In this document: positions 1-64,000 of the stretch, piece after piece
Layout of the letters: every line of letters begins with the position of its first letter
How positions within the stretch are numbered: the stretch's first letter is position 1
From: a virus
DNA length: 64,000 nucleotides
Virus record (IMG/VR): IMGVR_UViG_3300013117_000371
Strand: one strand, 5' to 3'
Translations under genes and position numbers: made by a program
The notes under the pieces: model-generated
What the model was told of the DNA's origin: nothing
The model's input: the letters and a program-made list of their open reading frames with translations, nothing else
The model's database searches: none

Positions 1-1249
1 AGGGAAGGTAGGCGTCCACTTCAGTCCCCACCCGGTACTCCTCCAGGTCCGGGAGCCCTAACTCGAAGTAACGGAAGCCCCCTACGAACGTAAAGATGTC
101 TTTGATGTACGCCCCGAACACGATGACTGTGGCGGATTGGCCGCCAGCGCCCCAGTCGACGCCCACGAACATGGGGTACACGCCGGCCCGAGCCAACACG
201 TTATCCTCAGTATTGGGCAGCTCCGCATCGCTGATCTTCTCAATCAGGGCGTCGGTGAAGACCTGCCGGGCCTGCGTCACGGACAGGGCGAAGGACTCCT
301 GCATGGTCTCGATTGGCCGCTGCTCCATGCTGGTCACGATGTCGTCGTAGTCAGTGTAGGGGGCGGCCAACTGAGGCAGCCGGAAGGCGTGCCAGGTGCG
401 GGGGGACTGGGTGCCCGTAGTCCGCAGCCACTTCCCCTCCAAGGTGTCAATGAGCCTCCCACACTTGTCGCAAATGGGGCCGGACCGGGAGAGGTTACGG
501 GGGGTAAGAATGTTCCAATGGAAGGAGTTCATATTGATCTGGCCCACCCCGCTGGACATCGACCGGCAAGAGCAAGGGATGCCCCACTCATGCTGGACGG
601 AGTACTTGTCCCAGTACACCCAGGCAGTGTTGTCAGTGGACAAGGGTGTGGCCGCATGGAGCTCATACTTGTAGGGGGAGTGGTGGAGCGAATGCTGCAA
701 CACCGGCACCACCTCCAACTGCACCAGCTCAAGCTCGTCCATCTCCAACATGTCAGCAGGCACACCACGAATTCGGGCGGCGTCACCAAAGGCGGTGCCT
801 GTCAGGATGCGGGAGCCAGTGTAGCTCTCCTTCTCCCGCCGGTTGTACATCAGCTGGACACCCCGCGTGTCGTAGATGCTCCTGAGGAACTCGGAGTGTT
901 TGATGAACCCGTCCAGCTTCCAGTGGGAGAACTCCATCGCTTGGGTGAGCGTCCCCGAAGTGTACTGGACGGTCATAGTCTGCAAAGTAGAAAGCAGGAG
1001 GGGAATTACCGCCAACGAGGTCGATTTTTCCAGTTGCCGGCCCCACAGAAAAAACATCTTCCTCATTGCCGGAAAGCTGTCCACAATCTGCCGGAGGAAA
1101 GGGCGGTCTTCATAACTGAGAGGCACCACCCCACTTGGAGTTTGGATGTTCAACAAAGTGGGCGCTAATTCAGACAGCGGAATAGGGGGCAACTCCAAAA
1201 TTTCCTCTTCCGACTCCTTGGGCGGTAACTGCCTGAACGGGAAAAGCAA
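1..1249 (-). CDS. terL: Phage terminase large subunit (GpA-like); 3' end lies beyond the left window edge
   Basis: Manual translation of the minus strand is open from a TTG at 1249 (after an AGGGGGGAC SD) to base 1. It contains LSYEDRPFLRQI, Walker A-like GRQLEKST, Walker B-like RIRGVPADMLEMDE, Cys pairs (CSC, CDKC) and the nuclease motif MFVGVDWG. Absent from the ORF track because there is no stop inside the window. Confidence 0.85.
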   Translation of the reverse strand, partial: MLFPFRQLPPKESEEEILELPPIPLSELAPTLLNIQTPSGVVPLSYEDRPFLRQIVDSFPAMRKMFFLWGRQLEKSTSLAVIPLLLSTLQTMTVQYTSGTLTQAMEFSHWKLDGFIKHSEFLRSIYDTRGVQLMYNRREKESYTGSRILTGTAFGDAARIRGVPADMLEMDELELVQLEVVPVLQHSLHHSPYKYELHAATPLSTDNTAWVYWDKYSVQHEWGIPCSCRSMSSGVGQINMNSFHWNILTPRNLSRSGPICDKCGRLIDTLEGKWLRTTGTQSPRTWHAFRLPQLAAPYTDYDDIVTSMEQRPIETMQESFALSVTQARQVFTDALIEKISDAELPNTEDNVLARAGVYPMFVGVDWGAGGQSATVIVFGAYIKDIFTFVGGFRYFELGLPDLEEYRVGTEVDAYLP

Positions 1250-1273
1250 GAGGTCCCCCCTTTTCGTCGTGGT

Positions 1274-1303
1274 ATTATAGCACTTAGTCGCCTTGAAAGG
1301 CAA
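1274..1303 (-). promoter_or_regulatory. sigma70-like promoter for terminase
   Basis: TTGCCT-N18-TATAAT with TGC before the -10 box, ~25 nt upstream of the start. Confidence 0.6.
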
Positions 1304-1410
1304 CCCTAACTACGAGGAGTACGCAACAGCCCTGAACAAGGAGCGCTCCCCCCGTCCTGCGGGCCCAGGGGAGACGTAGCCACCAGCACAAGGCTAAAGA
1401 AACTCGTTTT

Positions 1411-3216
1411 TTAACCTTGTGCCGGCACCGCTCGGCGAATGCACATCTCACACCGGCCGCAAGGGGAGCCGTTCTTCTGAGGAAACCAACATGACCAGGT
1501 CCGCTTGAGGATTGGGAGGTACTCCCGTTCTTCGCTGACGGCCAGCATGTGAGCCTTGGTACTCCTGATAAGGGGGAACACAAAGGGGCGGAAAATCTCG
1601 AGGGCCTTGTCTGTCAGCTCCGAGTAAGGTTTCAGCCGAATTCCCTGGGGAGTATCCACCACGTCGCTGCGGAGGAGCTTCTCCGCCCGCCCCCCCACCT
1701 CGATGCACAGCTCCATCTCCCCAAAGTGCTTAGCGAACCGGCAAAACGCCTCGTACTGCCTGCCCATCCTCTCCTTACCCGTGCCGCCGTACCCGATCTG
1801 TTTGGCTGCGGCAGTTACCAGGTGGTCGCCGGGGATGCCGTGAGATATCGAGTGGTCCCCCGGCCGGCCAACGTGCATGGTGGGGAGCACCTTACTTCGA
1901 GGGAACCTCTTCCGCAACAAGGGCCGGAGGGCCTGCATGGTGACAATTTCGGACATTTGGTTCTTGCGCATGTCAAGGGCGCTGGCCAAGTACACTGGGA
2001 GCACCTCTGCCCCCCCGTCCAGCAATTGGCAGATGCGGAACGTGGAGTCCCACCCCCCGGTCCACAGGACCGCCACGGGCCGGTCTCCCCCCACTGCCCG
2101 CATGTGCATCTCCCGCCCGGAAACCAAGGCCAACTGCTGCTCCTTATGCACGACCATCTCCGGATTGGCAATACCAGTGGACTTTCGAAAGGCGATATCG
2201 ATGGTGCGGCTCCCCTTCCCCGCCATGCCGTAGCAGGCGTTGATCTCCCATACCACCAGGTCGCCCTCGGGGGTGTACGAGTAGTCTACCGCCCCCGCAT
2301 CCAACCCCACCGCCCGGGCAGCTCGGAGTAGTATCTCGTCCCGGGCGGGGTCCGCCTCAGTGAACAAGCGCTGATTCTCCGCCACTGAAACAGGGCAACG
2401 CACTCCCACGGTGTGCCCCAGAGTCACTATCCACTGGTCGGAGAACATTGCCTGCCTGGGAATTACAGTGCCGCCGGCAATGTAGCAGCGGTATTTGCTG
2501 TAGAACCCGTCTCCCCGGCGCACATCGATATACTCCACTGCCAGGTCCAACTCAGGGTGCGCTTGGCGAATCTCCCGTTCCTCTTCCCGGGACCGGGCCA
2601 GGTACATGGAATTCCCCTGGCTCATTTTGCGGTCCCTCCGCAAAACAACCGGGTAGGGCAACCGCACTTCCTCCTTGGGGCCCAGCCGCTGGGACTGGGG
2701 GCACTTGATGCCCGCCTCCGCCCACTGCTGTAAAGAAGCGTGATGCCCGCACGCCTTTGTGGGTATCCCACTGAACACCGGGATTTTCAACTCCCGAGCC
2801 CGGGCCAGCAAACGCCGAGAGCGTTCCCAGAAAGGCCAAGGCTCGTCGCACGCCTCCCACCCGTGCGGCCATAGGAGGATGAGGTCGTAGCTGCGCAACT
2901 CTTCTTCCGGCAACTCGGGGTCTTCGCACAACGACCACTCCCAATGGAGGTCGTCCAGAATGCCCATGTGCAAAGCGGTCATGTAGGCCAAAGTTGCCCG
3001 CACGTATCCTACATGGAGGACGAAAAAAAGGGCCTTCATGCGGCGGGGGACCGAAGTAGGGCGGGCGCTCCCCCGCATCACTCCGTGCGGCTGCGGTTGG
3101 GTAATGTAATCGGGTCCGTTGATGACGGGGCGGGGGCGGCGCACAACCCGGGGCTGCCCTGAAGGGGGCAAAACTACCACTGGTCCCCGCCGCCTGCGCG
3201 GCCGCCGTCGTTGCAT
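1411..3216 (-). CDS. Fusion: Arg/Pro-rich N-tail + ATP-grasp (RimK-like) ligase + QueC-like PP-loop ATPase
   Basis: ATP-grasp features (YPVVLRR, AVEYIDV, KYRCYIAGG, GAVDYSYTPEGDLVVWEIN); PP-loop AVLWTGGWDST; C-terminal TWSCWFP...PCGRCEMCIRR Zn motif as in QueC. Confidence 0.7.
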   Translation of the reverse strand: MQRRRPRRRRGPVVVLPPSGQPRVVRRPRPVINGPDYITQPQPHGVMRGSARPTSVPRRMKALFFVLHVGYVRATLAYMTALHMGILDDLHWEWSLCEDPELPEEELRSYDLILLWPHGWEACDEPWPFWERSRRLLARARELKIPVFSGIPTKACGHHASLQQWAEAGIKCPQSQRLGPKEEVRLPYPVVLRRDRKMSQGNSMYLARSREEEREIRQAHPELDLAVEYIDVRRGDGFYSKYRCYIAGGTVIPRQAMFSDQWIVTLGHTVGVRCPVSVAENQRLFTEADPARDEILLRAARAVGLDAGAVDYSYTPEGDLVVWEINACYGMAGKGSRTIDIAFRKSTGIANPEMVVHKEQQLALVSGREMHMRAVGGDRPVAVLWTGGWDSTFRICQLLDGGAEVLPVYLASALDMRKNQMSEIVTMQALRPLLRKRFPRSKVLPTMHVGRPGDHSISHGIPGDHLVTAAAKQIGYGGTGKERMGRQYEAFCRFAKHFGEMELCIEVGGRAEKLLRSDVVDTPQGIRLKPYSELTDKALEIFRPFVFPLIRSTKAHMLAVSEEREYLPILKRTWSCWFPQKNGSPCGRCEMCIRRAVPAQG

Positions 3217-3226
3217 GGCACCCCCG

Positions 3227-4543
3227 TCAGCCCACTAATGGGCGACCGATGGACCAATAGGTGAATCCCGCCGCCCTCATTTCCTCCAGGCGGAACAAGT
3301 TGCGGCCGTCGAAGATCACCGGGGTGTTCATGGCCTCCTGAACTGCACCTAAGTCCGCCCCCTGGAACATCCCCCACTCGGTCATAATGGCCAGCGCATC
3401 CGCCCCCGCCACCGCAGCGTACAGGTCACCCGCAAAGGTGACCCCCGTAGGAAAAAGCTCCTGTGCTTTGGGCATCGCCGCCGGGTCGTACGCAACAACT
3501 TCAGCCCCCTGCGCCAACAACTGGACCAACAGCTCCCGTGCGGGGGCTTCCCTCATGTCGTCGGTGTTCGGTTTGAAAGCCAGCCCCCACACGGCCACCC
3601 GCTTCCCTGCAAGCCCACCCCGGTCCTTGAAGTAGCTGATAAGTGAGCGCCCTACCAATTGACGTTGCTGGGTGTTTACTTCATCGACACTGTGCGCTAT
3701 GCGTAGAGGAATATCGAGCTCGTTGGCCATGCGCAGCAAGGCACGCACGTCCTTGGGAAAACAGGAACCACCGTACCCGGCGCCGGCGAACAGGAAACGG
3801 TCCCCGATGCGGGCGTCCGCCCCCATCCCTCGGCGGACGGCGTCGACATCGCCGCCTACCGCAGCGCACAAGTCGGCCATCTCATTCATGAAGGAGATTC
3901 GCGTAGCCAACATAGCGTTGGCTCCGTACTTGGTAATCTCGGCACTCACTGCGTCCATGAACAAGATACGGCCGGTGCGCCGGTAAAAGGGGGCGTAGAG
4001 CGTCCTCATTACTGCCTGGGTAACGGGGCAACTCGAGCCGATGACGACGCGGTCCGGATTCAAGAAGTCCGCAACCGCCGTGCCCTCCTTGAGAAACTCG
4101 GGATTGGAGACCACCTCGATGGCCTCCCCGGCAGCCGCGCGGATAATCGCCGTAACTCGGGCGTTGGTGCCGACCGGCACGGTGCTCTTCAAGACCACTA
4201 TTTGGCCCTTGGACACAACCTCCCCGACCTGCTGCGCTACCGCGAGGACGTTGGAAAGGTCCGCCGAGCCGTCGACATCGGAGGGGGTACCCACAGCAAT
4301 GAACAGCACCTCGGACACCTTAACCGCGTCGTGCAAGTCGGTTGTAAATCGAAGGTTCCCTGTGGCCAACGCCCTACCCAAGCGCTGCTCCAAGCCAGGC
4401 TCGTAAATGTGAGGTACTCCCCGCGTCAAATTTTCCACCACGGCGGCGTTGCTGTCGACGCCGACAACGCTGTGGCCCTTTTCTGCAAAGCCAACCGCAG
4501 CGACCAAGCCTACGTACCCGGTTCCTACCAGTGCTATCTGCAT
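3227..4543 (-). CDS. ugd: UDP-glucose 6-dehydrogenase
   Basis: IALVGTGYVGL Rossmann motif, FIAVGTP, VLKSTVPVGT, SNPEFLKEG, GAGYGGSCFPKD, GLAFKPNTDDMRE, IFDGRN; GGAGG SD before the ATG at 4543. Confidence 0.95.
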   Translation of the reverse strand: MQIALVGTGYVGLVAAVGFAEKGHSVVGVDSNAAVVENLTRGVPHIYEPGLEQRLGRALATGNLRFTTDLHDAVKVSEVLFIAVGTPSDVDGSADLSNVLAVAQQVGEVVSKGQIVVLKSTVPVGTNARVTAIIRAAAGEAIEVVSNPEFLKEGTAVADFLNPDRVVIGSSCPVTQAVMRTLYAPFYRRTGRILFMDAVSAEITKYGANAMLATRISFMNEMADLCAAVGGDVDAVRRGMGADARIGDRFLFAGAGYGGSCFPKDVRALLRMANELDIPLRIAHSVDEVNTQQRQLVGRSLISYFKDRGGLAGKRVAVWGLAFKPNTDDMREAPARELLVQLLAQGAEVVAYDPAAMPKAQELFPTGVTFAGDLYAAVAGADALAIMTEWGMFQGADLGAVQEAMNTPVIFDGRNLFRLEEMRAAGFTYWSIGRPLVG

Positions 4544-4558
4544 CACTACCTCCGTCAA

Positions 4559-4801
4559 TTACTGAACTAACCGCAGCCCCGCCACACGCGCGTGTAGTGA
4601 ACTCAACGCCCCCACTTCAGGGGTCTCCGCCCAGCGCACATAGGCTTTCACTCGCGTTGCCAGGAAGCGCAGCAACGCCCATTGCTCAGTTGCCGACAAC
4701 GTTGCCGGAGGGACGTCGTGCGAGTAAGGGAAGTTCACCAGGGTCTGGTTCACAAATGCGGCTACCGGTGACGACCCAAGTATCTGGAAAACCCCCATCA
4801 C
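4559..4801 (-). CDS. Hypothetical protein (80 aa) in the modification operon
   Basis: Translationally coupled to both neighbours; no recognised motif. Confidence 0.6.
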   Translation of the reverse strand: MMGVFQILGSSPVAAFVNQTLVNFPYSHDVPPATLSATEQWALLRFLATRVKAYVRWAETPEVGALSSLHARVAGLRLVQ

Positions 4802-5529
4802 TCAGCTCCATCCTTAATTATTTGCGCAGCCTCTGCCCGCAACCATTCCCCTACTACTGGTACGAAGTCGTCGCTGTAGTGCGTAGGGCTCACCAACGCC
4901 TGCGCCAAGTCAGCAGGGAGTAGTAGCGACGGGTCCACTACCCGCACCCCCTCTACACGGCAAGACCGCAGCAACGCAAGGAGGACGTCCCTCCTTCGGC
5001 TCCTCCCGGGATTGCCGAAGGGGGCAAAGTCAGCGTTGAAGTGCGACACCACCAGCAAGGGGCACCCCAATAACCGACGCAGAACCGAAAGGTCCCGATT
5101 AATGTCGTTGACGTCCAAGAACCTCCGGTGTATCCCCCCAACCAACGGGGGCGCCCCCCCGTTGCCCCCTACTAAATGATCGCCGTCCCAGCTCATTTGG
5201 TACTTGTCCAGCACCTGCTCCTTGACACACCACCGGTGCAGCACGTACCGTCCCAGTTCGGCCTGCCGGAAGGTGCTGATTTCCACTACCGCCACAGCCA
5301 ATTTGGGAACGGGGACGGGCTCCTGGGGATGCTGCAAGATGAGATCCCGCAACTCGCAGGGAATCCTAACCTCGCCGACGACGTAGCCGACGAGTTGGGC
5401 TGCCTCACCCGAAGTGTGGGTCAGACCGTACAGGTCAGCGAAGCTATGCAATTTAGTTGGGCGGGGGAAACCCTCCCCTCCCCAAGCTAAGGGGGTGGCC
5501 ACCCGGCAACTGCCAATGACCCCAATCAT
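4798..5529 (-). CDS. Hypothetical protein with N-terminal GSCRV motif, possibly SGNH/GSCFA-like
   Basis: MIGVIGSCRVATPL, YGLTHTSGE, AVVEIST, LVVSHFN, PTHYSDD; ATGA overlaps with neighbours. Confidence 0.6.
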   Translation of the reverse strand: MIGVIGSCRVATPLAWGGEGFPRPTKLHSFADLYGLTHTSGEAAQLVGYVVGEVRIPCELRDLILQHPQEPVPVPKLAVAVVEISTFRQAELGRYVLHRWCVKEQVLDKYQMSWDGDHLVGGNGGAPPLVGGIHRRFLDVNDINRDLSVLRRLLGCPLLVVSHFNADFAPFGNPGRSRRRDVLLALLRSCRVEGVRVVDPSLLLPADLAQALVSPTHYSDDFVPVVGEWLRAEAAQIIKDGAE

Positions 5530-6536
5530 GGTTTGTCCCCACTAAGTTGCACCGACAAGGGGGAAAGCAAAGTACCTTCCGGATACAACGCAGCAACCGA
5601 GTCAGGGACAGCAACATGATTGGTCGTTGTCATCGCCACATTGGCCAAGCCGACATCCCGGAACAACCTCTCCCATTCGTGCGCCCGCAACCGATTCTGT
5701 GGGTAACCTACGCAATTGTCCCCCACTGCTCGGCGATAGTCTTCTTCCGACCAGGTCAAGAAATCCAGCGGCCCTTCGCCTAAACCGTGCCCGTCGATAC
5801 CGATAGTTGCCAAGAGCAGCGCTCCCGGACGAAGTAAGTCGTACATACGTTGCACGCAAGCAGCTGGATTAGGGACGTGCTCCAACGTCACTACGGAATA
5901 CACCAAGTCAAAACACGACTCCCCCGGAAAGTCCTCTACTCGAGTAGCGTAACGAACGCACCCCAAAGCAGGCGATAGGTCGGGAACATCAACAAAACGA
6001 GTAAGTAGGGAAACCAACGCTTGCAAATTCGTCTGGGGGCCCTCGTCTAACGTGGCCCCACTGAAAACGGCCCCCCGCATACCGCACGCAAGCAATTGCC
6101 CGTGATGGTCCGGGCCGAACCCCATCTCGAACACGTCTCGAGGGTCGTGGCCCCGCAACTTTCGGTACCACCTGAATTGCTGAGCTACCCCCGCCATATT
6201 GTGGAGCGGGCTCCCGCTGGTGTCCGCCCCTCGCAGTACCGTTCGGGCAACAAGGCCCTCCACTGCTGCAATATCAGCGTACCACCCCCGAGCCTGGGCA
6301 ACTCGCCGTACCAGGAAACGCCCCACACAGGGAGTGCACTCAAGAGGGGTACCCTTATCTGTTAGAACCACCGGAATTACTCGGTAAGTGCCTAACAATT
6401 CCTGCAAACTACGGGGGACCGCCGCCCACTCCTCTACACTGGTGAGGAAGAGGGTACCGCCATAGGTCCGCTCGAACCACTGAGTGAACTGGTCCAACCC
6501 ACAAGCCCCTGTTACACACTCTATAGGCGTATCCAT
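5526..6536 (-). CDS. Class I SAM-dependent methyltransferase (paralog 1)
   Basis: VFEMGFG (motif I-like), FDLVYSVVTLEHV, YDLLRPGA. Confidence 0.8.
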   Translation of the reverse strand: MDTPIECVTGACGLDQFTQWFERTYGGTLFLTSVEEWAAVPRSLQELLGTYRVIPVVLTDKGTPLECTPCVGRFLVRRVAQARGWYADIAAVEGLVARTVLRGADTSGSPLHNMAGVAQQFRWYRKLRGHDPRDVFEMGFGPDHHGQLLACGMRGAVFSGATLDEGPQTNLQALVSLLTRFVDVPDLSPALGCVRYATRVEDFPGESCFDLVYSVVTLEHVPNPAACVQRMYDLLRPGALLLATIGIDGHGLGEGPLDFLTWSEEDYRRAVGDNCVGYPQNRLRAHEWERLFRDVGLANVAMTTTNHVAVPDSVAALYPEGTLLSPLSVQLSGDKP

Positions 6537-6550
6537 CAGCCAAAAATCTC

Positions 6551-7162
6551 CTAATCGACCAACGTGTGCAGATAGGCAGCTCCTGACTCTCCGTACCTGG
6601 CCGAGTAGGGCCCGCCTGCCTGCTCCCAGGCAATAACCTCAGCAGGGTCTGCAATCAAGTCAGCAACCGACTTCAGCCCTCGCGAAGCAAAGCCAAACAG
6701 GGGGTCGAAAAACACGTAGCCCCCCTTCAGTAAAAACTCCACAACTGTGTGCTGCACTCCTGCCGCATTTGCAATGTGGACGTAGCGGGAAAAATACCCG
6801 ATAGTTGCCCCCAGGTAACGCAGAGCCAAACAGTACCCGGCACATGCGGCGACGTCCTCCCCCCGGAACAGCTTAGCCAGGTCGAAATGCTGATGCCAGT
6901 CGTCCTCCGGAATGCCAAGCTTAATGTTGTGCCGCACGTACCCCATGATAAAGGCAAGGAAGGCGTATTGCGCTGAAGGCACCCACAAGTTATGCACTAG
7001 ATTGTACACCGCCCCCCAAGGCTGACCTACCAGGTCGACCCCATAGTTGAACATACACCGGTCCATGTGCGTGCGTGCGCAAGCCAAATTGCGCCGAGCG
7101 AGCCTTACCCGAGGTTCTCCCACAACTTGTAGTACTCCGCATTGATAAAGTGGTGCGTCCAT
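6551..7162 (-). CDS. Transglutaminase-like (Cys-His-Asp) protein
   Basis: ACAGYCLAL...HTVVEF...VFFDPLFG triad pattern; SD before the ATG at 7162. Confidence 0.65.
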   Translation of the reverse strand: MDAPLYQCGVLQVVGEPRVRLARRNLACARTHMDRCMFNYGVDLVGQPWGAVYNLVHNLWVPSAQYAFLAFIMGYVRHNIKLGIPEDDWHQHFDLAKLFRGEDVAACAGYCLALRYLGATIGYFSRYVHIANAAGVQHTVVEFLLKGGYVFFDPLFGFASRGLKSVADLIADPAEVIAWEQAGGPYSARYGESGAAYLHTLVD

Positions 7163-8097
7163 TGCCACTCCCCCCTGGCAGCGTAGCACCGGTCACACTT
7201 GGCGCTCCTAGTATCGAAACGGTACCGTCCCTGCTTGACGATTTCCTCCCAGCTGCTCTCAGTCACGTTACCAATCGAGGCGTCGTACCTGTTGCAGCAG
7301 GGAAAAACATCCCCAGTGGGGCGCACGTACATGTACTTCGGGAAGGAACACCCAGGCACAGCCCACACAGGGGAGGCGCCATACTCACCCCCAATCCCGT
7401 GGACTGCCCCGAAGGAGATGCCGTGGCCTTCGCAGTAAGCCTGGGTTTCTTCCAAGCATTGCTGGTACTCCTCGCGTAACCCGTACAGGCTCTCTCCGAC
7501 CATCTCCTCAGTGCAGACATGCAACGTGTTGAGGAAAATCCACCGAATCCCCGGCAGCAACCGCAACAAGGGGATCACGTCCCCCATATTGCGGGCCGTA
7601 GCCATGTAGGAAAGCCCAACGTAGTTCCACCTACTCAGTGTGCTAATAGCCTCTCGGACGTTCTCCAAGACTACGTCGAACTTAGCCCCGGTACGCAGCC
7701 GCTCAAAGTTGTCCTTGAGCCCGTCCATTGAAAAGGACAACGAGTAGGTGTTGCGATTCAACAACGGCCACAGTTCCTGAGCTGGGAAGCGCCACATCCC
7801 GTTGGTGTTCAACTTCAAGGCAAACTTCCCATTCATATTGAGGTAGTCCAGCATCTTCAAGAAGTCGGGGTGGGTAGTGTGCTCCCCCTCCGAATTGATC
7901 TCGATGGTCCGATAAGGCGGGAGCTGGTCAATCAGCGCCTGCCACACGGCAAAGGGCATCCACTCGAGCTTTTTTTTCTCCTTGGTGTGCTGAGACCCGC
8001 ACATGCGGCAAGTGAGGTTGCACCCGGTAGTTAGCACAACATTAACGGCCTCTTGCGCCAATTGCTCGGTGCGCAACATGTGCGGGTACTCGGCCAT
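7105..8097 (-). CDS. Radical SAM enzyme with SPASM/Twitch domain
   Basis: CNLTCRMC (CxxxCxxC), GEHTTHPDF, LNTNG, SFSMDG, C-terminal CSFP..MYVRPTGDVFPCC...IGNV...CDRC. Confidence 0.9.
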   Translation of the reverse strand: MAEYPHMLRTEQLAQEAVNVVLTTGCNLTCRMCGSQHTKEKKKLEWMPFAVWQALIDQLPPYRTIEINSEGEHTTHPDFLKMLDYLNMNGKFALKLNTNGMWRFPAQELWPLLNRNTYSLSFSMDGLKDNFERLRTGAKFDVVLENVREAISTLSRWNYVGLSYMATARNMGDVIPLLRLLPGIRWIFLNTLHVCTEEMVGESLYGLREEYQQCLEETQAYCEGHGISFGAVHGIGGEYGASPVWAVPGCSFPKYMYVRPTGDVFPCCNRYDASIGNVTESSWEEIVKQGRYRFDTRSAKCDRCYAARGEWQWTHHFINAEYYKLWENLG

Positions 8098-8106
8098 TTC
8101 GCCCCT

Positions 8107-9096
8107 CTACACAGAACCGTAGGTGATCAGCTCGGTTACGTCGGCGTCCTCCCCCGTTACCTGGGAGTTCTCCGGGAGCTCGGTACGGTTCCGCACCTCG
8201 AACTCGACCTGCATTCCGGCCTGCTTCACTTGTGCCACGTACCAAGGCGCCCGCTCCCGGCGGCAGGGGAGGTACCCATGATGGTCCAAGTAGCCAACTT
8301 GCGCAGCCTCCCACTCTTCCTGCGTCATGGTCAAGAAGTGAAGCGGGTGCGGATCTCCGGAAATGCCATGACCGGACAAATCGGTGTAAGCAATGAACTG
8401 CCCACCCTTCTTGAGCAACCTCCGCACTTCACCCAGGAAGCCTTGCATGTTTTCCACGTGCTCCAGGACTACGTGCGCAAAGATGAGATCGTACTTCTTC
8501 CGCCGCAAGGGGAACTTCCCCCCTTCGCCCAAACGGTAGTCCCGAGCAACTCGCCGCTCGGCCTTCTCTATGAAAGAGGCAAGGTTGAGCTTGGCCAGTA
8601 CCTCCCGCTCCACCTCACGGAGCTCAGGATCGACCTCCCTCACCGCGGTGACGCCGGCGTACTCCGCCCCCCACATGTTGCAAGCGAGCATTGACCCTAC
8701 CGGGCTATCGCCGAAACCAAGCTCGAGAACGGTTTTGGGCAGTTTCCCCATCTTCGCCTCGTAAAGGTCCATATAGAAATTGAGGATGCCTAAGCTGTGA
8801 ATCATGTTCGGCTGCGCATCGAAAAGGGCCGCCGTGATGTCTCGAAAGCCCCGGTTGACCTTACGACTGTGCACAGTGAGCAGGTTCCGAGCGGCGGACC
8901 ACAACGAATCGAAATTGTCAAGTGCTTCGGGGTCGGTGCTGGGCAGCAAGAAGGCTACCCCGTAGCGTTCCCCCAACAGGGTGGCCAGGGGCCCAGGCTC
9001 CTCAGTGACTGCGATGCAGGTGGTGCCTGCTCGCTTTTGCGTCATCTCAGCGAGAACCTCGGGGAGGTACTCAGGCATGTTGACTTTGATAACCAT
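8107..9096 (-). CDS. Class I SAM-dependent methyltransferase (paralog 2)
   Basis: VLELGFG, YDLIFAHVVLEHV, RRLLKKGGQFI; start placed at the ATG after GGAGA (track start 9135 also possible). Confidence 0.8.
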   Translation of the reverse strand: MVIKVNMPEYLPEVLAEMTQKRAGTTCIAVTEEPGPLATLLGERYGVAFLLPSTDPEALDNFDSLWSAARNLLTVHSRKVNRGFRDITAALFDAQPNMIHSLGILNFYMDLYEAKMGKLPKTVLELGFGDSPVGSMLACNMWGAEYAGVTAVREVDPELREVEREVLAKLNLASFIEKAERRVARDYRLGEGGKFPLRRKKYDLIFAHVVLEHVENMQGFLGEVRRLLKKGGQFIAYTDLSGHGISGDPHPLHFLTMTQEEWEAAQVGYLDHHGYLPCRRERAPWYVAQVKQAGMQVEFEVRNRTELPENSQVTGEDADVTELITYGSV

Positions 9097-10166
9097 GTCT
9101 TTCTCCTTTTCGATTGGCACACGCTGCGAAGACAAGCGAGGAGAGCTTCTGCTGCCCCCATCGGGTCCACCTTACGATAGCGCAGCTGCTGCTTCTCAGC
9201 GAGTGCATGGGTGATTGCTGCTGCAAACGTCTCAATTGACAAATCCGGGCAACACAACGGGGGAGGGTGCTTATCTATGTTCCCCACATTGGTTGAGACT
9301 ACTACGTTGCACCCCAACTTGGCCGCCTCGGCGTACAAATTGGGGGAAGGGTCGTACATGGAAGGGATGACTACTACTCGCGAGTTGCCCAAAAGCGTCA
9401 ACATGGTAGCGTGGTCGACCAACCCGAAGTCAATGACGTTGGGCAAGGGCAGGTTCAGCCGGTCACCGCATACGGCGATGCGCACTTGAGGAAACCGCCG
9501 AGCGACCGCCTCCAGCAGCCCCCGGTTTTTCATCCTCCGCCCCCAATCCGAGGCGGAGAAGCACAAACCGAACTGACGCTCCCGGTAGGGGCGGGCCCAT
9601 TCACTGTTGATGGGAGGCACAGCAATATCCGGAGTGTAAATAACCGAGTCCCGGTGGATCTTGGCTACCAACTTCGCCGGGAAATATTTACGGTAGTAGG
9701 CCAAATCGATGGTGCTGTGAACAAGTACGTGGTCGGCACTCCCAAACGCTACGAAGTCGTTGTTGCCCTCAGGCGGGGGCTCCTGGACTTGGTGGTAGGG
9801 CTTGCCTGAGCGCGAGATGAAGTCTACTCCCGACGTCAGGTACACTTTGGGTACGTCGGTGCGTTTCCGCAGCACCCAAGGCGCATCGTAGTTCTTCCCT
9901 ACCATCACATCGAAATCACCCGCAAGAAGGGCTGGGTCATCCCGTTGGCACCACCCTGTAGCCCGAATTCCCCCGATCCGGTCGGGGTCGCTCCAGTTGC
10001 CGGTGATGTCGTAAGGAAGGCCCAGATGCCGGCATTTGCCGCAGTGGTCAATAGCTACCCCCAGCACCCCGCACCCCAATTGCCGCAAACGCTTCACTGT
10101 CTCGTACGCCTCAGTAGAGGCGCCCCCGTAACCAGGCGGTTGGTTCCACACATAGCAAATCCGCAT
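9042..10166 (-). CDS. GT-B glycosyltransferase (family 4-like)
   Basis: MRICYV...GYGGAS, VVVIPSMYDPSPNLYAEAAKLGCNVVVSTNVG (EX7E-like motif). Confidence 0.8.
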   Translation of the reverse strand: MRICYVWNQPPGYGGASTEAYETVKRLRQLGCGVLGVAIDHCGKCRHLGLPYDITGNWSDPDRIGGIRATGWCQRDDPALLAGDFDVMVGKNYDAPWVLRKRTDVPKVYLTSGVDFISRSGKPYHQVQEPPPEGNNDFVAFGSADHVLVHSTIDLAYYRKYFPAKLVAKIHRDSVIYTPDIAVPPINSEWARPYRERQFGLCFSASDWGRRMKNRGLLEAVARRFPQVRIAVCGDRLNLPLPNVIDFGLVDHATMLTLLGNSRVVVIPSMYDPSPNLYAEAAKLGCNVVVSTNVGNIDKHPPPLCCPDLSIETFAAAITHALAEKQQLRYRKVDPMGAAEALLACLRSVCQSKRRKTWLSKSTCLSTSPRFSLR

Positions 10167-11914
10167 CAGTCGATAAACTCCCGAAACCATAACTCCAGCG
10201 AAACCAACTTGTACAGCTGACGGTCGAATTCCCCCCGTCTCAATTTAGTGTGCACGTTAGGGTCGTGCGGGAGGCGCCTGCGCAAGCCTCGAACCAACTC
10301 GTCCGCCCACTCCGTAAGTGGCCCCTGAAGCCAACGAGTGGCCGGCACCACCAACCCTTTTTTGTCCGCCCGCTCCGTGACTGAGGAGGGGACCCCGATT
10401 CGCCGACCAACCTCGCGCAGAATCCACTTAGTCTGCCCCTCAACCAACTTCAAGTGCGGGACAGAGAAACAGAACTGCATGACGTTGGGGTCCAAGTAGG
10501 GGCAGAACGCCTCCAGCCCAAATGCGGTGGCGTCGCTCGCGCCCATGTGCATCTGCGCGGGGTAGGTAAGGTTAAACTCTACGTTGCCGAGTGAATTGGG
10601 GAGCTGCGGGAACTCATTGAAGTACCTAGTCACCTGCTCTCGCTGCTCCCGTCCACTAGTAGGGGAACGATCCGTAACTCGGAGGTGCTGCTCCAGCGGC
10701 GACGCTTCAGCCAACTCTGGAGTTGCCCATAAGTACTCAGCCAACGGCCGGTAGGCATGGCAAGAAGTGGCACCAAGGAACTGCTCCGTCAAGTCCCCCT
10801 CACCCGCATGCTGCGCCCCGTACATGATAAGCAAATGCCGAATGTACCCACTGAGGAGCTCATCCGGCCCATGGCCAAAAACGCAGGAAGAGAAGCCCAA
10901 CTCCTGCGTCTTCTTTGCCATCATGAAATTGGAGATAGGGGAGAAAGTGGCAACGATGCCCTCAAGGTTCCGAATGATTTCCGGGAAGTACTTCCTGAAA
11001 TCATCTGCCGTGGGGCGGACGTAGTGAACTCCGGCCCCAATGGAGGCAGCCACCGCAAGGGCGTACTCAAGCTCGTCGAAGGCATCCCCGTACCCTTCGT
11101 AGGTGTTGACAATGACCTGTTCTGGGCGCATCAGCGCAGCCAAGACCGCCGAGTCCAGTCCCCCTGAAACGGTGAAGCCCTGGTTGTCCCGGCGGCAAGT
11201 CTCCGCCGACTGGCGCAGCAACTGCTCAAAAGCAACCACACTTTGCGTGGGGGAGCCCTGCACAAGGGGGACACGCGGGTGCCAGTACCGGATAGCCGCC
11301 GGCGTCGTTGACCCCCAAGCGAAGTGAACAATGTGCTGCGCGGGGACCTGGTGGATACCTTCAAACATCGTTGCAGCAGCAACGGGGAATTCGAAAGTCC
11401 ATAAATCCTGGGTAATATGGGGAACGGCGGGCACCAAAGTCAACAAGGAGCTAATCTTGTTGGCAAAGAGCACACCTCCCTTCTTGTCGACATGGTAATA
11501 GAGAACACTGCCCCACGCTGGGTCAACTGCCAACCACAGCCCTTCGAAGGTTTGCACTACCAGGGCGAACAACCCACGCAACGCAGACACCGTCAGGTAC
11601 ACCCCCATTCCTTCAACCAACGCCCGCACTACTTCTGCGTCGCCGGCCCCCTTCTTGTGAGGAACGTGGGTGGCAATAAGGGCTTCCCGATTTTGTAAAT
11701 AGCCGGAGAAGAAAACAGTAGCGTCGCCCAGGGACAAGGGCCCGCTGGAAACAGTGGGGGGGAGCGTAGCGGCCAAGGCCATCTCCGTACCCTCCTCATA
11801 AAGGAGCGGGGCCCCTCTTCCATACCGGTGACGACAAACCGACACCATCGCCCGAGGGTCACCCTCCCGACGATATACTCCGGCGTAAATCACAAATCCT
11901 CCCAATGCGCTCAA
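10166..11914 (-). CDS. Asparagine synthetase (AsnB)-like amidotransferase without an N-terminal catalytic Cys
   Basis: SGYLQNREAL, LRGLFALV, VSGGLDS, FGHGPDELLSGY, CPYLD, KWILRE, DKKG. Starts MSALGG (or MIYAG from a GTG at 11893) rather than MCG. Confidence 0.85.
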   Translation of the reverse strand: MSALGGFVIYAGVYRREGDPRAMVSVCRHRYGRGAPLLYEEGTEMALAATLPPTVSSGPLSLGDATVFFSGYLQNREALIATHVPHKKGAGDAEVVRALVEGMGVYLTVSALRGLFALVVQTFEGLWLAVDPAWGSVLYYHVDKKGGVLFANKISSLLTLVPAVPHITQDLWTFEFPVAAATMFEGIHQVPAQHIVHFAWGSTTPAAIRYWHPRVPLVQGSPTQSVVAFEQLLRQSAETCRRDNQGFTVSGGLDSAVLAALMRPEQVIVNTYEGYGDAFDELEYALAVAASIGAGVHYVRPTADDFRKYFPEIIRNLEGIVATFSPISNFMMAKKTQELGFSSCVFGHGPDELLSGYIRHLLIMYGAQHAGEGDLTEQFLGATSCHAYRPLAEYLWATPELAEASPLEQHLRVTDRSPTSGREQREQVTRYFNEFPQLPNSLGNVEFNLTYPAQMHMGASDATAFGLEAFCPYLDPNVMQFCFSVPHLKLVEGQTKWILREVGRRIGVPSSVTERADKKGLVVPATRWLQGPLTEWADELVRGLRRRLPHDPNVHTKLRRGEFDRQLYKLVSLELWFREFID

Positions 11915-13124
11915 CGAGGCCGTGGAACCGGCTGGCCCAACTCCAGGACCGCTGCATTACTTCGCGGTTTTTCCGTCCCCACTTCCGGTGCAGGGCAGCG
12001 CACGCCTTGAATGTCTCCAAGGCCTCGACAATGCCCGCCACTGAATCCTCCAAAATGAGCACGCCCCCCTGGGAGCAGGCGTGGATCTCCGGGACTAAAC
12101 CTACGGGAGTTGAAATGTAAGGCAGCCCCGAAGCCGCCCCCTCCATGATCGGGTTGGGGGTTCCTTCGCTGGTGGAAACACAGACAATGGCTGAAAGTCC
12201 TCGGTACCACTCAGGCATGGCTACGTAGGGAATCCTCTTTCGCGCGATGTCGGCGACGACTAGCTCCACCCCTGAAACTTGCGCTGCCGCCTCCTCTAAT
12301 TTCTGTAAGTTCTTTACTCCTCGCGCCACTTTGGAGTTCCCTGCCCAACCAACCCGAAGAACGGGAGACTTCAGCCGATTAACTGAAGGGGTAAACATTC
12401 GTGCATCTACCCCATCAGACATGTACTCAATAGGCCGCCCCAACACCTCGCGCAATTCCTCCACCAGCAGCTGACTTGCCCCCGTGATGATGTCCGCCCG
12501 CTCAACTGCTGTGTCGAACTCAGTTCGGTGCCGCTTCCACAGATAATGGCTGTACACGCAAAGGACCAAAACGGCCTCTTTTGGGAGCAGGGGAAGGACG
12601 TTGCTTGCTGCCCGCCAACGGATTAACGTAACTACCTCGTACCCCCGCAAATCCGGAATTGCCGCCGACGGCACTATTTCCACATGCCATGAAGGGGGAA
12701 AGTTAGCCGCCATATGACGAGCAATATTGTGGAAGACCTCTTCCGGCCTATGATAAACCAGTAGGGCCCTCCCCGTAGTACCCAAGCTCAGGGGGAGTGC
12801 CGAGAGTTCGCTCAGAGTAACTTCGACATCCGCAGCTGCCCGAGGTCTACCAGAACTTGTGTCCAAGGGCTTTTTCTGGGCCACTGCTGCTCCACCTGCA
12901 ACGAACGGGGAGGGGGGGCTGCGCTTAACAACCCCCCCATGCCGTACCGGTGTCTTCGCTTCACAAGGGGAGGGGCCCCCCCGATGATTGGGCGAAACCA
13001 ATGGGCGGCCCCCAGGCCCCCTCACAAGTACAGGGCCTTTCTTAGAGGGGCGACGTTTCCCCCTCTTTTTTGCCCGCTCCCCTACGAGTGTCCTAGTAAT
13101 TTTCACGTTGTCGGACCGGGCCAT
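11859..13124 (-). CDS. GT-B glycosyltransferase (family 4-like) with basic N-terminal extension
   Basis: DGVDARMF, LRVGWAGN, VCVSTSEGTPNPIMEGAASGLPYISTPVG; first ~95 aa are Lys/Arg/Pro-rich. Confidence 0.85.
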   Translation of the reverse strand: MARSDNVKITRTLVGERAKKRGKRRPSKKGPVLVRGPGGRPLVSPNHRGGPSPCEAKTPVRHGGVVKRSPPSPFVAGGAAVAQKKPLDTSSGRPRAAADVEVTLSELSALPLSLGTTGRALLVYHRPEEVFHNIARHMAANFPPSWHVEIVPSAAIPDLRGYEVVTLIRWRAASNVLPLLPKEAVLVLCVYSHYLWKRHRTEFDTAVERADIITGASQLLVEELREVLGRPIEYMSDGVDARMFTPSVNRLKSPVLRVGWAGNSKVARGVKNLQKLEEAAAQVSGVELVVADIARKRIPYVAMPEWYRGLSAIVCVSTSEGTPNPIMEGAASGLPYISTPVGLVPEIHACSQGGVLILEDSVAGIVEALETFKACAALHRKWGRKNREVMQRSWSWASRFHGLVERIGRICDLRRSISSGG

Positions 13125-13144
13125 GACTCCCCCAATTCATTTAA

Positions 13145-13173
13145 GTTTTACACTATTACTCCCCCGTGCGCAA
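13145..13173 (-). promoter_or_regulatory. Promoter for the modification operon
   Basis: TTGCGC-N17-TAAAAC upstream of the GT start. Confidence 0.45.
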
Positions 13174-13202
13174 CTCAAAACTTTCGCCCCATCTGCTATA
13201 AG
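13174..13202 (+). promoter_or_regulatory. Promoter of the TATAAG class
   Basis: CTCAAA-N17-TATAAG with TGC extension, at the start of the + strand block. Confidence 0.5.
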
Positions 13203-13262
13203 AGAAATGGGAGGAGGGAATTGCCCTCACTCCCAAAATAGGCTATTTTTATGGAGGGTTAA

Positions 13263-13820
13263 ATGCGCAGCAACTACTGGTTCTTAGTGGAGGTAAGCGG
13301 GGTACCACAACGATACGTCCACGAGCAAGTCCGACTTCTGGCAGGCAAAGTCCAAGGCATAGAAGGGGAAAACTGGGACAAAGAAAGGCAGAAGAGCTCC
13401 TTTGAAACAACCTGCCTAGAACTCCTCGGCGACCCAAACGAGCTTGCTCAGGGCATCGCTACTGCCATTGTCGAGGAATTCTCCTACCTGCGGGTTTCGG
13501 TGACGACCTACCAAAGAGAAGAACGCCGGATCTCCGTGACAACCAAGGAGGGAGCACCCCCGAACTGCCCGCCGGGGGCATTCTACATGCGTCAGGTGGA
13601 GGGGGAGGACGGACCCTACATGGTTTACGGCGAGGTCTTCGAACTTCGGGGGTTGACTGGCGCCCCCGAATTACCGGACCCGGAGTTCCGGGTGGTGCAA
13701 ACGTGGTCCCGGAACTGCCCAGCGGTAGGAATATGGGGTGTAGAGCACCCCGTAAATATGACTCGGGTAACCCGTACGCAGTTCCTCCGGGGGCTCCAAG
13801 AAGTTAGAAGGAAATCATGA
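13263..13820 (+). CDS. Hypothetical protein
   Basis: 185 aa ORF after GGAGG SD; first gene of the + block. Confidence 0.7.
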   Translation: MRSNYWFLVEVSGVPQRYVHEQVRLLAGKVQGIEGENWDKERQKSSFETTCLELLGDPNELAQGIATAIVEEFSYLRVSVTTYQREERRISVTTKEGAPPNCPPGAFYMRQVEGEDGPYMVYGEVFELRGLTGAPELPDPEFRVVQTWSRNCPAVGIWGVEHPVNMTRVTRTQFLRGLQEVRRKS

Positions 13821-13916
13821 GATTCAGAGCCAATCACCAACCTCACCGCAGACAACGCCAAGCCTGGGCAAGGTGCTCGTGTGGAGGAGTTGCTGCTTGC
13901 TTACTGGAGGGTGCCT

Positions 13917-14939
13917 ATGGCAAGCCGGAACATGGAGCTGTCTCAAAAGCAACTGCGTGAGCTGAACCGAGCCAAGGCTGGGGACTTCTCGGCTTACGAC
14001 AAAGTCATCATCGCTTTTAGCGGTGGGAAGGACTCCCAAGCCAGCACGATGAAGTTGCTGGACCTCGGGTGCCCGCCAGAGCAAATGTACCTGTGGCACC
14101 ACGACGTGGAGGGCGGGGCCACCCCCTTCTTTGATTGGCCCTGCACGTCCGACTACTGCTGCGCCGCCGCTGAGCAGCTGGAAATCGACCTCTACTTCTC
14201 GTGGAAGGAAGGGGGCTTTCGCAGGGAGCTACTACGAGACAATGAGCCCACTGCCCCCACCTCTTTGGAGTTGGTTGGGGGCGGCATCGCCCGCACAGGC
14301 GGGAAGGGCCCCAAGGGCACCAGGCGACGGTTCCCGGCCATCGCTGCCGACCTGACCCGGCGCTGGTGCTCAGCCTACCTCAAAATCGACGTGGGCGACA
14401 AAATCTTCGCCAACGACCCAACCTTCGCACGGGGGTTCTTCCTGTTCGTCACCGGAGAGAGGCGAGAGGAATCCCCTGGTCGGGCCAAGTACTTGGAAGC
14501 GGAAAACGATCGGGCCTCCACCAGGAAGCGAATCATCACTCACTGGCGGCCGGTCATCGACTTTCCTGAGAAGCAAGTGTGGGACACCATCAAGAACTAT
14601 GGGGTCAACCCCCATCCGGCGTACCACCTGGGCTTCGGCCGGCTGTCTTGCGCTGCCTGCATCTTCGGCAACCCAGACCAGTGGGCCACCGTACGGGAAC
14701 TCTTCCCGGAACAGTTTGCTGAAATTGCCGAGTACGAAGTGGCATTGCGGCATACACTGCGCGACGGGACGACCCTTCCCGAACTCGCTGATAGGGGAAC
14801 CAGCTACCTCAGGTGGCTCCCCCACTCGGCAGCCTGGGCCATAGAAGCCGGGCGCAGTCACCAGTACAATCACCCCATCACTACGGACCCATGGGAATGC
14901 CCAACGGGCGCCTTCAAGAAGGGCGGAGGACCAACATAA
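13917..14939 (+). CDS. PAPS reductase-like (PP-loop) protein
   Basis: IIAFSGGKDS, RWCSAYLKI, TGERREES, RLSCAACIFG; GGAGGG SD before the ATG at 13917. Confidence 0.85.
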   Translation: MASRNMELSQKQLRELNRAKAGDFSAYDKVIIAFSGGKDSQASTMKLLDLGCPPEQMYLWHHDVEGGATPFFDWPCTSDYCCAAAEQLEIDLYFSWKEGGFRRELLRDNEPTAPTSLELVGGGIARTGGKGPKGTRRRFPAIAADLTRRWCSAYLKIDVGDKIFANDPTFARGFFLFVTGERREESPGRAKYLEAENDRASTRKRIITHWRPVIDFPEKQVWDTIKNYGVNPHPAYHLGFGRLSCAACIFGNPDQWATVRELFPEQFAEIAEYEVALRHTLRDGTTLPELADRGTSYLRWLPHSAAWAIEAGRSHQYNHPITTDPWECPTGAFKKGGGPT

Positions 14940-15341
14940 TGCCGAAAATCATCACCGAAACAGAGCTTGCCGCGCTGGTAGCGGACCTCATCTGCGACCC
15001 CGCCAGCCGAGGGGAGGGGATGGACCGCGACCGGTACACTCGGTTCCTCCGGGACATTGCGCAGACCGTAGCCAATCACTGCGGCGGAGAAGTAACGTGC
15101 ATCCGGCCGGGGGACGCTCACCCGGACCGAGTCACGGACGCTCGCCTGATTGGCATAGACAAAGGGAATCTGGATTACCACTGGCAACTCCACATCGCCC
15201 CCAACGAGTGCCTGCCTTCCCCCGGTGACGGGGTGTGGGGCAAGGCTCGACGACTCATTTGAAGCTACAGACGGCGTTCGCTACGACGAGGAACACCCCC
15301 CCCTGGACAAGTTTGCTGAAGCCGAAAGTGTCCGCCGCTGA
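14939..15341 (+). pseudogene. Hypothetical phage protein with an apparent +1 frameshift at G4 15237-15240
   Basis: The annotated frame stops at 15262. Removing one G continues it as WARLDDSFEATDGVRYDEEHPPLDKFAEAESVRR* and fills the gap before the next gene. Confidence 0.45.
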
Positions 15342-15369
15342 TGGAATCTAGAACGGAGGTATTCCAGAC

Positions 15370-15756
15370 ATGAAGAAGCTAGTTGACGCATGCAAAGCCC
15401 TCGTTCAGGCGTACAAGAACGGGGAAAAGTCGGGGGGTTCTGTCGATTGGCAGGATCTCGACGACGCACACGTACTGGCCGTGGCAGCCTTGGGGGAAAC
15501 GCCCCGGGTCCACGTGGCCGTCATCACCTATCTGGGGGACTCCCCCACCGTTTTCATCACTGCTACCGAAGATGGTATGACCAACCGTCTGCACGAGTAT
15601 GCAATGGAGGACTGGGAAGACGTCATGGGGAGCCCCCGAGAGGAAGCCCCAAAAGACAAAGATGCGGCTATCTCCGCCTACTTCGAGCAGCAGGGGGAAG
15701 ACGAACGGGAGTGGCTGGAGGAGTCCATCAAGTACCTGGAGGACCTCAATGATTGA
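15370..15756 (+). CDS. Acidic hypothetical protein
   Basis: ORF with GGAGG SD, overlaps next gene. Confidence 0.7.
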   Translation: MKKLVDACKALVQAYKNGEKSGGSVDWQDLDDAHVLAVAALGETPRVHVAVITYLGDSPTVFITATEDGMTNRLHEYAMEDWEDVMGSPREEAPKDKDAAISAYFEQQGEDEREWLEESIKYLEDLND

Positions 15757-16255
15757 CGAAGACAAAAGCGAGGCACAGAAGATCGCCGAAGAGCAAAGCC
15801 TCATTCCCCGCTGCCCTTTCTGCGGGAGCACGGAAGTCTACCATAACACCAACGTCCCTCGTTCGGTGGGGATTGCTCTTGTAGCTACAGACGGACACGG
15901 CGACGTCCACACCATAACCGAGTGGACGGGAGTGGACGGAACCTTCTACGAGGAGGAGGAAGCAGATCCTAAGGGGAAATACTACTGCGAAACCTGCGGG
16001 GCAAAGGGCAATTCCTTAGTCACTCGGCGGAAACGCCAGTGGCTCAAACAGCGGGGAGGCGCTCCCCCACTTCCCTCCCTGGTCGACACCCAAGGACTGA
16101 GGGACACCATCAGCGACCCAGACGAGCCTATTGACAAACGGGCACGAATAGCCCGAGAATTATCTATGGCCTACATGGCGTTCGCTAAGGTGCTGGTGCT
16201 CACTGACGACCCTCGGTGGGACGAACTCGATGAAGCGGCCAAGAAGAGGGGCTAG
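15749..16255 (+). CDS. Zn-ribbon hypothetical protein
   Basis: CPFC...CETC pairs; ATG at 15749 overlaps the upstream stop. Confidence 0.65.
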   Translation: MIDEDKSEAQKIAEEQSLIPRCPFCGSTEVYHNTNVPRSVGIALVATDGHGDVHTITEWTGVDGTFYEEEEADPKGKYYCETCGAKGNSLVTRRKRQWLKQRGGAPPLPSLVDTQGLRDTISDPDEPIDKRARIARELSMAYMAFAKVLVLTDDPRWDELDEAAKKRG

Positions 16256-16269
16256 CGAAGGGGGAAAGA

Positions 16270-16572
16270 ATGAAAGTCTGGGGGTTGTGGTACGGGGGGA
16301 GCAGCTATGCAACCCCTGAGAGGAGCGACCTTGAAGAGTTTCCCAGCATCACCGGCGCCCGGGAGATCTTCGAGTGTCGCGGAGACGGGTGGGACCCCGT
16401 CACGCGGAGTCGGTGCCCTTGCGTCGACGCCGGCGCAAGTGCTTATGAGTATGGGCACGGCGCTGAAATGCAGCTATTCTTCGACAAGCCTCATTTGGAT
16501 GACCCCTACTGGTACCCAGACCGCATCATTCGTTTCGGGCCTCGGGGAGGGGTACAGGTAATCCCATGCTGA
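16270..16572 (+). CDS. Small phage hypothetical protein
   Basis: ORF with SD; WGLWYGGSSY start. Confidence 0.65.
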   Translation: MKVWGLWYGGSSYATPERSDLEEFPSITGAREIFECRGDGWDPVTRSRCPCVDAGASAYEYGHGAEMQLFFDKPHLDDPYWYPDRIIRFGPRGGVQVIPC

Positions 16573-16823
16573 AGAAAGATTTCCTGTGGTTGCTACACCA
16601 CACCAAGAAGCCTGTACGGGTGTTCGTCACCAGCACAGTCAAGGGAGCCCACTCGGTGTGCCTGCGGGGAACGAAATTCCCCGACCAGCTACCGGGAGGG
16701 CCCCGCCTCACCAAAGCTGGAACCAAGTGCCAACTCGAGTTGGTGGTTGGTTCCCGAACCAAGGCATACAGAATAAGAGACAAGTACGCCGGATGGATGG
16801 CGACGGCCTGCAAGGAGGAGTAA
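16566..16823 (+). CDS. Hypothetical protein
   Basis: Coupled to both neighbours. Confidence 0.55.
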   Translation: MLKKDFLWLLHHTKKPVRVFVTSTVKGAHSVCLRGTKFPDQLPGGPRLTKAGTKCQLELVVGSRTKAYRIRDKYAGWMATACKEE

Positions 16824-17155
16824 TGGCAAAACCAACACCGGAGCTGGACAAGCTCCTGGCGAACAAGGTGAAAAGAGACCTCGCTCAGGAGTTCTATGAT
16901 TGGATAACGGAGGGGAAAGGGTGGGTTTTCTGCAAGTACGTCGAGGACGCTCCTGACCCGGAATACGCAGATGACCCCGACTGCGTCGACGAAGACGGGC
17001 TGTGGGTTGGGCCCACCATACCAACGTTCGTCCCCATTCGCCTCAAGCCGGAAGAATTCATTGCTGATTTCCTCGGCATCGACTACGCCGGCTACTTGGC
17101 AGAAAGGGAGGCCATCTTCCAAGAAGTGCGGGAAGAGGCAAAGAAACGGGAGTAG
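16823..17155 (+). CDS. Hypothetical protein
   Basis: TAATG coupling and AGGAGG SD. Confidence 0.7.
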   Translation: MAKPTPELDKLLANKVKRDLAQEFYDWITEGKGWVFCKYVEDAPDPEYADDPDCVDEDGLWVGPTIPTFVPIRLKPEEFIADFLGIDYAGYLAEREAIFQEVREEAKKRE

Positions 17156-17158
17156 CCC

Positions 17159-17398
17159 ATGTGCTCGAAGTGCCCCCTGTGGGACTACGAACTGACCTGC
17201 GGGCACACAGTGGTGCGCGAAGACCCCCCGTACTCCGGGTTGACCGTGCACTGCAAAGTGTGCGGGGAGTACCGGGACTTCGTCACCGTCGCCTTCGGAA
17301 ACCCAATGGCCTTCGTGCTCAAAAAAACACTGGGCATCGAGGTCGAGCCCCTGTGGTGGTACCGCAGGGGCGACGAACCAACTGAGGAGGACCAATGA
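17159..17398 (+). CDS. Small Cys-rich Zn-finger-like protein
   Basis: CxxC, CGH, CKVC. Confidence 0.6.
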   Translation: MCSKCPLWDYELTCGHTVVREDPPYSGLTVHCKVCGEYRDFVTVAFGNPMAFVLKKTLGIEVEPLWWYRRGDEPTEEDQ

Positions 17399-17757
17399 AT
17401 ACTGAATTCACCATCGCCATGCCATGGTACGACAGCACCGGCAAGCTCCGTTGCTCCCTCGTAGTGGGCGGAGAGGAGTACGATTTCTTTGTGAGCAACC
17501 AGGACGACTGCGAGGGGGAGATCCCCCACGTTGTGGAGTTCCACCCCCAGGACCAGTTCTGCACCTTGCACGGGCCCGTCACCCGGGACGTGCAGACCGC
17601 ACTGCGTAGAGTGGTCTCTCCTCCCCACAAGGAGCACGGGGGTTTTTGGGGGCACTACCCCGACCACCCTGTTGGCGACTGGCAAGATGAGGTCGCGGCC
17701 GGCAACACCCGCCTGGGATACTGGGAGTGGGTAGGAGTCCAGCTGGAGCTCGCATGA
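17395..17757 (+). CDS. Hypothetical protein
   Basis: ATGA coupling, GAGGAG SD. Confidence 0.7.
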   Translation: MNTEFTIAMPWYDSTGKLRCSLVVGGEEYDFFVSNQDDCEGEIPHVVEFHPQDQFCTLHGPVTRDVQTALRRVVSPPHKEHGGFWGHYPDHPVGDWQDEVAAGNTRLGYWEWVGVQLELA

Positions 17758-18005
17758 GCAGCGCACTTGCGGAGTATCACAAGTTCCTCAAGGGCCCCAT
17801 AGCAGCAAAAATCGTCCCCGGGACGAAGCTGTTTCTTCGTTACTATCACACCCAAGGTCGATTGCTGCACATCCGAGCGATAGTAGACATGGAGTACGTC
17901 GTCTTTCGCTATTGGGCAAGAGCCCGCTGGAACTACGAGGTCCGGGATATGACCCTGTTCTTCGTGAGCCAGGAAAACATTGAATTCAGAGGTAAAAGCC
18001 AGTAA
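17754..18005 (+). CDS. Hypothetical protein
   Basis: ATGA coupling. Confidence 0.6.
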   Translation: MSSALAEYHKFLKGPIAAKIVPGTKLFLRYYHTQGRLLHIRAIVDMEYVVFRYWARARWNYEVRDMTLFFVSQENIEFRGKSQ

Positions 18006-18034
18006 ACGACCACTCCGCAAGCGAAGGAGGCCGC

Positions 18035-19006
18035 ATGGCGAAAATCTGCTACACCCCCAAACGATTCCGGGAGTCCTCCCGGGCGAAGATCGAGTGGGCC
18101 AACAGCATCATCGAGGAGTACTTAGCCAAGGGTTTTTCACTTACTCTCCGCCAACTTTTCTACCAGTTTGTGAGCCGCGACCTCATCCCCAACTCCCAAC
18201 GGGAGTACTCCAACCTGGGGAACCTCATCTCGGACGCCCGCTTGGCCGGCTTGGTTGACTGGGACGCCATTGAAGACCGTCGCCGAGGACTGCGGGGTGC
18301 GGGCACCCCGCAGCGCCCCCACTGGAACAGCCCAACGGAGATCATCGACGCCTGCGTCTACGGCTACCGTCGGGACAAGTGGGCCACCCAACCCCAACGC
18401 ATCGAAGTCTGGGTTGAAAAAGAAAGTCTTATTGAAATCGTCCAGCACGCCTGCGACCCCCTCGACGTGCCCTACTATGCCTGCCTGGGATACAACTCCC
18501 AGACCGGGATGTGGGTGGGCGCCCAACGCCTCATCAGGCACCTGCGCCGAGGGCAGACACCTACCATTATCCACCTGGGCGACCACGACCCTTCCGGGAT
18601 CGACATGACCCGGGATACGGTGGACCGGCTGACTCTGTTCCTCACCCACCACGGGCACAACCCCCCGCGGGTGTTCAGGGCCGGCTTGAACATGGACCAA
18701 GTGGAAGAATACAACCCACCGCCCAACCCAGCCAAAGTGACCGACTCCCGCTTTGCTGAATATGTCGCTCTGTACGGGGAAGAATGCTGGGAGCTGGACG
18801 CTCTTCCCCCCGACGTCCTTTCAGGCATCATCCAAGAGGAAATCTTGAGGCGGATGGACCAAGCAAACTTCGACAAAGTACGAGCCCGGGAAGAACGAGA
18901 GAAACGGGACCTCGTTGGGATTCAGCGCAACTGGGAAGAAGTCTCCGAACTAGTCCGTGAACTGGACATGGAGGATGCAGATGACGAAGAAGACGACGAG
19001 TACTAG
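18035..19006 (+). CDS. Winged-helix + TOPRIM protein (topo VI-A / DUF2399-like)
   Basis: TLRQLFYQ, IEVWVEK, GYNS, IHLGDHDPSGIDM, WELDAL. Confidence 0.8.
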   Translation: MAKICYTPKRFRESSRAKIEWANSIIEEYLAKGFSLTLRQLFYQFVSRDLIPNSQREYSNLGNLISDARLAGLVDWDAIEDRRRGLRGAGTPQRPHWNSPTEIIDACVYGYRRDKWATQPQRIEVWVEKESLIEIVQHACDPLDVPYYACLGYNSQTGMWVGAQRLIRHLRRGQTPTIIHLGDHDPSGIDMTRDTVDRLTLFLTHHGHNPPRVFRAGLNMDQVEEYNPPPNPAKVTDSRFAEYVALYGEECWELDALPPDVLSGIIQEEILRRMDQANFDKVRAREEREKRDLVGIQRNWEEVSELVRELDMEDADDEEDDEY

Positions 19007-19196
19007 AGGCCTCACCATCACCGCCAAAATCGGTGAACTGACGGTGCGCCTGTTCCCCAACGACAAGTTGGGACTACTCAACGAACAGAGCACCCTACGG
19101 GACATCGGCGAACTGAGGGCCCGGCTCGAAGAGGAATGGGGCCCCCTGGAACTCACCAGCCAAGTCAAGCAGGTAGAGGAAGAGCATGCTCACTGA
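18957..19196 (+). CDS. Hypothetical protein
   Basis: Fills the gap between coupled genes; start uncertain. Confidence 0.5.
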   Translation: MNWTWRMQMTKKTTSTRGLTITAKIGELTVRLFPNDKLGLLNEQSTLRDIGELRARLEEEWGPLELTSQVKQVEEEHAH

Positions 19197-19647
19197 CCTC
19201 ATCCACCGCCTGGAGGAGCTGGAGCAATCCCAACTCGGGGACACCGCCTTTGTTGAAAAAGTGGGTCCGGAGCAAAAGGCGAAATACCGACAACTCGAAG
19301 AGAGGCTTAGGGCCTTCTTTGAGAATGGTGACTGGTTCAACACCATCTCCGTCCCCGGCGTGGGGGTGGTCGGCGTATTCGCCCCCCATCATGGAGGCGA
19401 GGCCAATGCCAGAGCTATGCTGGAAGGGGCCAAACTGACAAGGGAAACCTCGGCGCGGCTGAAAGAGGTCCGTTCAATACTGACAGCTGTCAAGGACGAC
19501 GCCTGCGACCTCATTGCCGAAATCAACGAGGCGGCCCCTGAGGGGGATGGGATGCTCCTGGAGGTTCGGGATGCCTGTGAGGCCATCATGCACAAATTGG
19601 AGAGTATCCTAATGCCCAACGACGGAGGAGTCGGAGGAAAACCATGA
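19186..19647 (+). CDS. Hypothetical helical protein
   Basis: ORF with SD, coupled. Confidence 0.7.
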   Translation: MLTDLIHRLEELEQSQLGDTAFVEKVGPEQKAKYRQLEERLRAFFENGDWFNTISVPGVGVVGVFAPHHGGEANARAMLEGAKLTRETSARLKEVRSILTAVKDDACDLIAEINEAAPEGDGMLLEVRDACEAIMHKLESILMPNDGGVGGKP

Positions 19648-20450
19648 AAAAAACACTGAACAGCATCATCAGCTGCATTCTTGAGCGGGAAAACCGACGC
19701 GGGCAGGCGGCAAAGGCCCGACTGCCGCAGCGTCCCCCCCGACACTCGTACATGGTGACGTACCCTAGTGTGTCGGGCCTGCCCATAAGCGAAGATGTGG
19801 GGGGACAAGAGATAGAAACGGTAGAGGTACGGGCTGAATTCCAGCTGCGTCTTGCTGATCGTTACATAGGAAAGGCCATGGCAGTCGCAGAGGCAGCAAG
19901 GCTGGCGAGAGAAACGCCCGAGTCCCGGCACGGGTTCCGCAAGGGACAGAGGGTGATGGTTGCCCATCAAGGACCGGGGACGGTGGTAGGCGGCATCGTG
20001 GGGTGTATCTACGTTGTCCTGGATAGTGGTCTAAGGGGCTGTGGGGCGCTCGGGGAGTGGATGTGTCCCCCCGCCGACCTCACGCCCTTGGAAGAAGAAC
20101 AGCCCGAAAAGCCGACGCCGGAGTTCAAGGTGGGTGATCGGGTCTGTCATCTCTTAGGCGAAAGGCCGTACACAGGCGTGATCATGCAGATTTCCGACCT
20201 ACTTTCCATTCGTCGTGACGATAATGTCCCCGGTTCCGGAGAAAACGATCTTTGGACTATCCGTCCATACAGAGTTACCCCCTACGACCCCAAGAACCGA
20301 CAGCATGCCGAGGCAAGGTGGCCAGGCGCCGAGGTAGGCAATTGCGGTCATTTCACCAAATGCAAACGTTGTGGTGGTGCGGCAAACAATCGGCACAAGT
20401 GGCCCACGCTGGACGGGCGCTACTACTGCCCGGAGTGTTGGGACAAGTGA
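19644..20450 (+). CDS. Hypothetical protein with two KOW/SH3-like segments and a C-terminal Zn ribbon
   Basis: FRKGQRV, FKVGDRV, CKRC...CPEC. Confidence 0.6.
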   Translation: MKKTLNSIISCILERENRRGQAAKARLPQRPPRHSYMVTYPSVSGLPISEDVGGQEIETVEVRAEFQLRLADRYIGKAMAVAEAARLARETPESRHGFRKGQRVMVAHQGPGTVVGGIVGCIYVVLDSGLRGCGALGEWMCPPADLTPLEEEQPEKPTPEFKVGDRVCHLLGERPYTGVIMQISDLLSIRRDDNVPGSGENDLWTIRPYRVTPYDPKNRQHAEARWPGAEVGNCGHFTKCKRCGGAANNRHKWPTLDGRYYCPECWDK

Positions 20451-20466
20451 GAAGAAGGGGCGAGTG

Positions 20467-20733
20467 ATGAAAACCACAGCGAAGCACCGGACAACAGCAA
20501 AAAAGACACTCCCTAGTGGACTTGCGGTAGGTCTGCTCAACCTAACAGCGGATGGCCTGTTCGACATCCTCGACGATTTAGATGACGCACTGACGTTGTT
20601 GAAAGAACATCGTGACGAGTTTGTCGCTCTGTGCTTAGTGCTTCCGGTACAAGATCCCCGTAGGCATGCTTTGAGGGAGTTGTTGCGGACTCTCAACGCC
20701 TTTCTGAAGGAGAAGGAAGATGACACGAAATAG
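20467..20733 (+). CDS. Hypothetical protein
   Basis: ORF with SD. Confidence 0.55.
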   Translation: MKTTAKHRTTAKKTLPSGLAVGLLNLTADGLFDILDDLDDALTLLKEHRDEFVALCLVLPVQDPRRHALRELLRTLNAFLKEKEDDTK

Positions 20734-20902
20734 ATACTTTTTGCATTTGGCGGAAATAGGTACCTTTGCAGACTGGGCGCACTTAAAAGGGTGGATTCGG
20801 GAGGAGAGCTACGGGGATTATGAAGTATTGCGTCTGCGAAAGGGGAGTAGAAGGAAGACCGCAATAATAACAAACACAAAAACGGAGAGGGAACATGAGT
20901 AA
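20720..20902 (+). CDS. Hypothetical protein
   Basis: Overlaps both neighbours. Confidence 0.5.
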   Translation: MTRNRYFLHLAEIGTFADWAHLKGWIREESYGDYEVLRLRKGSRRKTAIITNTKTEREHE

Positions 20903-21305
20903 CCAAACCATTGGAGCCAAAGACTTCGCTGAATTCTTGGGGCCCTGGACTCCTCAAGGTGTAGAGGCCAGTCCGGCCGTAGCCGAAGTCCTAAAGGAGG
21001 ACATCGACCTCAGCAACGCCGCTGAGGACGCCACCGTTCTGCTCCTCAACGAACTGGTGCAAGACAAACGGGAAACAGGCATAATCGCCGGCCGGTGCTA
21101 CCAAGCCACCCTGTCCAAGCCGTTGGACGACGGGGGGTTCAGGTACTGGCTATTGCTCGTCATCACCAACGCCGACCCGGAGGTCCCCAAAAGCCGGATG
21201 CTCATTTTGACCCCTCAAGAGGTCAAGGGCAACGCCGTCGTGTGGGACCTCATCGGTGAAGCTGCGCAGAAGACCGTTCAGTCCATGATCGAACTGGGGA
21301 CCTGA
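20895..21305 (+). CDS. Hypothetical protein
   Basis: SD, TGATG coupling. Confidence 0.7.
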   Translation: MSNQTIGAKDFAEFLGPWTPQGVEASPAVAEVLKEDIDLSNAAEDATVLLLNELVQDKRETGIIAGRCYQATLSKPLDDGGFRYWLLLVITNADPEVPKSRMLILTPQEVKGNAVVWDLIGEAAQKTVQSMIELGT

Positions 21306-21754
21306 TGCGCCTCATTAGCGCCGCCAGCTTCGCCAAGGAGACGGTAGCAGGAGGAACAATCCAGTGCCCGCTCTGCCGCACCTACCTGCGGAAAGAGGAT
21401 GAGTACGGCGCCCGTCTAAGTGCACGGTCAACATCTGAGCCAGGAAAGGTGAACATCCGCATCTCCTGGCACTGCCGACACTGCCACACCGACTGCGACG
21501 TGGGCCTCATGCCTGATGCGGACTGGTGGGAGGACTACTTCGAAGAAGGTCACCCGTACCAGCTGTGGGACCCCAACGCCAAGAACGCTCGATGCCGGGA
21601 CGCCGTGACTCTCAGGGCCCACCTGGCCATCACCAAGATCCTGAAAAGGGGGGAGAACAGGCCCCTCTTCCAAGAGCTGGTGGAGGCGGACAAACTGATC
21701 CTTGAGGACCTGGAAGACATCGTCGCCCGCCTTGAGCGGCTGGCGCCCACGTAG
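21305..21754 (+). CDS. Zn-finger hypothetical protein
   Basis: CPLC, CRHC. Confidence 0.65.
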   Translation: MRLISAASFAKETVAGGTIQCPLCRTYLRKEDEYGARLSARSTSEPGKVNIRISWHCRHCHTDCDVGLMPDADWWEDYFEEGHPYQLWDPNAKNARCRDAVTLRAHLAITKILKRGENRPLFQELVEADKLILEDLEDIVARLERLAPT

Positions 21755-21809
21755 GAGTAGCAACGAAATTCAACGCATCTACCTCTGGCCTATGGCCTCC
21801 GGTAGGCGC

Positions 21810-21837
21810 TTGACTCCACCTCCCAGTCCAGTAGTCT
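21810..21837 (+). promoter_or_regulatory. sigma70-like promoter pointing into a non-coding gap
   Basis: TTGACT-N16-TAGTCT. Confidence 0.45.
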
Positions 21838-21842
21838 GGGGG

Positions 21843-22019
21843 TACCGCACTATCCCGTTCTACCAGGTATGGGGAGAGGGGGTCGAGCGGGGGGCAAGGG
21901 ACGCAAGTCCCGTCACCCCCCGCTGGAAGGGGTATGCTCCAGAGAAGAGGTCAAAAAAGCGGAACTGAAGACACCCAACTAGGGGAGGGGGTCCTTACTT
22001 AAGTAAGGCACCCCTCCCC
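21843..22019 (+). ncRNA. Candidate structured small RNA
   Basis: Lies between a promoter and a terminal hairpin; contains AGCGGGGGG/CCCCCCGCT stem with an inner GGGAC-GCAA-GTCCC GNRA hairpin (21886-21924). Confidence 0.35.
21982..22019. terminator. Long inverted repeat between convergent operons
   Basis: GGGGAGGGG / CCCCTCCCC arms around the perfect palindrome CCTTACTTAAGTAAGG; no clear U tail. Confidence 0.55.
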
Positions 22020-22030
22020 GACGTTGGCGG

Positions 22031-22576
22031 TCATTTCCACGCCATCGCCCCAATCCCCAATCCCAGAACAGCGCCCCCTACTGTCCCCACGATACCCCAG
22101 AACAAGGGGGACTGGTACCAGGAGGGCTTGGAGGGTTCCACCAGGCCGGTGACTTCTTTTAGCCTCCTCCCATAGGACTGGGAGACATCCTGCACCAAGG
22201 TATTGGTCTGGGCCACCAGGTTCTTCATCTGGTCGTCACAGGAAGTACGCAACCGGGACAGTTGGGTGTCGCACCACGTCCGGACGCCTTTGACTTCCAG
22301 CTCGTAGCTGCCCAGCAGGTGCTTCTCCCGGGCCGCTGCCGCCTCTTTGGAGGCAGCCAACGACAGCACACATGACTTGTACTTGAAGCTGGCAGTAGCG
22401 AGTCGTTCGCTAGTAACACACCAGCACTGGCTGCTCTTCAGCCACTTGGAGGGTTCGAGGACCTTGTCCTCAGGGGGAGCTGTCTCCGCTGGTTGGGCCC
22501 TCCCAATACTCGGGAGGAGTAGTCCAATTGTCAAAGTCAGCACCAACAGCCTCAGGGTTCTCGAGTAGGTGGTCAT
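22031..22576 (-). CDS. Spanin-like protein (signal peptide, coiled coil, C-terminal TM)
   Basis: N-terminal hydrophobic leader ending GRAQP; C-terminal FWGIVGTVGGAVLGLGIG; overlaps the upstream gene. Confidence 0.5.
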   Translation of the reverse strand: MTTYSRTLRLLVLTLTIGLLLPSIGRAQPAETAPPEDKVLEPSKWLKSSQCWCVTSERLATASFKYKSCVLSLAASKEAAAAREKHLLGSYELEVKGVRTWCDTQLSRLRTSCDDQMKNLVAQTNTLVQDVSQSYGRRLKEVTGLVEPSKPSWYQSPLFWGIVGTVGGAVLGLGIGAMAWK

Positions 22577-22955
22577 AGTATCTCCGCAGTTGAGTGTGTT
22601 CCTCCGCCAACTTCTCCCGGACGGCCGCTGTAAGCTCCTCCAAGTCCTGCTGCCGTTTCTTCTCCGCCTCAACCAGCCGCTCATCCAGCTCCGCCCAGGC
22701 GGCTGCCGCCTGCTCAGTCACCGTCCTTTGGTAATTGACGATGTTGGTGGTCATGGTCGCCAACTGTGTCGAGGTCGCTTGCAGGAGCCTGGTCGACTCG
22801 GCCTGCTGGCTCTGCATGGACTCCACCAGCTGATGGACCTGGGCGTCGTGCGAACACCCTCGAATGGTCCACGACAACCAGAAAGCGATGAGGAGCAGGA
22901 GGGCCATGGCCGCCACCAGTACCCACTTCCAATACTTCTCAAGGAGCTTCAGCAT
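22470..22955 (-). CDS. i-spanin (Rz)-like protein
   Basis: N-terminal TM helix followed by a long coiled coil; directly downstream of a holin-like gene. Confidence 0.55.
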   Translation of the reverse strand: MLKLLEKYWKWVLVAAMALLLLIAFWLSWTIRGCSHDAQVHQLVESMQSQQAESTRLLQATSTQLATMTTNIVNYQRTVTEQAAAAWAELDERLVEAEKKRQQDLEELTAAVREKLAEEHTQLRRYYDHLLENPEAVGADFDNWTTPPEYWEGPTSGDSSP

Positions 22956-23187
22956 TCGACTTCTCCTTCTGGTCCCTCCCCGCCAACAACTTCAGGAGGG
23001 GAACTCCCTTCTTGCCAAAGTTGTAAATGAGCATCCACAGCACCAGGTTGTACTGCTGCTCCCCCACCGTTTGGCTGTTGTACCACATGTACAAAGTAAG
23101 GAAAAAGAGCGCCCAGAATGCCCATCTTCCCAGGCTGGCCTTCCCATTCTCTGACAACAACCCGCTGAGCCACTTTAAAATGTCCAT
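22939..23187 (-). CDS. Holin-like small membrane protein
   Basis: 82 aa, two hydrophobic helices, charged C-tail. Confidence 0.55.
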   Translation of the reverse strand: MDILKWLSGLLSENGKASLGRWAFWALFFLTLYMWYNSQTVGEQQYNLVLWMLIYNFGKKGVPLLKLLAGRDQKEKSNAEAP

Positions 23188-23205
23188 GTCACCCTCCAGG
23201 CACCC

Positions 23206-23234
23206 ATTGTAGCACCCCGTACCGGTCCCGGCAA
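23206..23234 (-). promoter_or_regulatory. Promoter for the lysis cassette
   Basis: TTGCCG-N17-TACAAT with TGC extension. Confidence 0.55.
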
Positions 23235-23246
23235 GCCCACTTGTAG

Positions 23247-23333
23247 TGGGAAGGGGAGGATTCGAACCCCCGTGTTTACCCGTTCGGGACCTGGTCTACA
23301 GCCAGGCGCCATCAACCACTCGGCCACCTTCCC
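23247..23333 (-). tRNA. tRNA-Tyr(GTA)
   Basis: GGGAAGG/CCTTCCC acceptor, CCTGG-CT GTA GA-CCAGG, long variable arm, TTCGAAT; CCA not encoded. Confidence 0.9.
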
Positions 23334-23334
23334 A

Positions 23335-23421
23335 TGGTACGGGAGGGGGGACTCGAACCCCCACGAGCTTGCGCCCACTAGATCCTGAATCTAGCGCATC
23401 TGCCAGTTACGCCACTCCCGC
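23335..23421 (-). tRNA. tRNA-Leu(CAG)
   Basis: CTAGA-TT CAG GA-TCTAG, variable arm, TTCGAGT, ACCA end. Confidence 0.93.
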
Positions 23422-23422
23422 A

Positions 23423-23509
23423 TGGTACCGAGGGGGAGACTCGAACTCCCACGAGCTTTCGCCCACAGCGCCCTCAACGCTGCGCATCTGCCAATTACGC
23501 CACCTCGGT
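23423..23509 (-). tRNA. tRNA-Leu(GAG)
   Basis: CAGCG-TT GAG GG-CGCTG, variable arm, ACCA end. Confidence 0.92.
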
Positions 23510-23526
23510 ATCCTCTCAAAGAACAG

Positions 23527-23610
23527 TGCTCGGGGTGGGGGTCGAACCCACGTGGGCTTGCGCCCCAGGGATTTTAAGTCCCCTGCCTGAGCCAGCTCGG
23601 CAACCCGAGC
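23527..23610 (-). tRNA. tRNA-Leu(TAA)
   Basis: GCTCGGG/CCCGAGC acceptor, loop CT TAA AA, variable arm, TTCGACC. Confidence 0.88.
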
Positions 23611-23614
23611 GCAG

Positions 23615-23698
23615 TACCGGGGGCGGGAATCGAACCCGCACGACCTTGCGGCCACCGACTTTTGAGGCCGGCGCATCTGCCAGTTACGCCACCCCGGC
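23615..23698 (-). tRNA. tRNA-Leu(CAA)
   Basis: CCGGC-CT CAA AA-GTCGG, variable arm, TTCGATT. Confidence 0.9.
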
Positions 23699-23710
23699 AA
23701 AGCAACGATT

Positions 23711-23824
23711 GGAGCGGGGACCCTCCCCCTGTCTCCCAACTCGTTGAGAACGCACGTATCAAAGAAACAACCCAACCGCTGCGGGGATCTTCGGTCCCCG
23801 CTCTACCAGCTGAGCTACCTGAGC
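23711..23824 (-). pseudogene. Truncated tRNA-Phe(GAA)-like element
   Basis: 5' half GCTCAGG-TA-GCTC-AGCTGGTA-GAGC-GGGGA-CC GAA GA-TCCCC is intact; no TTC loop and no 3' acceptor strand. Confidence 0.6.
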
Positions 23825-23851
23825 AACAGCTGCAAATGATTTCCTGAAAAG

Positions 23852-23934
23852 TCGGGGCGACAGGATTCGAACCTGCGTATGCCTCTCGGCCCGGGCCCCA
23901 AACCCGGTGGGTAACCAGCCTACCCTACACCCCG
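23852..23934 (-). tRNA. tRNA-Pro(TGG) with an atypical long variable arm
   Basis: CGGGGTG/CGCCCCG acceptor, CCGGG-TT TGG GG-CCCGG, extra GCC-GAGA-GGC hairpin, GCAGG-TTCGAAT-CCTGT. Confidence 0.85.
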
Positions 23935-23935
23935 G

Positions 23936-24009
23936 TCGCCGCAACTGGAATTGAACCAGCGGCCTCTTCCTTATCAGGGAAGTGCTCTAACCTGCTGAGC
24001 TATGCGGCG
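23936..24009 (-). tRNA. tRNA-Ile(GAT)
   Basis: CGCCGCA/TGCGGCG acceptor, CTTCC-CT GAT AA-GGAAG, TTCAATT. Confidence 0.92.
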
Positions 24010-24206
24010 TCTACTTGTGCGGCAATTTCCGGGAAATCGTTACGGAATCAGGTTGTCACAGAGCGCACCACTCCCGAAGCCAGATAGGCTACTCGAAAGA
24101 GAATAAAACAAGTACAAGCTCTGTGGCATTTTGGCCTCCCAGCCAAGAAACGCAGGCTCATGCCGACGTTTGCCCCCGGCGTCAGCCAGTGGGGCGGTAC
24201 AAAGGA

Positions 24207-24236
24207 AGCTTACCCAACCACAAGGAAGTCTGTCAA
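24207..24236 (-). promoter_or_regulatory. Promoter for the tRNA operon
   Basis: TTGACA-N18-TAAGCT. Confidence 0.55.
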
Positions 24237-24739
24237 GGACTTTCTCGGGGGGTTTCCTTCAGCTGCTTCAAGTCGGTCTCCATGACGGCTTGACGAATGT
24301 CAAATTCATGGAGCTTTTTCGTAATGTCCCGTTGGTCCTGGGCCATACTATCGACATCTTTCCTGATTTCATCGAGGGCTCTGGCGGACTTCCGCTCGCT
24401 ACCCTCGATCGTCCTACGAATGGCCTGCACCTCTTTCTTTGCGCTCGCACCCACAGCCGTAATCGACCTGGTAGCGCTTTCCTCCATTTGCTTCACAGAG
24501 TCAGCCGTGGCCTTCTCCAAAACCTCAACTCGGGTTATCACGGGGGCAACGGCCTCCTCGCTTTCCTTTTCTGCTGTCTTCCCTACGTAAATGACGGCAG
24601 CGGTCCCAACCACCAACAAGGAGATCACTATCTGGAGAATCGTGTGCATCCACGAAATCCCAGGTCCTCGGGGCCTGCTTTTGAGTAAAAGGTAGATGTC
24701 CTCCACCGTGACTTCTTTTGGGGCTTCCTCTCCTGGCAT
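24233..24739 (-). CDS. Membrane-anchored coiled-coil protein
   Basis: One TM helix (ILQIVISLLVVGTAAVIYV) followed by heptad-rich sequence. Confidence 0.65.
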   Translation of the reverse strand: MPGEEAPKEVTVEDIYLLLKSRPRGPGISWMHTILQIVISLLVVGTAAVIYVGKTAEKESEEAVAPVITRVEVLEKATADSVKQMEESATRSITAVGASAKKEVQAIRRTIEGSERKSARALDEIRKDVDSMAQDQRDITKKLHEFDIRQAVMETDLKQLKETPRESP

Positions 24740-25026
24740 TAGCGTCCTCCCAGTAGGTAAGAAAGGATTACCGATAAATCCCAAAGTACCAAGGCAATGT
24801 ACGCCCCCAAAACAACCTTAACCCATTTGCCGCGGGCATGCAACAAAACATAGGCCAAGACCGCCACAACGACCTTCACTGCGCCAAATACCCCCACCCC
24901 TACTGACAACAGCCAAGCGCATAACGGGTTAGCCTCGGGCGCACCGAACACTACGAATGCGACTACCGTGAGCACGGCGTCGAGGAGTATCAGGACGGGT
25001 AGTAGCTTCCTTCTGGAATTCTGCAC
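24739..25026 (-). CDS. Small membrane protein (DUF5658-like, EANP motif)
   Basis: LLDAVLT...GAPEANPL...FGAVK; GTG start assumed. Confidence 0.6.
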   Translation of the reverse strand: MQNSRRKLLPVLILLDAVLTVVAFVVFGAPEANPLCAWLLSVGVGVFGAVKVVVAVLAYVLLHARGKWVKVVLGAYIALVLWDLSVILSYLLGGR

Positions 25027-25051
25027 GTATCCCTCGCCAAAAACCAAGCAT
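24929..25051 (-). CDS. Putative 40-aa KxA-leader peptide overlapping the DUF5658-like gene in another frame
   Basis: GGAGGAG SD, then MLGFWRGIRAEFQKEA-TTRPDTPRRRAHGSRIRSVRCARG*. Confidence 0.35.
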   Translation of the reverse strand: MLGFWRGIRAEFQKEATTRPDTPRRRAHGSRIRSVRCARG

Positions 25052-25105
25052 GGTTGCTCCTCCGTAGGGAGTATACGATAATCGAAGGGGAAATGGGAGG
25101 GGGAA

Positions 25106-26230
25106 CTACTCGCCGTCTTCAATACTCAACCAGCGCTTGACCTCTGCCAGGTGCTTCTCCCACCCCTTCTCGTCGCCCTTGAGCGTAAGGAACACCTTGA
25201 ACATCTTCTGGAGGGTGTTGTGGAGGGCCGTAAGGGCGCCAAGCCGCTCGCTGATGATCTCCTCGAACTCCTCGAACGTGTACCTGGGGACCCTCACTCC
25301 GGACAGTATGTTCTTGTCGCAATCGAAGGTGAACTTCCACCGCCGGGGGAATTTATCCACCTCAGCCAGCATAGTCATCTTAGCCGCCACCGGCACTCGC
25401 TGCTCCTTAAGGGCGGTCATTCCTGTCGGGCAAGAGAACGGATCGTCGCACTGAATGGTAATCAACGATTGGTCGTACAAGCTGCCGAACACCGCCTTGT
25501 CTTCAAAGTATACCTCGATACCCACCCCCTCCACCTTGACGAACTCCTGGTCACGCAAGCAGTAGGCCGTCCACAGCAGGAACTGCGACCACCAGGGCCG
25601 GGAGGCCTCCACCTTGCTCGGGAAATCCCCGTCCGGGTCACCTCCTCCCGCCTCGATGAGCTCGTCGGCTTTCCCCTCCCCCAAACAATGCTGCGCTACC
25701 ACGTAGGGGAACGTCTGCACCGGCGAAACCCCCACGATGGGGGCGACCGCTTCAAGAAGTTCGTCCTGGGTCCCCCTCGCCGTGGAAAAGATGTAGAGGC
25801 GGTTGTACAACGTGTCCCACGCCACCTCCACTAACTTGATGACCGGGTAAGAGCCCCGGGCCATCTCGTCAATGACGTCCTCGTAGATGTCTCGCTTGGC
25901 CAATTTGGTCAACGGCCTTTCGTTCTCCCGGGCGGCGGCGGCAATGCGCTTTTGAGCCACCAACTTCGCCTGGGTCCTGCTCACTTTGACCTCGTCAATC
26001 CGGTACAGGAAGACAAGGAACTCCCCCGCCTCCAAGACCAGGTTGTCAGTCCCATGGATGTCGTTGTAGTCCACCCACCCAGCCGAGCGGAGGTTCCCCG
26101 GCCCAGGGCGGACCAGCTCTGCAAACTTGCCTTCCTCCAATAGCTCCCGTACAGTGGTAAGGTTCACTGTTCGGTTGTCCTTCTCCAAGTGGTACGCAAC
26201 GGCTGTCATTGCGCCAGTTCTCAGTCCCAT
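25106..26230 (-). CDS. rdgC: Recombination-associated protein RdgC
   Basis: RSAGWV, FLYRIDEVKV, LYIFST, WKFTFD..LSGVRVP, C-terminal W...VKRW; GAGGAGG SD. Confidence 0.7.
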   Translation of the reverse strand: MGLRTGAMTAVAYHLEKDNRTVNLTTVRELLEEGKFAELVRPGPGNLRSAGWVDYNDIHGTDNLVLEAGEFLVFLYRIDEVKVSRTQAKLVAQKRIAAAARENERPLTKLAKRDIYEDVIDEMARGSYPVIKLVEVAWDTLYNRLYIFSTARGTQDELLEAVAPIVGVSPVQTFPYVVAQHCLGEGKADELIEAGGGDPDGDFPSKVEASRPWWSQFLLWTAYCLRDQEFVKVEGVGIEVYFEDKAVFGSLYDQSLITIQCDDPFSCPTGMTALKEQRVPVAAKMTMLAEVDKFPRRWKFTFDCDKNILSGVRVPRYTFEEFEEIISERLGALTALHNTLQKMFKVFLTLKGDEKGWEKHLAEVKRWLSIEDGE

Positions 26231-26292
26231 ATCTTCCTCCTCGAATTAGGGTTGTTGCCCACTCAAGGGCAGGGTTGGTATGTAGTGCTTGC

Positions 26293-26556
26293 TCATTTAA
26301 ACTCCCTCACTTCGATCAAGTTCCCCTGCCGGTCTACGGTGGCCAAGACTGTACGACTCTCATCACCAGCACCCCAGTCTATGCCGACCATGACGTCGTT
26401 GGTGCGGGCCTTATCGATGTAGCTGCGAACCAGAGCACCCATGGACATATCTCGGCGAGCGGCCTCTTCCTGCAACCAGTGGTATTGCCTACGTGTAAGG
26501 AGGATGGGCAACTGAGCATCTTTCTTGGTCAACGGGGGCCCCTGAATGTAAAACAA
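26293..26556 (-). CDS. Ribbon-helix-helix-like protein with a terminase-like C-terminal motif
   Basis: LPILLTRRQYHWLQEEAARRDMSMGALVRSYID, then VMVGIDWGAGDESRTV. Confidence 0.55.
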   Translation of the reverse strand: MFYIQGPPLTKKDAQLPILLTRRQYHWLQEEAARRDMSMGALVRSYIDKARTNDVMVGIDWGAGDESRTVLATVDRQGNLIEVREFK

Positions 26557-26568
26557 CCTATATAGGAG
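26555..26568. promoter_or_regulatory. Operator-like palindrome
   Basis: AACCTATATAGGAG (core CCTATATAGG) at the +1 region of a TTGACA promoter. Confidence 0.4.
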
Positions 26569-26595
26569 TTATACATCTATTCAGGGGGATGTCAA
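26568..26595 (-). promoter_or_regulatory. sigma70-like promoter
   Basis: TTGACA-N16-TATAAC. Confidence 0.55.
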
Positions 26596-26841
26596 GCACC
26601 TTTTTGCAACTGGGGGTACTTTTTGTAGACAGCGATGCGAACGCGAATCTTTTCTTCGGGGGTGCCGTACTGCGCCACTCGAGAAAGCGCGTTCCTGCCA
26701 TGACGGAGATCATGAATAGGATACCCCTTCTCGGCGGGGAAGACGAAGTTGTCTGCTTTGACCTGCCGTCGGCCCCCTGGCCGTCAACACCTTGGCAGTC
26801 TTCTCCAAGCGCAGGCGCCTGATGAACTCCCTCTCTTTCAT
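26592..26841 (-). pseudogene. Small basic KxA-leader protein (DUF6582-like) split by a +1 frameshift at C5 26773-26777
   Basis: MKEREFIRRLRLEKTAKVLTAR in one frame; GRRQVKADNFVFPAEKGYPIHDLRHGRNALSRVAQYGTPEEK...YKKYP in the next; span 250 nt = 3n+1. Confidence 0.65.
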
Positions 26842-26842
26842 T

Positions 26843-27019
26843 CTATTCCTCCGGCGGCATGGGAATCTCCCCACTGATGAGGCCGCGGATTACAGCAGCG
26901 TAGAGGAGGTGATTCACGGGCCCTCGGCGCCACTCCACCCGGAAGTCCAGCACAACGGTTTCCACGTTGTTCCGGAAAGTGTCCAGCTTGGTGCCTCTTT
27001 CGGTGGTGTAGGTAGCCAT
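26843..27019 (-). CDS. Hypothetical protein (58 aa, below track cutoff)
   Basis: GAGGGAG SD, MATYTTERGTKLDTF... Confidence 0.55.
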   Translation of the reverse strand: MATYTTERGTKLDTFRNNVETVVLDFRVEWRRGPVNHLLYAAVIRGLISGEIPMPPEE

Positions 27020-27073
27020 CGCTCCCTCGCTTCACCCCAGAGTATGCCCTAACTTCAGGCAGTTGTAAAGAAA

Positions 27074-27102
27074 CTCAATTCCCCCCCCAGTCGAGCTATA
27101 AG
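27074..27102 (+). promoter_or_regulatory. Promoter of the TATAAG class
   Basis: CTCAAT-N17-TATAAG. Confidence 0.5.
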
Positions 27103-27140
27103 AGCCACGAAGAGGACCAACAACTTTTACGGAGGAGCAA

Positions 27141-27584
27141 ATGGAGGACCCTACCAATCCCCCCTGCCAACGTTGCAGGGAGCCGGCGGCCTTCCCGGAC
27201 GCCAAAAAGTGCACCCGATGCTGGGAGCTGGAAACCCGTATCGAGCACAGTCCCCAAATCGCTGCCAACATCCTGAACCAGGTGGGCGGCTACATCGTTG
27301 TGGGGCTGCTGCCGTGGACTGACCAAGTACCGGTGGAGCCAGGCAACTGGTGGTTCCACGGGTGGACCCACTACAACATGGCTGGCAGCCACGACCCCTA
27401 CCTGCGCTTCGTGGAAGTGCATTGGGCGGGCAGCGGGCAGCACCGCCATCTCATCTTCGTCAGCGAGGGCGAATTCCTCTACTCGCACCAAGTCGCTGGG
27501 CTGTGGCTCGAAGCGGCCGTGCCGGATGAACCTGACCTTGCCGACGTCATTGCGGGGCTCGCCCCCACCAACAAGGAGGAGTAG
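27141..27584 (+). CDS. Hypothetical protein
   Basis: GGAGGAG SD; CQRC/CTRC N-terminus. Confidence 0.7.
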   Translation: MEDPTNPPCQRCREPAAFPDAKKCTRCWELETRIEHSPQIAANILNQVGGYIVVGLLPWTDQVPVEPGNWWFHGWTHYNMAGSHDPYLRFVEVHWAGSGQHRHLIFVSEGEFLYSHQVAGLWLEAAVPDEPDLADVIAGLAPTNKEE

Positions 27585-27585
27585 A

Positions 27586-27975
27586 ATGAAAGCAGCAACA
27601 CGAGGAAACGTAGCAGCGCTGGTGTTCGGGAGGGGGAAAGTTGTCTCCTTCACCGCCGGCGGCAAGAAGCGGTACGAAATCCAGCCCGGGTATGTTATCG
27701 TCAACGGCGAAATCCGCATGGCGGACGGGACCGAAGCCTTTGCCCTGCTGGAATTCGACGAGCTTTCCAGTGGAGAGCACAGCGGTACAGGAATCTTCAT
27801 CCCGGACAAGGACGTCATCGTCTTCCTGGACGAGGAGGGCTCCCTGGACAAACTGGGGAAGACAACGGCGGAAGTGTTCCCGTACCGGTACCGGTACCAC
27901 GTGCAGCTGAGCTGCTCCGACCACCACGTCGGGGACGACGGTTGGTCGTTAGCCGGGTGGAAGTTAAGGAGGTAG
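27586..27975 (+). CDS. Hypothetical protein
   Basis: SD, adjacent to neighbours. Confidence 0.65.
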   Translation: MKAATRGNVAALVFGRGKVVSFTAGGKKRYEIQPGYVIVNGEIRMADGTEAFALLEFDELSSGEHSGTGIFIPDKDVIVFLDEEGSLDKLGKTTAEVFPYRYRYHVQLSCSDHHVGDDGWSLAGWKLRR

Positions 27976-27976
27976 C

Positions 27977-28372
27977 ATGTTCGAGGTGAAGAGAGCAACC
28001 AAAGAGGAACTGGAAGCATTCCTCAAAGGGACGTTCGGTGACGTCCAATGGACCAGGTACGACAACTTCTGGTGCGCCGTGTCCCCAAAGGACTGGCCGC
28101 CAAACCTGCGCGCCGCCATAGAGACTGAGTTCGACCCCGCCAAGGAGCTGTGCAAGGGGGAAGACTGCCCCGCCTGCACATACCTGAGGGAGCACGGCTT
28201 CTTTGTTATGGCGGTACGGGTAGGTGTTTTCCTCGTCTTCGCTCCGTACCAGGACGACCTGTTCATCGGGAAGCTCGCCGGCCCCGGCGCCGGGAGGGTA
28301 CATGAAGAGCTGCGACAGATGACTGCGGAGGACGTCATGACCAACGCCCCGCCTAAGGCGGAGATGCACTGA
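27977..28372 (+). CDS. Hypothetical protein
   Basis: AGGAGG SD, TGATG coupling to the helicase. Confidence 0.7.
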   Translation: MFEVKRATKEELEAFLKGTFGDVQWTRYDNFWCAVSPKDWPPNLRAAIETEFDPAKELCKGEDCPACTYLREHGFFVMAVRVGVFLVFAPYQDDLFIGKLAGPGAGRVHEELRQMTAEDVMTNAPPKAEMH

Positions 28373-30651
28373 TGAAAGAACCTGAGGAGTACACTGGGAC
28401 CTTCGTCCGGGAAATCTTCCGCCGAGGGGATTTCTGCATAGGCATTGTCAAGCTCTCTCAAGCAGAGGAAGACGGGCCCAACAGCATGAAGATCATTGGC
28501 GAATTCGATCTCGTCCAGGAGGGGGAGCAAATTTCCTTCTCCGGGGAATGGGAGAAGGACCGCCGAGGGGACGGTGACATCTTTCGGGTCCACCTCCTTG
28601 CTCCCGCTCTCCCGCACGACCAGCAGGGGATGATAGAGTTCCTGCAACGGTTCACGGACCAGATCGGCCCTACCCTTGCGGAGCGCATCGTTGAGGCCTT
28701 CGGGTCCGACACCATTGACGTCTTGAATACCGCCCCCCTCCGCCTGCTGGAAGTTGAGGGGGTGGGGGAAGGGCGTGTCACCGCCATTGTCGACGCCTGG
28801 CGGGAGCACCAGTACCTCCACGAGTTGCTGACGTTTCTCTGCCGCATCGGGGTGCCGCCCCGGTTCCTGCGGCGCATCCACGACCGCTGGGGAGAGAAGG
28901 CGCAGGAGATCATCAAAGACAACCCGTACAGCCTCATTGAGCTCGATGGGATCAGTTTCCGCACGGCTGACAAAGCCGGCCTGCGAGCAGGCATCGACCG
29001 GGAGAGCGTCGAACGCATGGCAGCGGCCTGCTGGCACACCCTGAAGACCATCGAAAGGAACGGGCACACCTGCTTCCCCCTGACTGAGTTCGAGGACGAA
29101 GTCTACTCCACCCTCCAAGACGAAGAGGGGCTGGAAGACCTCCCCCTGCGGGGGCTGGAGAGGCTCGTCGAGCAGGGGAAGGTCTCCCTGGTCGAGGACG
29201 AAGAGGAGGGGGAGGCCTTCGTGTACCTCGCCAGGACCTTGGAGAGGGAGCAGTACATCGGGAAACGGTTACGGGCACTCTCCCGAGACCGAGGGCACCC
29301 CCTCCACTTCAACAAAGCCGCTTGGCAAGAAGGGGTGGGTTCCCTTGAACTCTCCAAGGGGCAAGAGCAAGCCTTGCACCTGGCTTTGAACCACCATGCC
29401 CTAATCGTAACCGGCGGGCCAGGAACCGGGAAGACTACCCTGCTGAAGGCCCTCCTGATGGCGTTCGAGAGTGCAGATGTGGAGGTCTTCCTGTGCTCCC
29501 CCACCGGCCGGGCGGCCAAGCGCATGGAGGAGGTCACCGGCCAGCCGGCCATGACCATCCACCGGGCCCTCCACTTCTGCCCCAGCAACCGCAGCAAGAA
29601 GGGGGAGAAGACAGAGAAGGAGGACAACCAACTGCAGGGAGGGTGGGGGCTGAACCGGGATAACCCGCTGCCCCCCGGCGTGGTCATCGTGGATGAAGCG
29701 TCCATGTTGGACAACCACTTGACCTTCCGCATTATGGACGCCCTACCGGAAGACGGGAGCCTCATCTTGATCGGGGACGTCGACCAACTCCCCAGCGTGG
29801 GCAACGGCAACGTGCTCCGGGACATCCTCCTCAGTGGGGTCCTACCCACCATGCGACTAACGGAAGTCTTCCGCCAGGCACAATCCAGCATGATCATTAG
29901 GAACGCCCACCGCATCAACCAGGGAAGAATCCCCCGGAGCAAAGCGGACGAGGGGCGGCTCGACGACTTCCGCTGGGTCAAGTTTGACGACCCGGACGAG
30001 GCCAGAGAGGCCATAGTGAGCCGGATGATCAAGGAGCACCTGTCCGGAGTGTACAAAGGGGGGGTTCAAGTACTGGCCCCTACCTACGCCGGCCCGCTCG
30101 GGGTGGACCTCCTGAACGAGGAGATCCAGAAGCGGCTCAACCCCCACAACCCGGTCTTGCTGGAACAGCACGGCCACAAGATCAAGCTTCGGGACAAGGT
30201 CATCCACACCCGGAACAACTATGACTTGTCCATCTTCAACGGGGACATCGGCGTGGTTGTGCCGGAACCCTCCGACCTCGCCCCCCTGCAATGGGACATC
30301 GACCTGGCCGCCCGCATCAAGGTGCAGCTGCAGTCGAAGAAGGCCCTGGTGTGGGTGGAGTACCCGGACCGCCCCTTCCCGGTCCCCTACTTCGAGGGGG
30401 CTACCGACCAGCTCCGGCTGGCCTACTGCATTACCGTCCACAAGGCCCAAGGGTCGGAGTACGGCTGCGCAGTCATAGCCCTCCACTCCTCCCACAGCAT
30501 CATGCGGGTGCGGAACTTGCTGTACACCGCCGTCACTCGAGGGGCCGAGAGGGTCATCCTGGTAGGGGAGGAGTCCTCCGTCAGGTGGGCTGTCAACAAC
30601 GCCCGAGTATCTCGGCGCTTCACCCTGCTGGACAAGTGGATCACTGCGTAA
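28372..30651 (+). CDS. recD2: RecD2/TraA-like SF1B helicase
   Basis: HhH repeats (IGPTLAERI, VEGVGE), NPYSL..LDGISFRTAD, TGGPGTGKTT, PTGRAAKR, IVDEASM, GDVDQLPSVG, LTEVFRQ, AYCITVHKAQGSEY, LLYTAVTRG. Confidence 0.93.
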   Translation: MKEPEEYTGTFVREIFRRGDFCIGIVKLSQAEEDGPNSMKIIGEFDLVQEGEQISFSGEWEKDRRGDGDIFRVHLLAPALPHDQQGMIEFLQRFTDQIGPTLAERIVEAFGSDTIDVLNTAPLRLLEVEGVGEGRVTAIVDAWREHQYLHELLTFLCRIGVPPRFLRRIHDRWGEKAQEIIKDNPYSLIELDGISFRTADKAGLRAGIDRESVERMAAACWHTLKTIERNGHTCFPLTEFEDEVYSTLQDEEGLEDLPLRGLERLVEQGKVSLVEDEEEGEAFVYLARTLEREQYIGKRLRALSRDRGHPLHFNKAAWQEGVGSLELSKGQEQALHLALNHHALIVTGGPGTGKTTLLKALLMAFESADVEVFLCSPTGRAAKRMEEVTGQPAMTIHRALHFCPSNRSKKGEKTEKEDNQLQGGWGLNRDNPLPPGVVIVDEASMLDNHLTFRIMDALPEDGSLILIGDVDQLPSVGNGNVLRDILLSGVLPTMRLTEVFRQAQSSMIIRNAHRINQGRIPRSKADEGRLDDFRWVKFDDPDEAREAIVSRMIKEHLSGVYKGGVQVLAPTYAGPLGVDLLNEEIQKRLNPHNPVLLEQHGHKIKLRDKVIHTRNNYDLSIFNGDIGVVVPEPSDLAPLQWDIDLAARIKVQLQSKKALVWVEYPDRPFPVPYFEGATDQLRLAYCITVHKAQGSEYGCAVIALHSSHSIMRVRNLLYTAVTRGAERVILVGEESSVRWAVNNARVSRRFTLLDKWITA

Positions 30652-30737
30652 TCTCTGCCTTTTCCTGTCATAAGAACAGTGACAGGGTGTACCTGTCCAC
30701 CAAGCCGGGGGACACTCGGCGAAGGAGGGAATATAGA

Positions 30738-30905
30738 ATGGGTTGTGCAGAGAGTTACACAAGGAGCTCGGGGGAGTTGTGCTGCTCCATCAAGGAGCAA
30801 GACGTGGGTGGCTTCCCCGCCCCGCCCGATGAGGATTGCTTGTGCACTGGAAACTGCCGGTTCTTCCTCCTCGAGGAGGACCCGGAAGACTCGGAAGAGG
30901 AGTAG
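30738..30905 (+). CDS. Small Cys-rich acidic protein (55 aa)
   Basis: AGGAGG SD; CC...CLCTGNC. Confidence 0.5.
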   Translation: MGCAESYTRSSGELCCSIKEQDVGGFPAPPDEDCLCTGNCRFFLLEEDPEDSEEE

Positions 30906-30974
30906 TTGGTCCACCCCCGCCCGTAGTTGGCCCGGCCAGCTGCGAGCGGGGGTAGTCCGCTGTCGACCTTCCCT

Positions 30975-31289
30975 TTAGCGTCGACGCTTGGGCGAACCAC
31001 TACGCCTATGGCGAGTCTTGGCTTGTGCCTGCGCTCTCCTGAGGGCAAACCTGTGGAAGAGGAGGGCGGTAAGAGGGCCAGCGCTTTTCTCCATCCCCTC
31101 CAGGGCCGCTACGGCCCCCGCAGCCCCGGCGTTCTTGCTGATGGTCTCTACAGGATCTGACTTTGTCTTCTTGGCCGGGAGCTTCTTGATGCTTTGCCCT
31201 TTAGCCTTCATTTCGTCGGCCCACTTCCGCGCAAGTCGAGGTTTCCTGGCGAACAGGAACCTTTGCTGGGCACGGCTCTCAAATGGCAT
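30975..31289 (-). CDS. Small basic putative virion protein (MPFESRAQQRFLFA..., EKSA motif)
   Basis: The MPFxSxAQxRFLFA start is typical of small phage head-region proteins; very basic. Confidence 0.65.
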   Translation of the reverse strand: MPFESRAQQRFLFARKPRLARKWADEMKAKGQSIKKLPAKKTKSDPVETISKNAGAAGAVAALEGMEKSAGPLTALLFHRFALRRAQAQAKTRHRRSGSPKRRR

Positions 31290-31291
31290 AG

Positions 31292-31612
31292 CTACCTCGC
31301 TATTCTCCCTATTCCCTTGGCTGCCAACCCTCCCAGCTCACCACCGCCATAGCCCAGCATACCCCCCAACACAGTGGCCAACGGGGAGAGTTTACGGGCT
31401 ACTCGCGTACGCCGGAAGATGCTTCCAGTGCGCTTGGCTACCAGCCGAGGATTCAGCAACGCCGCCAGGGCTGCGCCGGTACTTACATTTACTGCTGTGG
31501 CATGCTTGGCTCCGTGCCCCCGCTTGTACCCAACTACAGCGGGGATGATGAATGACAGGCCGGCTTCCTTGGCCAAGGCGTCTGCAACTCCAAGGGCGAA
31601 GTGCTCGTCCAT
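31292..31612 (-). CDS. KxA-leader glycine-zipper protein
   Basis: MDEHFALGVADALAKEA leader; GGMLGYGGGELGGLA tail. Confidence 0.7.
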   Translation of the reverse strand: MDEHFALGVADALAKEAGLSFIIPAVVGYKRGHGAKHATAVNVSTGAALAALLNPRLVAKRTGSIFRRTRVARKLSPLATVLGGMLGYGGGELGGLAAKGIGRIAR

Positions 31613-31629
31613 CCTACCTCCAGAGGGGA

Positions 31630-31658
31630 AGTGTACCATTATCTTCGCGGACGGTCCA
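31630..31658 (-). promoter_or_regulatory. Promoter with TGGAC -35 box
   Basis: TGGACC-N17-TACACT. Confidence 0.5.
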
Positions 31659-31747
31659 GAAAAGGCTGCTTCTTAAAAAAGGAACGGATCAGGAGGCACA
31701 CCAACTGTATGGCCGCTTTGACCTCACGAACAAGGGATATGCGCCGT

Positions 31748-31987
31748 TTATGCACCTGCCCTGTCCTCAACCCAAGCACTGAAGGAGTCTTCAGGAATGT
31801 CTAAGTAACTATTGAGGGGGGCGGGAGCTACCGCCCGATGCCACAACTCCGTGATGTTGACCTCAAGTAGATCGACCCGGCGCCTTGTGCTGCTCAGCTG
31901 CTCCTCCAAGAGCTCTTTGTGCTGCCTCAACTGAGCAACTTGCTCCCTCAAGGCCCGAACTACTTCTAAGGGATCTCCCCCACACAT
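31748..31987 (-). CDS. Small coiled-coil protein
   Basis: AGGAGGG SD; heptad pattern. Confidence 0.6.
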   Translation of the reverse strand: MCGGDPLEVVRALREQVAQLRQHKELLEEQLSSTRRRVDLLEVNITELWHRAVAPAPLNSYLDIPEDSFSAWVEDRAGA

Positions 31988-32007
31988 GACGCTGCCCTCC
32001 TGGTTAC

Positions 32008-32035
32008 AGGATAGCAACCTGTATAGGTTTGTCAA
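32008..32035 (-). promoter_or_regulatory. sigma70-like promoter with a palindromic operator in its spacer
   Basis: TTGACA-N16-TATCCT; AACCTGTATAGGTT at 32016-32029. Confidence 0.5.
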
Positions 32036-32103
32036 GATTACTCGACTTTTCTGCTGAGGGAGCTCTCCTCCTCAGGGATGTACTTGGCCCAAGAGGCCCA
32101 GCA

Positions 32104-33909
32104 CTACAACTCTTTGGGGTACTCGTACTCCCACTCCCCCCGCATAATGTTCCACGTACGGGAGATGTACTTGTGCGGCCGAGTCAACAACCACATCTCC
32201 GGAGTGGGGTCCTCCCCCGGCTTCAGGGGGTGGGCGCCGGACAAAGAGATCCGCACGCCCTCATTGGTAAAGTGCTTTGCTTTAGCCACGTTGTACACCC
32301 ACTCATCCGTAGTGTGGTGGGCAGTCCTCCCACTGCGCAGCTTCCGCCAGGCTTTCACCAGGAAGCCGGGGTTGGGCTCCACCGAGACATACCGCTTCAC
32401 GATCACTCGACGGTCCTCCGGAGCGAACTGGGCCTGCCCCTCCAAACGGCGTACCCGGGCTTGGGCCTGACGGATGATCTCGGGGTTGAAGTGCCCCTCC
32501 ATGGCCTGAAACATGTTGGCGTTCTTGAGGTCCAACCCTTCAGCCCCTGCGCCTGAAAGCACCAATACTCGAGTCTTGCCTGCTTTGAAGTCCTTGACCG
32601 CTTGTTGGCGCCCTTCTTTGCTGATTTCGTGCTCCCCAACCTCCCGGCCGGCGCCGATAAAAATGGAGTGGGGTATCCCCCGCTGCGTCAACGCATAGTG
32701 GACTGCCTCCACACCCCCCTTGATGAAGTTGGAATAGATGACCGTCTTGTTGCGGGGGTCTGCCGCCAAATGTTCCTCGGCATCACTTGCTACTCGCTCG
32801 AGCTTGGTGGAGGTCTCCAGCATCTTGTCGTTCAGCCCAAAACGATTCTGCGTGGACTGCGCTGCCTGGCGGGCCTTGGTTACCCGAGCGAAGACGTGGT
32901 GCCGTTCCTTCCTCTTTGGGACAATGCCGGCAATGATTCGCCGAACAATGGACGACGGAACTCCCCGGAGTTCCTCCTGGTAAAAATCCCACTGCTGGGA
33001 GGACATCTCCACCGGAATATACTCCGTAGTCACAGGGGGCAGGGACTTCCCCAGGTCCTCAGTGGAGACGAAGTCTATCCACTGCTCTCCCAACTTCATA
33101 AGGGTCTCGGGTTCAGTGACCGCCTTTTGCCCCCGCTCCCGGCCAAACAGCCCCTCAAACGTCCCCACCTGGGTAGTCACCTGTCGAGACAACCGCCCCT
33201 TGGCCGAAATCTCCCCGTCCGACACCGCCGACAATAGCGGCATCATGTCGTTGGGGGTGTTGGAAACTATCGAGCCAGTCAACAGGAGGCAATGGGGCAC
33301 CCCCCTCCGCAGCTCCATGAAGGAGCGAAAGTTCTGGGAGTTTGGGTCCTTCATCCTCTGAGCTTCGTCCGCTATCACCAAGCCCGGGGACAGGGCACTC
33401 AGTGCCGCCGCATGACGGCGGACCATGGCCCACCCCAACACGATGTAGTCAGGGAGGTTGTTCTGCACTTGGAGTTTCTTCAGGAAGGCAACGTCCTTCC
33501 CGGTCTGGATAACGAAGCCGTCTCGGTTGGTGAACTTCTCAATGCCCTGCTCATCAAACTGGGTCTTCAGCCCATCGGGGGTGATCACTACGATCGGCCC
33601 CCCACCTTGCTTCAGCACGTCCTCAGCAAGAGCTACCGACACAAAGGACTTCCCCGTGCCCACGCCATGGGCAAGGATGAGGCGGCCCCCATTCCGCCGG
33701 GCTTTCTCCAGCGCCCGCTTCTGGTGAGGGTAGGGAGTGAACCCCACCCGCAACCCTGGCCGCGAGGGGCGCCCCTCCGCCCACTTCGGGTGGGCCTGGC
33801 GAGCCTCGGCTAACTTCCCCAAGCCAGGGTGGTCGAGTATGCTGTTGAGTACTGAAGAAGCCACTGAGCGCACCTCCCGGGGCCATTCTACAGCCCCTAC
33901 CTGGCACAT
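32104..33909 (-). CDS. SNF2-like SF2 helicase
   Basis: PYPHQ, AHGVGTGKS, ADEAQRMK, LLTGS, VIYSNF, SGAGAEGLDL, HFNP..I.QA.AR..R. Confidence 0.9.
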   Translation of the reverse strand: MCQVGAVEWPREVRSVASSVLNSILDHPGLGKLAEARQAHPKWAEGRPSRPGLRVGFTPYPHQKRALEKARRNGGRLILAHGVGTGKSFVSVALAEDVLKQGGGPIVVITPDGLKTQFDEQGIEKFTNRDGFVIQTGKDVAFLKKLQVQNNLPDYIVLGWAMVRRHAAALSALSPGLVIADEAQRMKDPNSQNFRSFMELRRGVPHCLLLTGSIVSNTPNDMMPLLSAVSDGEISAKGRLSRQVTTQVGTFEGLFGRERGQKAVTEPETLMKLGEQWIDFVSTEDLGKSLPPVTTEYIPVEMSSQQWDFYQEELRGVPSSIVRRIIAGIVPKRKERHHVFARVTKARQAAQSTQNRFGLNDKMLETSTKLERVASDAEEHLAADPRNKTVIYSNFIKGGVEAVHYALTQRGIPHSIFIGAGREVGEHEISKEGRQQAVKDFKAGKTRVLVLSGAGAEGLDLKNANMFQAMEGHFNPEIIRQAQARVRRLEGQAQFAPEDRRVIVKRYVSVEPNPGFLVKAWRKLRSGRTAHHTTDEWVYNVAKAKHFTNEGVRISLSGAHPLKPGEDPTPEMWLLTRPHKYISRTWNIMRGEWEYEYPKEL

Positions 33910-33916
33910 GCAAGGA

Positions 33917-34378
33917 TCAGGGAACCCAATCAGTACGGGCGTCGACGTCGAAGTCGGGGTACGCCCAGGAAACAGCGAGGTCGGCAGCGAAGGTGACCTT
34001 CTCCATCCCCGTATGCGTAGCGGAAGCTATCTCAACCAACCGAGCGTAGGGGAAGAACAAGCCTTCTTTGTAGTCAGGAGTACTTATGGCGGGGATCTTA
34101 CCGTGCATCTCCACCCCGTCCCCGAACGGCACCCGCAGGTGCAATAACAAGCGCCCCTCGGAGAACTCGTAGTCCAGGCGGTCGTACGTGGCCGGCTCTA
34201 TCCCCATCGCCGCTTTAATGACCGGGCCAGGGTCAATGTCCTCCTGGAAGTGGCTGAGCGCCAGCTTCCTCCGGAGCTGCAACGGCAGCAGCTCATCCCC
34301 CACCAGCTTGATGACGGCCTCGTAACTCCTGATAAGCCGCACCAGCACCCGGACGTGGTCGGTAGTAACGACAAACAT
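33917..34378 (-). CDS. Hypothetical protein
   Basis: TGATG coupling. Confidence 0.65.
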   Translation of the reverse strand: MFVVTTDHVRVLVRLIRSYEAVIKLVGDELLPLQLRRKLALSHFQEDIDPGPVIKAAMGIEPATYDRLDYEFSEGRLLLHLRVPFGDGVEMHGKIPAISTPDYKEGLFFPYARLVEIASATHTGMEKVTFAADLAVSWAYPDFDVDARTDWVP

Positions 34379-34662
34379 CAGCCGCCCTTCCGCCGGCGCT
34401 CGATCTCCTCTCCCACTTCCCGAGCGGCGGTCAGCGCCGCTTCCTGCCGCTCCCTCGCCGACGTACAAGCCAACCCCTCAGCCTGTGCCGCCATGAACAG
34501 GAATCCCATCGGCTGGTAATCGCCGGCAGCAACGCACTTCCCCGTCCTGATGTCCTGCACGTACACTGCCTTGCCCGAATCGTACTTCGTAAAACCGGGG
34601 GCGATGGGCACCCACTTGTGCTCTGGAATCATTCCGGGGTCAGCTACAATTGATAAATCCAT
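34378..34662 (-). CDS. Hypothetical protein
   Basis: SD, coupled. Confidence 0.6.
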   Translation of the reverse strand: MDLSIVADPGMIPEHKWVPIAPGFTKYDSGKAVYVQDIRTGKCVAAGDYQPMGFLFMAAQAEGLACTSARERQEAALTAAREVGEEIERRRKGG

Positions 34663-34832
34663 CCCACTCTCCTATTTTTTACGGTTGAGGCAGCGACAAA
34701 CAACAACACCACCAAGAGCCCTACTGAGAGCAACAACCAACCCGAAACCGCCCAAGCCCAAACCTCTTCCCAGGCCTCGCTACACGAGGGGGGGAGCTCC
34801 ATCCCAAGCATTTTGCTGAGCTGCGTAATCAT
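34644..34832 (-). CDS. Small membrane protein
   Basis: One TM helix. Confidence 0.45.
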   Translation of the reverse strand: MITQLSKMLGMELPPSCSEAWEEVWAWAVSGWLLLSVGLLVVLLFVAASTVKNRRVGWIYQL

Positions 34833-35238
34833 CGGCGAGCTTCTTCGCCTCCTTTTGTGACTGCACTTCCAGGATTCCCCGTACCGGGTGCTGAATGACG
34901 TACACGGGCGCCTCCTCGCGCTCCTCTCCCGCGAACGGAAGGGGCATAATGTGAAAGCCGGAGAGGATTGTCCCGGCGTGCTTTCGGTACCACGTGTACG
35001 GAATTACGTAACCCTTGATGCACAAGTTGGTATAGAAGTCTCCTTTCCCCTCCACAACCAATTGATTGTGGAACAGCGCAATGCCGATTCTCAACTTGTC
35101 GACTGGGATGTGGACGCCCAGCGCCTTCCCACGAGCCTCTACCCACCGCCTCACTTCCCACACGATATCGTCAGCGGTGGGGCTCCTCTTGGCCAGGGCG
35201 TTCCTCACTACCTCAGCAAGCCCCTCTGACCACCTCAT
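34780..35238 (-). CDS. Hypothetical protein
   Basis: ATGA overlap with the methyltransferase stop. Confidence 0.6.
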   Translation of the reverse strand: MRWSEGLAEVVRNALAKRSPTADDIVWEVRRWVEARGKALGVHIPVDKLRIGIALFHNQLVVEGKGDFYTNLCIKGYVIPYTWYRKHAGTILSGFHIMPLPFAGEEREEAPVYVIQHPVRGILEVQSQKEAKKLADDYAAQQNAWDGAPPLV

Positions 35239-37100
35239 GTTCTGGCTTCTCTTTGAAATAGCAAGATCGCCTCTTCCTGAATGATCCTATCCTGCCACGG
35301 CACCTGCGAATTGCTATTGTTCGTCTTCAGCTTGTGTCTTATTGCGCCCGTCGTCCGCAAACCAACAGATGCGAACACCTCGCAGATAATCTCATCGGTA
35401 GGAATCACCCTATCACCGAGCCTCTTGTTTCCAACGACGAAAGCTACTTGCCCACCATCGTCCAGCCACTCAGACATCCGCTCTCCAACGGACAGCATGT
35501 CCTGGAAAAACTGCATCATCGCTCGCCGGCGGGCTTCCATCTTGGGGGCGACTTCTTCAGCGCCAAAGAACTCATGGAATGTGGGAGAGACCTTTCGCAC
35601 GCCAGGCCTATCCCCCACGGCGAGTGGTTCTACATACTCGGATCCAATCGTCTTGTCCCGAGTCTCGTAGGGGTCGTGCTTGAGTTCAGCCACAAGGGCC
35701 CGATAGGAGAGCAAGTGCGTTCGGAGGTAGCTCAATGCCTCTACGCCATATGGTGGGGACGTGATGACGTGAGTAAGAGAGCGGGCACCAAGATCGACGT
35801 CAAGGACCGAAGCCTCATGCACGGTGACAGCATTTGGGGGGCCAACAAGATCGCCGTGCGAATGAACCGATGCGTCAATGCTATTCGCCATTCTGTTGAT
35901 GTGCTTGGCCACAATTTCACCTACGTTTACGTCCGTTCTGGGAGTGGCTCTGTATTCCGCTCGAACGACATCGACGTCAACATTGCCGATGCTCCTCATC
36001 CTCGCCGAGAGTGCAACGAGGAGAGCATCCCTTGCAAACCCGGACTCCTTCAAGGCGAGTTCAACAGCGATCGAGACACCAAGCAAGGCTTCTTGAGTGA
36101 ACCAACGCTCCACATTGGAGAAGGCAGGCACGGGATTGCCGGGGCGTGCGAGTATCGCCGAGTGGTCCAGAGAATGAACATCCCTGCCGCCAAGGAACGA
36201 ATTCCAGCCCCTCCAATAGTCCCGCACGAACTGCTTGGCGCCCTGACGCAGCAACTGAGGGTCAAGTGGAAACGCAGCCTTGGTCCAAGACAGGAGGGCG
36301 GAAAGCGGACAGACCTCGATTCCCACGAAAGGAATTCCGAGCAGGCGGCATTCGACGGCCGTAGTCCCGCTACCGAGAAACGGATCGCACACGACGTCCG
36401 ATTTGCCTGCTCCGAAGTAGTTCAGCAAGGTGCGAACGACATGTGGGGGGAAACGCCCTACGTAGCGATGCCATCCATGCGAGCCGTAGTTCGAATTCCA
36501 GGACACAGCGGTGGGTTTTGGCTTCTCAAGTTGGAATTGAGCAGTGAACTCTCGTTCTCCAATCTTCTCGACGAGGGAAAGCCTCCGTACTGCGGTTCTC
36601 CGAGGGAACGGGCGGAGCCCCTCAACCTGCATGCTGAGTAGAGTTTGGTGGAACTCCAACTGGTCCGGCGGTCCATTTCGCATCCAAGGCATGGGAACGG
36701 CTTGAGCAGTTCCCCATGGGAATTGCAGTGGTAACAGCGATTCAGCTTTGAGGGCAGCCGCCCTCTGGAGGGCAGTGGGCCCCGTACGTTCGGTGAGCCG
36801 AGGAATGGAGGGATCACGCAGCCCTTCGGCAAGGTCTCTCTCGGAGGATCCTGGCAGAGGGAAAAGCATGCCTCCGGAGAAAGAATTACTGGGTGCTTTG
36901 GCCTGCCGGACATCCTGCAACTTCTTGTCGGGAGGCGAATGTGAAGTCAGCTCGCGCATCGGAGTTCTGACTGAGCGTACTCCCTTCTGCGCCTCTTCTA
37001 ATTCCTTCAGCGTGATCTTCTTGACGTCCAAATCTACTCCTTCGTATCGTGCCCGTTCTCTTCGGGATTTGTTCGACCGGCTGCATCGCCCGAGCGTCAT
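35235..37100 (-). CDS. Orphan amino-DNA methyltransferase, probably N4-cytosine (motif I before motif IV)
   Basis: HGWHRYVGRFPP, VCDPFLGSGTT, GIEVCPL, VITSPPY; start uncertain. Confidence 0.85.
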   Translation of the reverse strand: MTLGRCSRSNKSRRERARYEGVDLDVKKITLKELEEAQKGVRSVRTPMRELTSHSPPDKKLQDVRQAKAPSNSFSGGMLFPLPGSSERDLAEGLRDPSIPRLTERTGPTALQRAAALKAESLLPLQFPWGTAQAVPMPWMRNGPPDQLEFHQTLLSMQVEGLRPFPRRTAVRRLSLVEKIGEREFTAQFQLEKPKPTAVSWNSNYGSHGWHRYVGRFPPHVVRTLLNYFGAGKSDVVCDPFLGSGTTAVECRLLGIPFVGIEVCPLSALLSWTKAAFPLDPQLLRQGAKQFVRDYWRGWNSFLGGRDVHSLDHSAILARPGNPVPAFSNVERWFTQEALLGVSIAVELALKESGFARDALLVALSARMRSIGNVDVDVVRAEYRATPRTDVNVGEIVAKHINRMANSIDASVHSHGDLVGPPNAVTVHEASVLDVDLGARSLTHVITSPPYGVEALSYLRTHLLSYRALVAELKHDPYETRDKTIGSEYVEPLAVGDRPGVRKVSPTFHEFFGAEEVAPKMEARRRAMMQFFQDMLSVGERMSEWLDDGGQVAFVVGNKRLGDRVIPTDEIICEVFASVGLRTTGAIRHKLKTNNSNSQVPWQDRIIQEEAILLFQREART

Positions 37101-37127
37101 GCACGCCCGAGAGCCGATCCCCCGGAG

Positions 37128-37316
37128 TCAGCACCCCTTAACTTTGCCAGACTGTCCTCCCGGCATCAAGGATTGTTTCCGAGTTTTCTTTGTCCCATCC
37201 CTTTGGCGAGCGGCATCTTGGCCCAGTGAGGCCAACGGAAATGTCTCCACCCCCGGGAGGGTACCCCGGTCCCCGATGGCAGCGTCCCCTACGGGGGGTT
37301 TGGCCTTCTTACCCAT
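37128..37316 (-). CDS. Small hypothetical protein
   Basis: Overlaps the HTH gene stop. Confidence 0.4.
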   Translation of the reverse strand: MGKKAKPPVGDAAIGDRGTLPGVETFPLASLGQDAARQRDGTKKTRKQSLMPGGQSGKVKGC

Positions 37317-37695
37317 TGGCCTCCCCCATCGTCAGCAGTACCTGCAACATCTGGGGCTTGTTGAGTTCCTTCACCGACTCATAGGCCCTACGCCGCTTCT
37401 TAGGGGGCATTTGCTTGACGCCTTGCACGGCCAGGTCCCACACCGCCGCAGCACTCGTCAGCAAGTCAATCGCAGGGACATCCAGCGCTTCAGCGTGGCG
37501 AACCAAGGTGAGCAGTCGAATATCCTGATTGTCGTGCCGCTCCATCTTGGACACTGCGACCGGGTGCACCCCCATCCGCTCCGCCACCTCCACCTGGGTC
37601 ATCCCTTGCTGCTCCCGGAGCAGCCGCATGGTGTAGTACACAGCGGTGCACAACGACAAGCCCAGTTTTTCTATTACCTCGTCAGCTTTCATCAA
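37309..37695 (-). CDS. XRE/Cro-CI family HTH regulator
   Basis: MRLLREQQGMTQVEVAERMGVHPVAVSKMER. Confidence 0.85.
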   Translation of the reverse strand: MMKADEVIEKLGLSLCTAVYYTMRLLREQQGMTQVEVAERMGVHPVAVSKMERHDNQDIRLLTLVRHAEALDVPAIDLLTSAAAVWDLAVQGVKQMPPKKRRRAYESVKELNKPQMLQVLLTMGEANG

Positions 37696-37864
37696 GGAGG
37701 TCCTCCGTTATCGTCTCCGCCTCTACCTTGTCCCCCGGCCCCAACGTGATGCTGATCGTCACCTTCTTCTTAGGTACGGGGAAGACCCCGTCGAAGCCAG
37801 GAGCAACCCTGAAAGGGACGGTCCCTCCCAAATCCACGTGGTCGTCACTCCGGTAGCACATCAC
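37682..37864 (-). CDS. Small hypothetical protein
   Basis: Coupled on both sides. Confidence 0.5.
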   Translation of the reverse strand: MMCYRSDDHVDLGGTVPFRVAPGFDGVFPVPKKKVTISITLGPGDKVEAETITEDLLDES

Positions 37865-38955
37865 GCCCCTTCGTTTTTTTGCCCCAACAGGGGGGCAACG
37901 ACCCGCACAAGCATACCCTTGTCCACAACGAGCACGGGCACATCCTCCAACTCCCCGTCTTCCCGAATGAGCGCTACTCCCCGCAGCAGCACGACGTCCT
38001 CCTCCTCTGCAACTTCCTCCACGGAGACGATGGTCTTTGCCAAAGGCGGGGGTTCCTCCCCCGACGGGGACGCCGTTTTGCAGCGCTCCCCCACGCCCTC
38101 TGTTGTGGAGGGTTCAGGCTCCATCCCCGGCAAATAGGGCTCTTCATCCTCTTCTCCCAACTCGGAGCGGGAGTGTTTCCCCGCTATATCCCTCAAAGTT
38201 TTGGACACGTCATCGTGAGTGCCCTTGCACCGCCACACCAACTCTCCTTCCAGGGTGAGGGAACCGATCATGTCGCCCGGGTCTGTGGACTCCGGGTCGG
38301 ACATGATGACCGCAGTGTATATTCTCTCCCCCGTGCCTATATCCTCAGCCAACTCCAGTCGTGTGACGGTGGTGGTGACCGGGGACACTTGCCCTGCCTC
38401 CCCCACTACGCCCACCTCCCCCTCGAATTCTTCGCAGTCCAACAAGCGATTGTACCTGTAGCCTACCTGGCGGATCAACGCCACCGTGATGTGCTCTAGC
38501 AATTCAAGGACAGGGAAGGCGTACACCACCTTCTTCAAGGAGGTTTCCTCAAACAACGGGTCCCGCTTGGGGGGGCGCTGCCCCACGGAGCGGCAGCGGT
38601 CGAGTGCATCAGTTACCACCTCCTCCAGGGCCTCCAACCCCCGCTCCTCGGCGCCCTCGGCGTCGGACTCGCTGCGAATAGCAGTGTTACGCGAAAAGCT
38701 CAGGATGGCTGCGCCTTGCAAAGCATCCACCACTCGGCAAAGGATGAGATCCTGCACTCGAGAAGCCTCCTCCTTCGTAAACGTCCTCCCCTTCACCTTC
38801 TCGGCGATGCCCGCCACCCCTTTCAGCTCGTCCGCTACCGCCAACAACAGGGGCGAAACTGCCCCCTGCCGACGAATAAGCTCATCCTCGAAGGCCACTT
38901 TTCCCGCCAACGCTGACAACAACTCAGCTTTCTTCTTCATCACCTGTTCCTCCAT
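37861..38955 (-). CDS. Acidic hypothetical protein
   Basis: 364 aa ORF. Confidence 0.7.
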   Translation of the reverse strand: MEEQVMKKKAELLSALAGKVAFEDELIRRQGAVSPLLLAVADELKGVAGIAEKVKGRTFTKEEASRVQDLILCRVVDALQGAAILSFSRNTAIRSESDAEGAEERGLEALEEVVTDALDRCRSVGQRPPKRDPLFEETSLKKVVYAFPVLELLEHITVALIRQVGYRYNRLLDCEEFEGEVGVVGEAGQVSPVTTTVTRLELAEDIGTGERIYTAVIMSDPESTDPGDMIGSLTLEGELVWRCKGTHDDVSKTLRDIAGKHSRSELGEEDEEPYLPGMEPEPSTTEGVGERCKTASPSGEEPPPLAKTIVSVEEVAEEEDVVLLRGVALIREDGELEDVPVLVVDKGMLVRVVAPLLGQKNEGA

Positions 38956-38958
38956 TAG

Positions 38959-39453
38959 TTACTCAGTCCATGTCACCGGCCGGTACATTGGCGGCCCCTC
39001 ACTCCAGGGGGTGAACAGCACCCCCGAGTTCGGGACCTGGGCCGTGTGCTTCGCTCCGTCAAACTTCACCCTTGGGTCGAGGGGGAACACCGTATCCGAC
39101 ATCGGTACCGCACAACGCCACCACTCCGTCTCGTGCCTGGAGTAGCATAGCACGAACACGAGAGTGTTGGGCCACCGGCTCTCCTCGTACGCCCTTCGCA
39201 CCCACAGCCCGTTCGTTCCCCGGCTGTAGGGGAAGTTGAGGAAGATACGAGTCCCCAGCTCGTGCCAGGGCAACGCCAACGCATCCTCTCCCAACGGGGA
39301 CCCCGGCCCCAACCACCGCTCGCACTTGTGGTTCCCAGCATGGGCGGCGGCGTCCAGGTCGAACCTGAACACATGGTCGAAATAGTCGTACAGCTCCTGA
39401 GGAGTACCATAGTCCTCCTTGCCGCCGCCCGAAGGCTCTAAAGGGAAACCCAT
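38959..39453 (-). CDS. Phage N6-adenine DNA methyltransferase (Dam/PF05869-like) with NFPY variant motif
   Basis: YGTPQELY, FDLDAAA..GNHKC, DALALPW, FLNFPYS, WVRRAYEE, ETEWW. Confidence 0.8.
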   Translation of the reverse strand: MGFPLEPSGGGKEDYGTPQELYDYFDHVFRFDLDAAAHAGNHKCERWLGPGSPLGEDALALPWHELGTRIFLNFPYSRGTNGLWVRRAYEESRWPNTLVFVLCYSRHETEWWRCAVPMSDTVFPLDPRVKFDGAKHTAQVPNSGVLFTPWSEGPPMYRPVTWTE

Positions 39454-39454
39454 A

Positions 39455-39613
39455 CTAGAACTCTTCGTTGTCGTTGAGGGTATCCAACATGACGTCGATG
39501 CGGCCGGCGATCTCCTCCAGTGAGTCCCGGGTTTGCCTTTGGCTCACCGACGTGTCTCCGAACACCTCCTCAATGGCGGCTTTGGCCGCTTCCACTTTGT
39601 CTGCGTGTTCCAT
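39455..39613 (-). CDS. Small acidic protein (52 aa)
   Basis: GGAGGGAG SD; MEHADKVEAAK... Confidence 0.55.
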   Translation of the reverse strand: MEHADKVEAAKAAIEEVFGDTSVSQRQTRDSLEEIAGRIDVMLDTLNDNEEF

Positions 39614-39661
39614 TGCCAAACTCCCTCCTAAGTAATAAGCACCCCCCGAACTACTTCTCTG

Positions 39662-40399
39662 CTAAAGGGCATCTTCCGCCTCTCCTACTTCATCTTCGTC
39701 AAGGAAAAACCCCCTCCTGGTAGCTTCCTCCTCCTGCGCCTCGGAGATGTCGAACCCCTCCAACACTCCGTCGTTCACCCACGCCCATCCATTTGACTTG
39801 AGCTCCCAGGAGGAACTCTCGAGAACCCACATAGCGTATTGGTCCTTCTCAGTGCCCAGGCACCCCTGGAACTCCCCCTTTGGGTCCATCCACCCATGCT
39901 GGGAATCGGGGACCTTCAAGTGGTCCCAAGACAGGTCCGAGAAGAACTCCGCCTCCATGCGTTGCAAGACCACGTGGTCCGAGCACTTGGGCATGTACCC
40001 GCCGACATCGTTCACCCAGGCTTTCTCAGACTCTAGGAACCATGACGTGATCGGAATCCCTCGAGCTGCTGCGTAGGTCACTAGGGCAAACACCTTCATG
40101 TTAACGTTCTTCTTCCCCCTTTTGATGCCTCGCATTACCCGATTCACTGTGGCAAGTCCATCCCCGCCGAGGGCTCTCTTCATACCCCGCAACAGCTCAT
40201 CCAATTGCCGCACCAGGCCCTCCACCCCCAGGGGGTCCCTTTGGGACATCTTCGCCACTTCCTCAGCCAACTCAGCCAGCCGCCCCACCAAAGCGTCCCG
40301 CTCCTTGCGCCAATCCTTGGGGGGAATGCGCTGCTTCAACCCCTTCACAACGATGCGCAGCTTCCGGTTCTCCCGGCGCAGGTCTTCAAGCTCTCCCAT
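39662..40399 (-). CDS. Hypothetical protein (N-terminal coiled coil)
   Basis: 245 aa ORF. Confidence 0.7.
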   Translation of the reverse strand: MGELEDLRRENRKLRIVVKGLKQRIPPKDWRKERDALVGRLAELAEEVAKMSQRDPLGVEGLVRQLDELLRGMKRALGGDGLATVNRVMRGIKRGKKNVNMKVFALVTYAAARGIPITSWFLESEKAWVNDVGGYMPKCSDHVVLQRMEAEFFSDLSWDHLKVPDSQHGWMDPKGEFQGCLGTEKDQYAMWVLESSSWELKSNGWAWVNDGVLEGFDISEAQEEEATRRGFFLDEDEVGEAEDAL

Positions 40400-40564
40400 C
40401 TACTCAAACTCCTGGTCGTAGTGCTCATCGGCGGCCTGAATGACCGCCTCGGCCGCAGTGCTCCCCTTGCTGATCACGCCGCCAGTGACGTGGCAGTACA
40501 CCTCTCCAACGTTCTGCATCACTCCAGCCCCAGGACAGCCCAGAATCTTCTGCTCACTCCCCAT
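40400..40564 (-). CDS. Small hypothetical protein (54 aa)
   Basis: Fills the gap between neighbours. Confidence 0.45.
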   Translation of the reverse strand: MGSEQKILGCPGAGVMQNVGEVYCHVTGGVISKGSTAAEAVIQAADEHYDQEFE

Positions 40565-40961
40565 CGTTCTCCCCGCTCAGCACCGAGCACTCGTGGAAGT
40601 TCATTTCGTCGATGACCGTGACGTCCCCCTCCTGGTGGGACTTCTTTATGGCGCCCCCGAGCCCCATAGGTAGTGTGCCCATCGGCAGCACTCTCGAGTG
40701 GTCGGGGGACTCACGCATCTTGCGGAATTCCTCCCGCATCACCCCCAGTTGGTCCTTGGTGTACGCCCGCCCATCATGGGTGAATATCCTGTTCCCGCCG
40801 AAAGAATGCACCCGCACCTTCAGGGGGTCCAAGAGGCGGTACATGGTCCCCTCCGGCGTCTCCACCTCCAAGGAGAGGGCGTTCCCGTAGAACAGCAACT
40901 CCAGCTCCATGAGGGCGTCGAGCTCTACCTTGGTGTGGAGCTTCGTGTACTTGTCAGCCAT
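40554..40961 (-). CDS. Hypothetical protein
   Basis: TGATG coupling. Confidence 0.65.
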   Translation of the reverse strand: MADKYTKLHTKVELDALMELELLFYGNALSLEVETPEGTMYRLLDPLKVRVHSFGGNRIFTHDGRAYTKDQLGVMREEFRKMRESPDHSRVLPMGTLPMGLGGAIKKSHQEGDVTVIDEMNFHECSVLSGENDGE

Positions 40962-41482
40962 CAGTTGTCCAGCTTTTCCGGCTTGGCCTGCTTGGCCTGC
41001 TCCAAGACGGCCATGAGGAAAGTACGTATCCCGTGCCCCACATGGCTAGGTGGAAGCAGGGAGCACACCTTCGTGATGAAGGAAGTCTGCTTGCTCAACC
41101 GGGGGAGCGCTACCTTGAGCTCCAGTGTTACCTGACGAGAATCGCTCACCGCCTCTTTCCGGGCCGTCTCCGCCGCTGCCAACTCGTTGATGAGGGCCTC
41201 CATCCCCTCCGGGACATCCTGCACCGCCAAGTCGACGTACTTGTAGAGGCAAACGGCCATCGCCATCCCCTGATAGAACCCGATGGCCCGCTCACTGGCG
41301 CCCCGCGCCCCACCCCCAACAAGAGCCTCTCCCAGGTAGTCCTTGATTTTCCCTACCACCCCCGGGGGTATCCGGTAGTCCTTGACGAACTGCCAGTTCA
41401 ACGTGCGCAGCTTGTCAATACCACTCTCCTCGTCGACGATGGCCAGTACCCGCTCTACGAACTCCATCAGCTCAAATGACAT
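40961..41482 (-). CDS. Hypothetical protein
   Basis: TAATG coupling. Confidence 0.7.
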   Translation of the reverse strand: MSFELMEFVERVLAIVDEESGIDKLRTLNWQFVKDYRIPPGVVGKIKDYLGEALVGGGARGASERAIGFYQGMAMAVCLYKYVDLAVQDVPEGMEALINELAAAETARKEAVSDSRQVTLELKVALPRLSKQTSFITKVCSLLPPSHVGHGIRTFLMAVLEQAKQAKPEKLDN

Positions 41483-41838
41483 TACGATTCCCCCTTAGGG
41501 CAATTGCCCTCCGGTAGCAGATCCGCACAGAGTCGGGCTAGTCGGACACCCTCTTCTGTCGGTTCGAATCTGGCCAGCACTGGATGCCCACCCCCTAAGA
41601 AGTGGGGGTCCAACTTTCCATTGTCCTTGTAGACGCCTCGGGTGAGGAGGAGCTTTCGGCCATCGAAGGTGGTACATCCTTCGTAGTCCACCACCAGAAT
41701 CGAATGGCCGTTCCGGTCCTCTTGGGCTACTATCGTGTACTTGAAAGGATTGGGGTTCGGCGGCTCGGGGGGAGGGCAACTGCACTGGGTTTGGCAGGTA
41801 CAGCTACTCCCTCCGCTGAATAACGTTATCGCTCCCAT
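41482..41838 (-). CDS. Phage hypothetical protein (PNPNPF...GCTTFDGRK...LDPHF type)
   Basis: Motif pattern familiar from phage hypothetical proteins; TGATG coupling. Confidence 0.65.
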   Translation of the reverse strand: MGAITLFSGGSSCTCQTQCSCPPPEPPNPNPFKYTIVAQEDRNGHSILVVDYEGCTTFDGRKLLLTRGVYKDNGKLDPHFLGGGHPVLARFEPTEEGVRLARLCADLLPEGNCPKGES

Positions 41839-41920
41839 CAGGACCCTCCCATTTGTTGGTGAGCTAATGATACCCACCCGATAAGGTCTGATCCCGGGAA
41901 CTCCACGTAGAATTCGTTCG

Positions 41921-42580
41921 TCATTCCTCCTCCGACCCCTTGGTGGGCATGTCCAACAACGCCTCCAAGGACCTGGTCCCATGCAAGGAAATATGGGAGT
42001 CGTAGTCCTCCATAGTCTGCAACAAGTGCCTCAAGCAGTCCCGCACTTTGTCCTGAGTGTTGCAATTCGGGCACGGCGCCCCCAACCGTCTCGCTTCCTC
42101 CCGAGTGAGTGGGCAGCCCTGGATGAATTCGTCACTTTCCGCCAACGCCCGCAGCTGGGCCTTCCGGCCAGCTCGGTCCACCACTGCCTCCGGCAACTTT
42201 TGCTGCAGGCGCTCCGCCAAATCCGTAGGGGTCTGGAAATACTCCCCCGGCAATGGGGGAGGCAGCACCACCCCGACGCCCTCAAGGATGTCCCCCGCCT
42301 CGAGCGTCATCCCCCGCTCCCAAACGGCCTTCAGGGCGTCCCATCGCTTGCGGCACTCCTTGCAGCCAGGGGGTTTGTCCGTGTAGCGCACCCTGTGCGG
42401 CTCAGCCGGAAGGCCGTACCTACCGAATAGGGCGCCCTCCTTGCAATCCAAACGAACGAACCTCGCCAACGGGGGAGCCGAGTTATTCAGGCGCTCCTTG
42501 AGACTCATCCCATAGTAGGAGGTCACCAGGTGCCAAGTGGCGTCCCTGCGGGGGTGCCATTGCAAAGTCAGGAACTTCAT
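41921..42580 (-). CDS. Hypothetical protein with CxxC pairs
   Basis: CKEC, CPNC; SD. Confidence 0.65.
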   Translation of the reverse strand: MKFLTLQWHPRRDATWHLVTSYYGMSLKERLNNSAPPLARFVRLDCKEGALFGRYGLPAEPHRVRYTDKPPGCKECRKRWDALKAVWERGMTLEAGDILEGVGVVLPPPLPGEYFQTPTDLAERLQQKLPEAVVDRAGRKAQLRALAESDEFIQGCPLTREEARRLGAPCPNCNTQDKVRDCLRHLLQTMEDYDSHISLHGTRSLEALLDMPTKGSEEE

Positions 42581-42807
42581 AGCACCCCCTCCCGTTCCAG
42601 CAGCCACCTGGTCACGCTGAGGTCCACTACCTCCCCTTCGGTGTAGCCCTCGTCCCCGTGCTCCAACTGAGAATGAGGTATCCACACCTCCGTGTCAACC
42701 TGGGTGATGCCGTCGGCTACCTCGATGTCAACCAGGACGGCGGCGTCGCTGGGCGCCACCACTACTCCCCGAACTGCTACATACTTGTCTTCGTCAAACC
42801 CGCTCAT
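42577..42807 (-). CDS. Small acidic hypothetical protein
   Basis: First gene after the promoter; GAGGG SD. Confidence 0.65.
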   Translation of the reverse strand: MSGFDEDKYVAVRGVVVAPSDAAVLVDIEVADGITQVDTEVWIPHSQLEHGDEGYTEGEVVDLSVTRWLLEREGVL

Positions 42808-42900
42808 GTCTCATTCCCTCGGCAGCACAGGCACCCTGAACTCCAGAGTGCCGAAACCACTTCTGCTTCTGCCAGCATCAAGTAACCCTCCGGTGCTGCA

Positions 42901-42944
42901 CTAACCCTACAGGCTACTCTACGTCGAAGGGGGAACCCTGTCAA
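42901..42944 (-). promoter_or_regulatory. sigma70-like promoter plus operator-like box
   Basis: TTGACA-N17-TAGAGT (42916-42944); CTAACCCTACAGG at 42901-42913, also present at 59205-59217. Confidence 0.6.
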
Positions 42945-42964
42945 GCTTTTTTTGTTTAACATCA

Positions 42965-42993
42965 TTCAATTCCTCGCCCGTATGTGCTATAAG
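42965..42993 (+). promoter_or_regulatory. Promoter of the TATAAG class
   Basis: TTCAAT-N17-TATAAG with TGC extension. Confidence 0.5.
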
Positions 42994-43021
42994 GACCATG
43001 GACCAACATACGGAGGGAAGA

Positions 43022-43357
43022 ATGACAAAGACACCGAGGGTAATCCTGGGGGACTCAACCCCGAAACCATGCAAATACCACCTCTCATTCGAAGGGGGGG
43101 TATTCTGTTGTACCTTCGCCCCGAGACATAAGGGGGAAGCCCCACAAGCGCTGGCGTCCTGGAACCGTAAGGGGGGAGGGTCCTACACACTACGACCCTA
43201 CGGGGTAAGTATCACCCAGACAGCCCCTGGCGCCGTCCTGGACTGGGAAAAAGTACCGGGGGTGTCGCTCTGGCTCACCGAAGCAACGCCCAAGATCGGG
43301 GGGGCCTGCAAAACGGGCTTCCCGCAAAAAAGAAAGGGGGAGACAAGTGAAGAATAA
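43022..43357 (+). CDS. Hypothetical protein, tandem paralog A
   Basis: FAPRH, LRPYGV, DWEKVPG.SLW shared with the next gene. Confidence 0.7.
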   Translation: MTKTPRVILGDSTPKPCKYHLSFEGGVFCCTFAPRHKGEAPQALASWNRKGGGSYTLRPYGVSITQTAPGAVLDWEKVPGVSLWLTEATPKIGGACKTGFPQKRKGETSEE

Positions 43358-43676
43358 CTTCCAAGAGTGGCCCCGGGAAAATGGGAGCCCAAAAGGCGTT
43401 GGCTACCACCTGGAGGATGCCGGGTGGACCTTCTATGCCTCCTTCGCCCCCAGACATGAGGGGTCGGCCAAGGAGACAGAGGGGAACCTCAATGGAACTG
43501 AAGGGAGGACCTTCGAGTTGCGTCCCTACGGGGTCAACTTCACCGGCCCAAGTGACGAATTCGGCGCCATTGCGGAAACGGACTGGGAGAAAGTCCCCGG
43601 TTTTTCGCTGTGGTTCACCCGGGACTTGGCAGTAGCCAAAGGTATAGCGACCTTGGCAGGGAAGGGCGATGCCTGA
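43347..43676 (+). CDS. Hypothetical protein, tandem paralog B
   Basis: Same motifs as paralog A; GTG start. Confidence 0.7.
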   Translation: MKNNFQEWPRENGSPKGVGYHLEDAGWTFYASFAPRHEGSAKETEGNLNGTEGRTFELRPYGVNFTGPSDEFGAIAETDWEKVPGFSLWFTRDLAVAKGIATLAGKGDA

Positions 43677-44007
43677 AAAGATTGAATTCCACCCCGGATT
43701 CGGGGATGAACTGTGGGAGAACCTCCCCAAGGTAGTTCAGGGGGCCTTCATGGCCTCCGGACTGAGCCGCAAAGACTTCATCCGGGGCTGGGCGCAGTCG
43801 CTGTCCTGGCCCCGCAGGGAGCGGGAGCACGCCATTATGGCCGTCACCTCCGCCGGCCAACTCTGGGTCGCTGCCATGAGCTCCGGCCTGTGGAAGGGCG
43901 CAGCGCTGGTCAAGGACGTCCCCGTCAAGCTCTCACCGGGCAGTAGCTTGGAGAGCGGGGTTCGGGCGTTCCTGGAGGCCGCCCACGCCACCATGAAAGG
44001 CACTTAG
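43669..44007 (+). CDS. Hypothetical protein
   Basis: Overlaps the previous gene. Confidence 0.65.
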   Translation: MPEKIEFHPGFGDELWENLPKVVQGAFMASGLSRKDFIRGWAQSLSWPRREREHAIMAVTSAGQLWVAAMSSGLWKGAALVKDVPVKLSPGSSLESGVRAFLEAAHATMKGT

Positions 44008-44029
44008 CAAGGGGGGATAGGAGAAACCA

Positions 44030-44389
44030 ATGCAAAAAATACTAGTAGTAGGCAGACCCATGACAGGAAAGACCTCGTTCGCCCGGGGTCTCAAGGGGAC
44101 AATTGAGAGTACCAGCCATGCCTCTGGTAGAGAATTGCGGGTCGCTACCTACGACCCAGACGTCTACCCCAACCGGGGGGACATCGAGGCCTGGCTCAAG
44201 ATGGTGGAGGGGCAAGGATTCGACGCTGCCATCGTCACCGCCCAGCTCTCCGCCAGGGAACCTCCTACGATGCACCACGAAGGGGAGCACTACGAGTGCC
44301 ATGCGTGGCCGCTCATCGACCAGTTCAGCTCAGTGTACCGAGTGGAGCGGGTGCGCCTGAAGAAGGCCGCCGTGGACGACCGCCTGTAG
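44030..44389 (+). CDS. Small P-loop-containing protein
   Basis: ILVVGRPMTGKTSFA Walker A-like. Confidence 0.55.
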   Translation: MQKILVVGRPMTGKTSFARGLKGTIESTSHASGRELRVATYDPDVYPNRGDIEAWLKMVEGQGFDAAIVTAQLSAREPPTMHHEGEHYECHAWPLIDQFSSVYRVERVRLKKAAVDDRL

Positions 44390-44497
44390 TCCGCGCACAT
44401 CCCCGCAATTTCCAGCTATAAGAGTAGTGAGGAGGAACGCCGAAGGAAACATAGCGTTCCTAGCGACTCCCCTACGGGGGAAAGGAGGTAAAGCGAA

Positions 44498-44806
44498 ATG
44501 CTTACCCTGGTCATGCTGACCTTGCAGCTGAATTTGCCAGTCCAGCTGCCTGTGTCAGTGCATGTCCCCGCCACCATCTCCCAAGCCTGCATTGTGGTTG
44601 TGGAGCCACTCGCCGGCCCGGAAGACGAGAGCATTCCCCGGGAGCATCCCAGGGATCTCGGTGACGGAAGCGAGGGGACTGGCATCATTCCCAATGCGCA
44701 GGCTTGCGGCGCCTGTCTGCAACTGGGTATGGCTAGCCGGGACCCCACAACCCCGCGGCCGGTCCAGGCCGGTGTCCCTATGGCACGGGGCAAGGCAAAC
44801 ATGTAA
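44498..44806 (+). CDS. Hypothetical protein with hydrophobic N-terminus
   Basis: AAGGAGG SD, downstream of GCTATAAG at 44415-44422. Confidence 0.45.
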   Translation: MLTLVMLTLQLNLPVQLPVSVHVPATISQACIVVVEPLAGPEDESIPREHPRDLGDGSEGTGIIPNAQACGACLQLGMASRDPTTPRPVQAGVPMARGKANM

Positions 44807-44819
44807 GAGCACACAAGAC

Positions 44820-44857
44820 GAAGGGGGGGGTCCGGCGTTAGTCGGAGGCCCCCCTTC
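44820..44857. terminator. Hairpin between convergent genes
   Basis: GAAGGGGGG/CCCCCCTTC with inner TCCG/CGGA. Confidence 0.55.
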
Positions 44858-45047
44858 GCGCTCCTCCTTTTTAGCTGCGAGGACACACCAACCCGGGGAG
44901 GGAACTGGTCTCCCCGGGTTGGTACAAGGAAGAAACAAGAACGGCACACCCACTGAAGGGGGTGTAGGGGGCTGAGTGGACCTGTGCGAGAGAGGCCCCA
45001 ACCCCCGCTCCACTTAGAAGTGGAGGACTTTTATCAACGTGCTCCCC

Positions 45048-45803
45048 CTAACTGAGAGCCGCTCCGCCCACCAGGCCGGCGCCGGCGCCGACAGCGGCAG
45101 GAACGAAGTACGGGTGCTGTGTTACTTTACGAGCTCTGCCCATGAACCCGGCCAGCATCCCCCGCTGCATGGGGGAGTAAACCGGGCCTCGAGTATAAGA
45201 GCGCACCGGCGCACCGGCGCCGGCCCGAGTAGTGGTCACCGCTGTCGGCGCTCCTGGGAGCGCTGCGGTGGGCCTGGTGGCGGCTAAGTGCTGCTGGTAA
45301 GCGGGAGCCCGGCCCCGGTACAGCCCCACCTGCCGGCCGGTAGCGAAACCTTCGCTCTGGCGGAAAGCCGTCCGCTGCTGCTTTGCCGCTCGTTGAGTCA
45401 GCTGCCCAGTACGGGCGCTGGCCACCGGCCTGAGCCGCTGCGCCCCGGCGGCTGCCGCCGCCTGCTCCACCCGGACGGCCTTCTGGGTACCTACGGCACG
45501 GGCCGTGGTGCCCTTGATGCGCCGAGCGCCGGCGCCTCCGGCCTTACCGGTCCCCTTGAGGGCAGCAACGCCGGATTTGTTGAACTTGGCCATGCCCCCC
45601 TTGCCGATCTTACTGATCATCTGAGCTTCCAGGGCAGCGAGGCGCTTGGCCTCCATGCCCGCCAAGGTGCCGGCCTGGCCCAAGGAGCGAAGCTTCAGGA
45701 TGGCCCGGCCGAGGGATTGGAGGCCCCCCGCTTCCTTCTCCAGGCCCTCCCCCATTGCCGCCAACATTCCCTGCCGAAATTCCTGCAACAGGCTGCTGCT
45801 CAT
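45048..45803 (-). CDS. KxA-leader, Ala/Arg/Gly-rich putative virion internal protein
   Basis: FRQGMLAAMGEGLEKEA leader; basic body; VGAGAGLVGGAALS glycine zipper. Confidence 0.7.
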   Translation of the reverse strand: MSSSLLQEFRQGMLAAMGEGLEKEAGGLQSLGRAILKLRSLGQAGTLAGMEAKRLAALEAQMISKIGKGGMAKFNKSGVAALKGTGKAGGAGARRIKGTTARAVGTQKAVRVEQAAAAAGAQRLRPVASARTGQLTQRAAKQQRTAFRQSEGFATGRQVGLYRGRAPAYQQHLAATRPTAALPGAPTAVTTTRAGAGAPVRSYTRGPVYSPMQRGMLAGFMGRARKVTQHPYFVPAAVGAGAGLVGGAALS

Positions 45804-46123
45804 CGCGCCTCCCCAGTCAGCATCTTCTTACCTTTCACCCCCAACCAAGCGAGGGCTGCTCCTGCTGCCGCCCCGCCGCCGAGCATTCGCCTGTGGCCTA
45901 CGGCCTTCAAGGTCTTGGGGTTCTTGAGGAGGTCCCCCAGCCTTCTGGTCCAACGGGACTGCCTGCGGTACCGGCGGTTCATAAGTAAGGCCTTGCCCGC
46001 CCCGTAGACGGCGCCGGCGGCGCCGCCTCGGGCCATCCACTTGGCCTCGTCGCTGACGCCTCTTTTTTCCAGGGCCTTCTCCCGCAGGTACCCCCGAAGG
46101 GTGTCGGTATTTACCGTCTTCAT
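45800..46123 (-). CDS. KxA-like leader, glycine-zipper protein (possibly leaderless mRNA)
   Basis: LRGYLREKALEKRG; two GxxxG helices; ATG at 46123 sits about 7 nt after a TATACT -10 box. Confidence 0.7.
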   Translation of the reverse strand: MKTVNTDTLRGYLREKALEKRGVSDEAKWMARGGAAGAVYGAGKALLMNRRYRRQSRWTRRLGDLLKNPKTLKAVGHRRMLGGGAAAGAALAWLGVKGKKMLTGEAR

Positions 46124-46129
46124 GTCGTC

Positions 46130-46157
46130 AGTATACACTATGAAACGGGGTTGTCCA
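46130..46157 (-). promoter_or_regulatory. Promoter with TGGAC -35 box
   Basis: TGGACA-N16-TATACT. Confidence 0.5.
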
Positions 46158-46198
46158 GTACTTCAAAACAAGGCAGGGCGGGTGTTCAGCCTCAGCGG

Positions 46199-46813
46199 CT
46201 ACCCAGCGCTTACCGCCACCTCTATACGCCCCGGCAACTTCTCCCACCAGGACACCCACCCTTTCTTTCCTTTCCATAACTTACTTGCAACGCAAATACG
46301 CCTCTCCCCCCGCATCCCTATGTCAGATGAGCAGTAGACGCCGGGGATGTCTGCAAGCTGCTGCACAATGCCGCTGTGATTTCTTTGCCCGCCGGGAAGA
46401 CGGAACACTACTGCCGCCGGCCGCAAGGCGTTCTTCCCGGCCTCCGTAGACCTGATCTCCACGGGGAGGGCGTTGATGCTCTCCAGCCACTCGTCCTTAA
46501 GGTCCTTGTCCACGGAGAGACCCCGCCACAGCTTCTTAGGGGCGTTCGTACGCCCACGCAGAAGCCCGGGAGGGTCCTTTTTATAGACAGTCCTATAAGC
46601 AAGAGTGGGAGAGTTTACCTTTCCTTCCAAGAGCATCCGCAAGCCCAATCCCCGGCCTATCCGGCCGATCAAGCCACGGGGGCGCCTCTCCCGGTCCCCC
46701 CGCCAGTACCCTTTCACCTGCGATTGTTCTCGCTGATGAGGGCGGACGTAACCGGCAGTTTTCTCAAAGGCGGCAAAAAAACCTCGTTGGAATGGGCCAA
46801 ACTGGTTTCTCAT
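46199..46813 (-). CDS. KxA-leader basic protein
   Basis: MRNQFGPFQRGFFAAFEKTA, then YVRPHQR..VKGYWR; GGAGGA SD. Confidence 0.7.
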   Translation of the reverse strand: MRNQFGPFQRGFFAAFEKTAGYVRPHQREQSQVKGYWRGDRERRPRGLIGRIGRGLGLRMLLEGKVNSPTLAYRTVYKKDPPGLLRGRTNAPKKLWRGLSVDKDLKDEWLESINALPVEIRSTEAGKNALRPAAVVFRLPGGQRNHSGIVQQLADIPGVYCSSDIGMRGERRICVASKLWKGKKGWVSWWEKLPGRIEVAVSAG

Positions 46814-46833
46814 GGCTTCCTCCACCTGGAAGC

Positions 46834-46861
46834 AGGATACCACTACTGCGGAAAATGTCCA
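46834..46861 (-). promoter_or_regulatory. Promoter with TGGAC -35 box
   Basis: TGGACA-N16-TATCCT with TGG extension. Confidence 0.5.
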
Positions 46862-46901
46862 GCAGCGGGCAACGCACTAAGAGACAGCCACCCACCGAGC
46901 A

Positions 46902-47669
46902 CTAGACTCCCCGTTGTCTCGCTGAAGGTCGATGCGTCTGCCAAGCAGAGATTCGCTTCTCCACCCTCCTGTCTCTCACTCGGGCTCCTGAGCATCCTAC
47001 AATCGCTGCTACTTTGGCATCCGACATGGTTCCCAACAGATGATCATATTTGGCCCAATCAAAGCGAGAAAAGTGCCACTTGCGGTAGGGGGCAATCCCA
47101 AGACGGCTCCGCCGGGCCGTTACGGTTCGGGTCGCGCAGCCTACCTTTTGCGCTACTCTGGCATCCGACGTTGTGCCCAGGAGGCAGTCGTAGGTGGCCC
47201 AGTCATAGCGCTCGGGGCGCGTACAAGGGGGTATGCCCTTCTGCTTGCGGTGGCTGTAAACCGTCGACGCAGAACAACCTAGAATTTGGGCAATTACTGT
47301 GTCAACCTCTTTGCCCAGGAGGTGCTGCACTCTATACCACTCATACTGAGGCTTTCGCCCAATTTCCCGCATTGAAAGCGGCGCCATCGGGATGCCGAGT
47401 AGCGCACGTTCTTGCCTGATTCGTTCTCGACTGCACCCGAATCTCTTCGCAAGCTGGTTGTCCGGAACCTTCCCCAGGAGAGGCGTGATCTTTGCCCAGT
47501 CGAGTTTGGGTTTTCCCCCTCTGTAGGGTGCCCGCCCTCCAGTGTAACTGGGGGATATTCCCCGCTTCTGCCGCTGGTATGTTACTACGCTTTGAGGTAC
47601 TCCAAGGCGCTCAGCGATGAATCGATCAGTGTACTCGCCGAGCGGGATCTGGTCCCAAGTTACGTTCAA
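46902..47669 (-). CDS. Tandem five-repeat HTH-like DNA-binding protein
   Basis: Five ~45-50 aa units W..(L)LG...D..(I/V)A..(L/V)GC....V...R...GI. Confidence 0.75.
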   Translation of the reverse strand: MNVTWDQIPLGEYTDRFIAERLGVPQSVVTYQRQKRGISPSYTGGRAPYRGGKPKLDWAKITPLLGKVPDNQLAKRFGCSRERIRQERALLGIPMAPLSMREIGRKPQYEWYRVQHLLGKEVDTVIAQILGCSASTVYSHRKQKGIPPCTRPERYDWATYDCLLGTTSDARVAQKVGCATRTVTARRSRLGIAPYRKWHFSRFDWAKYDHLLGTMSDAKVAAIVGCSGARVRDRRVEKRISAWQTHRPSARQRGV

Positions 47670-47714
47670 GGTGCACCTCCAGTGCCTCTCGGAGGCGGAA
47701 TGTCGGTTCGGACT

Positions 47715-48137
47715 CTATCCACCATCTTCGTTCTCCCCGAGGGCCTCCCGTACCGTCTCGAAGGTCAGTTCGCAGCACCGCTCTTCCCCGCACTTGGGGC
47801 AGATGTTGTCAACTCCAGGGAAGTAATTCCCGGCGTCGTCCCATTCTTCGGGGATGTTGCCTAACTCCCCCCATGGGAAGTACGCCAGGCACCGCCAGCA
47901 TTGAACGGCGAAGTCCTTGACGTACTCGAAAAAGTAGGAGGGCTGCCCCTTACTGCCGATCTCGTAAAAGGGGACTTGTTGGATTACCCTGGCGCCCTCC
48001 TCCTCCGTAGCCCTCCCAGGCACGTAGTAGGGCTCCCCCGCATGGGGGTTTTTCCGGAGCGTGCCCTTGTCTATCCTAATGTAGAAGTTACCCTTCACTC
48101 TCTCCCTCCTCTTCCTCAAACTCCCGATTCTGTCCAT
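47715..48137 (-). CDS. Hypothetical protein with Zn ribbon
   Basis: CWRC, CPKC. Confidence 0.6.
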   Translation of the reverse strand: MDRIGSLRKRRERVKGNFYIRIDKGTLRKNPHAGEPYYVPGRATEEEGARVIQQVPFYEIGSKGQPSYFFEYVKDFAVQCWRCLAYFPWGELGNIPEEWDDAGNYFPGVDNICPKCGEERCCELTFETVREALGENEDGG

Positions 48138-48969
48138 CCCCCCCTCCGTCAGTAGCATCCGACTTCTGTGGTAGCCCAAACAGGTAGCGGAGCTTGGCCT
48201 CCAAGTTCTCCTTGAGCTCCACATGTTCGGCAAGTACTTTCTGCAACCGCTCATCGTTGAGGGCCTCCCGCGCCTTGTCGAGCCTCTCTTCCACCTCCAG
48301 GCAGCGGGCTTTCCAGCCCGTCGCCCCTCCGTCGTACACCGACTGGGTGCGGACCTCCCAGGGTTTCGCCGTACGGTCCAGCATGGCCTCGCAAGCCCGG
48401 AGCCGCAGCTGGTCGGCGTAGAACTGCGCCAGCTGTCCCACCCAGCCGTTGAAATAGTGGACTCGCTTCGCCGTAGGGGAGGAGTACTTGAGGGTGAGGT
48501 TGCTCCAGGCGTTGGCCGAGAGTTCCCCCTGCACCCGGTCCAGGAAGCTGGACACGGTACACCTGTACGTGCAGTCGTGTTTGTGCCAGTGAGTGACGTC
48601 GCAGAAGATCTCGAACACCCGACCGGTGGGGAGGTAGCCCACCATCAAGCCGTAGAGAAACTCCGCCAGGTAGTCACGGGGCAGACTGATTCCCCCCGAG
48701 CTCTCCTTGAGGGCCTGATTCATCGCCATGATGTGCTCCGACGGGGTAACCATCTTCTGGCCAATCTCGTCCGCCGCCTCTTCGGCCGGCGTCCCGCCTT
48801 GGAGCGCCTTCAGGAGGGAATGCAGGTCTTCCATAGGCAACTGAATTGCCCCGGGAGCCTCCTGCCCCTCCGGAAACTCGAGGGCGACATCCCTGAGGAT
48901 GACCACGCTCCCCCGCTTTTCTATGCCGCCGATGTGAGTCACAACGATGTTCGGTTTGCTCGTCTTCAT
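48088..48969 (-). CDS. Hypothetical protein
   Basis: GGAGGAG SD before MKTSKP. Confidence 0.7.
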   Translation of the reverse strand: MKTSKPNIVVTHIGGIEKRGSVVILRDVALEFPEGQEAPGAIQLPMEDLHSLLKALQGGTPAEEAADEIGQKMVTPSEHIMAMNQALKESSGGISLPRDYLAEFLYGLMVGYLPTGRVFEIFCDVTHWHKHDCTYRCTVSSFLDRVQGELSANAWSNLTLKYSSPTAKRVHYFNGWVGQLAQFYADQLRLRACEAMLDRTAKPWEVRTQSVYDGGATGWKARCLEVEERLDKAREALNDERLQKVLAEHVELKENLEAKLRYLFGLPQKSDATDGGGDGQNREFEEEEGESEG

Positions 48970-49044
48970 TTGCTCCTCCTTTTCTTTAGCCAGGCGTACC
49001 ACCGCCTGGGCAACCATCTTTTGGCCAATCTCGTCCGCCAGTTC

Positions 49045-49515
49045 CTAAGTGTCACTTACGTCGTTTGACTTCTCTCGCATCTCTTCCTCCTGCGCCTGCG
49101 TGGTATCCGGTACGTGGATCTCAGTAAACGGCACCATCGGACCTGGGGGGTCTATCAGCCGAGTAATCTCAAACGTCTCCCCCAGCTGATCCAGAACGTG
49201 TTGCTGGTACATCTCCTCTGGTGAGGGTAGGTCGTTCCCAATCGTAATGAGGCGGTCCATTGGGTACTCCCGGGCAGTCTCCCGGTGGAACAAAGAAGAC
49301 AAGCAGGCGACTACCTTGAGGCGGTTTTCGTCCTCCTCCTCCGGCGGTTCATCGGGGAGGGCCGCTAGCATGAGTGCAGCGAAGTCATGCTGCGTCACTT
49401 TCATCACTGGGAGTTTCTTCCCCTCCTCCCTTATGTACTTCGCAGCCGCCTGGAGATCCTCAATGCTCTTCGCCCCCCATACCCCGAACACTACTTCCTG
49501 TTTCCCTTCTACCAT
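49045..49515 (-). CDS. Hypothetical protein
   Basis: SD before MVEGKQ. Confidence 0.65.
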   Translation of the reverse strand: MVEGKQEVVFGVWGAKSIEDLQAAAKYIREEGKKLPVMKVTQHDFAALMLAALPDEPPEEEDENRLKVVACLSSLFHRETAREYPMDRLITIGNDLPSPEEMYQQHVLDQLGETFEITRLIDPPGPMVPFTEIHVPDTTQAQEEEMREKSNDVSDT

Positions 49516-49528
49516 CTTCCCTTCTCCT

Positions 49529-49999
49529 TTACTCTTCTTTGCTAGACAGTTCGAGTTTCTTGATTCCCGCCAGGTTCCCGCCGAACAGAACAGCCCAAAA
49601 TTTCGTCGGCTTGCGGGGCCAGCCCATGAAGGAGTCGACATACTCCAGGAACCACCCAGTTCCCTCAAGTGACCCAGCCATTCCTTTCTTCCCGTCGATG
49701 CTGATAACCGACGCAATCGCCAAGTGACCAGAAGAGGTGACTACTACCACACGGTCCCCCACCTTCAGGTCGTCTTGCTCCAAAATGGCCCACAAGTGGC
49801 GCTCCCGCCACATTGAGTGGAGGGTCGTTGCGTCCTCCCCGGTCACTTTCCCGTCCTTGATGAGCTCGGGGGGCACCTTGAGGATGGGGGAGTACTTGTT
49901 CTCCCAACAGAAGAGCTCAACTTTGGACTTCCCGCCTTCCGTTGTCGTAACGTGCACTGTTCTTCCTTGGGTAGGTTGCCCTACTTTACTCTTCTGCAT
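49529..49999 (-). CDS. Hypothetical protein
   Basis: SD before MQKSKV. Confidence 0.65.
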   Translation of the reverse strand: MQKSKVGQPTQGRTVHVTTTEGGKSKVELFCWENKYSPILKVPPELIKDGKVTGEDATTLHSMWRERHLWAILEQDDLKVGDRVVVVTSSGHLAIASVISIDGKKGMAGSLEGTGWFLEYVDSFMGWPRKPTKFWAVLFGGNLAGIKKLELSSKEE

Positions 50000-50390
50000 C
50001 GTCTTCCCCCTTGGGCGCATCTGCCTCAAAGCCGGAATGGGAGATAGTGAACTCCAGTTGAGTATTGTCTGAAAGCTTGACGTCGAAGAGAGCTTCGGCG
50101 CAAGGCTCGTGGTCTCTGTCGTCCTCCGGCGTGGGAGGCTCAAAGCCCTCTGGGAACTCGAATCCCTCCTCGACCAGCTCCAAGTACTGCCGATAGGGGC
50201 CGATGGACATCCTCGGCTCCATAAAGGGGGTGATTGTCCCCTTGCGGCCGTCCAGGAGCTCAATCTCCTGCCCAAACGGCATTCTTGCCCAAATGTCCTG
50301 GAGGATCTCCAACGCCGACTTCCCCGCCTTCGCTTTCTCCCTCACGTACGCCTCAAGGACCTTTTCGAATGGTGGCTCTTTATTCCTCAT
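49986..50390 (-). CDS. Acidic hypothetical protein
   Basis: SD before MRNKEP. Confidence 0.65.
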   Translation of the reverse strand: MRNKEPPFEKVLEAYVREKAKAGKSALEILQDIWARMPFGQEIELLDGRKGTITPFMEPRMSIGPYRQYLELVEEGFEFPEGFEPPTPEDDRDHEPCAEALFDVKLSDNTQLEFTISHSGFEADAPKGEDDAEE

Positions 50391-50655
50391 CGCGCTCCCC
50401 CTTGCACGTGTCCAAGTGGCGGCGGAAGTTGTTCCACGCCGCCAACTTGAAGTACTGCTCCCCCCTGCGAGACCTGCTGGAGTTCTTCGTGGTCCGCACA
50501 TATTGATCGGGGAACCGGCGCCCGCACTTCTTGCATTCGAATACGCCCCTGCCGTGGGCAGGGCAGTAACAAATATACCGAGGGAATTCTTCTCGGTGCC
50601 ACCTGGCGACACCCACTTCCTGTGCCCACTCTTTTCTAAATTGTCTTTCCTGCAT
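50380..50655 (-). CDS. Small basic Zn-finger-like protein
   Basis: CYCPAH, CKKC, HLDTC. Confidence 0.55.
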   Translation of the reverse strand: MQERQFRKEWAQEVGVARWHREEFPRYICYCPAHGRGVFECKKCGRRFPDQYVRTTKNSSRSRRGEQYFKLAAWNNFRRHLDTCKGERDEE

Positions 50656-51111
50656 TCAGTTTTCCTCATTAATCTTGATTAGTGCACTGCAGCCTTCCTC
50701 GCGGTCCTCCATTAGCAAGAACAAGTTTTTGTCGATCCCCCAGCCCGTACCGGGTAGCCTCCTTTCCAACGTCGCCTTGACCCAATTCAAGAGCTTCTCC
50801 TTATTGGCCAGGTTGGCCCCGAACAACGCTAAGTTCCATTGCAAGACCCACGCCTCCTTAAAACACAGGAGGTCACCCATCCAGTTGATGGTGGTGAGAA
50901 TGCGGAATTCCTCCTGCCACCGCAGCAGAAATTCAGCAACCTTGAACACGTTTGTGCCCCGCATCATCCGCTCCGAACCAACAATGGGGGTTCCTCCCTG
51001 CGGGCAGCTAGCCAAGGCATACCGAATCTCCAAATCCACTATGTCCGAGTTCTTGAGGGGGTTACTCCGCAAACGGTAGAACCAACGTGTCTGCCCGATC
51101 TGTGTCTCCAT
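50656..51111 (-). CDS. Hypothetical protein
   Basis: GAGGA SD. Confidence 0.65.
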   Translation of the reverse strand: METQIGQTRWFYRLRSNPLKNSDIVDLEIRYALASCPQGGTPIVGSERMMRGTNVFKVAEFLLRWQEEFRILTTINWMGDLLCFKEAWVLQWNLALFGANLANKEKLLNWVKATLERRLPGTGWGIDKNLFLLMEDREEGCSALIKINEEN

Positions 51112-51114
51112 TGC

Positions 51115-51726
51115 TCAGTCCTCCTCTCCTAGAATCTCCCGTTTGTGGTTCATCACCACCCGAGCGACATACTCCACCATGTATGGCTCACGAGGCGGCG
51201 CCGGCGGCGAATACGCTGAACGGTCGGGATAGTGGGGGTACATCTCAAGCAACGCCCGCCCGTCCGGCGGCCCCAGCAAGGAAGGCCTCTCCGACTGGGA
51301 GATGATGAATGCAGCATTGAGCATCCCTATCTTCATCCTCCCCGAGAAGTCTTGCAACAAGCGGTCTATCAGTTCGCTCTCCTTGGCCGCCAAAGCCTCC
51401 TCCTTCCGCTTCTTCTTCCACGCCTCCGGCGGCCACAAGGCAGGGTCGGGGGAGGGCTCGGCGAACCGCTGCATCACAGCGTCATACGGTTCGTCCGCCG
51501 GCAGGACAGTCTCCAACACGCCGTCCCGAATGACTACCCAAAACTCTTCCCTGTCCTGGCCAGTTCCGCTGTAGATGCCGTCCAGGAGATACCCCCTCCC
51601 TGCTCCCTCGAACACCCGTACGGGGAGTTTCTCCCCCTCCTTGAAGCTCTCACAGCAGTCCCCCCTGCCGGTATTGAACTGGACCTTCGCCCCTTCCTCA
51701 GTGATTACCGTAGTGAACATCCCCAT
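51115..51726 (-). CDS. Hypothetical protein
   Basis: MGMFTTV...VQFNTG start. Confidence 0.7.
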   Translation of the reverse strand: MGMFTTVITEEGAKVQFNTGRGDCCESFKEGEKLPVRVFEGAGRGYLLDGIYSGTGQDREEFWVVIRDGVLETVLPADEPYDAVMQRFAEPSPDPALWPPEAWKKKRKEEALAAKESELIDRLLQDFSGRMKIGMLNAAFIISQSERPSLLGPPDGRALLEMYPHYPDRSAYSPPAPPREPYMVEYVARVVMNHKREILGEED

Positions 51727-51729
51727 TCG

Positions 51730-52074
51730 CTAGTCCTCCTCTTCCGGCGGGGCAGCTTCCAATGGCTGCACCTCGTTGTCAGTCTCCTCCCAACCCGCCC
51801 AAGGCACCAATATACACATATCCCCGCTGGGAGAATCCACCACGGCGCTGTTGGCCATGTGCTGTTGAAGGGAGAAACGGGACACCAGCATCTGGTAGTC
51901 GTCTGTGCAGCTGCGGACAGCCCCTTCCTTCAGCAACGTACAGTGCCGGCAGGAGAAACGCCACAGCCCCTTGCAGTACTCCAACTGGTACTCCCGGTTC
52001 TCGTGGGTATCTACGACGTGGTAGCTCCCCTCTCCCGACACTCTCATCTTCTGCACAATCTCCAACAGGGTCAC
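51730..52074 (-). CDS. Hypothetical protein
   Basis: GAGGAGG SD, GTG start. Confidence 0.6.
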   Translation of the reverse strand: MTLLEIVQKMRVSGEGSYHVVDTHENREYQLEYCKGLWRFSCRHCTLLKEGAVRSCTDDYQMLVSRFSLQQHMANSAVVDSPSGDMCILVPWAGWEETDNEVQPLEAAPPEEED

Positions 52075-52075
52075 G

Positions 52076-53563
52076 CTATTCCTCCTCGATGAAGTAACTG
52101 TCCCTATGTTCCACTTCCCGCCAGTTCTGGGTAGCGTCCTCCGAACCCATATCCACCGGTACCAGGTTGTCTTTTTCGCTACTTTCCCCTACTCCCGTGC
52201 GGCCGTAGAGGAGGGTGTCGACCTCACCGACGATACGCATATGCTCCCCATTGAGGTGGCGGTAGGTCTTGCCCACCTCAAACTTGAAACCGCCGGCCTT
52301 GTGCTCGTCCTTGTGCTCGTCTTTGATGACAACCACGGTAGTTGGGCCCAACGCCAACGGGGAGCTCTCCCCCCTCTCATCAAGCGTCCAGGGGTGCTCC
52401 TGCACCTCGTCCGCCAACTTCTGGGGGATGCGGCCCTCTTCGGCCCTGAGCTTGCGCTCCTCCCCCTTGTGAACGACAAACGAGCCGGCTGCGTTGCGTA
52501 AGAGCACAAGCCCCGACTGCAACAGGTAAATGACCCGGTCTACCGTCCACTCCTCGAGCTCGTCCACACAGACGTGGTCATAGGACTCCCCCCGTATCTG
52601 CCCAAGCTCCCAGCTCACGAGGTCCTTCCGCAACGCCTCCAGGCGAGCCTTGCGGGCAACGGGCGGGGCGGAACGCAACCACTCCTTGACAATGCCCATG
52701 ATACCGGAACGGGTGTGCAAGGCGGCACACAACTGCGCCAGTAAGGGGGAACCCTTGCAGCCCGCCCCCCGGCCGAGCTTGTGGAGTTCGTCCCAGGGGC
52801 GCTTCTCTGCTCCCTGAGAGACGCCCTCCCTAGCGGCCACAAAGAAGCGCTCCAGTTCCTCGTACACCGACTTGGGCACAGTGTACCTAATTTCTCCCGT
52901 GCACGGGTTCTCCGTCTTCCCTACCCCTGGCCAGGGAGGTATCCCCATAGCCTTGTACAGGCTCTCCCGGACTAGGTCGCCGGGGATGGCTAAATTGACC
53001 CCCTCGGTTCGGCCACAATGAGAGGCGGGAGCCTCCTCCACCGTCATCACCACGTTCCCGTCCTTGTCCCTGTGATCCCCCAACGCCAGTCCCCTGTGCC
53101 CCACCACCCGGGCGTCCTTGAAGACGGCCCGATTGCCGTCCTCGGTGTCGATGTGGAGGTCCGCCCCATGCCAAGTCATCTCCCTCACCTTGCCGAAGAA
53201 AGTGCCCTCCGTTGGAATTGGAACCTCCGGAGCGGGTATTCTCAACCCTTCCTCCGACCCCTCCTCAATCCCCCCAGGGGCCAGAGGAACTAGGTAGGTT
53301 CGCAACGCCTTGCCATAGTGGGTGAACCCCTCCCTCGCCTTCTCGAGGTCTTCTACTACCTGCGCCTCGAAGTCGTTGAGTTCGTCCGAGTGCTTGTGCC
53401 ACCACGACCCACCCTGGACGAACATCCCCCAGGTGGTGACGATGAGCCCAAGCCCATCCGCCGATAGGCCCAACGGGTAATGGACGTCCTTACCGGGGTT
53501 ATTCTGATCCAGCACTCTACGGGCGACCGCCGCCCGGACTTCTTGTTCTGCTGTCAACTGCAT
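52076..53563 (-). CDS. Mosaic hypothetical protein with a terminase Walker-B-like peptide
   Basis: 495 aa; QIRGESYDHVCVDELEEW; KDEH tandem duplication. Confidence 0.7.
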   Translation of the reverse strand: MQLTAEQEVRAAVARRVLDQNNPGKDVHYPLGLSADGLGLIVTTWGMFVQGGSWWHKHSDELNDFEAQVVEDLEKAREGFTHYGKALRTYLVPLAPGGIEEGSEEGLRIPAPEVPIPTEGTFFGKVREMTWHGADLHIDTEDGNRAVFKDARVVGHRGLALGDHRDKDGNVVMTVEEAPASHCGRTEGVNLAIPGDLVRESLYKAMGIPPWPGVGKTENPCTGEIRYTVPKSVYEELERFFVAAREGVSQGAEKRPWDELHKLGRGAGCKGSPLLAQLCAALHTRSGIMGIVKEWLRSAPPVARKARLEALRKDLVSWELGQIRGESYDHVCVDELEEWTVDRVIYLLQSGLVLLRNAAGSFVVHKGEERKLRAEEGRIPQKLADEVQEHPWTLDERGESSPLALGPTTVVVIKDEHKDEHKAGGFKFEVGKTYRHLNGEHMRIVGEVDTLLYGRTGVGESSEKDNLVPVDMGSEDATQNWREVEHRDSYFIEEE

Positions 53564-53768
53564 CTTTTCCTCCTTTATGCTGCCTCAATTTCCCAAGTAG
53601 GCTCTGCTCCGCCGAGGGCCGGTGCCCGCCCCTTCGCTCCTCACCGGGACACCTAAAGTCACCCCCCCGCCAAGAAGACGTGCCCCTTGTGGTGCAACAA
53701 ATACCTCAAACATGCACAAAACCGGCACATCGGGCAGCTGCCCTCGCAGCCGCAAAGCTCGTCGTTGC

Positions 53769-54320
53769 TCATGTTATCTCCACGTAGTCGTCCGTCACAG
53801 TCACACAAACGTCGATAGTTGCCAAGTCGTCGGGGTCGAACCGCTCATTGCGCACGTCTATTGTAAAAATAGCAAGGCCGTTTCCCCCTCCCTGCTCCGC
53901 GATTCTCGCATCCACGTACGCCTTGAACTCCCCCCAGGTCAGGGAGCGGTAGTTAGAGTAGTCCTTCTCCGACGGCCGAATGGGGTAGTTCCCGGCCACG
54001 CTGACCCCCCTCAGGTAGCCGATGCACCCGTCGTTTTTGCACTGCCACGAGGAAGCGTCGAACGGGAACATGAGATGGTTGCAGTACTTGCAAGGGGGGA
54101 TGGGGGGATCTGTCTTCCGCTGCCTCCCCGAGGCCCTCCTCACACAGTCGGGACAGACATCAGTCGTAGCGTTGAAAAGCCATCCCGCAAGCAGCGCCTG
54201 ATTGCGCAAAGTCCCGGGGAGGCCGCAGGGCTCCTCGGCGCAGTAAACGGAGTTGCATCCTATGATGTCGCACAGCACCATCTCGAACCGCTCTCCTCCC
54301 CGTTCTCTTTGAACAGCCAT
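53769..54320 (-). CDS. Multi-CxxC hypothetical protein
   Basis: CDIIGC, CPDC, CKYC, CKNDGC. Confidence 0.65.
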   Translation of the reverse strand: MAVQRERGGERFEMVLCDIIGCNSVYCAEEPCGLPGTLRNQALLAGWLFNATTDVCPDCVRRASGRQRKTDPPIPPCKYCNHLMFPFDASSWQCKNDGCIGYLRGVSVAGNYPIRPSEKDYSNYRSLTWGEFKAYVDARIAEQGGGNGLAIFTIDVRNERFDPDDLATIDVCVTVTDDYVEIT

Positions 54321-54323
54321 TGG

Positions 54324-54446
54324 TTACCCCCTCCCTATCCCAATGAACGGGTCCAGGACGTACTTCCCCCCCGGGCAGTGCTCATTGAGCAACCGAGCAA
54401 GAACGTCAATGATGGGGGGTGGGAACGCCGCCGGGTGGGACGCCAT
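54324..54446 (-). pseudogene. 40-aa remnant of a DNA methyltransferase
   Basis: MASHPAAFP...VLDPFIGIG then stop; the next gene starts immediately. Confidence 0.55.
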
Positions 54447-54653
54447 CAGCTCGCCTCCGCCGCCGGGGGCAGGGTAACCGTCACCACCACCCCATGCTCC
54501 GCTTCGTACGCCGTGCTGCGTCCCCTCGTCCTCGTCCGGGCGCTCAGTGTGCAGGTAGAAATTCACCCTGCCCGGAAGATTGGGGTGCCAATCAGAGGTT
54601 ATCTTCACTCCCCCCAAGCGGCAAGCAAGAGAGAGGAACTCCTCCTTGGTCAT
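54446..54653 (-). pseudogene. Small gene with a probable +1 frameshift at C4 54522-54525
   Basis: The shifted frame ends AYEAEHGVVVTVTLPPAAEAS* in TGATG coupling with the next ATG; span 208 nt = 3n+1. Confidence 0.4.
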
Positions 54654-55012
54654 TCTCCCCCTCTTAGACCGAGTTCGGTCGGTCCTTCCTTTTTCTGTGG
54701 CCACGTTTGGGCATCACTTCTCCGTATATTCTCAATCCGGGAGCCCACCGGCAGCTCCGCATCCTTTCCTGCACACTCCTCCATCTCCCCGTCCTTGTCG
54801 AAGACTATGTCGAGCCGGAAATACAGTGCTGGTACCACCAACTCGGCGAAGTGCTGAAGGGCCTGACCGCACCGGGGGCAGTTGCATAGCAAAGTAAGAG
54901 CCACCTCCTCATGCGCACAGGCGGGGCACATACCCCGCATGGTCCCACCCACATGGTTAATAGTGAAACGGATAGTATGCTCTCCCCCAACCTCCCCTTC
55001 TAGCCAAATCAT
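54650..55012 (-). CDS. Zn-ribbon hypothetical protein
   Basis: CPAC, CPRC. Confidence 0.6.
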   Translation of the reverse strand: MIWLEGEVGGEHTIRFTINHVGGTMRGMCPACAHEEVALTLLCNCPRCGQALQHFAELVVPALYFRLDIVFDKDGEMEECAGKDAELPVGSRIENIRRSDAQTWPQKKEGPTELGLRGGE

Positions 55013-55524
55013 GGACCCTCCGGTATCGCAATGTCATCCGGTATTGCCTCAGTTGCATTTGTTGCCTCTGTGGGCTCAAGGGCCTCTGTGGCCACCATTG
55101 CCTCTGCGGCGCCCCCTTCCTCAGCCTCATACAAGGCCGCCATCTCCCGAGCAGGGCCTTCGAATTCCAACCGCACCTCCTCCCCGCCCAGCTCCTCCCA
55201 CTCCGCAATTACCGCTTGCAACGGGGCCACCAAGTCTGGGTCCAGGACCGTAATGTGTCCGAACGGGTTAATGACCGCCGACATCTCCTTCCGAGGAATG
55301 CGCATCATCTGGCTACTCCCCAGAGACATCTGGTAAAGGCGGTTTTTCACCCTCGCCCCGAACGTCCACTTCCTCCGGGCGTAGAGGACTGGGCAGTCCA
55401 TATCGCCGGCGTTGCAGTAATACCCGTGCAGCATCACCCAACCAGGGTAGCTCGGGAGGAAGTTGTCCTTGAGGAACTGCACCAAGTGGTCCGAACAGTC
55501 TAGGGTTGCCTGCTGTGCTTTCAT
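55009..55524 (-). CDS. Hypothetical protein
   Basis: ATGA coupling. Confidence 0.65.
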   Translation of the reverse strand: MKAQQATLDCSDHLVQFLKDNFLPSYPGWVMLHGYYCNAGDMDCPVLYARRKWTFGARVKNRLYQMSLGSSQMMRIPRKEMSAVINPFGHITVLDPDLVAPLQAVIAEWEELGGEEVRLEFEGPAREMAALYEAEEGGAAEAMVATEALEPTEATNATEAIPDDIAIPEGP

Positions 55525-55760
55525 CCCTTCGTCTCCTCGGTGCTGTCCCGCGAGAAGGGGGAGGGGGTCCCCATTGTGTCGCCGTTATCCATCTCCCTAC
55601 GCAACGGGCAGTCGTTTGGGGGGGAATAATGGTACACCCATCTCTTGGTCAGCAGTATCTTCCTTCTTGGGACTTGCGGATGGCGGCATTCGCACACCTT
55701 CGAGGGAGGACCAGCCCGATCAATGTGGGCACACTCGCTACAGTGACGGGGGATTCTCAT
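55521..55760 (-). CDS. Small Cys-rich protein
   Basis: CSECAH, CECRHP, CPL. Confidence 0.6.
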   Translation of the reverse strand: MRIPRHCSECAHIDRAGPPSKVCECRHPQVPRRKILLTKRWVYHYSPPNDCPLRREMDNGDTMGTPSPFSRDSTEETKG

Positions 55761-56221
55761 GACCACTCCTCGGTGAGGTGGTACACCGTCGTCACCTCGG
55801 TTCGCTTCTCCTGCCGCACTACCCCTTTCCGGACCAAGGCGTTGACAGTGCGCCAGCCCACCCGGATGCCACTGATACGCTCCTCTTTGGCTGCGTACAG
55901 GTAGGCCCCAAAGAAGTCCGTTATGAATTCCCCACCATTGCGGAGGATTTCCACCACCTTCCGCTGAACCCGGGTGAGCTTGGCGTAGCTGATATCTATT
56001 CCGGCAGCTTCCAACTCTTTCAGACACCTCTCGCATCCCGGGAAGGTCCTGTTCGGAACCTCCCTGGCTCGGGACTTGGTGTAGTCGGTGACGATAATCA
56101 CCTTCCTGCACGCAGTCGTATAGTCCTTCCGTATAGTGAACAAGTCCTGCTCCGTAACCACGAATGACACGACGTGGCACCACCTTCGGCCCGGGGCCTT
56201 TTGCACCTGAACCCCCCTCAT
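55757..56221 (-). CDS. Hypothetical protein (possible winged helix); start uncertain
   Basis: VGWRTVNALVRKGVV. Confidence 0.55.
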   Translation of the reverse strand: MRGVQVQKAPGRRWCHVVSFVVTEQDLFTIRKDYTTACRKVIIVTDYTKSRAREVPNRTFPGCERCLKELEAAGIDISYAKLTRVQRKVVEILRNGGEFITDFFGAYLYAAKEERISGIRVGWRTVNALVRKGVVRQEKRTEVTTVYHLTEEWS

Positions 56222-56451
56222 CGTTTCTCTCCTAAGGCTTCAAACACCTCCTTCCGAGCTTGGCGTGCGCACTTAGCCACCCCCACTGGACTGAGGGAAT
56301 ATGTCATAGTAATGAGGGTAATCGTGCTCTCCGCTATCTCTGCCTCCGTCCGCCAGTAGCACACGTCACAGAGGGCCTCATGCTTCCCCTTCTCCCGCCC
56401 GTGGGCGTGTAGATTGATTGCCGCACTGTGGCACCTGGTGCAATTATTCAT
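56218..56451 (-). CDS. Small Cys-containing protein
   Basis: CTRC, CDVC. Confidence 0.6.
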   Translation of the reverse strand: MNNCTRCHSAAINLHAHGREKGKHEALCDVCYWRTEAEIAESTITLITMTYSLSPVGVAKCARQARKEVFEALGEKR

Positions 56452-57598
56452 TTTCCCTCCCCAGTCGTATCTTCAGCCCGAACCCCAAACAGCAAAGGTA
56501 GAGGTTCTTCTTCTCCGCGTCGTAGTAGGCCCCCACCCACAGGTCGTACCAGCGGTAAAAAGGGGTGACTCGAGGGGCCTTCTCCGGCGCTTCTGCGCCC
56601 AGGTAGTAGGGCTTGCCCACCCGGGGGATGTACTGCTTGGTGTAGGTCACCCCATTGTAGCCGAAGTCACAGGTCGACCCATCCGGCCGGGGGATCTGCA
56701 CCCGAAACCGGCCATGGCGCCTCAGGGCATCGCTAAGCTTATCGCACACCCAGTCCACGTCGGCGTTGGCCTCAATGCTCACGTACCCTTCCCACCTAGA
56801 CTGGACGCCGGAGCGGCGCTCATCGGACGGGCCACAGGTGAGATCCACTACGCAGTTCCTCAAGTCGTACTGCACCCGCTCGAACAGGCCGTCCTCCACC
56901 TCGTAGACGTCAAGGAGGTAAAAGAAAATCTTCCGGCGAATAGGTCCCCCCTCCCCCGCCTTGATCTCGTGCTGGTTACGTACACCCCCTGCACAGGGCT
57001 CAGGGATCAACAAGTCCGTCTTCTCCGTCTTCTCCCACACCTTCATCTCCCCCACCTTGGATACGGGAGACGCAGCAAACTTGACGACAACTTGGGGGCG
57101 GTCTGTCGCCACTACCCCCTCGACACCTACCCCCAACATGCGAGTCCAGATGTCCAACCACTCCAGCCATTGCGGGATCTGGTCATCGCCCTCCAACTCA
57201 AGTTGCCCAAACCAGCTATTGCTGGAGTTGACACAAGCCTCCCGTATTGGCCAAGGAGAACCCTCCACATACTTCAGAACTTCGAGTTCCCGCCCAACCG
57301 GGACAAACCCAAGGAGAGTAAAGGTGAACGGGCGCGAGTGGCAGCAGCTCACGATTTCCCCCTCGGCCACACTTTGAGCCTCCCCCGGTGCAACAACGGC
57401 GCCTTCAGGTCGTCCCCGCCCCACACTGTTACCTCCCCATGCCCAAGGTACAGGAGGAACGCCAAGAGCGCCCCCATTTTCGCACACCACCGCCACCTGA
57501 AGGGGCCAACGGCGTAAGCGGTCCGCCACCTGATGGGGGAAGGCTCTACAACTACCAGGTAGTACCTGGCCTTCTGCCCCTGTTTGTTCGTCTGCCAA
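56444..57598 (-). CDS. Hypothetical mosaic protein
   Basis: 384 aa ORF; no recognised family. Confidence 0.6.
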   Translation of the reverse strand: MADEQTGAEGQVLPGSCRAFPHQVADRLRRWPLQVAVVCENGGALGVPPVPWAWGGNSVGRGRPEGAVVAPGEAQSVAEGEIVSCCHSRPFTFTLLGFVPVGRELEVLKYVEGSPWPIREACVNSSNSWFGQLELEGDDQIPQWLEWLDIWTRMLGVGVEGVVATDRPQVVVKFAASPVSKVGEMKVWEKTEKTDLLIPEPCAGGVRNQHEIKAGEGGPIRRKIFFYLLDVYEVEDGLFERVQYDLRNCVVDLTCGPSDERRSGVQSRWEGYVSIEANADVDWVCDKLSDALRRHGRFRVQIPRPDGSTCDFGYNGVTYTKQYIPRVGKPYYLGAEAPEKAPRVTPFYRWYDLWVGAYYDAEKKNLYLCCLGFGLKIRLGRENE

Positions 57599-57599
57599 C

Positions 57600-58319
57600 T
57601 CATCGTCTGTACCTCCTCCCTTTCTGCCGGTCCATTATCTTCTCATGGCAAGGCGGGCAGCGGTTGCTCTCCCACCCCTCCGGCGGCTTGAACAGCTCTC
57701 CGCAACTCTTGCACCGGGGGAGGGGCTCCACAATGACGTTCAAGTACTCCTGCCTGAACATGTCGGGACCGCAACGCATGGACTCAAATAGTTCCTGCGT
57801 TGTAACGCCCTCCATGGGCTCTGGTGACGGCCCCTCAAACGTGGGCCATATCGTTTGGTCTTGCTTCAACCAGTCCCGCCCCCAAGCCTGCTCAACAGTG
57901 CACACCAGGATCAATTCTCCTTTACGTACGTACGCCTGGGAGACCTCCCCCACTACCTGGTCGCCCCGGCGGATCTCGCTGCCCCGCAGCCGCGCCGCCA
58001 GTTCCTGGTAGTCCACCTCGAACCGGTCACTGGGAAAAGTGGCGGTGAAGTGCCCCCACTGGGAGGCCTGGGTGAGGTGCTCCCTCACTTTCTCCTCCGC
58101 TTTCAACAACGCCCCCTCCTTGCGGAGCTCCTCGTAGTCGTGCCTTGTCATCATCGCCCGGGTTGCGCCGGTGTCCCTGTCAACCAGGTGGACCACCCCG
58201 CTCTCATCCTCGTGGGCCTCCAGGTCCCCCGTCAACTGGAGCTGCTCACCCTCCCGAGACGAGAAGGCGCTACGCAGAACTTCCATATCGAGGGGGTCGT
58301 CTTTGCTGGGCTTCTTCAT
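57600..58319 (-). CDS. Mosaic hypothetical protein with an FRQEYL terminase-like peptide and Zn ribbon
   Basis: DMFRQEYLN, CKSC...CPPC. Confidence 0.65.
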   Translation of the reverse strand: MKKPSKDDPLDMEVLRSAFSSREGEQLQLTGDLEAHEDESGVVHLVDRDTGATRAMMTRHDYEELRKEGALLKAEEKVREHLTQASQWGHFTATFPSDRFEVDYQELAARLRGSEIRRGDQVVGEVSQAYVRKGELILVCTVEQAWGRDWLKQDQTIWPTFEGPSPEPMEGVTTQELFESMRCGPDMFRQEYLNVIVEPLPRCKSCGELFKPPEGWESNRCPPCHEKIMDRQKGRRYRR

Positions 58320-58885
58320 GCCTCTCTCCCCCACTTCTCCAGGTAGGTGCGCCCCAACAGCTTGAAGCGGCGGTACATCTTCGCCTGCTCCTCGTCCCCC
58401 TCCGCCGTAGCATCGACCAGCTCCCGCAAGAATACCAGCCCCTCACGGAGCTTGTCCATCACGTTGCGGGCCCGTTTCTCAGTACCAGCACACTCCTGCT
58501 CCAAGGACGCCTCCGGCCGGGGGATGGCGCCGAGAATGGCCTGCACTCGGTAGAAGGCACTCCCCACCTCTACGTCTGCGCCCCACTTGCCCGGCTTGCA
58601 AGGGAGGGAGAAGACCTGGCCGGTGGCCCTGCTTATCTCCAACAGCTCCCGGGAGATGTCGTCGACGTTGAGCTTGAGGTTGGCCAACCGCACCCGGGAC
58701 TTATCTCGGCACTCCATCTCCACCTGCTGGAACACTAGACAACGCCCCCTTGGCTCAATGGAGGCGAACTCGGCCACCCCCGCCTCCGTCACGTAAAGCT
58801 CCAATGGAGGGACAACCAGTCTCTCCGGCTTCGTCGGGAACGTATCCTTCAACCTTCCGCCTCCACGTAGCAGTGCCGGGGGCAC
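58316..58885 (-). CDS. Hypothetical protein; start uncertain
   Basis: ORF overlapping the next start. Confidence 0.55.
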   Translation of the reverse strand: MPPALLRGGGRLKDTFPTKPERLVVPPLELYVTEAGVAEFASIEPRGRCLVFQQVEMECRDKSRVRLANLKLNVDDISRELLEISRATGQVFSLPCKPGKWGADVEVGSAFYRVQAILGAIPRPEASLEQECAGTEKRARNVMDKLREGLVFLRELVDATAEGDEEQAKMYRRFKLLGRTYLEKWGREA

Positions 58886-58918
58886 TCCCCTGCCCAGATG
58901 GGGGAGTGCCTTCGTAGT

Positions 58919-59125
58919 TCACTTCGCCCCCATATGCTGCCTCCAAAACTCCGGGTGGAAGTCGCAGACATCATCGGCACTTACCAGGTCGTACCAAATA
59001 GGCATCGACTTCCTACCGGGCAATCTGAGCAGACACCGCAACTTCTGCGGGTCCCCCGTACCTCGGTCAACCGAGGATGGGCAGCTAGCGCACGTGGGTG
59101 GGGTTTTTTTCTTTTCTTTCGACAT
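58919..59125 (-). CDS. Small Cys-rich protein
   Basis: AGGAGG SD; CASC, C, CDFH. Confidence 0.6.
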   Translation of the reverse strand: MSKEKKKTPPTCASCPSSVDRGTGDPQKLRCLLRLPGRKSMPIWYDLVSADDVCDFHPEFWRQHMGAK

Positions 59126-59201
59126 AGGTGCCTCCTTGTCTTTATCCTTCTCCAAGCAGGAAAGGGCCTCAACAGCCCATTCCGGCCGCCCTGCACTCCG
59201 A

Positions 59202-59230
59202 ATACTAACCCTACAGGTTTTGCCTGTCAA
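59202..59230 (-). promoter_or_regulatory. sigma70-like promoter with an operator-like box in its spacer
   Basis: TTGACA-N17-TAGTAT; AACCCTACAGGTT at 59207-59219. Confidence 0.6.
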
Positions 59231-59252
59231 GCACTTTGTTTAACGTTTTTTC

Positions 59253-59283
59253 TTGCACGATTGGGGACGTTCTCTGTTATAAG
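59253..59283 (+). promoter_or_regulatory. Promoter (TGTTATAAG -10)
   Basis: TTGCAC upstream, TGTTATAAG at 59275-59283. Confidence 0.45.
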
Positions 59284-59313
59284 AATAGTGGACCAACAAC
59301 ATGGAGGCTTGTC

Positions 59314-59598
59314 ATGCTTGTAACCTACGTGTCACACAAGACCCAGGTAGGGTGGGGAGACTACGAGCTGGACGAGCTCGACGCCGTCCGCATCGAAGTA
59401 GCCAACCAGGGCGACCCCCTCCTCGGGGCCGTTCTCCTACTTGACAAGGCCGAAGCAATCCAGCTACTGGGGGACCTGGTAGTGACGCTGCTGAGGGACG
59501 AAGCAGGGACGCTCCCCCCGGCGCAGAACCTGCGGGAACTCGCCCACCACAGCCAGCTGTTCCGGGACCTCCTCGCAATGCTGCGGGGGCACCGATGA
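59314..59598 (+). CDS. Hypothetical protein
   Basis: GGAGG SD. Confidence 0.65.
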   Translation: MLVTYVSHKTQVGWGDYELDELDAVRIEVANQGDPLLGAVLLLDKAEAIQLLGDLVVTLLRDEAGTLPPAQNLRELAHHSQLFRDLLAMLRGHR

Positions 59599-59807
59599 AG
59601 CTCATACAGAGCCACCGCCCACTGGACACGCACGCCACGATCTACGCCGCCCCCACTGAAGTAGACGAAGGAAGACTGCCTCCCGAGATCTGCCTTGTGG
59701 TGAGCAACCCCCACTCGCAACTCACGAAGGTCATGATCTATCTGACTCTACCGGAGGCTACCCAACTGCACAGGGAAATAACCGACGCTCTGGAGGCGGC
59801 GCAATGA
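59595..59807 (+). CDS. Hypothetical protein
   Basis: ATGA coupling. Confidence 0.6.
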   Translation: MKLIQSHRPLDTHATIYAAPTEVDEGRLPPEICLVVSNPHSQLTKVMIYLTLPEATQLHREITDALEAAQ

Positions 59808-60190
59808 AGACCAACGACGTCAGCTGCACCAAGCGGAGCATCCGCAAGCACTGGGACACCGGCGCCGGCCACCTGCTGTTCCGGGTGGACCGGGAGGACC
59901 AACACGTCTCCCTGCGGGTGGACTACCACAGCGTCACGGACCCCTACCAGGACTCCCGGCCTCGGGACTACCCCACCATGCCCCTGCTGGCCATGGACGC
60001 CCACTTCGCCCTCTGCCTGAACGGCACCCCGATAGGGTTCATCGGGCAATCGTGCTCCGTGCAGCAGTGGCGGGACGGGAAGAAGCCAACCTACTACCCA
60101 CTCTGCAACGAGCACGTCGCCGTGTTGCTCCACCGTCCGCCGGAGCACATACTGAACTTCCTGGCGGGCAAACTGAGAAAGGAGGAATAG
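59804..60190 (+). CDS. Hypothetical protein
   Basis: ATGA coupling. Confidence 0.65.
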   Translation: MKTNDVSCTKRSIRKHWDTGAGHLLFRVDREDQHVSLRVDYHSVTDPYQDSRPRDYPTMPLLAMDAHFALCLNGTPIGFIGQSCSVQQWRDGKKPTYYPLCNEHVAVLLHRPPEHILNFLAGKLRKEE

Positions 60191-60193
60191 CCA

Positions 60194-60379
60194 ATGGCTA
60201 CGATCTACAACTACTTCGTTCAGCGGCGCTTCGGCAGGTACTGGGGCTATCCGGCTCTGGTCAAGCCTTCGGAGTTCATGCACCAACTGACGGAGAAGGA
60301 ACAGGGGCAACTCCGATCCGGCGAAGCCGTAGAGAAGGAAAACAACCGCTTCACCGCCGAGCCAGGGGGAATGTTGTGA
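60194..60379 (+). CDS. Small hypothetical protein
   Basis: AGGAGG SD, TGATG coupling. Confidence 0.6.
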   Translation: MATIYNYFVQRRFGRYWGYPALVKPSEFMHQLTEKEQGQLRSGEAVEKENNRFTAEPGGML

Positions 60380-60873
60380 TGAGCAACGACATCCACCGTA
60401 AGACGGCCGCCGAACTCTTCGGGATTCCGGAAGAGGAAGTCACCGAAAAGCAACGCCAGCTGGCAAAGACCCTTAGCTGCTGGAGGCTCTATGGAGCCCG
60501 CAGCAAATTCGGAGTAAAGGCGGGCAGAGAGCCGATGTCCCGCAAAAGCGCCCGCCGCTGCCCACTCTGCGAAGCGGAGGTAACCCCCGAAGAGGGCAAA
60601 CCAGCAGCACGGCTCCTTTCCAGCATCCCCCTCAGGGACACCGAAGTACTCGAGAGTCTACCTGACGTCCCCCTTAGCGAAACGGGGGAAACGCTCAGGA
60701 TGTCCCTTACCGGGCGTCCACGCGCCTCGGAACCAGCTCTCCAGAACATCCCCATCCGGACGGAGGAGGGCAGGAGGATACGGGAAGCCTTCGTGCCCGG
60801 CACCCCCGACCAGGGGCGGGAGGAGGAAGGCCCAAATGACTCCAAGCCGGGAAAGAAAAAGGGAGGGGGGTAA
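60379..60873 (+). CDS. Protein built from two DNA polymerase I (PolA) fragments in reversed order
   Basis: DIHRKTAAELFGIPEEEVTEKQRQLAKT...LYG and TGRPRASEPALQNIPIRTEEGRRIREAFVP. Confidence 0.65.
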   Translation: MSNDIHRKTAAELFGIPEEEVTEKQRQLAKTLSCWRLYGARSKFGVKAGREPMSRKSARRCPLCEAEVTPEEGKPAARLLSSIPLRDTEVLESLPDVPLSETGETLRMSLTGRPRASEPALQNIPIRTEEGRRIREAFVPGTPDQGREEEGPNDSKPGKKKGGG

Positions 60874-60876
60874 GAC

Positions 60877-61062
60877 ATGGCGATGTACAAGATGTACTGG
60901 TGCACCAACCAGGACGGACAAATCCGCACCTTGTTGGTGCACGCAGAGTGCAAAGATGCCCCTGAGAGTTTCTTGGTCTACCCTGACGAATGGGATGTTG
61001 AACTTCGGAGGGAAGTAGAAATAGACCCGGACCCTCAAGTTGAGGGGCTATTCGAGGTTTGA
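60877..61062 (+). CDS. Small hypothetical protein
   Basis: SD; fills the gap. Confidence 0.55.
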   Translation: MAMYKMYWCTNQDGQIRTLLVHAECKDAPESFLVYPDEWDVELRREVEIDPDPQVEGLFEV

Positions 61063-61071
61063 ACTACAAGC

Positions 61072-61101
61072 GCCGGCCGGGGCCTTGTGCCGGCAGGAGG
61101 G
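61072..61101 (+). repeat. Start-associated 30-bp repeat, copy 1
   Basis: GCCGGCCGGGGCCTTGTGCCGGCAGGAGGG, 5 nt before ATG 61107. Confidence 0.85.
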
Positions 61102-61106
61102 AGACG

Positions 61107-61501
61107 ATGAAGATTTTGAATCTAACGCAACATCCGGCTTCATCTGAACAGAGACAGGCGGGAGTCATTGACTTACCGCCTGAGTTGAAGCGGAAGCTGG
61201 CAGAGTTCCTGACTTTCGAGGAGCTCCCGAGAAGAAATGAAATCCGCCTTCGGGCGGAAAAGATCGCCGACTTGGCCTATGGATATATCATGGGTCAAGG
61301 GGGATGGGGCGACGCCATTATAGGTCGGGCCATGATAGGAGGAGCCCCCTATTTAATGGCCCCCTTGAGGACGTGTTACTAAGTCTCTCAATTCGTCCTC
61401 TCTACGCGTTCTCCCGTCGGGAGAGCGTAGAAGAGACACTTCCAGATGGAAGCGTCAAAAAGGTCCAGGTGTTTCGGCACCTGGGCTTTGTGGATGCGTA
61501 A
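61107..61501 (+). pseudogene. NLTQH-motif protein (candidate ring nuclease) split by a -1 frameshift at C5 61360-61364
   Basis: MKILNLTQHPASSEQ...AMIGGAPYLMAP in one frame, LEDVLLSLSIRPLYAFSRRESVE...FRHLGFV in the other; span 395 nt = 3n+2. Confidence 0.7.
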
Positions 61502-61587
61502 AACCGGGATTATCCTACCCGCACCCGGCGATCACGCTCAAAGGGTGCGGGCCACGGGGCAGGGTGCCCCAGAGGAGGAAGACATGA

Positions 61588-61986
61588 ATGAGTAGATATC
61601 GTAAGTGCGCTATCGACATCGACACCGACATTGACGTCGGCGACGCTGTATACGTCTCGACGTGGGAGGATGTGGGGCCAAGTCCACGTCGTCGTTTTGG
61701 TGGACGACCGACGCACAAAGGGACGGAGTGCTCCCACACGCCATACTGCACCAACATGAGCCACGAGGCTCGGCTGCATGGCTGGCTTGGAACCACGTGC
61801 GACATCTCCCGATATGCAATCGGGGTTGGTGTTGTCGTGGCCTGTTGGCTGTCGTTTGACGGTGAGGAAATCGCCACCGTGAGGATGGCAGCGGAAGGTA
61901 GCCGTACCGAGAAGACGCTGCTGGTGAAATTGGGAGCGTATTCACGGCGCCAGTCGGGGGCTCGTGCCAACGGAGGGGACCATTGA
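61588..61986 (+). CDS. Hypothetical protein
   Basis: GAGGAGG SD after two hairpins. Confidence 0.55.
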   Translation: MSRYRKCAIDIDTDIDVGDAVYVSTWEDVGPSPRRRFGGRPTHKGTECSHTPYCTNMSHEARLHGWLGTTCDISRYAIGVGVVVACWLSFDGEEIATVRMAAEGSRTEKTLLVKLGAYSRRQSGARANGGDH

Positions 61987-62495
61987 AGTACAAGCTAGAG
62001 CTCGCAGACCAAAGCGGCACAGAGGAAACCATCCTCACTGCCGAGAATCTGGGCGAAGCTGTTGTCCTGGCCCGTAAATGGGCCCGGGCACTCTACGCCC
62101 ACGTAGAAACAGATGTAGGCGAAACGGTGTGCTTGACAGTCCAGGGGCTTGCTGTAACAGGAGAGCCTACCACCGGCTTTGCCGACTATTGGACCGGGCG
62201 AATTGACGTTGGGAGTCCGGATGAAGCCTACGTCGCAGCCGATTGGGAGGCCACCTTGGAAGTAGAGGGTGGCCTTGTTGAGAATCCGGGTGTGTGGTGT
62301 CTCGGTGGGACAAAAATGACCTTTGCGACCCACCATATTCGGGACTCGGCATACCGGCGTAAGGAGACATCTGAGTTGGGGGCGGACAACCGGGTGTGGT
62401 ACTGGCACACCACTGACGGTGTGGATGTGGAATACCCCACGGCCCGAGAGCTGTTCGAGGCGCATGGGGACCTAGTGGAATCTGCGGACGAATAA
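61983..62495 (+). CDS. Acidic hypothetical protein
   Basis: TTGA coupling. Confidence 0.65.
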   Translation: MKYKLELADQSGTEETILTAENLGEAVVLARKWARALYAHVETDVGETVCLTVQGLAVTGEPTTGFADYWTGRIDVGSPDEAYVAADWEATLEVEGGLVENPGVWCLGGTKMTFATHHIRDSAYRRKETSELGADNRVWYWHTTDGVDVEYPTARELFEAHGDLVESADE

Positions 62496-62611
62496 GCCGG
62501 TAAGGTACGGGCCCGACCCCCGAATCAGCAAGCTCTTTCCATCGACGCCATTGCGTCGGTATCTAGTCTAGGTGCTTGCTGGGGCACCCAGGCGCTCGGG
62601 TAAGAAAGAGT

Positions 62612-62641
62612 GCCAGCCGGGGCCTTGTACCGGCAGGAGGG
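62612..62641 (+). repeat. Start-associated 30-bp repeat, copy 2
   Basis: GCCAGCCGGGGCCTTGTACCGGCAGGAGGG, 5 nt before ATG 62647. Confidence 0.85.
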
Positions 62642-62646
62642 AAAAC

Positions 62647-62847
62647 ATGATCACAGAGAAAATAGAGCAAATCCGGGCGGATGCCCAAGAGATTTTCAAC
62701 CTTCCCGGTGCGGACGGTCGCTTTGCCTTCGATAGCGACCGGTGGACGGCTTCCATCGAAGCCGCCCTGTATCAGGGCGGGTATTGTCGCGGTAAGGCAT
62801 TTGAGCGCCTGTTTTGGACGCTCAAGAAAGAGTACCCGAATACCTAA
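62647..62847 (+). CDS. Small hypothetical protein (66 aa)
   Basis: SD lies inside repeat copy 2. Confidence 0.65.
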   Translation: MITEKIEQIRADAQEIFNLPGADGRFAFDSDRWTASIEAALYQGGYCRGKAFERLFWTLKKEYPNT

Positions 62848-62856
62848 CCAACCAGA

Positions 62857-62886
62857 GCCGGCCGGGGCCTCGTGCCGGCAAGGAGA
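62857..62886 (+). repeat. Start-associated 30-bp repeat, copy 3
   Basis: GCCGGCCGGGGCCTCGTGCCGGCAAGGAGA, 4 nt before ATG 62891. Confidence 0.85.
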
Positions 62887-62890
62887 AAGT

Positions 62891-63370
62891 ATGAGTAACC
62901 ACACGAAAGGGCCCTGGAAGGCCCGAGATGGTATCGTCCAGGTAGTCGGGGGCGGCCCTGACTACACCTTCTACGCCCCCGGCGAATCGGCCGGAGAAAT
63001 GAGAGCCAACGCTCACTTGATAGCGGTGGCACCCGAGATGTATGAGGCAGCGTCCATGGCCGCCCGATACCTGCGGCAAGCGCCGCAACCGCCCGACCGG
63101 AGGTACGAAGCGGTACTCATGGCGCTCGATAGAGCGCTCAAGAAGGCCGCAGGCAGGACGTTGCCCTCTGCTCCGTTGGGCAAGCTTCTTTGCTCCAGTG
63201 CCGGGGAACCCGGGTGCTTCTCTGAGTGTGAGCACGCTGAGGTCCACACTGAACTCCCGGCCTACCCCTGCCGAGGGGCCTACTCTTGCCCCAGCGTAGG
63301 GAGGGAAGTTCTCTGCATGCCCGTAGCAGAGACGCCTCCTGCGGATACCCCGCTCAGCCAGGAAAAGTAA
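62891..63370 (+). CDS. Phage hypothetical protein (HTKGPW...ANAHLIA.APEMYEA type) with Cys-rich tail
   Basis: Common phage N-terminal motif; SD in repeat copy 3. Confidence 0.7.
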   Translation: MSNHTKGPWKARDGIVQVVGGGPDYTFYAPGESAGEMRANAHLIAVAPEMYEAASMAARYLRQAPQPPDRRYEAVLMALDRALKKAAGRTLPSAPLGKLLCSSAGEPGCFSECEHAEVHTELPAYPCRGAYSCPSVGREVLCMPVAETPPADTPLSQEK

Positions 63371-63428
63371 CTGGGGGTTACATGACAAACAAGCGCAAGC
63401 CGCAACGAAGGAAAAAACAAAGGAGATG

Positions 63429-63467
63429 TGCCCCCTGAACGGGGGGCAAGGGGAGGAAACTCCCCTT
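63429..63467. terminator. Tandem hairpins between convergent genes
   Basis: TGCCCCC-loop-GGGGGCA and AAGGGGAG-GAAA-CTCCCCTT. Confidence 0.6.
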
Positions 63468-63778
63468 TAGGTTCGGGGGCTCTCCTCCGGCTCTTCGGGG
63501 ACCATCATCTCTGTCTCCCCAATCTGCGCCAGCATTCGCTGGTCCTCCCTCCCCCGTTTGTACCACTGGTACTCCCCGGGCGGTATCACCCCGCCGCACT
63601 CGGCGCAGCGGTACTTGGTATCCATCGGCCGCGTCCCCTCCCTCTTCTCGAAGCGGTGAAGGGGGCAGTCGCGCAAGGCGTCAAGGTTGGCCTTGACTTC
63701 ATCGTAGATCTTGCGGGCCTCCCCCGGCGGGAGGCCGGAGATGTCCTCCAGGATATCAAGGAGGGACTTCTTGCTCAT
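63467..63778 (-). CDS. Hypothetical protein with C/H Zn motif
   Basis: CPLH, CAEC. Confidence 0.7.
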   Translation of the reverse strand: MSKKSLLDILEDISGLPPGEARKIYDEVKANLDALRDCPLHRFEKREGTRPMDTKYRCAECGGVIPPGEYQWYKRGREDQRMLAQIGETEMMVPEEPEESPRT

Positions 63779-63987
63779 TCGCCCAAACGGGAAAGGAGCT
63801 CCGCCCGCCTCTCGGGGGGGCTAGTGCCGATTCGCTCCGCCTCGAAGAAGAGTTGCGCCGGATTGTGCACCCGGTGCTCAGGGGCCTCAACGTAGATCCC
63901 CATGACGTAGGGAACGCCTGGGCGCCTTGACAGCTCATCAGTGAACAGGAGTTTCTTGGCCCACTCCACCTCATAAGCCATCTCCAC
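63775..63987 (-). CDS. Hypothetical protein; start may lie beyond the right edge
   Basis: ATGA coupling to the next gene. Confidence 0.55.
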   Translation of the reverse strand: MEMAYEVEWAKKLLFTDELSRRPGVPYVMGIYVEAPEHRVHNPAQLFFEAERIGTSPPERRAELLSRLGE

Positions 63988-64000
63988 ACCGTCTTCCTCC

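Follow-up and report, generated by a model that had tools for sequence, protein, structure and literature searches.

The capsid glycans of giant viruses are produced by viral cytoplasmic enzymes (PMC9614988), a precedent for viral glycosylation of virions, and virion glycosylation has been described for the mycobacteriophages Che8, Corndog and Myrna (Freeman et al. 2023, as cited in PMC12619734). Marine phages carry 'LPS' or cell-wall clusters whose target and benefit are still unknown in the literature (PMC7029224, PMC12801897). At the level of single enzymes, the C-terminal ATP-grasp domain of Cj1438 amidates C6 of glucuronate (GlcA) in the growing capsular polysaccharide of Campylobacter jejuni (PMC11800379), and members of the QueC family join a carboxylate to a protein N-terminus (bioRxiv 10.1101/2025.04.06.647259; PMC13279940; PMC13329287). 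A preliminary description of the locus analysed here had presented it as the best candidate for a new system, which was overstated since phage glycan clusters were already known (PMC7029224, PMC12801897 and Freeman et al. 2023, as cited in PMC12619734).

The locus lies in a 64,000-nucleotide stretch of DNA (the window) from an uncultured phage, whose record spans 145 kb and is 79% complete; the full genome is ~184 kb, of which ~39 kb (21%) is absent from the record. Eleven intact open reading frames (ORFs), free of internal stops, occupied positions 1411-13124 on the minus strand in the order GT4a, AsnB-like, GT4b, MT1, radical SAM, transglutaminase-like, MT2, TviD-like, 80-aa ORF, Ugd and AGQ (an ATP-grasp/QueC-family fusion), with the terminase gene terL next. 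Neighbouring genes overlapped or were separated by gaps of at most 50 nt, as read from the coordinates and the sequence, and every ORF had the position, strand and order described before, which bore out the claim of a co-oriented, tightly coupled 11-gene operon beside the terminase. The catalytic motifs were intact by eye (EX7E in GT4a, CX3CX2C, GGSCFPKD, SGGLDS, TGGWDS and ExN). Upstream of GT4a, a divergent intergenic gap of 138 nt (13125-13262, strandless), the presumed promoter region, contained a GGGGGAG ribosome-binding site 2 nt ahead of the GT4a ATG. A sigma-70 scan, in which overall site counts were those of shuffled sequence, found no promoter site in this gap, so the promoter of its own that had been proposed for the operon stayed unconfirmed. 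A PAPS-reductase-like gene lay across the gap. At the other end, two strong RNA hairpins (1305-1425, minus strand; fold energy -52.4 kcal/mol, z -2.84) spanned or followed the AGQ stop and could mark the 3' end of the operon transcript, with no canonical U-tailed terminator among them. The terL gene (2-1303, minus strand, extending past the window) encoded a gpA-type large terminase (phrog_675, 6e-29). Judging from its N-terminus relative to the homologue consensus, it probably starts at the TTG at 1249, and it had a promoter-like site (TTGCCT-18-TGcTATAAT at 1303-1274; 10/12 with TG in the promoter scan). Given this strong site and the hairpins after AGQ, co-expression of the cassette with late genes was unsupported. 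The putative structural genes downstream had no PHROG matches and no obvious acceptor feature, and both points weigh against a virion acceptor.

Comparison with related phages showed that GT4a and AGQ are conserved flanks between which the middle genes are swapped. In phage L004, a GT4a homologue (45-52% identity), ten other genes, an AGQ homologue (46%) and terL (70% identical over the N-terminus) were found. The interior of that cassette was wholly unlike the one in the window, lacked Ugd and comprised methyltransferases, a GT4, a GT2-like gene, two SDR epimerase/dehydratases and two paralogues without assigned function. AGQ also adjoined terL in contig L003 and, as we infer, in an ENA contig (4424 bp, carrying P0001 and P0007). 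Synteny with terL was thus retained by the flanks (both in L004, AGQ in L003), while the interior set differed. As the end genes are kept and the middle is swapped, the product is probably a strain-specific glycan. More distant relatives (terL 38-39% identical; L087) carried a helicase upstream of terL instead, indicating that the cassette is a lineage-specific insertion; its slot belongs to a new lineage of ~184-kb phages. We tentatively read the locus as a phage-encoded, entirely cytoplasmic cassette that builds and tailors a glycan from this fixed slot upstream of terL, with virion proteins as the favoured acceptor, a reading that we regard as quite possible though short of probable.

The 5' flank, GT4a (11859-13124), was a GT-B glycosyltransferase of the GT4 type (Pfam Glycos_transf_1 / Glyco_trans_1_4, E 2e-9) from a small family (25 matches in the homologue search), with weak NCBIfam matches to TviE, TuaC, EpsE and the PEP-CTERM stp2 glycosyltransferase. 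None of the 50,697 GenBank phage records, including mycobacteriophages with proven virion glycosylation, matched it (E 1e-3). Its basic N-terminal tail of ~110 aa, specific to its own phage lineage, carried the motif KKGPVLVRGPGGRPLVSPNH. A basic N-terminal peptide was common to GT4a and AGQ, and to only these two in the genome; both tails were Arg/Lys-rich with GRP cores, and the shared motif was kept at the peptide level despite synonymous codon change. GT4b (9042-10190) was a second, divergent GT-B glycosyltransferase with a borderline Pfam match (Glyco_trans_1_4, 26.9 bits vs a cut-off of 27), D-x7-E in place of E-x7-E, no NCBIfam match and weak similarity to the L004 GT4.

Ugd (3227-4558) was assigned by Pfam and NCBIfam as a UDP-glucose 6-dehydrogenase, the enzyme that makes UDP-glucuronate. 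It contained three UDPG_MGDP_dh domains (8e-59, 1e-34 and 3e-32) and the catalytic GGSCFPKD, scored 430 bits against NCBIfam TIGR03026 (NDP-sugar dehydrogenase; cut-off 190) and was ~50% identical to many bacterial Ugd. The gene formerly listed as a 'GSCRV protein' (4798-5529) was real, and its identity had been overlooked: it encodes a TviD_N-like, putative SGNH-type polysaccharide O-acetyltransferase (NCBIfam TviD, 1.8e-5 across residues 3-66; atlas 0.96 to TviD_N clusters), with G6-S7-C8 as block I and His217 in an SxxH context (motifs compared with PMC8760489), and had no match in the 50,697 GenBank phage records (E 1e-3). The 80-aa orphan ORF between them (4559-4801) had a GTG start overlapping the preceding stop by 4 nt, gene-like GC1/2/3 values (0.64/0.47/0.68), an AAGGA..GGAG ribosome-binding site, no PqqD match and no homologues among 1.84 billion representative proteins.

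Bacterial loci for capsule and exopolysaccharide (EPS) typically encode GT4, Ugd, TviD-like and AsnB-like enzymes, which counts against a virion acceptor, as do the lack of GenBank phage matches for GT4a and the TviD-like protein and the 21% of the genome absent from the record. The cassette could instead remodel the host envelope: an acidic, O-acetylated, amidated polysaccharide would be assembled on a host lipid carrier and delivered by host exporters as a capsule, EPS or O-antigen-like product that blocks superinfection or alters adsorption. Chloroviruses act in this way with hyaluronan, and the 'LPS' clusters of cyanophages and pelagiphages have been suggested to do so. We consider this reading of the cassette rather unlikely. 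Ugd, GT4 and the TviD_N-like protein parallel TviB, TviE and TviD of the Vi antigen (PMC8760489), and the weak matches of GT4a point the same way, as do a weak NCBIfam match of the AsnB-like protein to the XrtA/PEP-CTERM amidotransferase and bacterial ATP-grasp homologues that adjoin an ABC exporter. The large marine phage literature also leans to an envelope target (PMC7029224, PMC12801897), and chloroviruses, which combine UGDH and hyaluronan synthase, offer a precedent among viruses (PMC9614988). However, the 145-kb record (79% complete) encoded no lipid-carrier function, initiating phosphoglycosyltransferase, flippase, polymerase, exporter or ABC permease and no protein with more than three predicted membrane-spanning segments, and the operon proteins were all predicted to be soluble. 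The earlier claim that flippase, polymerase and exporter are missing holds for this record, and the acceptor is thus most likely a phage-made cytoplasmic macromolecule. Moreover, membrane association of TviD requires a TPR domain (PMC8760489), which the TviD-like protein lacks, and the lineage-specific basic peptide on GT4a and AGQ is hard to reconcile with a host-lipid acceptor. Neither an integrase nor a serine recombinase was found in the 145-kb record, which weakens the case for lysogenic conversion.

Among the remaining interior genes, the AsnB-like protein (10166-11914) was an ATP-dependent amide synthetase with the PP-loop SGGLDS (Pfam Asn_synthase, 3e-36, and GATase_7). Translation probably begins with the ATG at 11848, preceded by a GGGAGGG ribosome-binding site. 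At both plausible starts the N-terminal Cys, the glutaminase nucleophile, was missing and the best PDB match was beta-lactam synthetase (8e-9), from which it follows that glutamine is probably not used; every NCBIfam match was under its cut-off. MT1 (8107-9135; Methyltransf_11, 2e-10; ~130-aa N-terminal extension) and MT2 (5526-6536; Pfam) were class I SAM-dependent methyltransferases and paralogues (27% identity, blastp 2e-14). The radical SAM enzyme (7105-8097; Pfam Radical_SAM and SPASM) had CX3CX2C, a short SPASM/Twitch-like C-terminal Cys set (C250, C268/269, C301, C304) and a match to the twitch-type NCBIfam NF033640 (6e-15) under the cut-off. The transglutaminase-core-like protein (6551-7189), with a putative Cys-His-Asp triad and a gene start probably at M46 (window position 7054), resembled Transglut_core clusters in protein-language-model features (0.95) and structure (TM 0.72), the two comparisons that sustain the earlier assignment; no Pfam family matched it up to E 10.

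These genes could also make a lasso/RiPP-like peptide or glycopeptide. The AsnB-like protein would then be its lactam cyclase, proteolysis of the leader would fall to the transglutaminase-like protein and maturation to the radical SAM/SPASM enzyme, and the 80-aa ORF would provide a precursor or recognition element and the ATP-grasp domain a graspetide-type ligase. The missing glutaminase Cys, the beta-lactam synthetase match, weak NCBIfam matches to lasso and macrolactam cyclases and the presence of a transglutaminase-like fold together with a SPASM-type radical SAM enzyme would all suit such a pathway, but it failed its tests: the lasso cyclase match reached 42 bits vs a cut-off of 525, below the AsnB and EPS-amidotransferase matches, and Transglut_core3 (the lasso protease family) and PqqD/RRE were unmatched up to E 10. 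The candidate genes were scattered rather than mutually adjacent, the coupled operon left no evident space for a separate precursor ORF, the radical SAM Cys set was only Twitch-like and 6 of the 11 genes were plainly sugar enzymes, making a peptide product very improbable.

The 3' flank, AGQ (1411-3216; Pfam, PHROG, AF2 and Foldseek), consisted of a basic N-terminal tail, an ATP-grasp ligase domain (residues ~105-345) and a QueC-family PP-loop/Zn-ribbon domain (residues ~375-601), and had only two full-length homologues among 5.8 billion proteins. The ATP-grasp domain gave Ddl/RimK/LysX fold matches (AF2 and Foldseek), a weak RimK match and no TupA-family Pfam match; of 39 loci with its bacterial homologues, 7 had GT2, GT4 and an ABC exporter as neighbours. 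Phage L002 encoded a member of this ATP-grasp family away from any glycosyltransferase, an observation that stands against a virion acceptor. The PP-loop domain had a QueC C-terminal Pfam match (2e-7), and its top Foldseek matches included MnmA, QueC, Cap9 and QatC (TM 0.41-0.52, from a model with pLDDT 62). It carried the variant motifs TGGWDS and Cx9CxxCxxC, and the canonical QueC substrate motifs YxQxHxxE and VPxRN were absent (by eye, against PMC13329287), so the nitrile formation suggested earlier is unlikely. Since AGQ persists beside terL without Ugd in L004, its carboxylate substrate need not be a uronate. On these comparisons AGQ appears not to be specifically a uronate-tailoring enzyme, and the idea of up to three amidation steps on one uronate had read too much into the locus. 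ATP-dependent carboxylate amidation as such stayed plausible, with the action of Cj1438C on glucuronate C6 as an ATP-grasp precedent (PMC11800379).

Packaged DNA had been named as another possible acceptor. The glycosyltransferases and three ATP-dependent amide ligases would then decorate a DNA base with a sugar, uronate or amide for restriction evasion, the basic N-terminal tails acting as DNA-binding arms. Hexuronic acid is possible in phage DNA glycans (Pyle et al., bioRxiv 10.1101/2023.12.21.572611), and the phage AsnB homologue CmoY joins glycine to 5-carboxymethylcytosine in DNA (PMC12783734); the Arg/Lys-rich tails with GRP cores, the adjacent terL and the PAPS-reductase-like neighbour are also consistent with DNA as the target. 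We nevertheless judge it quite improbable. The 145 kb contained none of the established DNA 'handle' enzymes, whether C5-MTase/CmoX, ThyA-like hydroxymethylase, TGT/DpdA, ParB_N or CmoA (TET was searched for without a control that worked), and GT4a and GT4b matched Glycos_transf_1-type families only, not those of phage DNA glycosyltransferases. The AsnB-like protein matched one unrelated, unannotated GenBank phage record (E 1e-5, in a collection that may or may not include S-B43), and no DNA-modification role is known for TviD-like O-acetyltransferases or transglutaminase-like proteins.

In the cytoplasmic glycan cassette that we favour, Ugd would supply UDP-glucuronate, GT4a and GT4b would add sugars, the TviD-like enzyme would O-acetylate and MT1 and MT2 would methylate the product, while the Twitch-like radical SAM enzyme may oxidise or rearrange a sugar position and the Cys-less AsnB-like protein may convert a carboxylate to an amide with ammonia or an amine. 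Being constant, GT4a and AGQ most likely work where the product itself is invariant, at the acceptor link or a common primer, and AGQ could create one or two amide bonds at that end. This gene content fits the methylated, amidated and radically tailored uronate glycan proposed before, except that AGQ is apparently not uronate-specific. Our guess is that virion proteins receive the product as a variable glycan coat.

Like the mycobacteriophages, as cited in PMC12619734, this phage has soluble glycosyltransferases and methyltransferases near structural and packaging genes and a presumed cytoplasmic glycan with no exporter. The two show no sequence relationship (GT4a was unmatched in the 50,697 phage records), and the cassette here is much larger, adding Ugd, AsnB-like, radical SAM, transglutaminase-like and TviD-like proteins and the ATP-grasp/QueC fusion; the virion target is proven there and putative here. 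The Vi antigen system TviB/TviE/TviD of Salmonella Typhi and Bordetella resembles the locus in combining a nucleotide-sugar 6-dehydrogenase with a GT4 and with an SGNH-type O-acetyltransferase that has a catalytic His and, as block I, the unusual Gly-Ser-Cys; the glycan made by the Vi enzymes, and probably by those here, is acidic, bears O-acetyl groups and is put together in the cytoplasm (PMC8760489). The locus differs in its UDP-glucose type (TuaD-like) Ugd, TviB being of the UDP-GlcNAc type, in a TviD-like protein without the TPR/membrane-association domain and with SxxH rather than DxxH as block V, in the absence of TviC and the vex ABC exporter, and in its phage context. AGQ resembles Cj1438C in having an ATP-grasp domain, encoded among glycan genes, that would form an amide at a carboxylate (PMC11800379), but Cj1438C is TupA-like, whereas AGQ has a Ddl/RimK/LysX-like fold and is kept in a relative without Ugd. 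With the QueC family (PF06508, including Cap9 and QatC) it shares an SGGxDS-type PP-loop and a C-terminal Cys4 zinc motif; that family uses ATP to activate a carboxylate, which ammonia or an amine of a protein then attacks, yet here the domain is fused to ATP-grasp in a record without TGT, QueD or QueE partners. The CmoA/CmoX/CmoY system of Synechococcus phage S-B43 (PMC12783734) likewise uses a phage AsnB-family ligase to form an amide on a carboxylate handle, but CmoA and C5-MTase/CmoX homologues are absent from the 145-kb record. Further viral parallels are the marine phage glycan clusters (pelagimyophages, PMC7029224; S-SCSM2R and P-SSM2, PMC12801897) and chlorovirus UGDH/hyaluronan synthase (PMC9614988), where virus-encoded genes for Ugd, sugar epimerases, radical SAM enzymes and many glycosyltransferases occupy hypervariable regions. 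In contrast to these, the locus described here has three ATP-dependent amide-forming domains and no membrane synthase like HAS, and forms one compact operon whose position next to terL is fixed, bounded by two conserved flank enzymes with a common peptide.

The sequence analysed here corresponds to bases 76261-140260 of the 145,296-bp IMG/VR virus record, whose completeness was estimated at 79% by CheckV. The gene for the first glycosyltransferase, GT4a, was also present on a 183,892-bp contig, a length that probably represents the full genome of the phage. No nucleotide match to the 13-kb cassette region was found among phage records, TerL showed at most 24% identity to any GenBank phage terminase, and the phage is far removed from all cultured ones. 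The cassette consists of eleven minus-strand open reading frames running from 13124 to 1411, all of them free of internal stops and joined by overlaps or by gaps of 50 nt at most. Codon-position GC was gene-like throughout and GGAG-type ribosome-binding sites preceded most of the genes. Family scans bore out the gene list of the preliminary description, apart from the transglutaminase-like protein, the second glycosyltransferase (GT4b) and the 'GSCRV' protein, which are qualified below. The 80-aa open reading frame appeared to be coding and had no homologue among 1.84 billion representative proteins.

The promoter that had been attributed to the operon could not be confirmed. In the divergent gap of 138 nt that precedes GT4a, a search with 9-mers for promoter motifs held in common returned only ribosome-binding-site-like words. 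A PAPS-reductase-like (PP-loop) gene, divergent from the operon, was located at 13881-14939 (phrog_424, 1.7e-35). At the other end, terL (phrog_675) directly followed the gene for AGQ, an ATP-grasp/QueC-like fusion. As read from the sequence, terL probably starts at the TTG codon at 1249 and not at 1303; this start yields the N-terminus MLFPFRQLPPKE, in agreement with the homologue consensus, and a strong ribosome-binding site, AAGGGGGG, lies just upstream of it. A near-consensus extended -10 promoter-like site (TTGCCT-18-TGcTATAAT) also lies just upstream of this TTG, within the region 1247-1303. In addition, two strong RNA hairpins covered the end of AGQ (1305-1425; fold energy -52.4 kcal/mol, z -2.84), the first with a 16-bp stem across the AGQ stop codon and the second with a 10-bp GC-rich stem, with no U-tail. 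Because of the promoter-like site at terL and these hairpins, the operon looks like a transcription unit of its own. Ten genes that follow terL had next to no PHROG matches, so that no name could be given to the structural module. The protein encoded directly after the putative major capsid gene (positions 9969-10808 of the stretch L083, genome 66229-67068) contains a long repeat rich in Pro, Lys and Glu (PKPKPKPEPKPEAKPEAKPEPKPE...), and a cluster of seven tRNA genes (Tyr, four Leu, Pro and Ile) was located at 23246-24009.

Relatives in IMG/VR were recovered solely with alignment-based scans; scans with AGQ, TerL or GT4a as single proteins gave no matches. Among 5.8 billion proteins, two full-length AGQ homologues were found. 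One of them is encoded on L004, a related 14-kb metagenome contig with the same architecture as the window: a GT4a homologue, ten genes, the AGQ homologue (46% identity) and terL. The L004 GT4a homologue was 45-52% identical and fused to a second GT4, while terL was 70% identical over its N-terminus and then interrupted, probably by an intein. The ten interior genes included three methyltransferases, a GT4, a GT2-like protein, two SDR epimerase/dehydratases and two unknown paralogues; they were unrelated to the window interior, save for a marginal match between the GT4 and GT4b (E 0.003), and the L004 cassette carried no Ugd. AGQ also directly precedes terL in another compared stretch, L003. 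The second full-length AGQ homologue (P0001) was recovered from a 4424-bp ENA contig, as was a 73%-identical TerL, and we infer that the two genes share one contig. More distant relatives (TerL 38-39% identical; L087) had a helicase gene upstream of terL and no cassette. Because L004 keeps both flanks, L003 keeps AGQ beside terL and the more distant relatives lack the cassette, the latter is, judged from these contigs, a hypervariable island peculiar to this lineage, with a constant gene at either flank. The L004 paralogues, two proteins of about 300 aa (L004:4847-5728 and L004:6935-7852), had no Pfam match and shared motifs such as VIDRGGL and GELRxTRPRPPAExKFDE. TerL of related phages was broken right after the Walker-A GRQTEK motif (L004:12017-13528 and P0009, a 1017-aa protein with intein and LAGLIDADG Pfam domains), and the window terL was uninterrupted.

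Both flank proteins, GT4a and AGQ, have a basic tail at the N-terminus in which the motif [RK][RK]GPVxV...G[RQ]PxV occurs (12996-13043 and 3145-3198, respectively), a motif found nowhere else in the 145 kb. P0001 and the GT4a homologue of L004 carried it as well, the L004 AGQ tail had a looser related form, and GT4a-family proteins of other lineages were without it. The window and L004 used different synonymous codons at 9 of the 13 conserved motif residues, indicating that the motif has been selected as a peptide. Inspected by eye, the tails fitted neither the Tat-signal nor the AT-hook consensus. Our favoured guess is that the shared peptide serves for common docking on the acceptor.

AGQ (1411-3216) combines two ligase-like halves. 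In AF2 models of moderate confidence (pLDDT 61-62 overall, 70-90 in the ATP-grasp half), Foldseek matched the ATP-grasp half to VanA, Ddl, RimK and LysX (E 4e-8 to 6e-7) and placed the C-terminal half among MnmA, QueC, Cap9 and QatC with modest TM-scores (QueC 3bl5, E 3e-4). The residues of the E-x-N Mg site, E324 and N326, were invariant, and the Pfam RimK score was 17.9 bits against a cut-off of 21. QueC proteins are recognised by an SGGxDS PP-loop and a Cx8CxxCxxC zinc motif (PMC13329287); the C-terminal half of AGQ carries TGGWDS and C-x9-C-x2-C-x2-C, kept in all homologues. The QueC Pfam profile (PF06508) reached 31 bits against 22, over the last 50 residues only, and TIGR00364 reached 23 bits against a cut-off of 150. 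Of the substrate motifs that mark canonical QueC, YxQxHxxE and VPxRN, neither was seen by eye in residues 386-601, and the record encodes no TGT, which with QueD and QueE is a partner of that enzyme. Preq0 synthesis was rejected for these two reasons, and the C-terminal half of AGQ is, from its motifs, a QueC-family ligase other than a preQ0 synthase. The preliminary description had placed AGQ in a uronate scheme with up to three amidation steps. This assignment did not hold, since AGQ persists without Ugd in L004 and Ugd-derived uronate alone is therefore unlikely to be its carboxylate substrate. No close AGQ relatives were found among GenBank phages. L002, a 132-kb IMG/VR phage, encodes two copies of the AGQ-type ATP-grasp domain (L002:3060-4079 and L002:11954-12979) next to ThiF, VWA, DUF932 and methyltransferase genes, with no glycosyltransferase nearby, so this ATP-grasp family is not confined to glycan contexts.

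It is very likely that the cassette builds and tailors a glycan. GT4a (11859-13124) scored 38.3 bits with Glycos_transf_1 and 32.9 bits with Glyco_trans_1_4 (cut-offs 27 and 26.4), while GT4b (9042-10190) was borderline, with 26.9 bits against 27. The EX7E motif, whose role in the C-terminal Rossmann domain has been described for TviE (PMC8760489), reads by eye as E-GTPNPIM-E in GT4a and as the variant D-PSPNLYA-E in GT4b. Ugd (3227-4558) was very strongly supported: PF03721, PF00984 and PF03720 were all well over their cut-offs, TIGR03026 gave 430 bits against 190, and the catalytic-Cys motif GGSCFPKD was present. Its sugar specificity can only be inferred, because its 465 bits stayed below the 700-bit cut-off of the equivalog model for TuaD. 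The best Ugd matches, of about 50%, were scattered over four phyla (Gemmatimonadota, Pseudomonadota, Bacteroidota and Planctomycetota), and the attempt to derive the phage host from them failed. Family scans also identified the methyltransferases MT1 (8107-9135) and MT2 (5526-6536); a CmoA/CmoB-like function was considered for them and abandoned, as they showed generic class I methyltransferase similarity only (E 0.004) and no CmoA match. The 'GSCRV' protein had no Pfam family at E 0.01, and neither it nor GT4a had close relatives among GenBank phages. It matched the N-terminal O-acetyltransferase domain of TviD (PF27354, SGNH-like; NCBIfam TviD 1.8e-5, far under the full-length cut-off), and in Atlas features its similarity to TviD_N clusters, a large share of which are viral, was 0.96. 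In TviD, the Cys of the unusual Gly-Ser-Cys block I is essential and the Asp of the block V DxxH is dispensable (PMC8760489). The cassette protein has G6-S7-C8 in block I, and its His217, near the C-terminus, stands in an S-P-T-H context rather than in DxxH.

Three further enzymes of the proposed glycan scheme also figure in a rival reading, in which the product is a lasso or other RiPP peptide. The AsnB-like protein (10166-11914) has a synthetase domain that aligned with almost the whole of PF00733 (126 bits) and contains the SGGLDS PP-loop; TIGR01536 reached 144 bits against 267, and a single weak match was found among GenBank phages. The Cys at position 2, which becomes the nucleophile of class II AsnB once Met is removed, was absent at both plausible starts (M-S-A-L-G-G from a TTG; M-V-S-V-C from an ATG with a better ribosome-binding site). 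Given this absence and beta-lactam synthetase as the closest solved relative, the predicted enzyme must be unable to use glutamine and would take ammonia or another amine. The lasso cyclase model gave 42 bits on it against a cut-off of 525. The radical SAM protein (7105-8097) carries CX3CX2C and a SPASM match (PF13186, 35 bits against 21.5). A full SPASM assignment requires a seven-Cys motif for two auxiliary clusters, and its only C-terminal cysteines are C250, C268/269, C301 and C304, the Cx2Cx5Cx3C block being shortened by eye to Cx2C. This pattern, which we take to resemble the one-cluster Twitch domain of BtrN, would fit an enzyme of the Twitch type with one auxiliary cluster and weakens the case for a peptide as the necessary substrate. 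The twitch family NF033640 was the second-best NCBIfam model (55 bits against 170). For the transglutaminase-like protein (6551-7189), the original call was supported by Atlas language-model features (0.95) and structure (TM 0.72) relative to Transglut_core clusters and by a plausible C...H...D arrangement seen by eye, but not by HMMs of the PF01841 family, which gave no match even at E 10. The cluster matches point to M46 as its start. Neither Transglut_core3 (PF13471) nor the PqqD-like RRE (PF05402) matched anywhere in the record at E 10, with good controls, and together with the lasso cyclase score these results make a lasso or RiPP product most improbable.

We then considered what the glycan is attached to. 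In agreement with the preliminary description, no flippase, polymerase or exporter was found: hydropathy, a crude measure, predicted no protein with more than three membrane-spanning segments among the 165 open reading frames of the 79%-complete record, nor any ABC permease or polyprenyl-phosphate glycosyltransferase, and no cassette protein was membrane-like. Like all absences reported here, these apply to 79% of the genome, the other 21% being missing from the record. Remodelling of the host envelope would agree with the families of the enzymes and with what is published on marine phages. It would depend on carriers and exporters supplied by the host, and there was no sign of a temperate lifestyle, which would speak for it (family searches with working controls detected no tyrosine or serine recombinase in the record); we regard it as unlikely, if the strongest of the alternatives. 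Hypermodification of phage DNA has precedents in uronic acid on 5hmC and in an AsnB-family ligase acting on carboxymethyl-cytosine, and the basic tails would suit a DNA target. However, every known entry enzyme tested with a working control was absent from the record (C5-methyltransferase PF00145, ThyA-like, TGT/DpdA, ParB_N and CmoA), while the TET/JBP search (PF12851) gave no match with a control that was silent too, and we consider a DNA target improbable. Taken as a whole, a glycan cassette with virion proteins as acceptor is the reading that we tentatively favour, because its enzymes are all soluble and hold a fixed position beside packaging and head genes, the flank enzymes share a lineage-specific docking-like peptide, the strain-to-strain variation is typical of exposed glycans, and mycobacteriophages and giant viruses offer precedents. 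A more speculative proposal, to which we give little weight, is that GT4a and AGQ, with their common basic peptide and their constant place at terL, form a previously undescribed conjugation module by which a glycan is amide-linked to one phage macromolecule. Both proteins would dock on a capsid or portal protein, or on packaged DNA, the QueC-type or ATP-grasp domain would activate a carboxylate so that an amine can attack it, and the exchangeable interior genes would diversify the glycan between strains. The very rare ATP-grasp/QueC-family fusion may catalyse a new amide-forming conjugation.

To our knowledge, sugar-building genes are common in large phages and their target has been demonstrated for almost none. 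With two constant enzymes that share a targeting-like peptide, an interior that can be exchanged, a fixed position beside terL and no genes for export, this cassette is a tractable case in which to ask what such gene sets modify. If the virion is the true target, phage self-glycosylation would extend far beyond mycobacteriophages and include acidic, amidated and acetylated glycans, which would bear on how phage particles escape immune recognition or blocks to adsorption. Phage glycan clusters without an established target are already known. Compared with described systems, the TviD-like protein, Ugd and the GT4 enzymes follow a logic similar to that of the Vi-antigen core, and the proposed amide conjugation would find a parallel in protein deazaguanylation by Cap9/QatC. 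In contrast, bacterial Wzx/Wzy- or ABC-dependent polysaccharide loci carry multi-pass membrane machinery, none of which was found in the record, and the phage DNA-glycan clusters of Pyle et al. (methyltransferase, 5mYOX/TET and DNA glycosyltransferase) include a C5-cytosine methyltransferase, for which PF00145 gave no match in the record. No sequence kinship was detected between GT4a and the glycosyltransferases of mycobacteriophage virion glycosylation, and AGQ had no TupA-family match (Pfam at E 0.01: QueC and RimK only), unlike the Cj1438C-type TupA-like uronate amidoligases. What distinguishes the cassette is its conserved flanks around a variable core, the shared N-terminal peptide and the very rare fusion, together with the joint presence of four proteins: an acetyltransferase like TviD, an AsnB-like protein without the Cys, a Twitch-like radical SAM protein and a transglutaminase-like protein.
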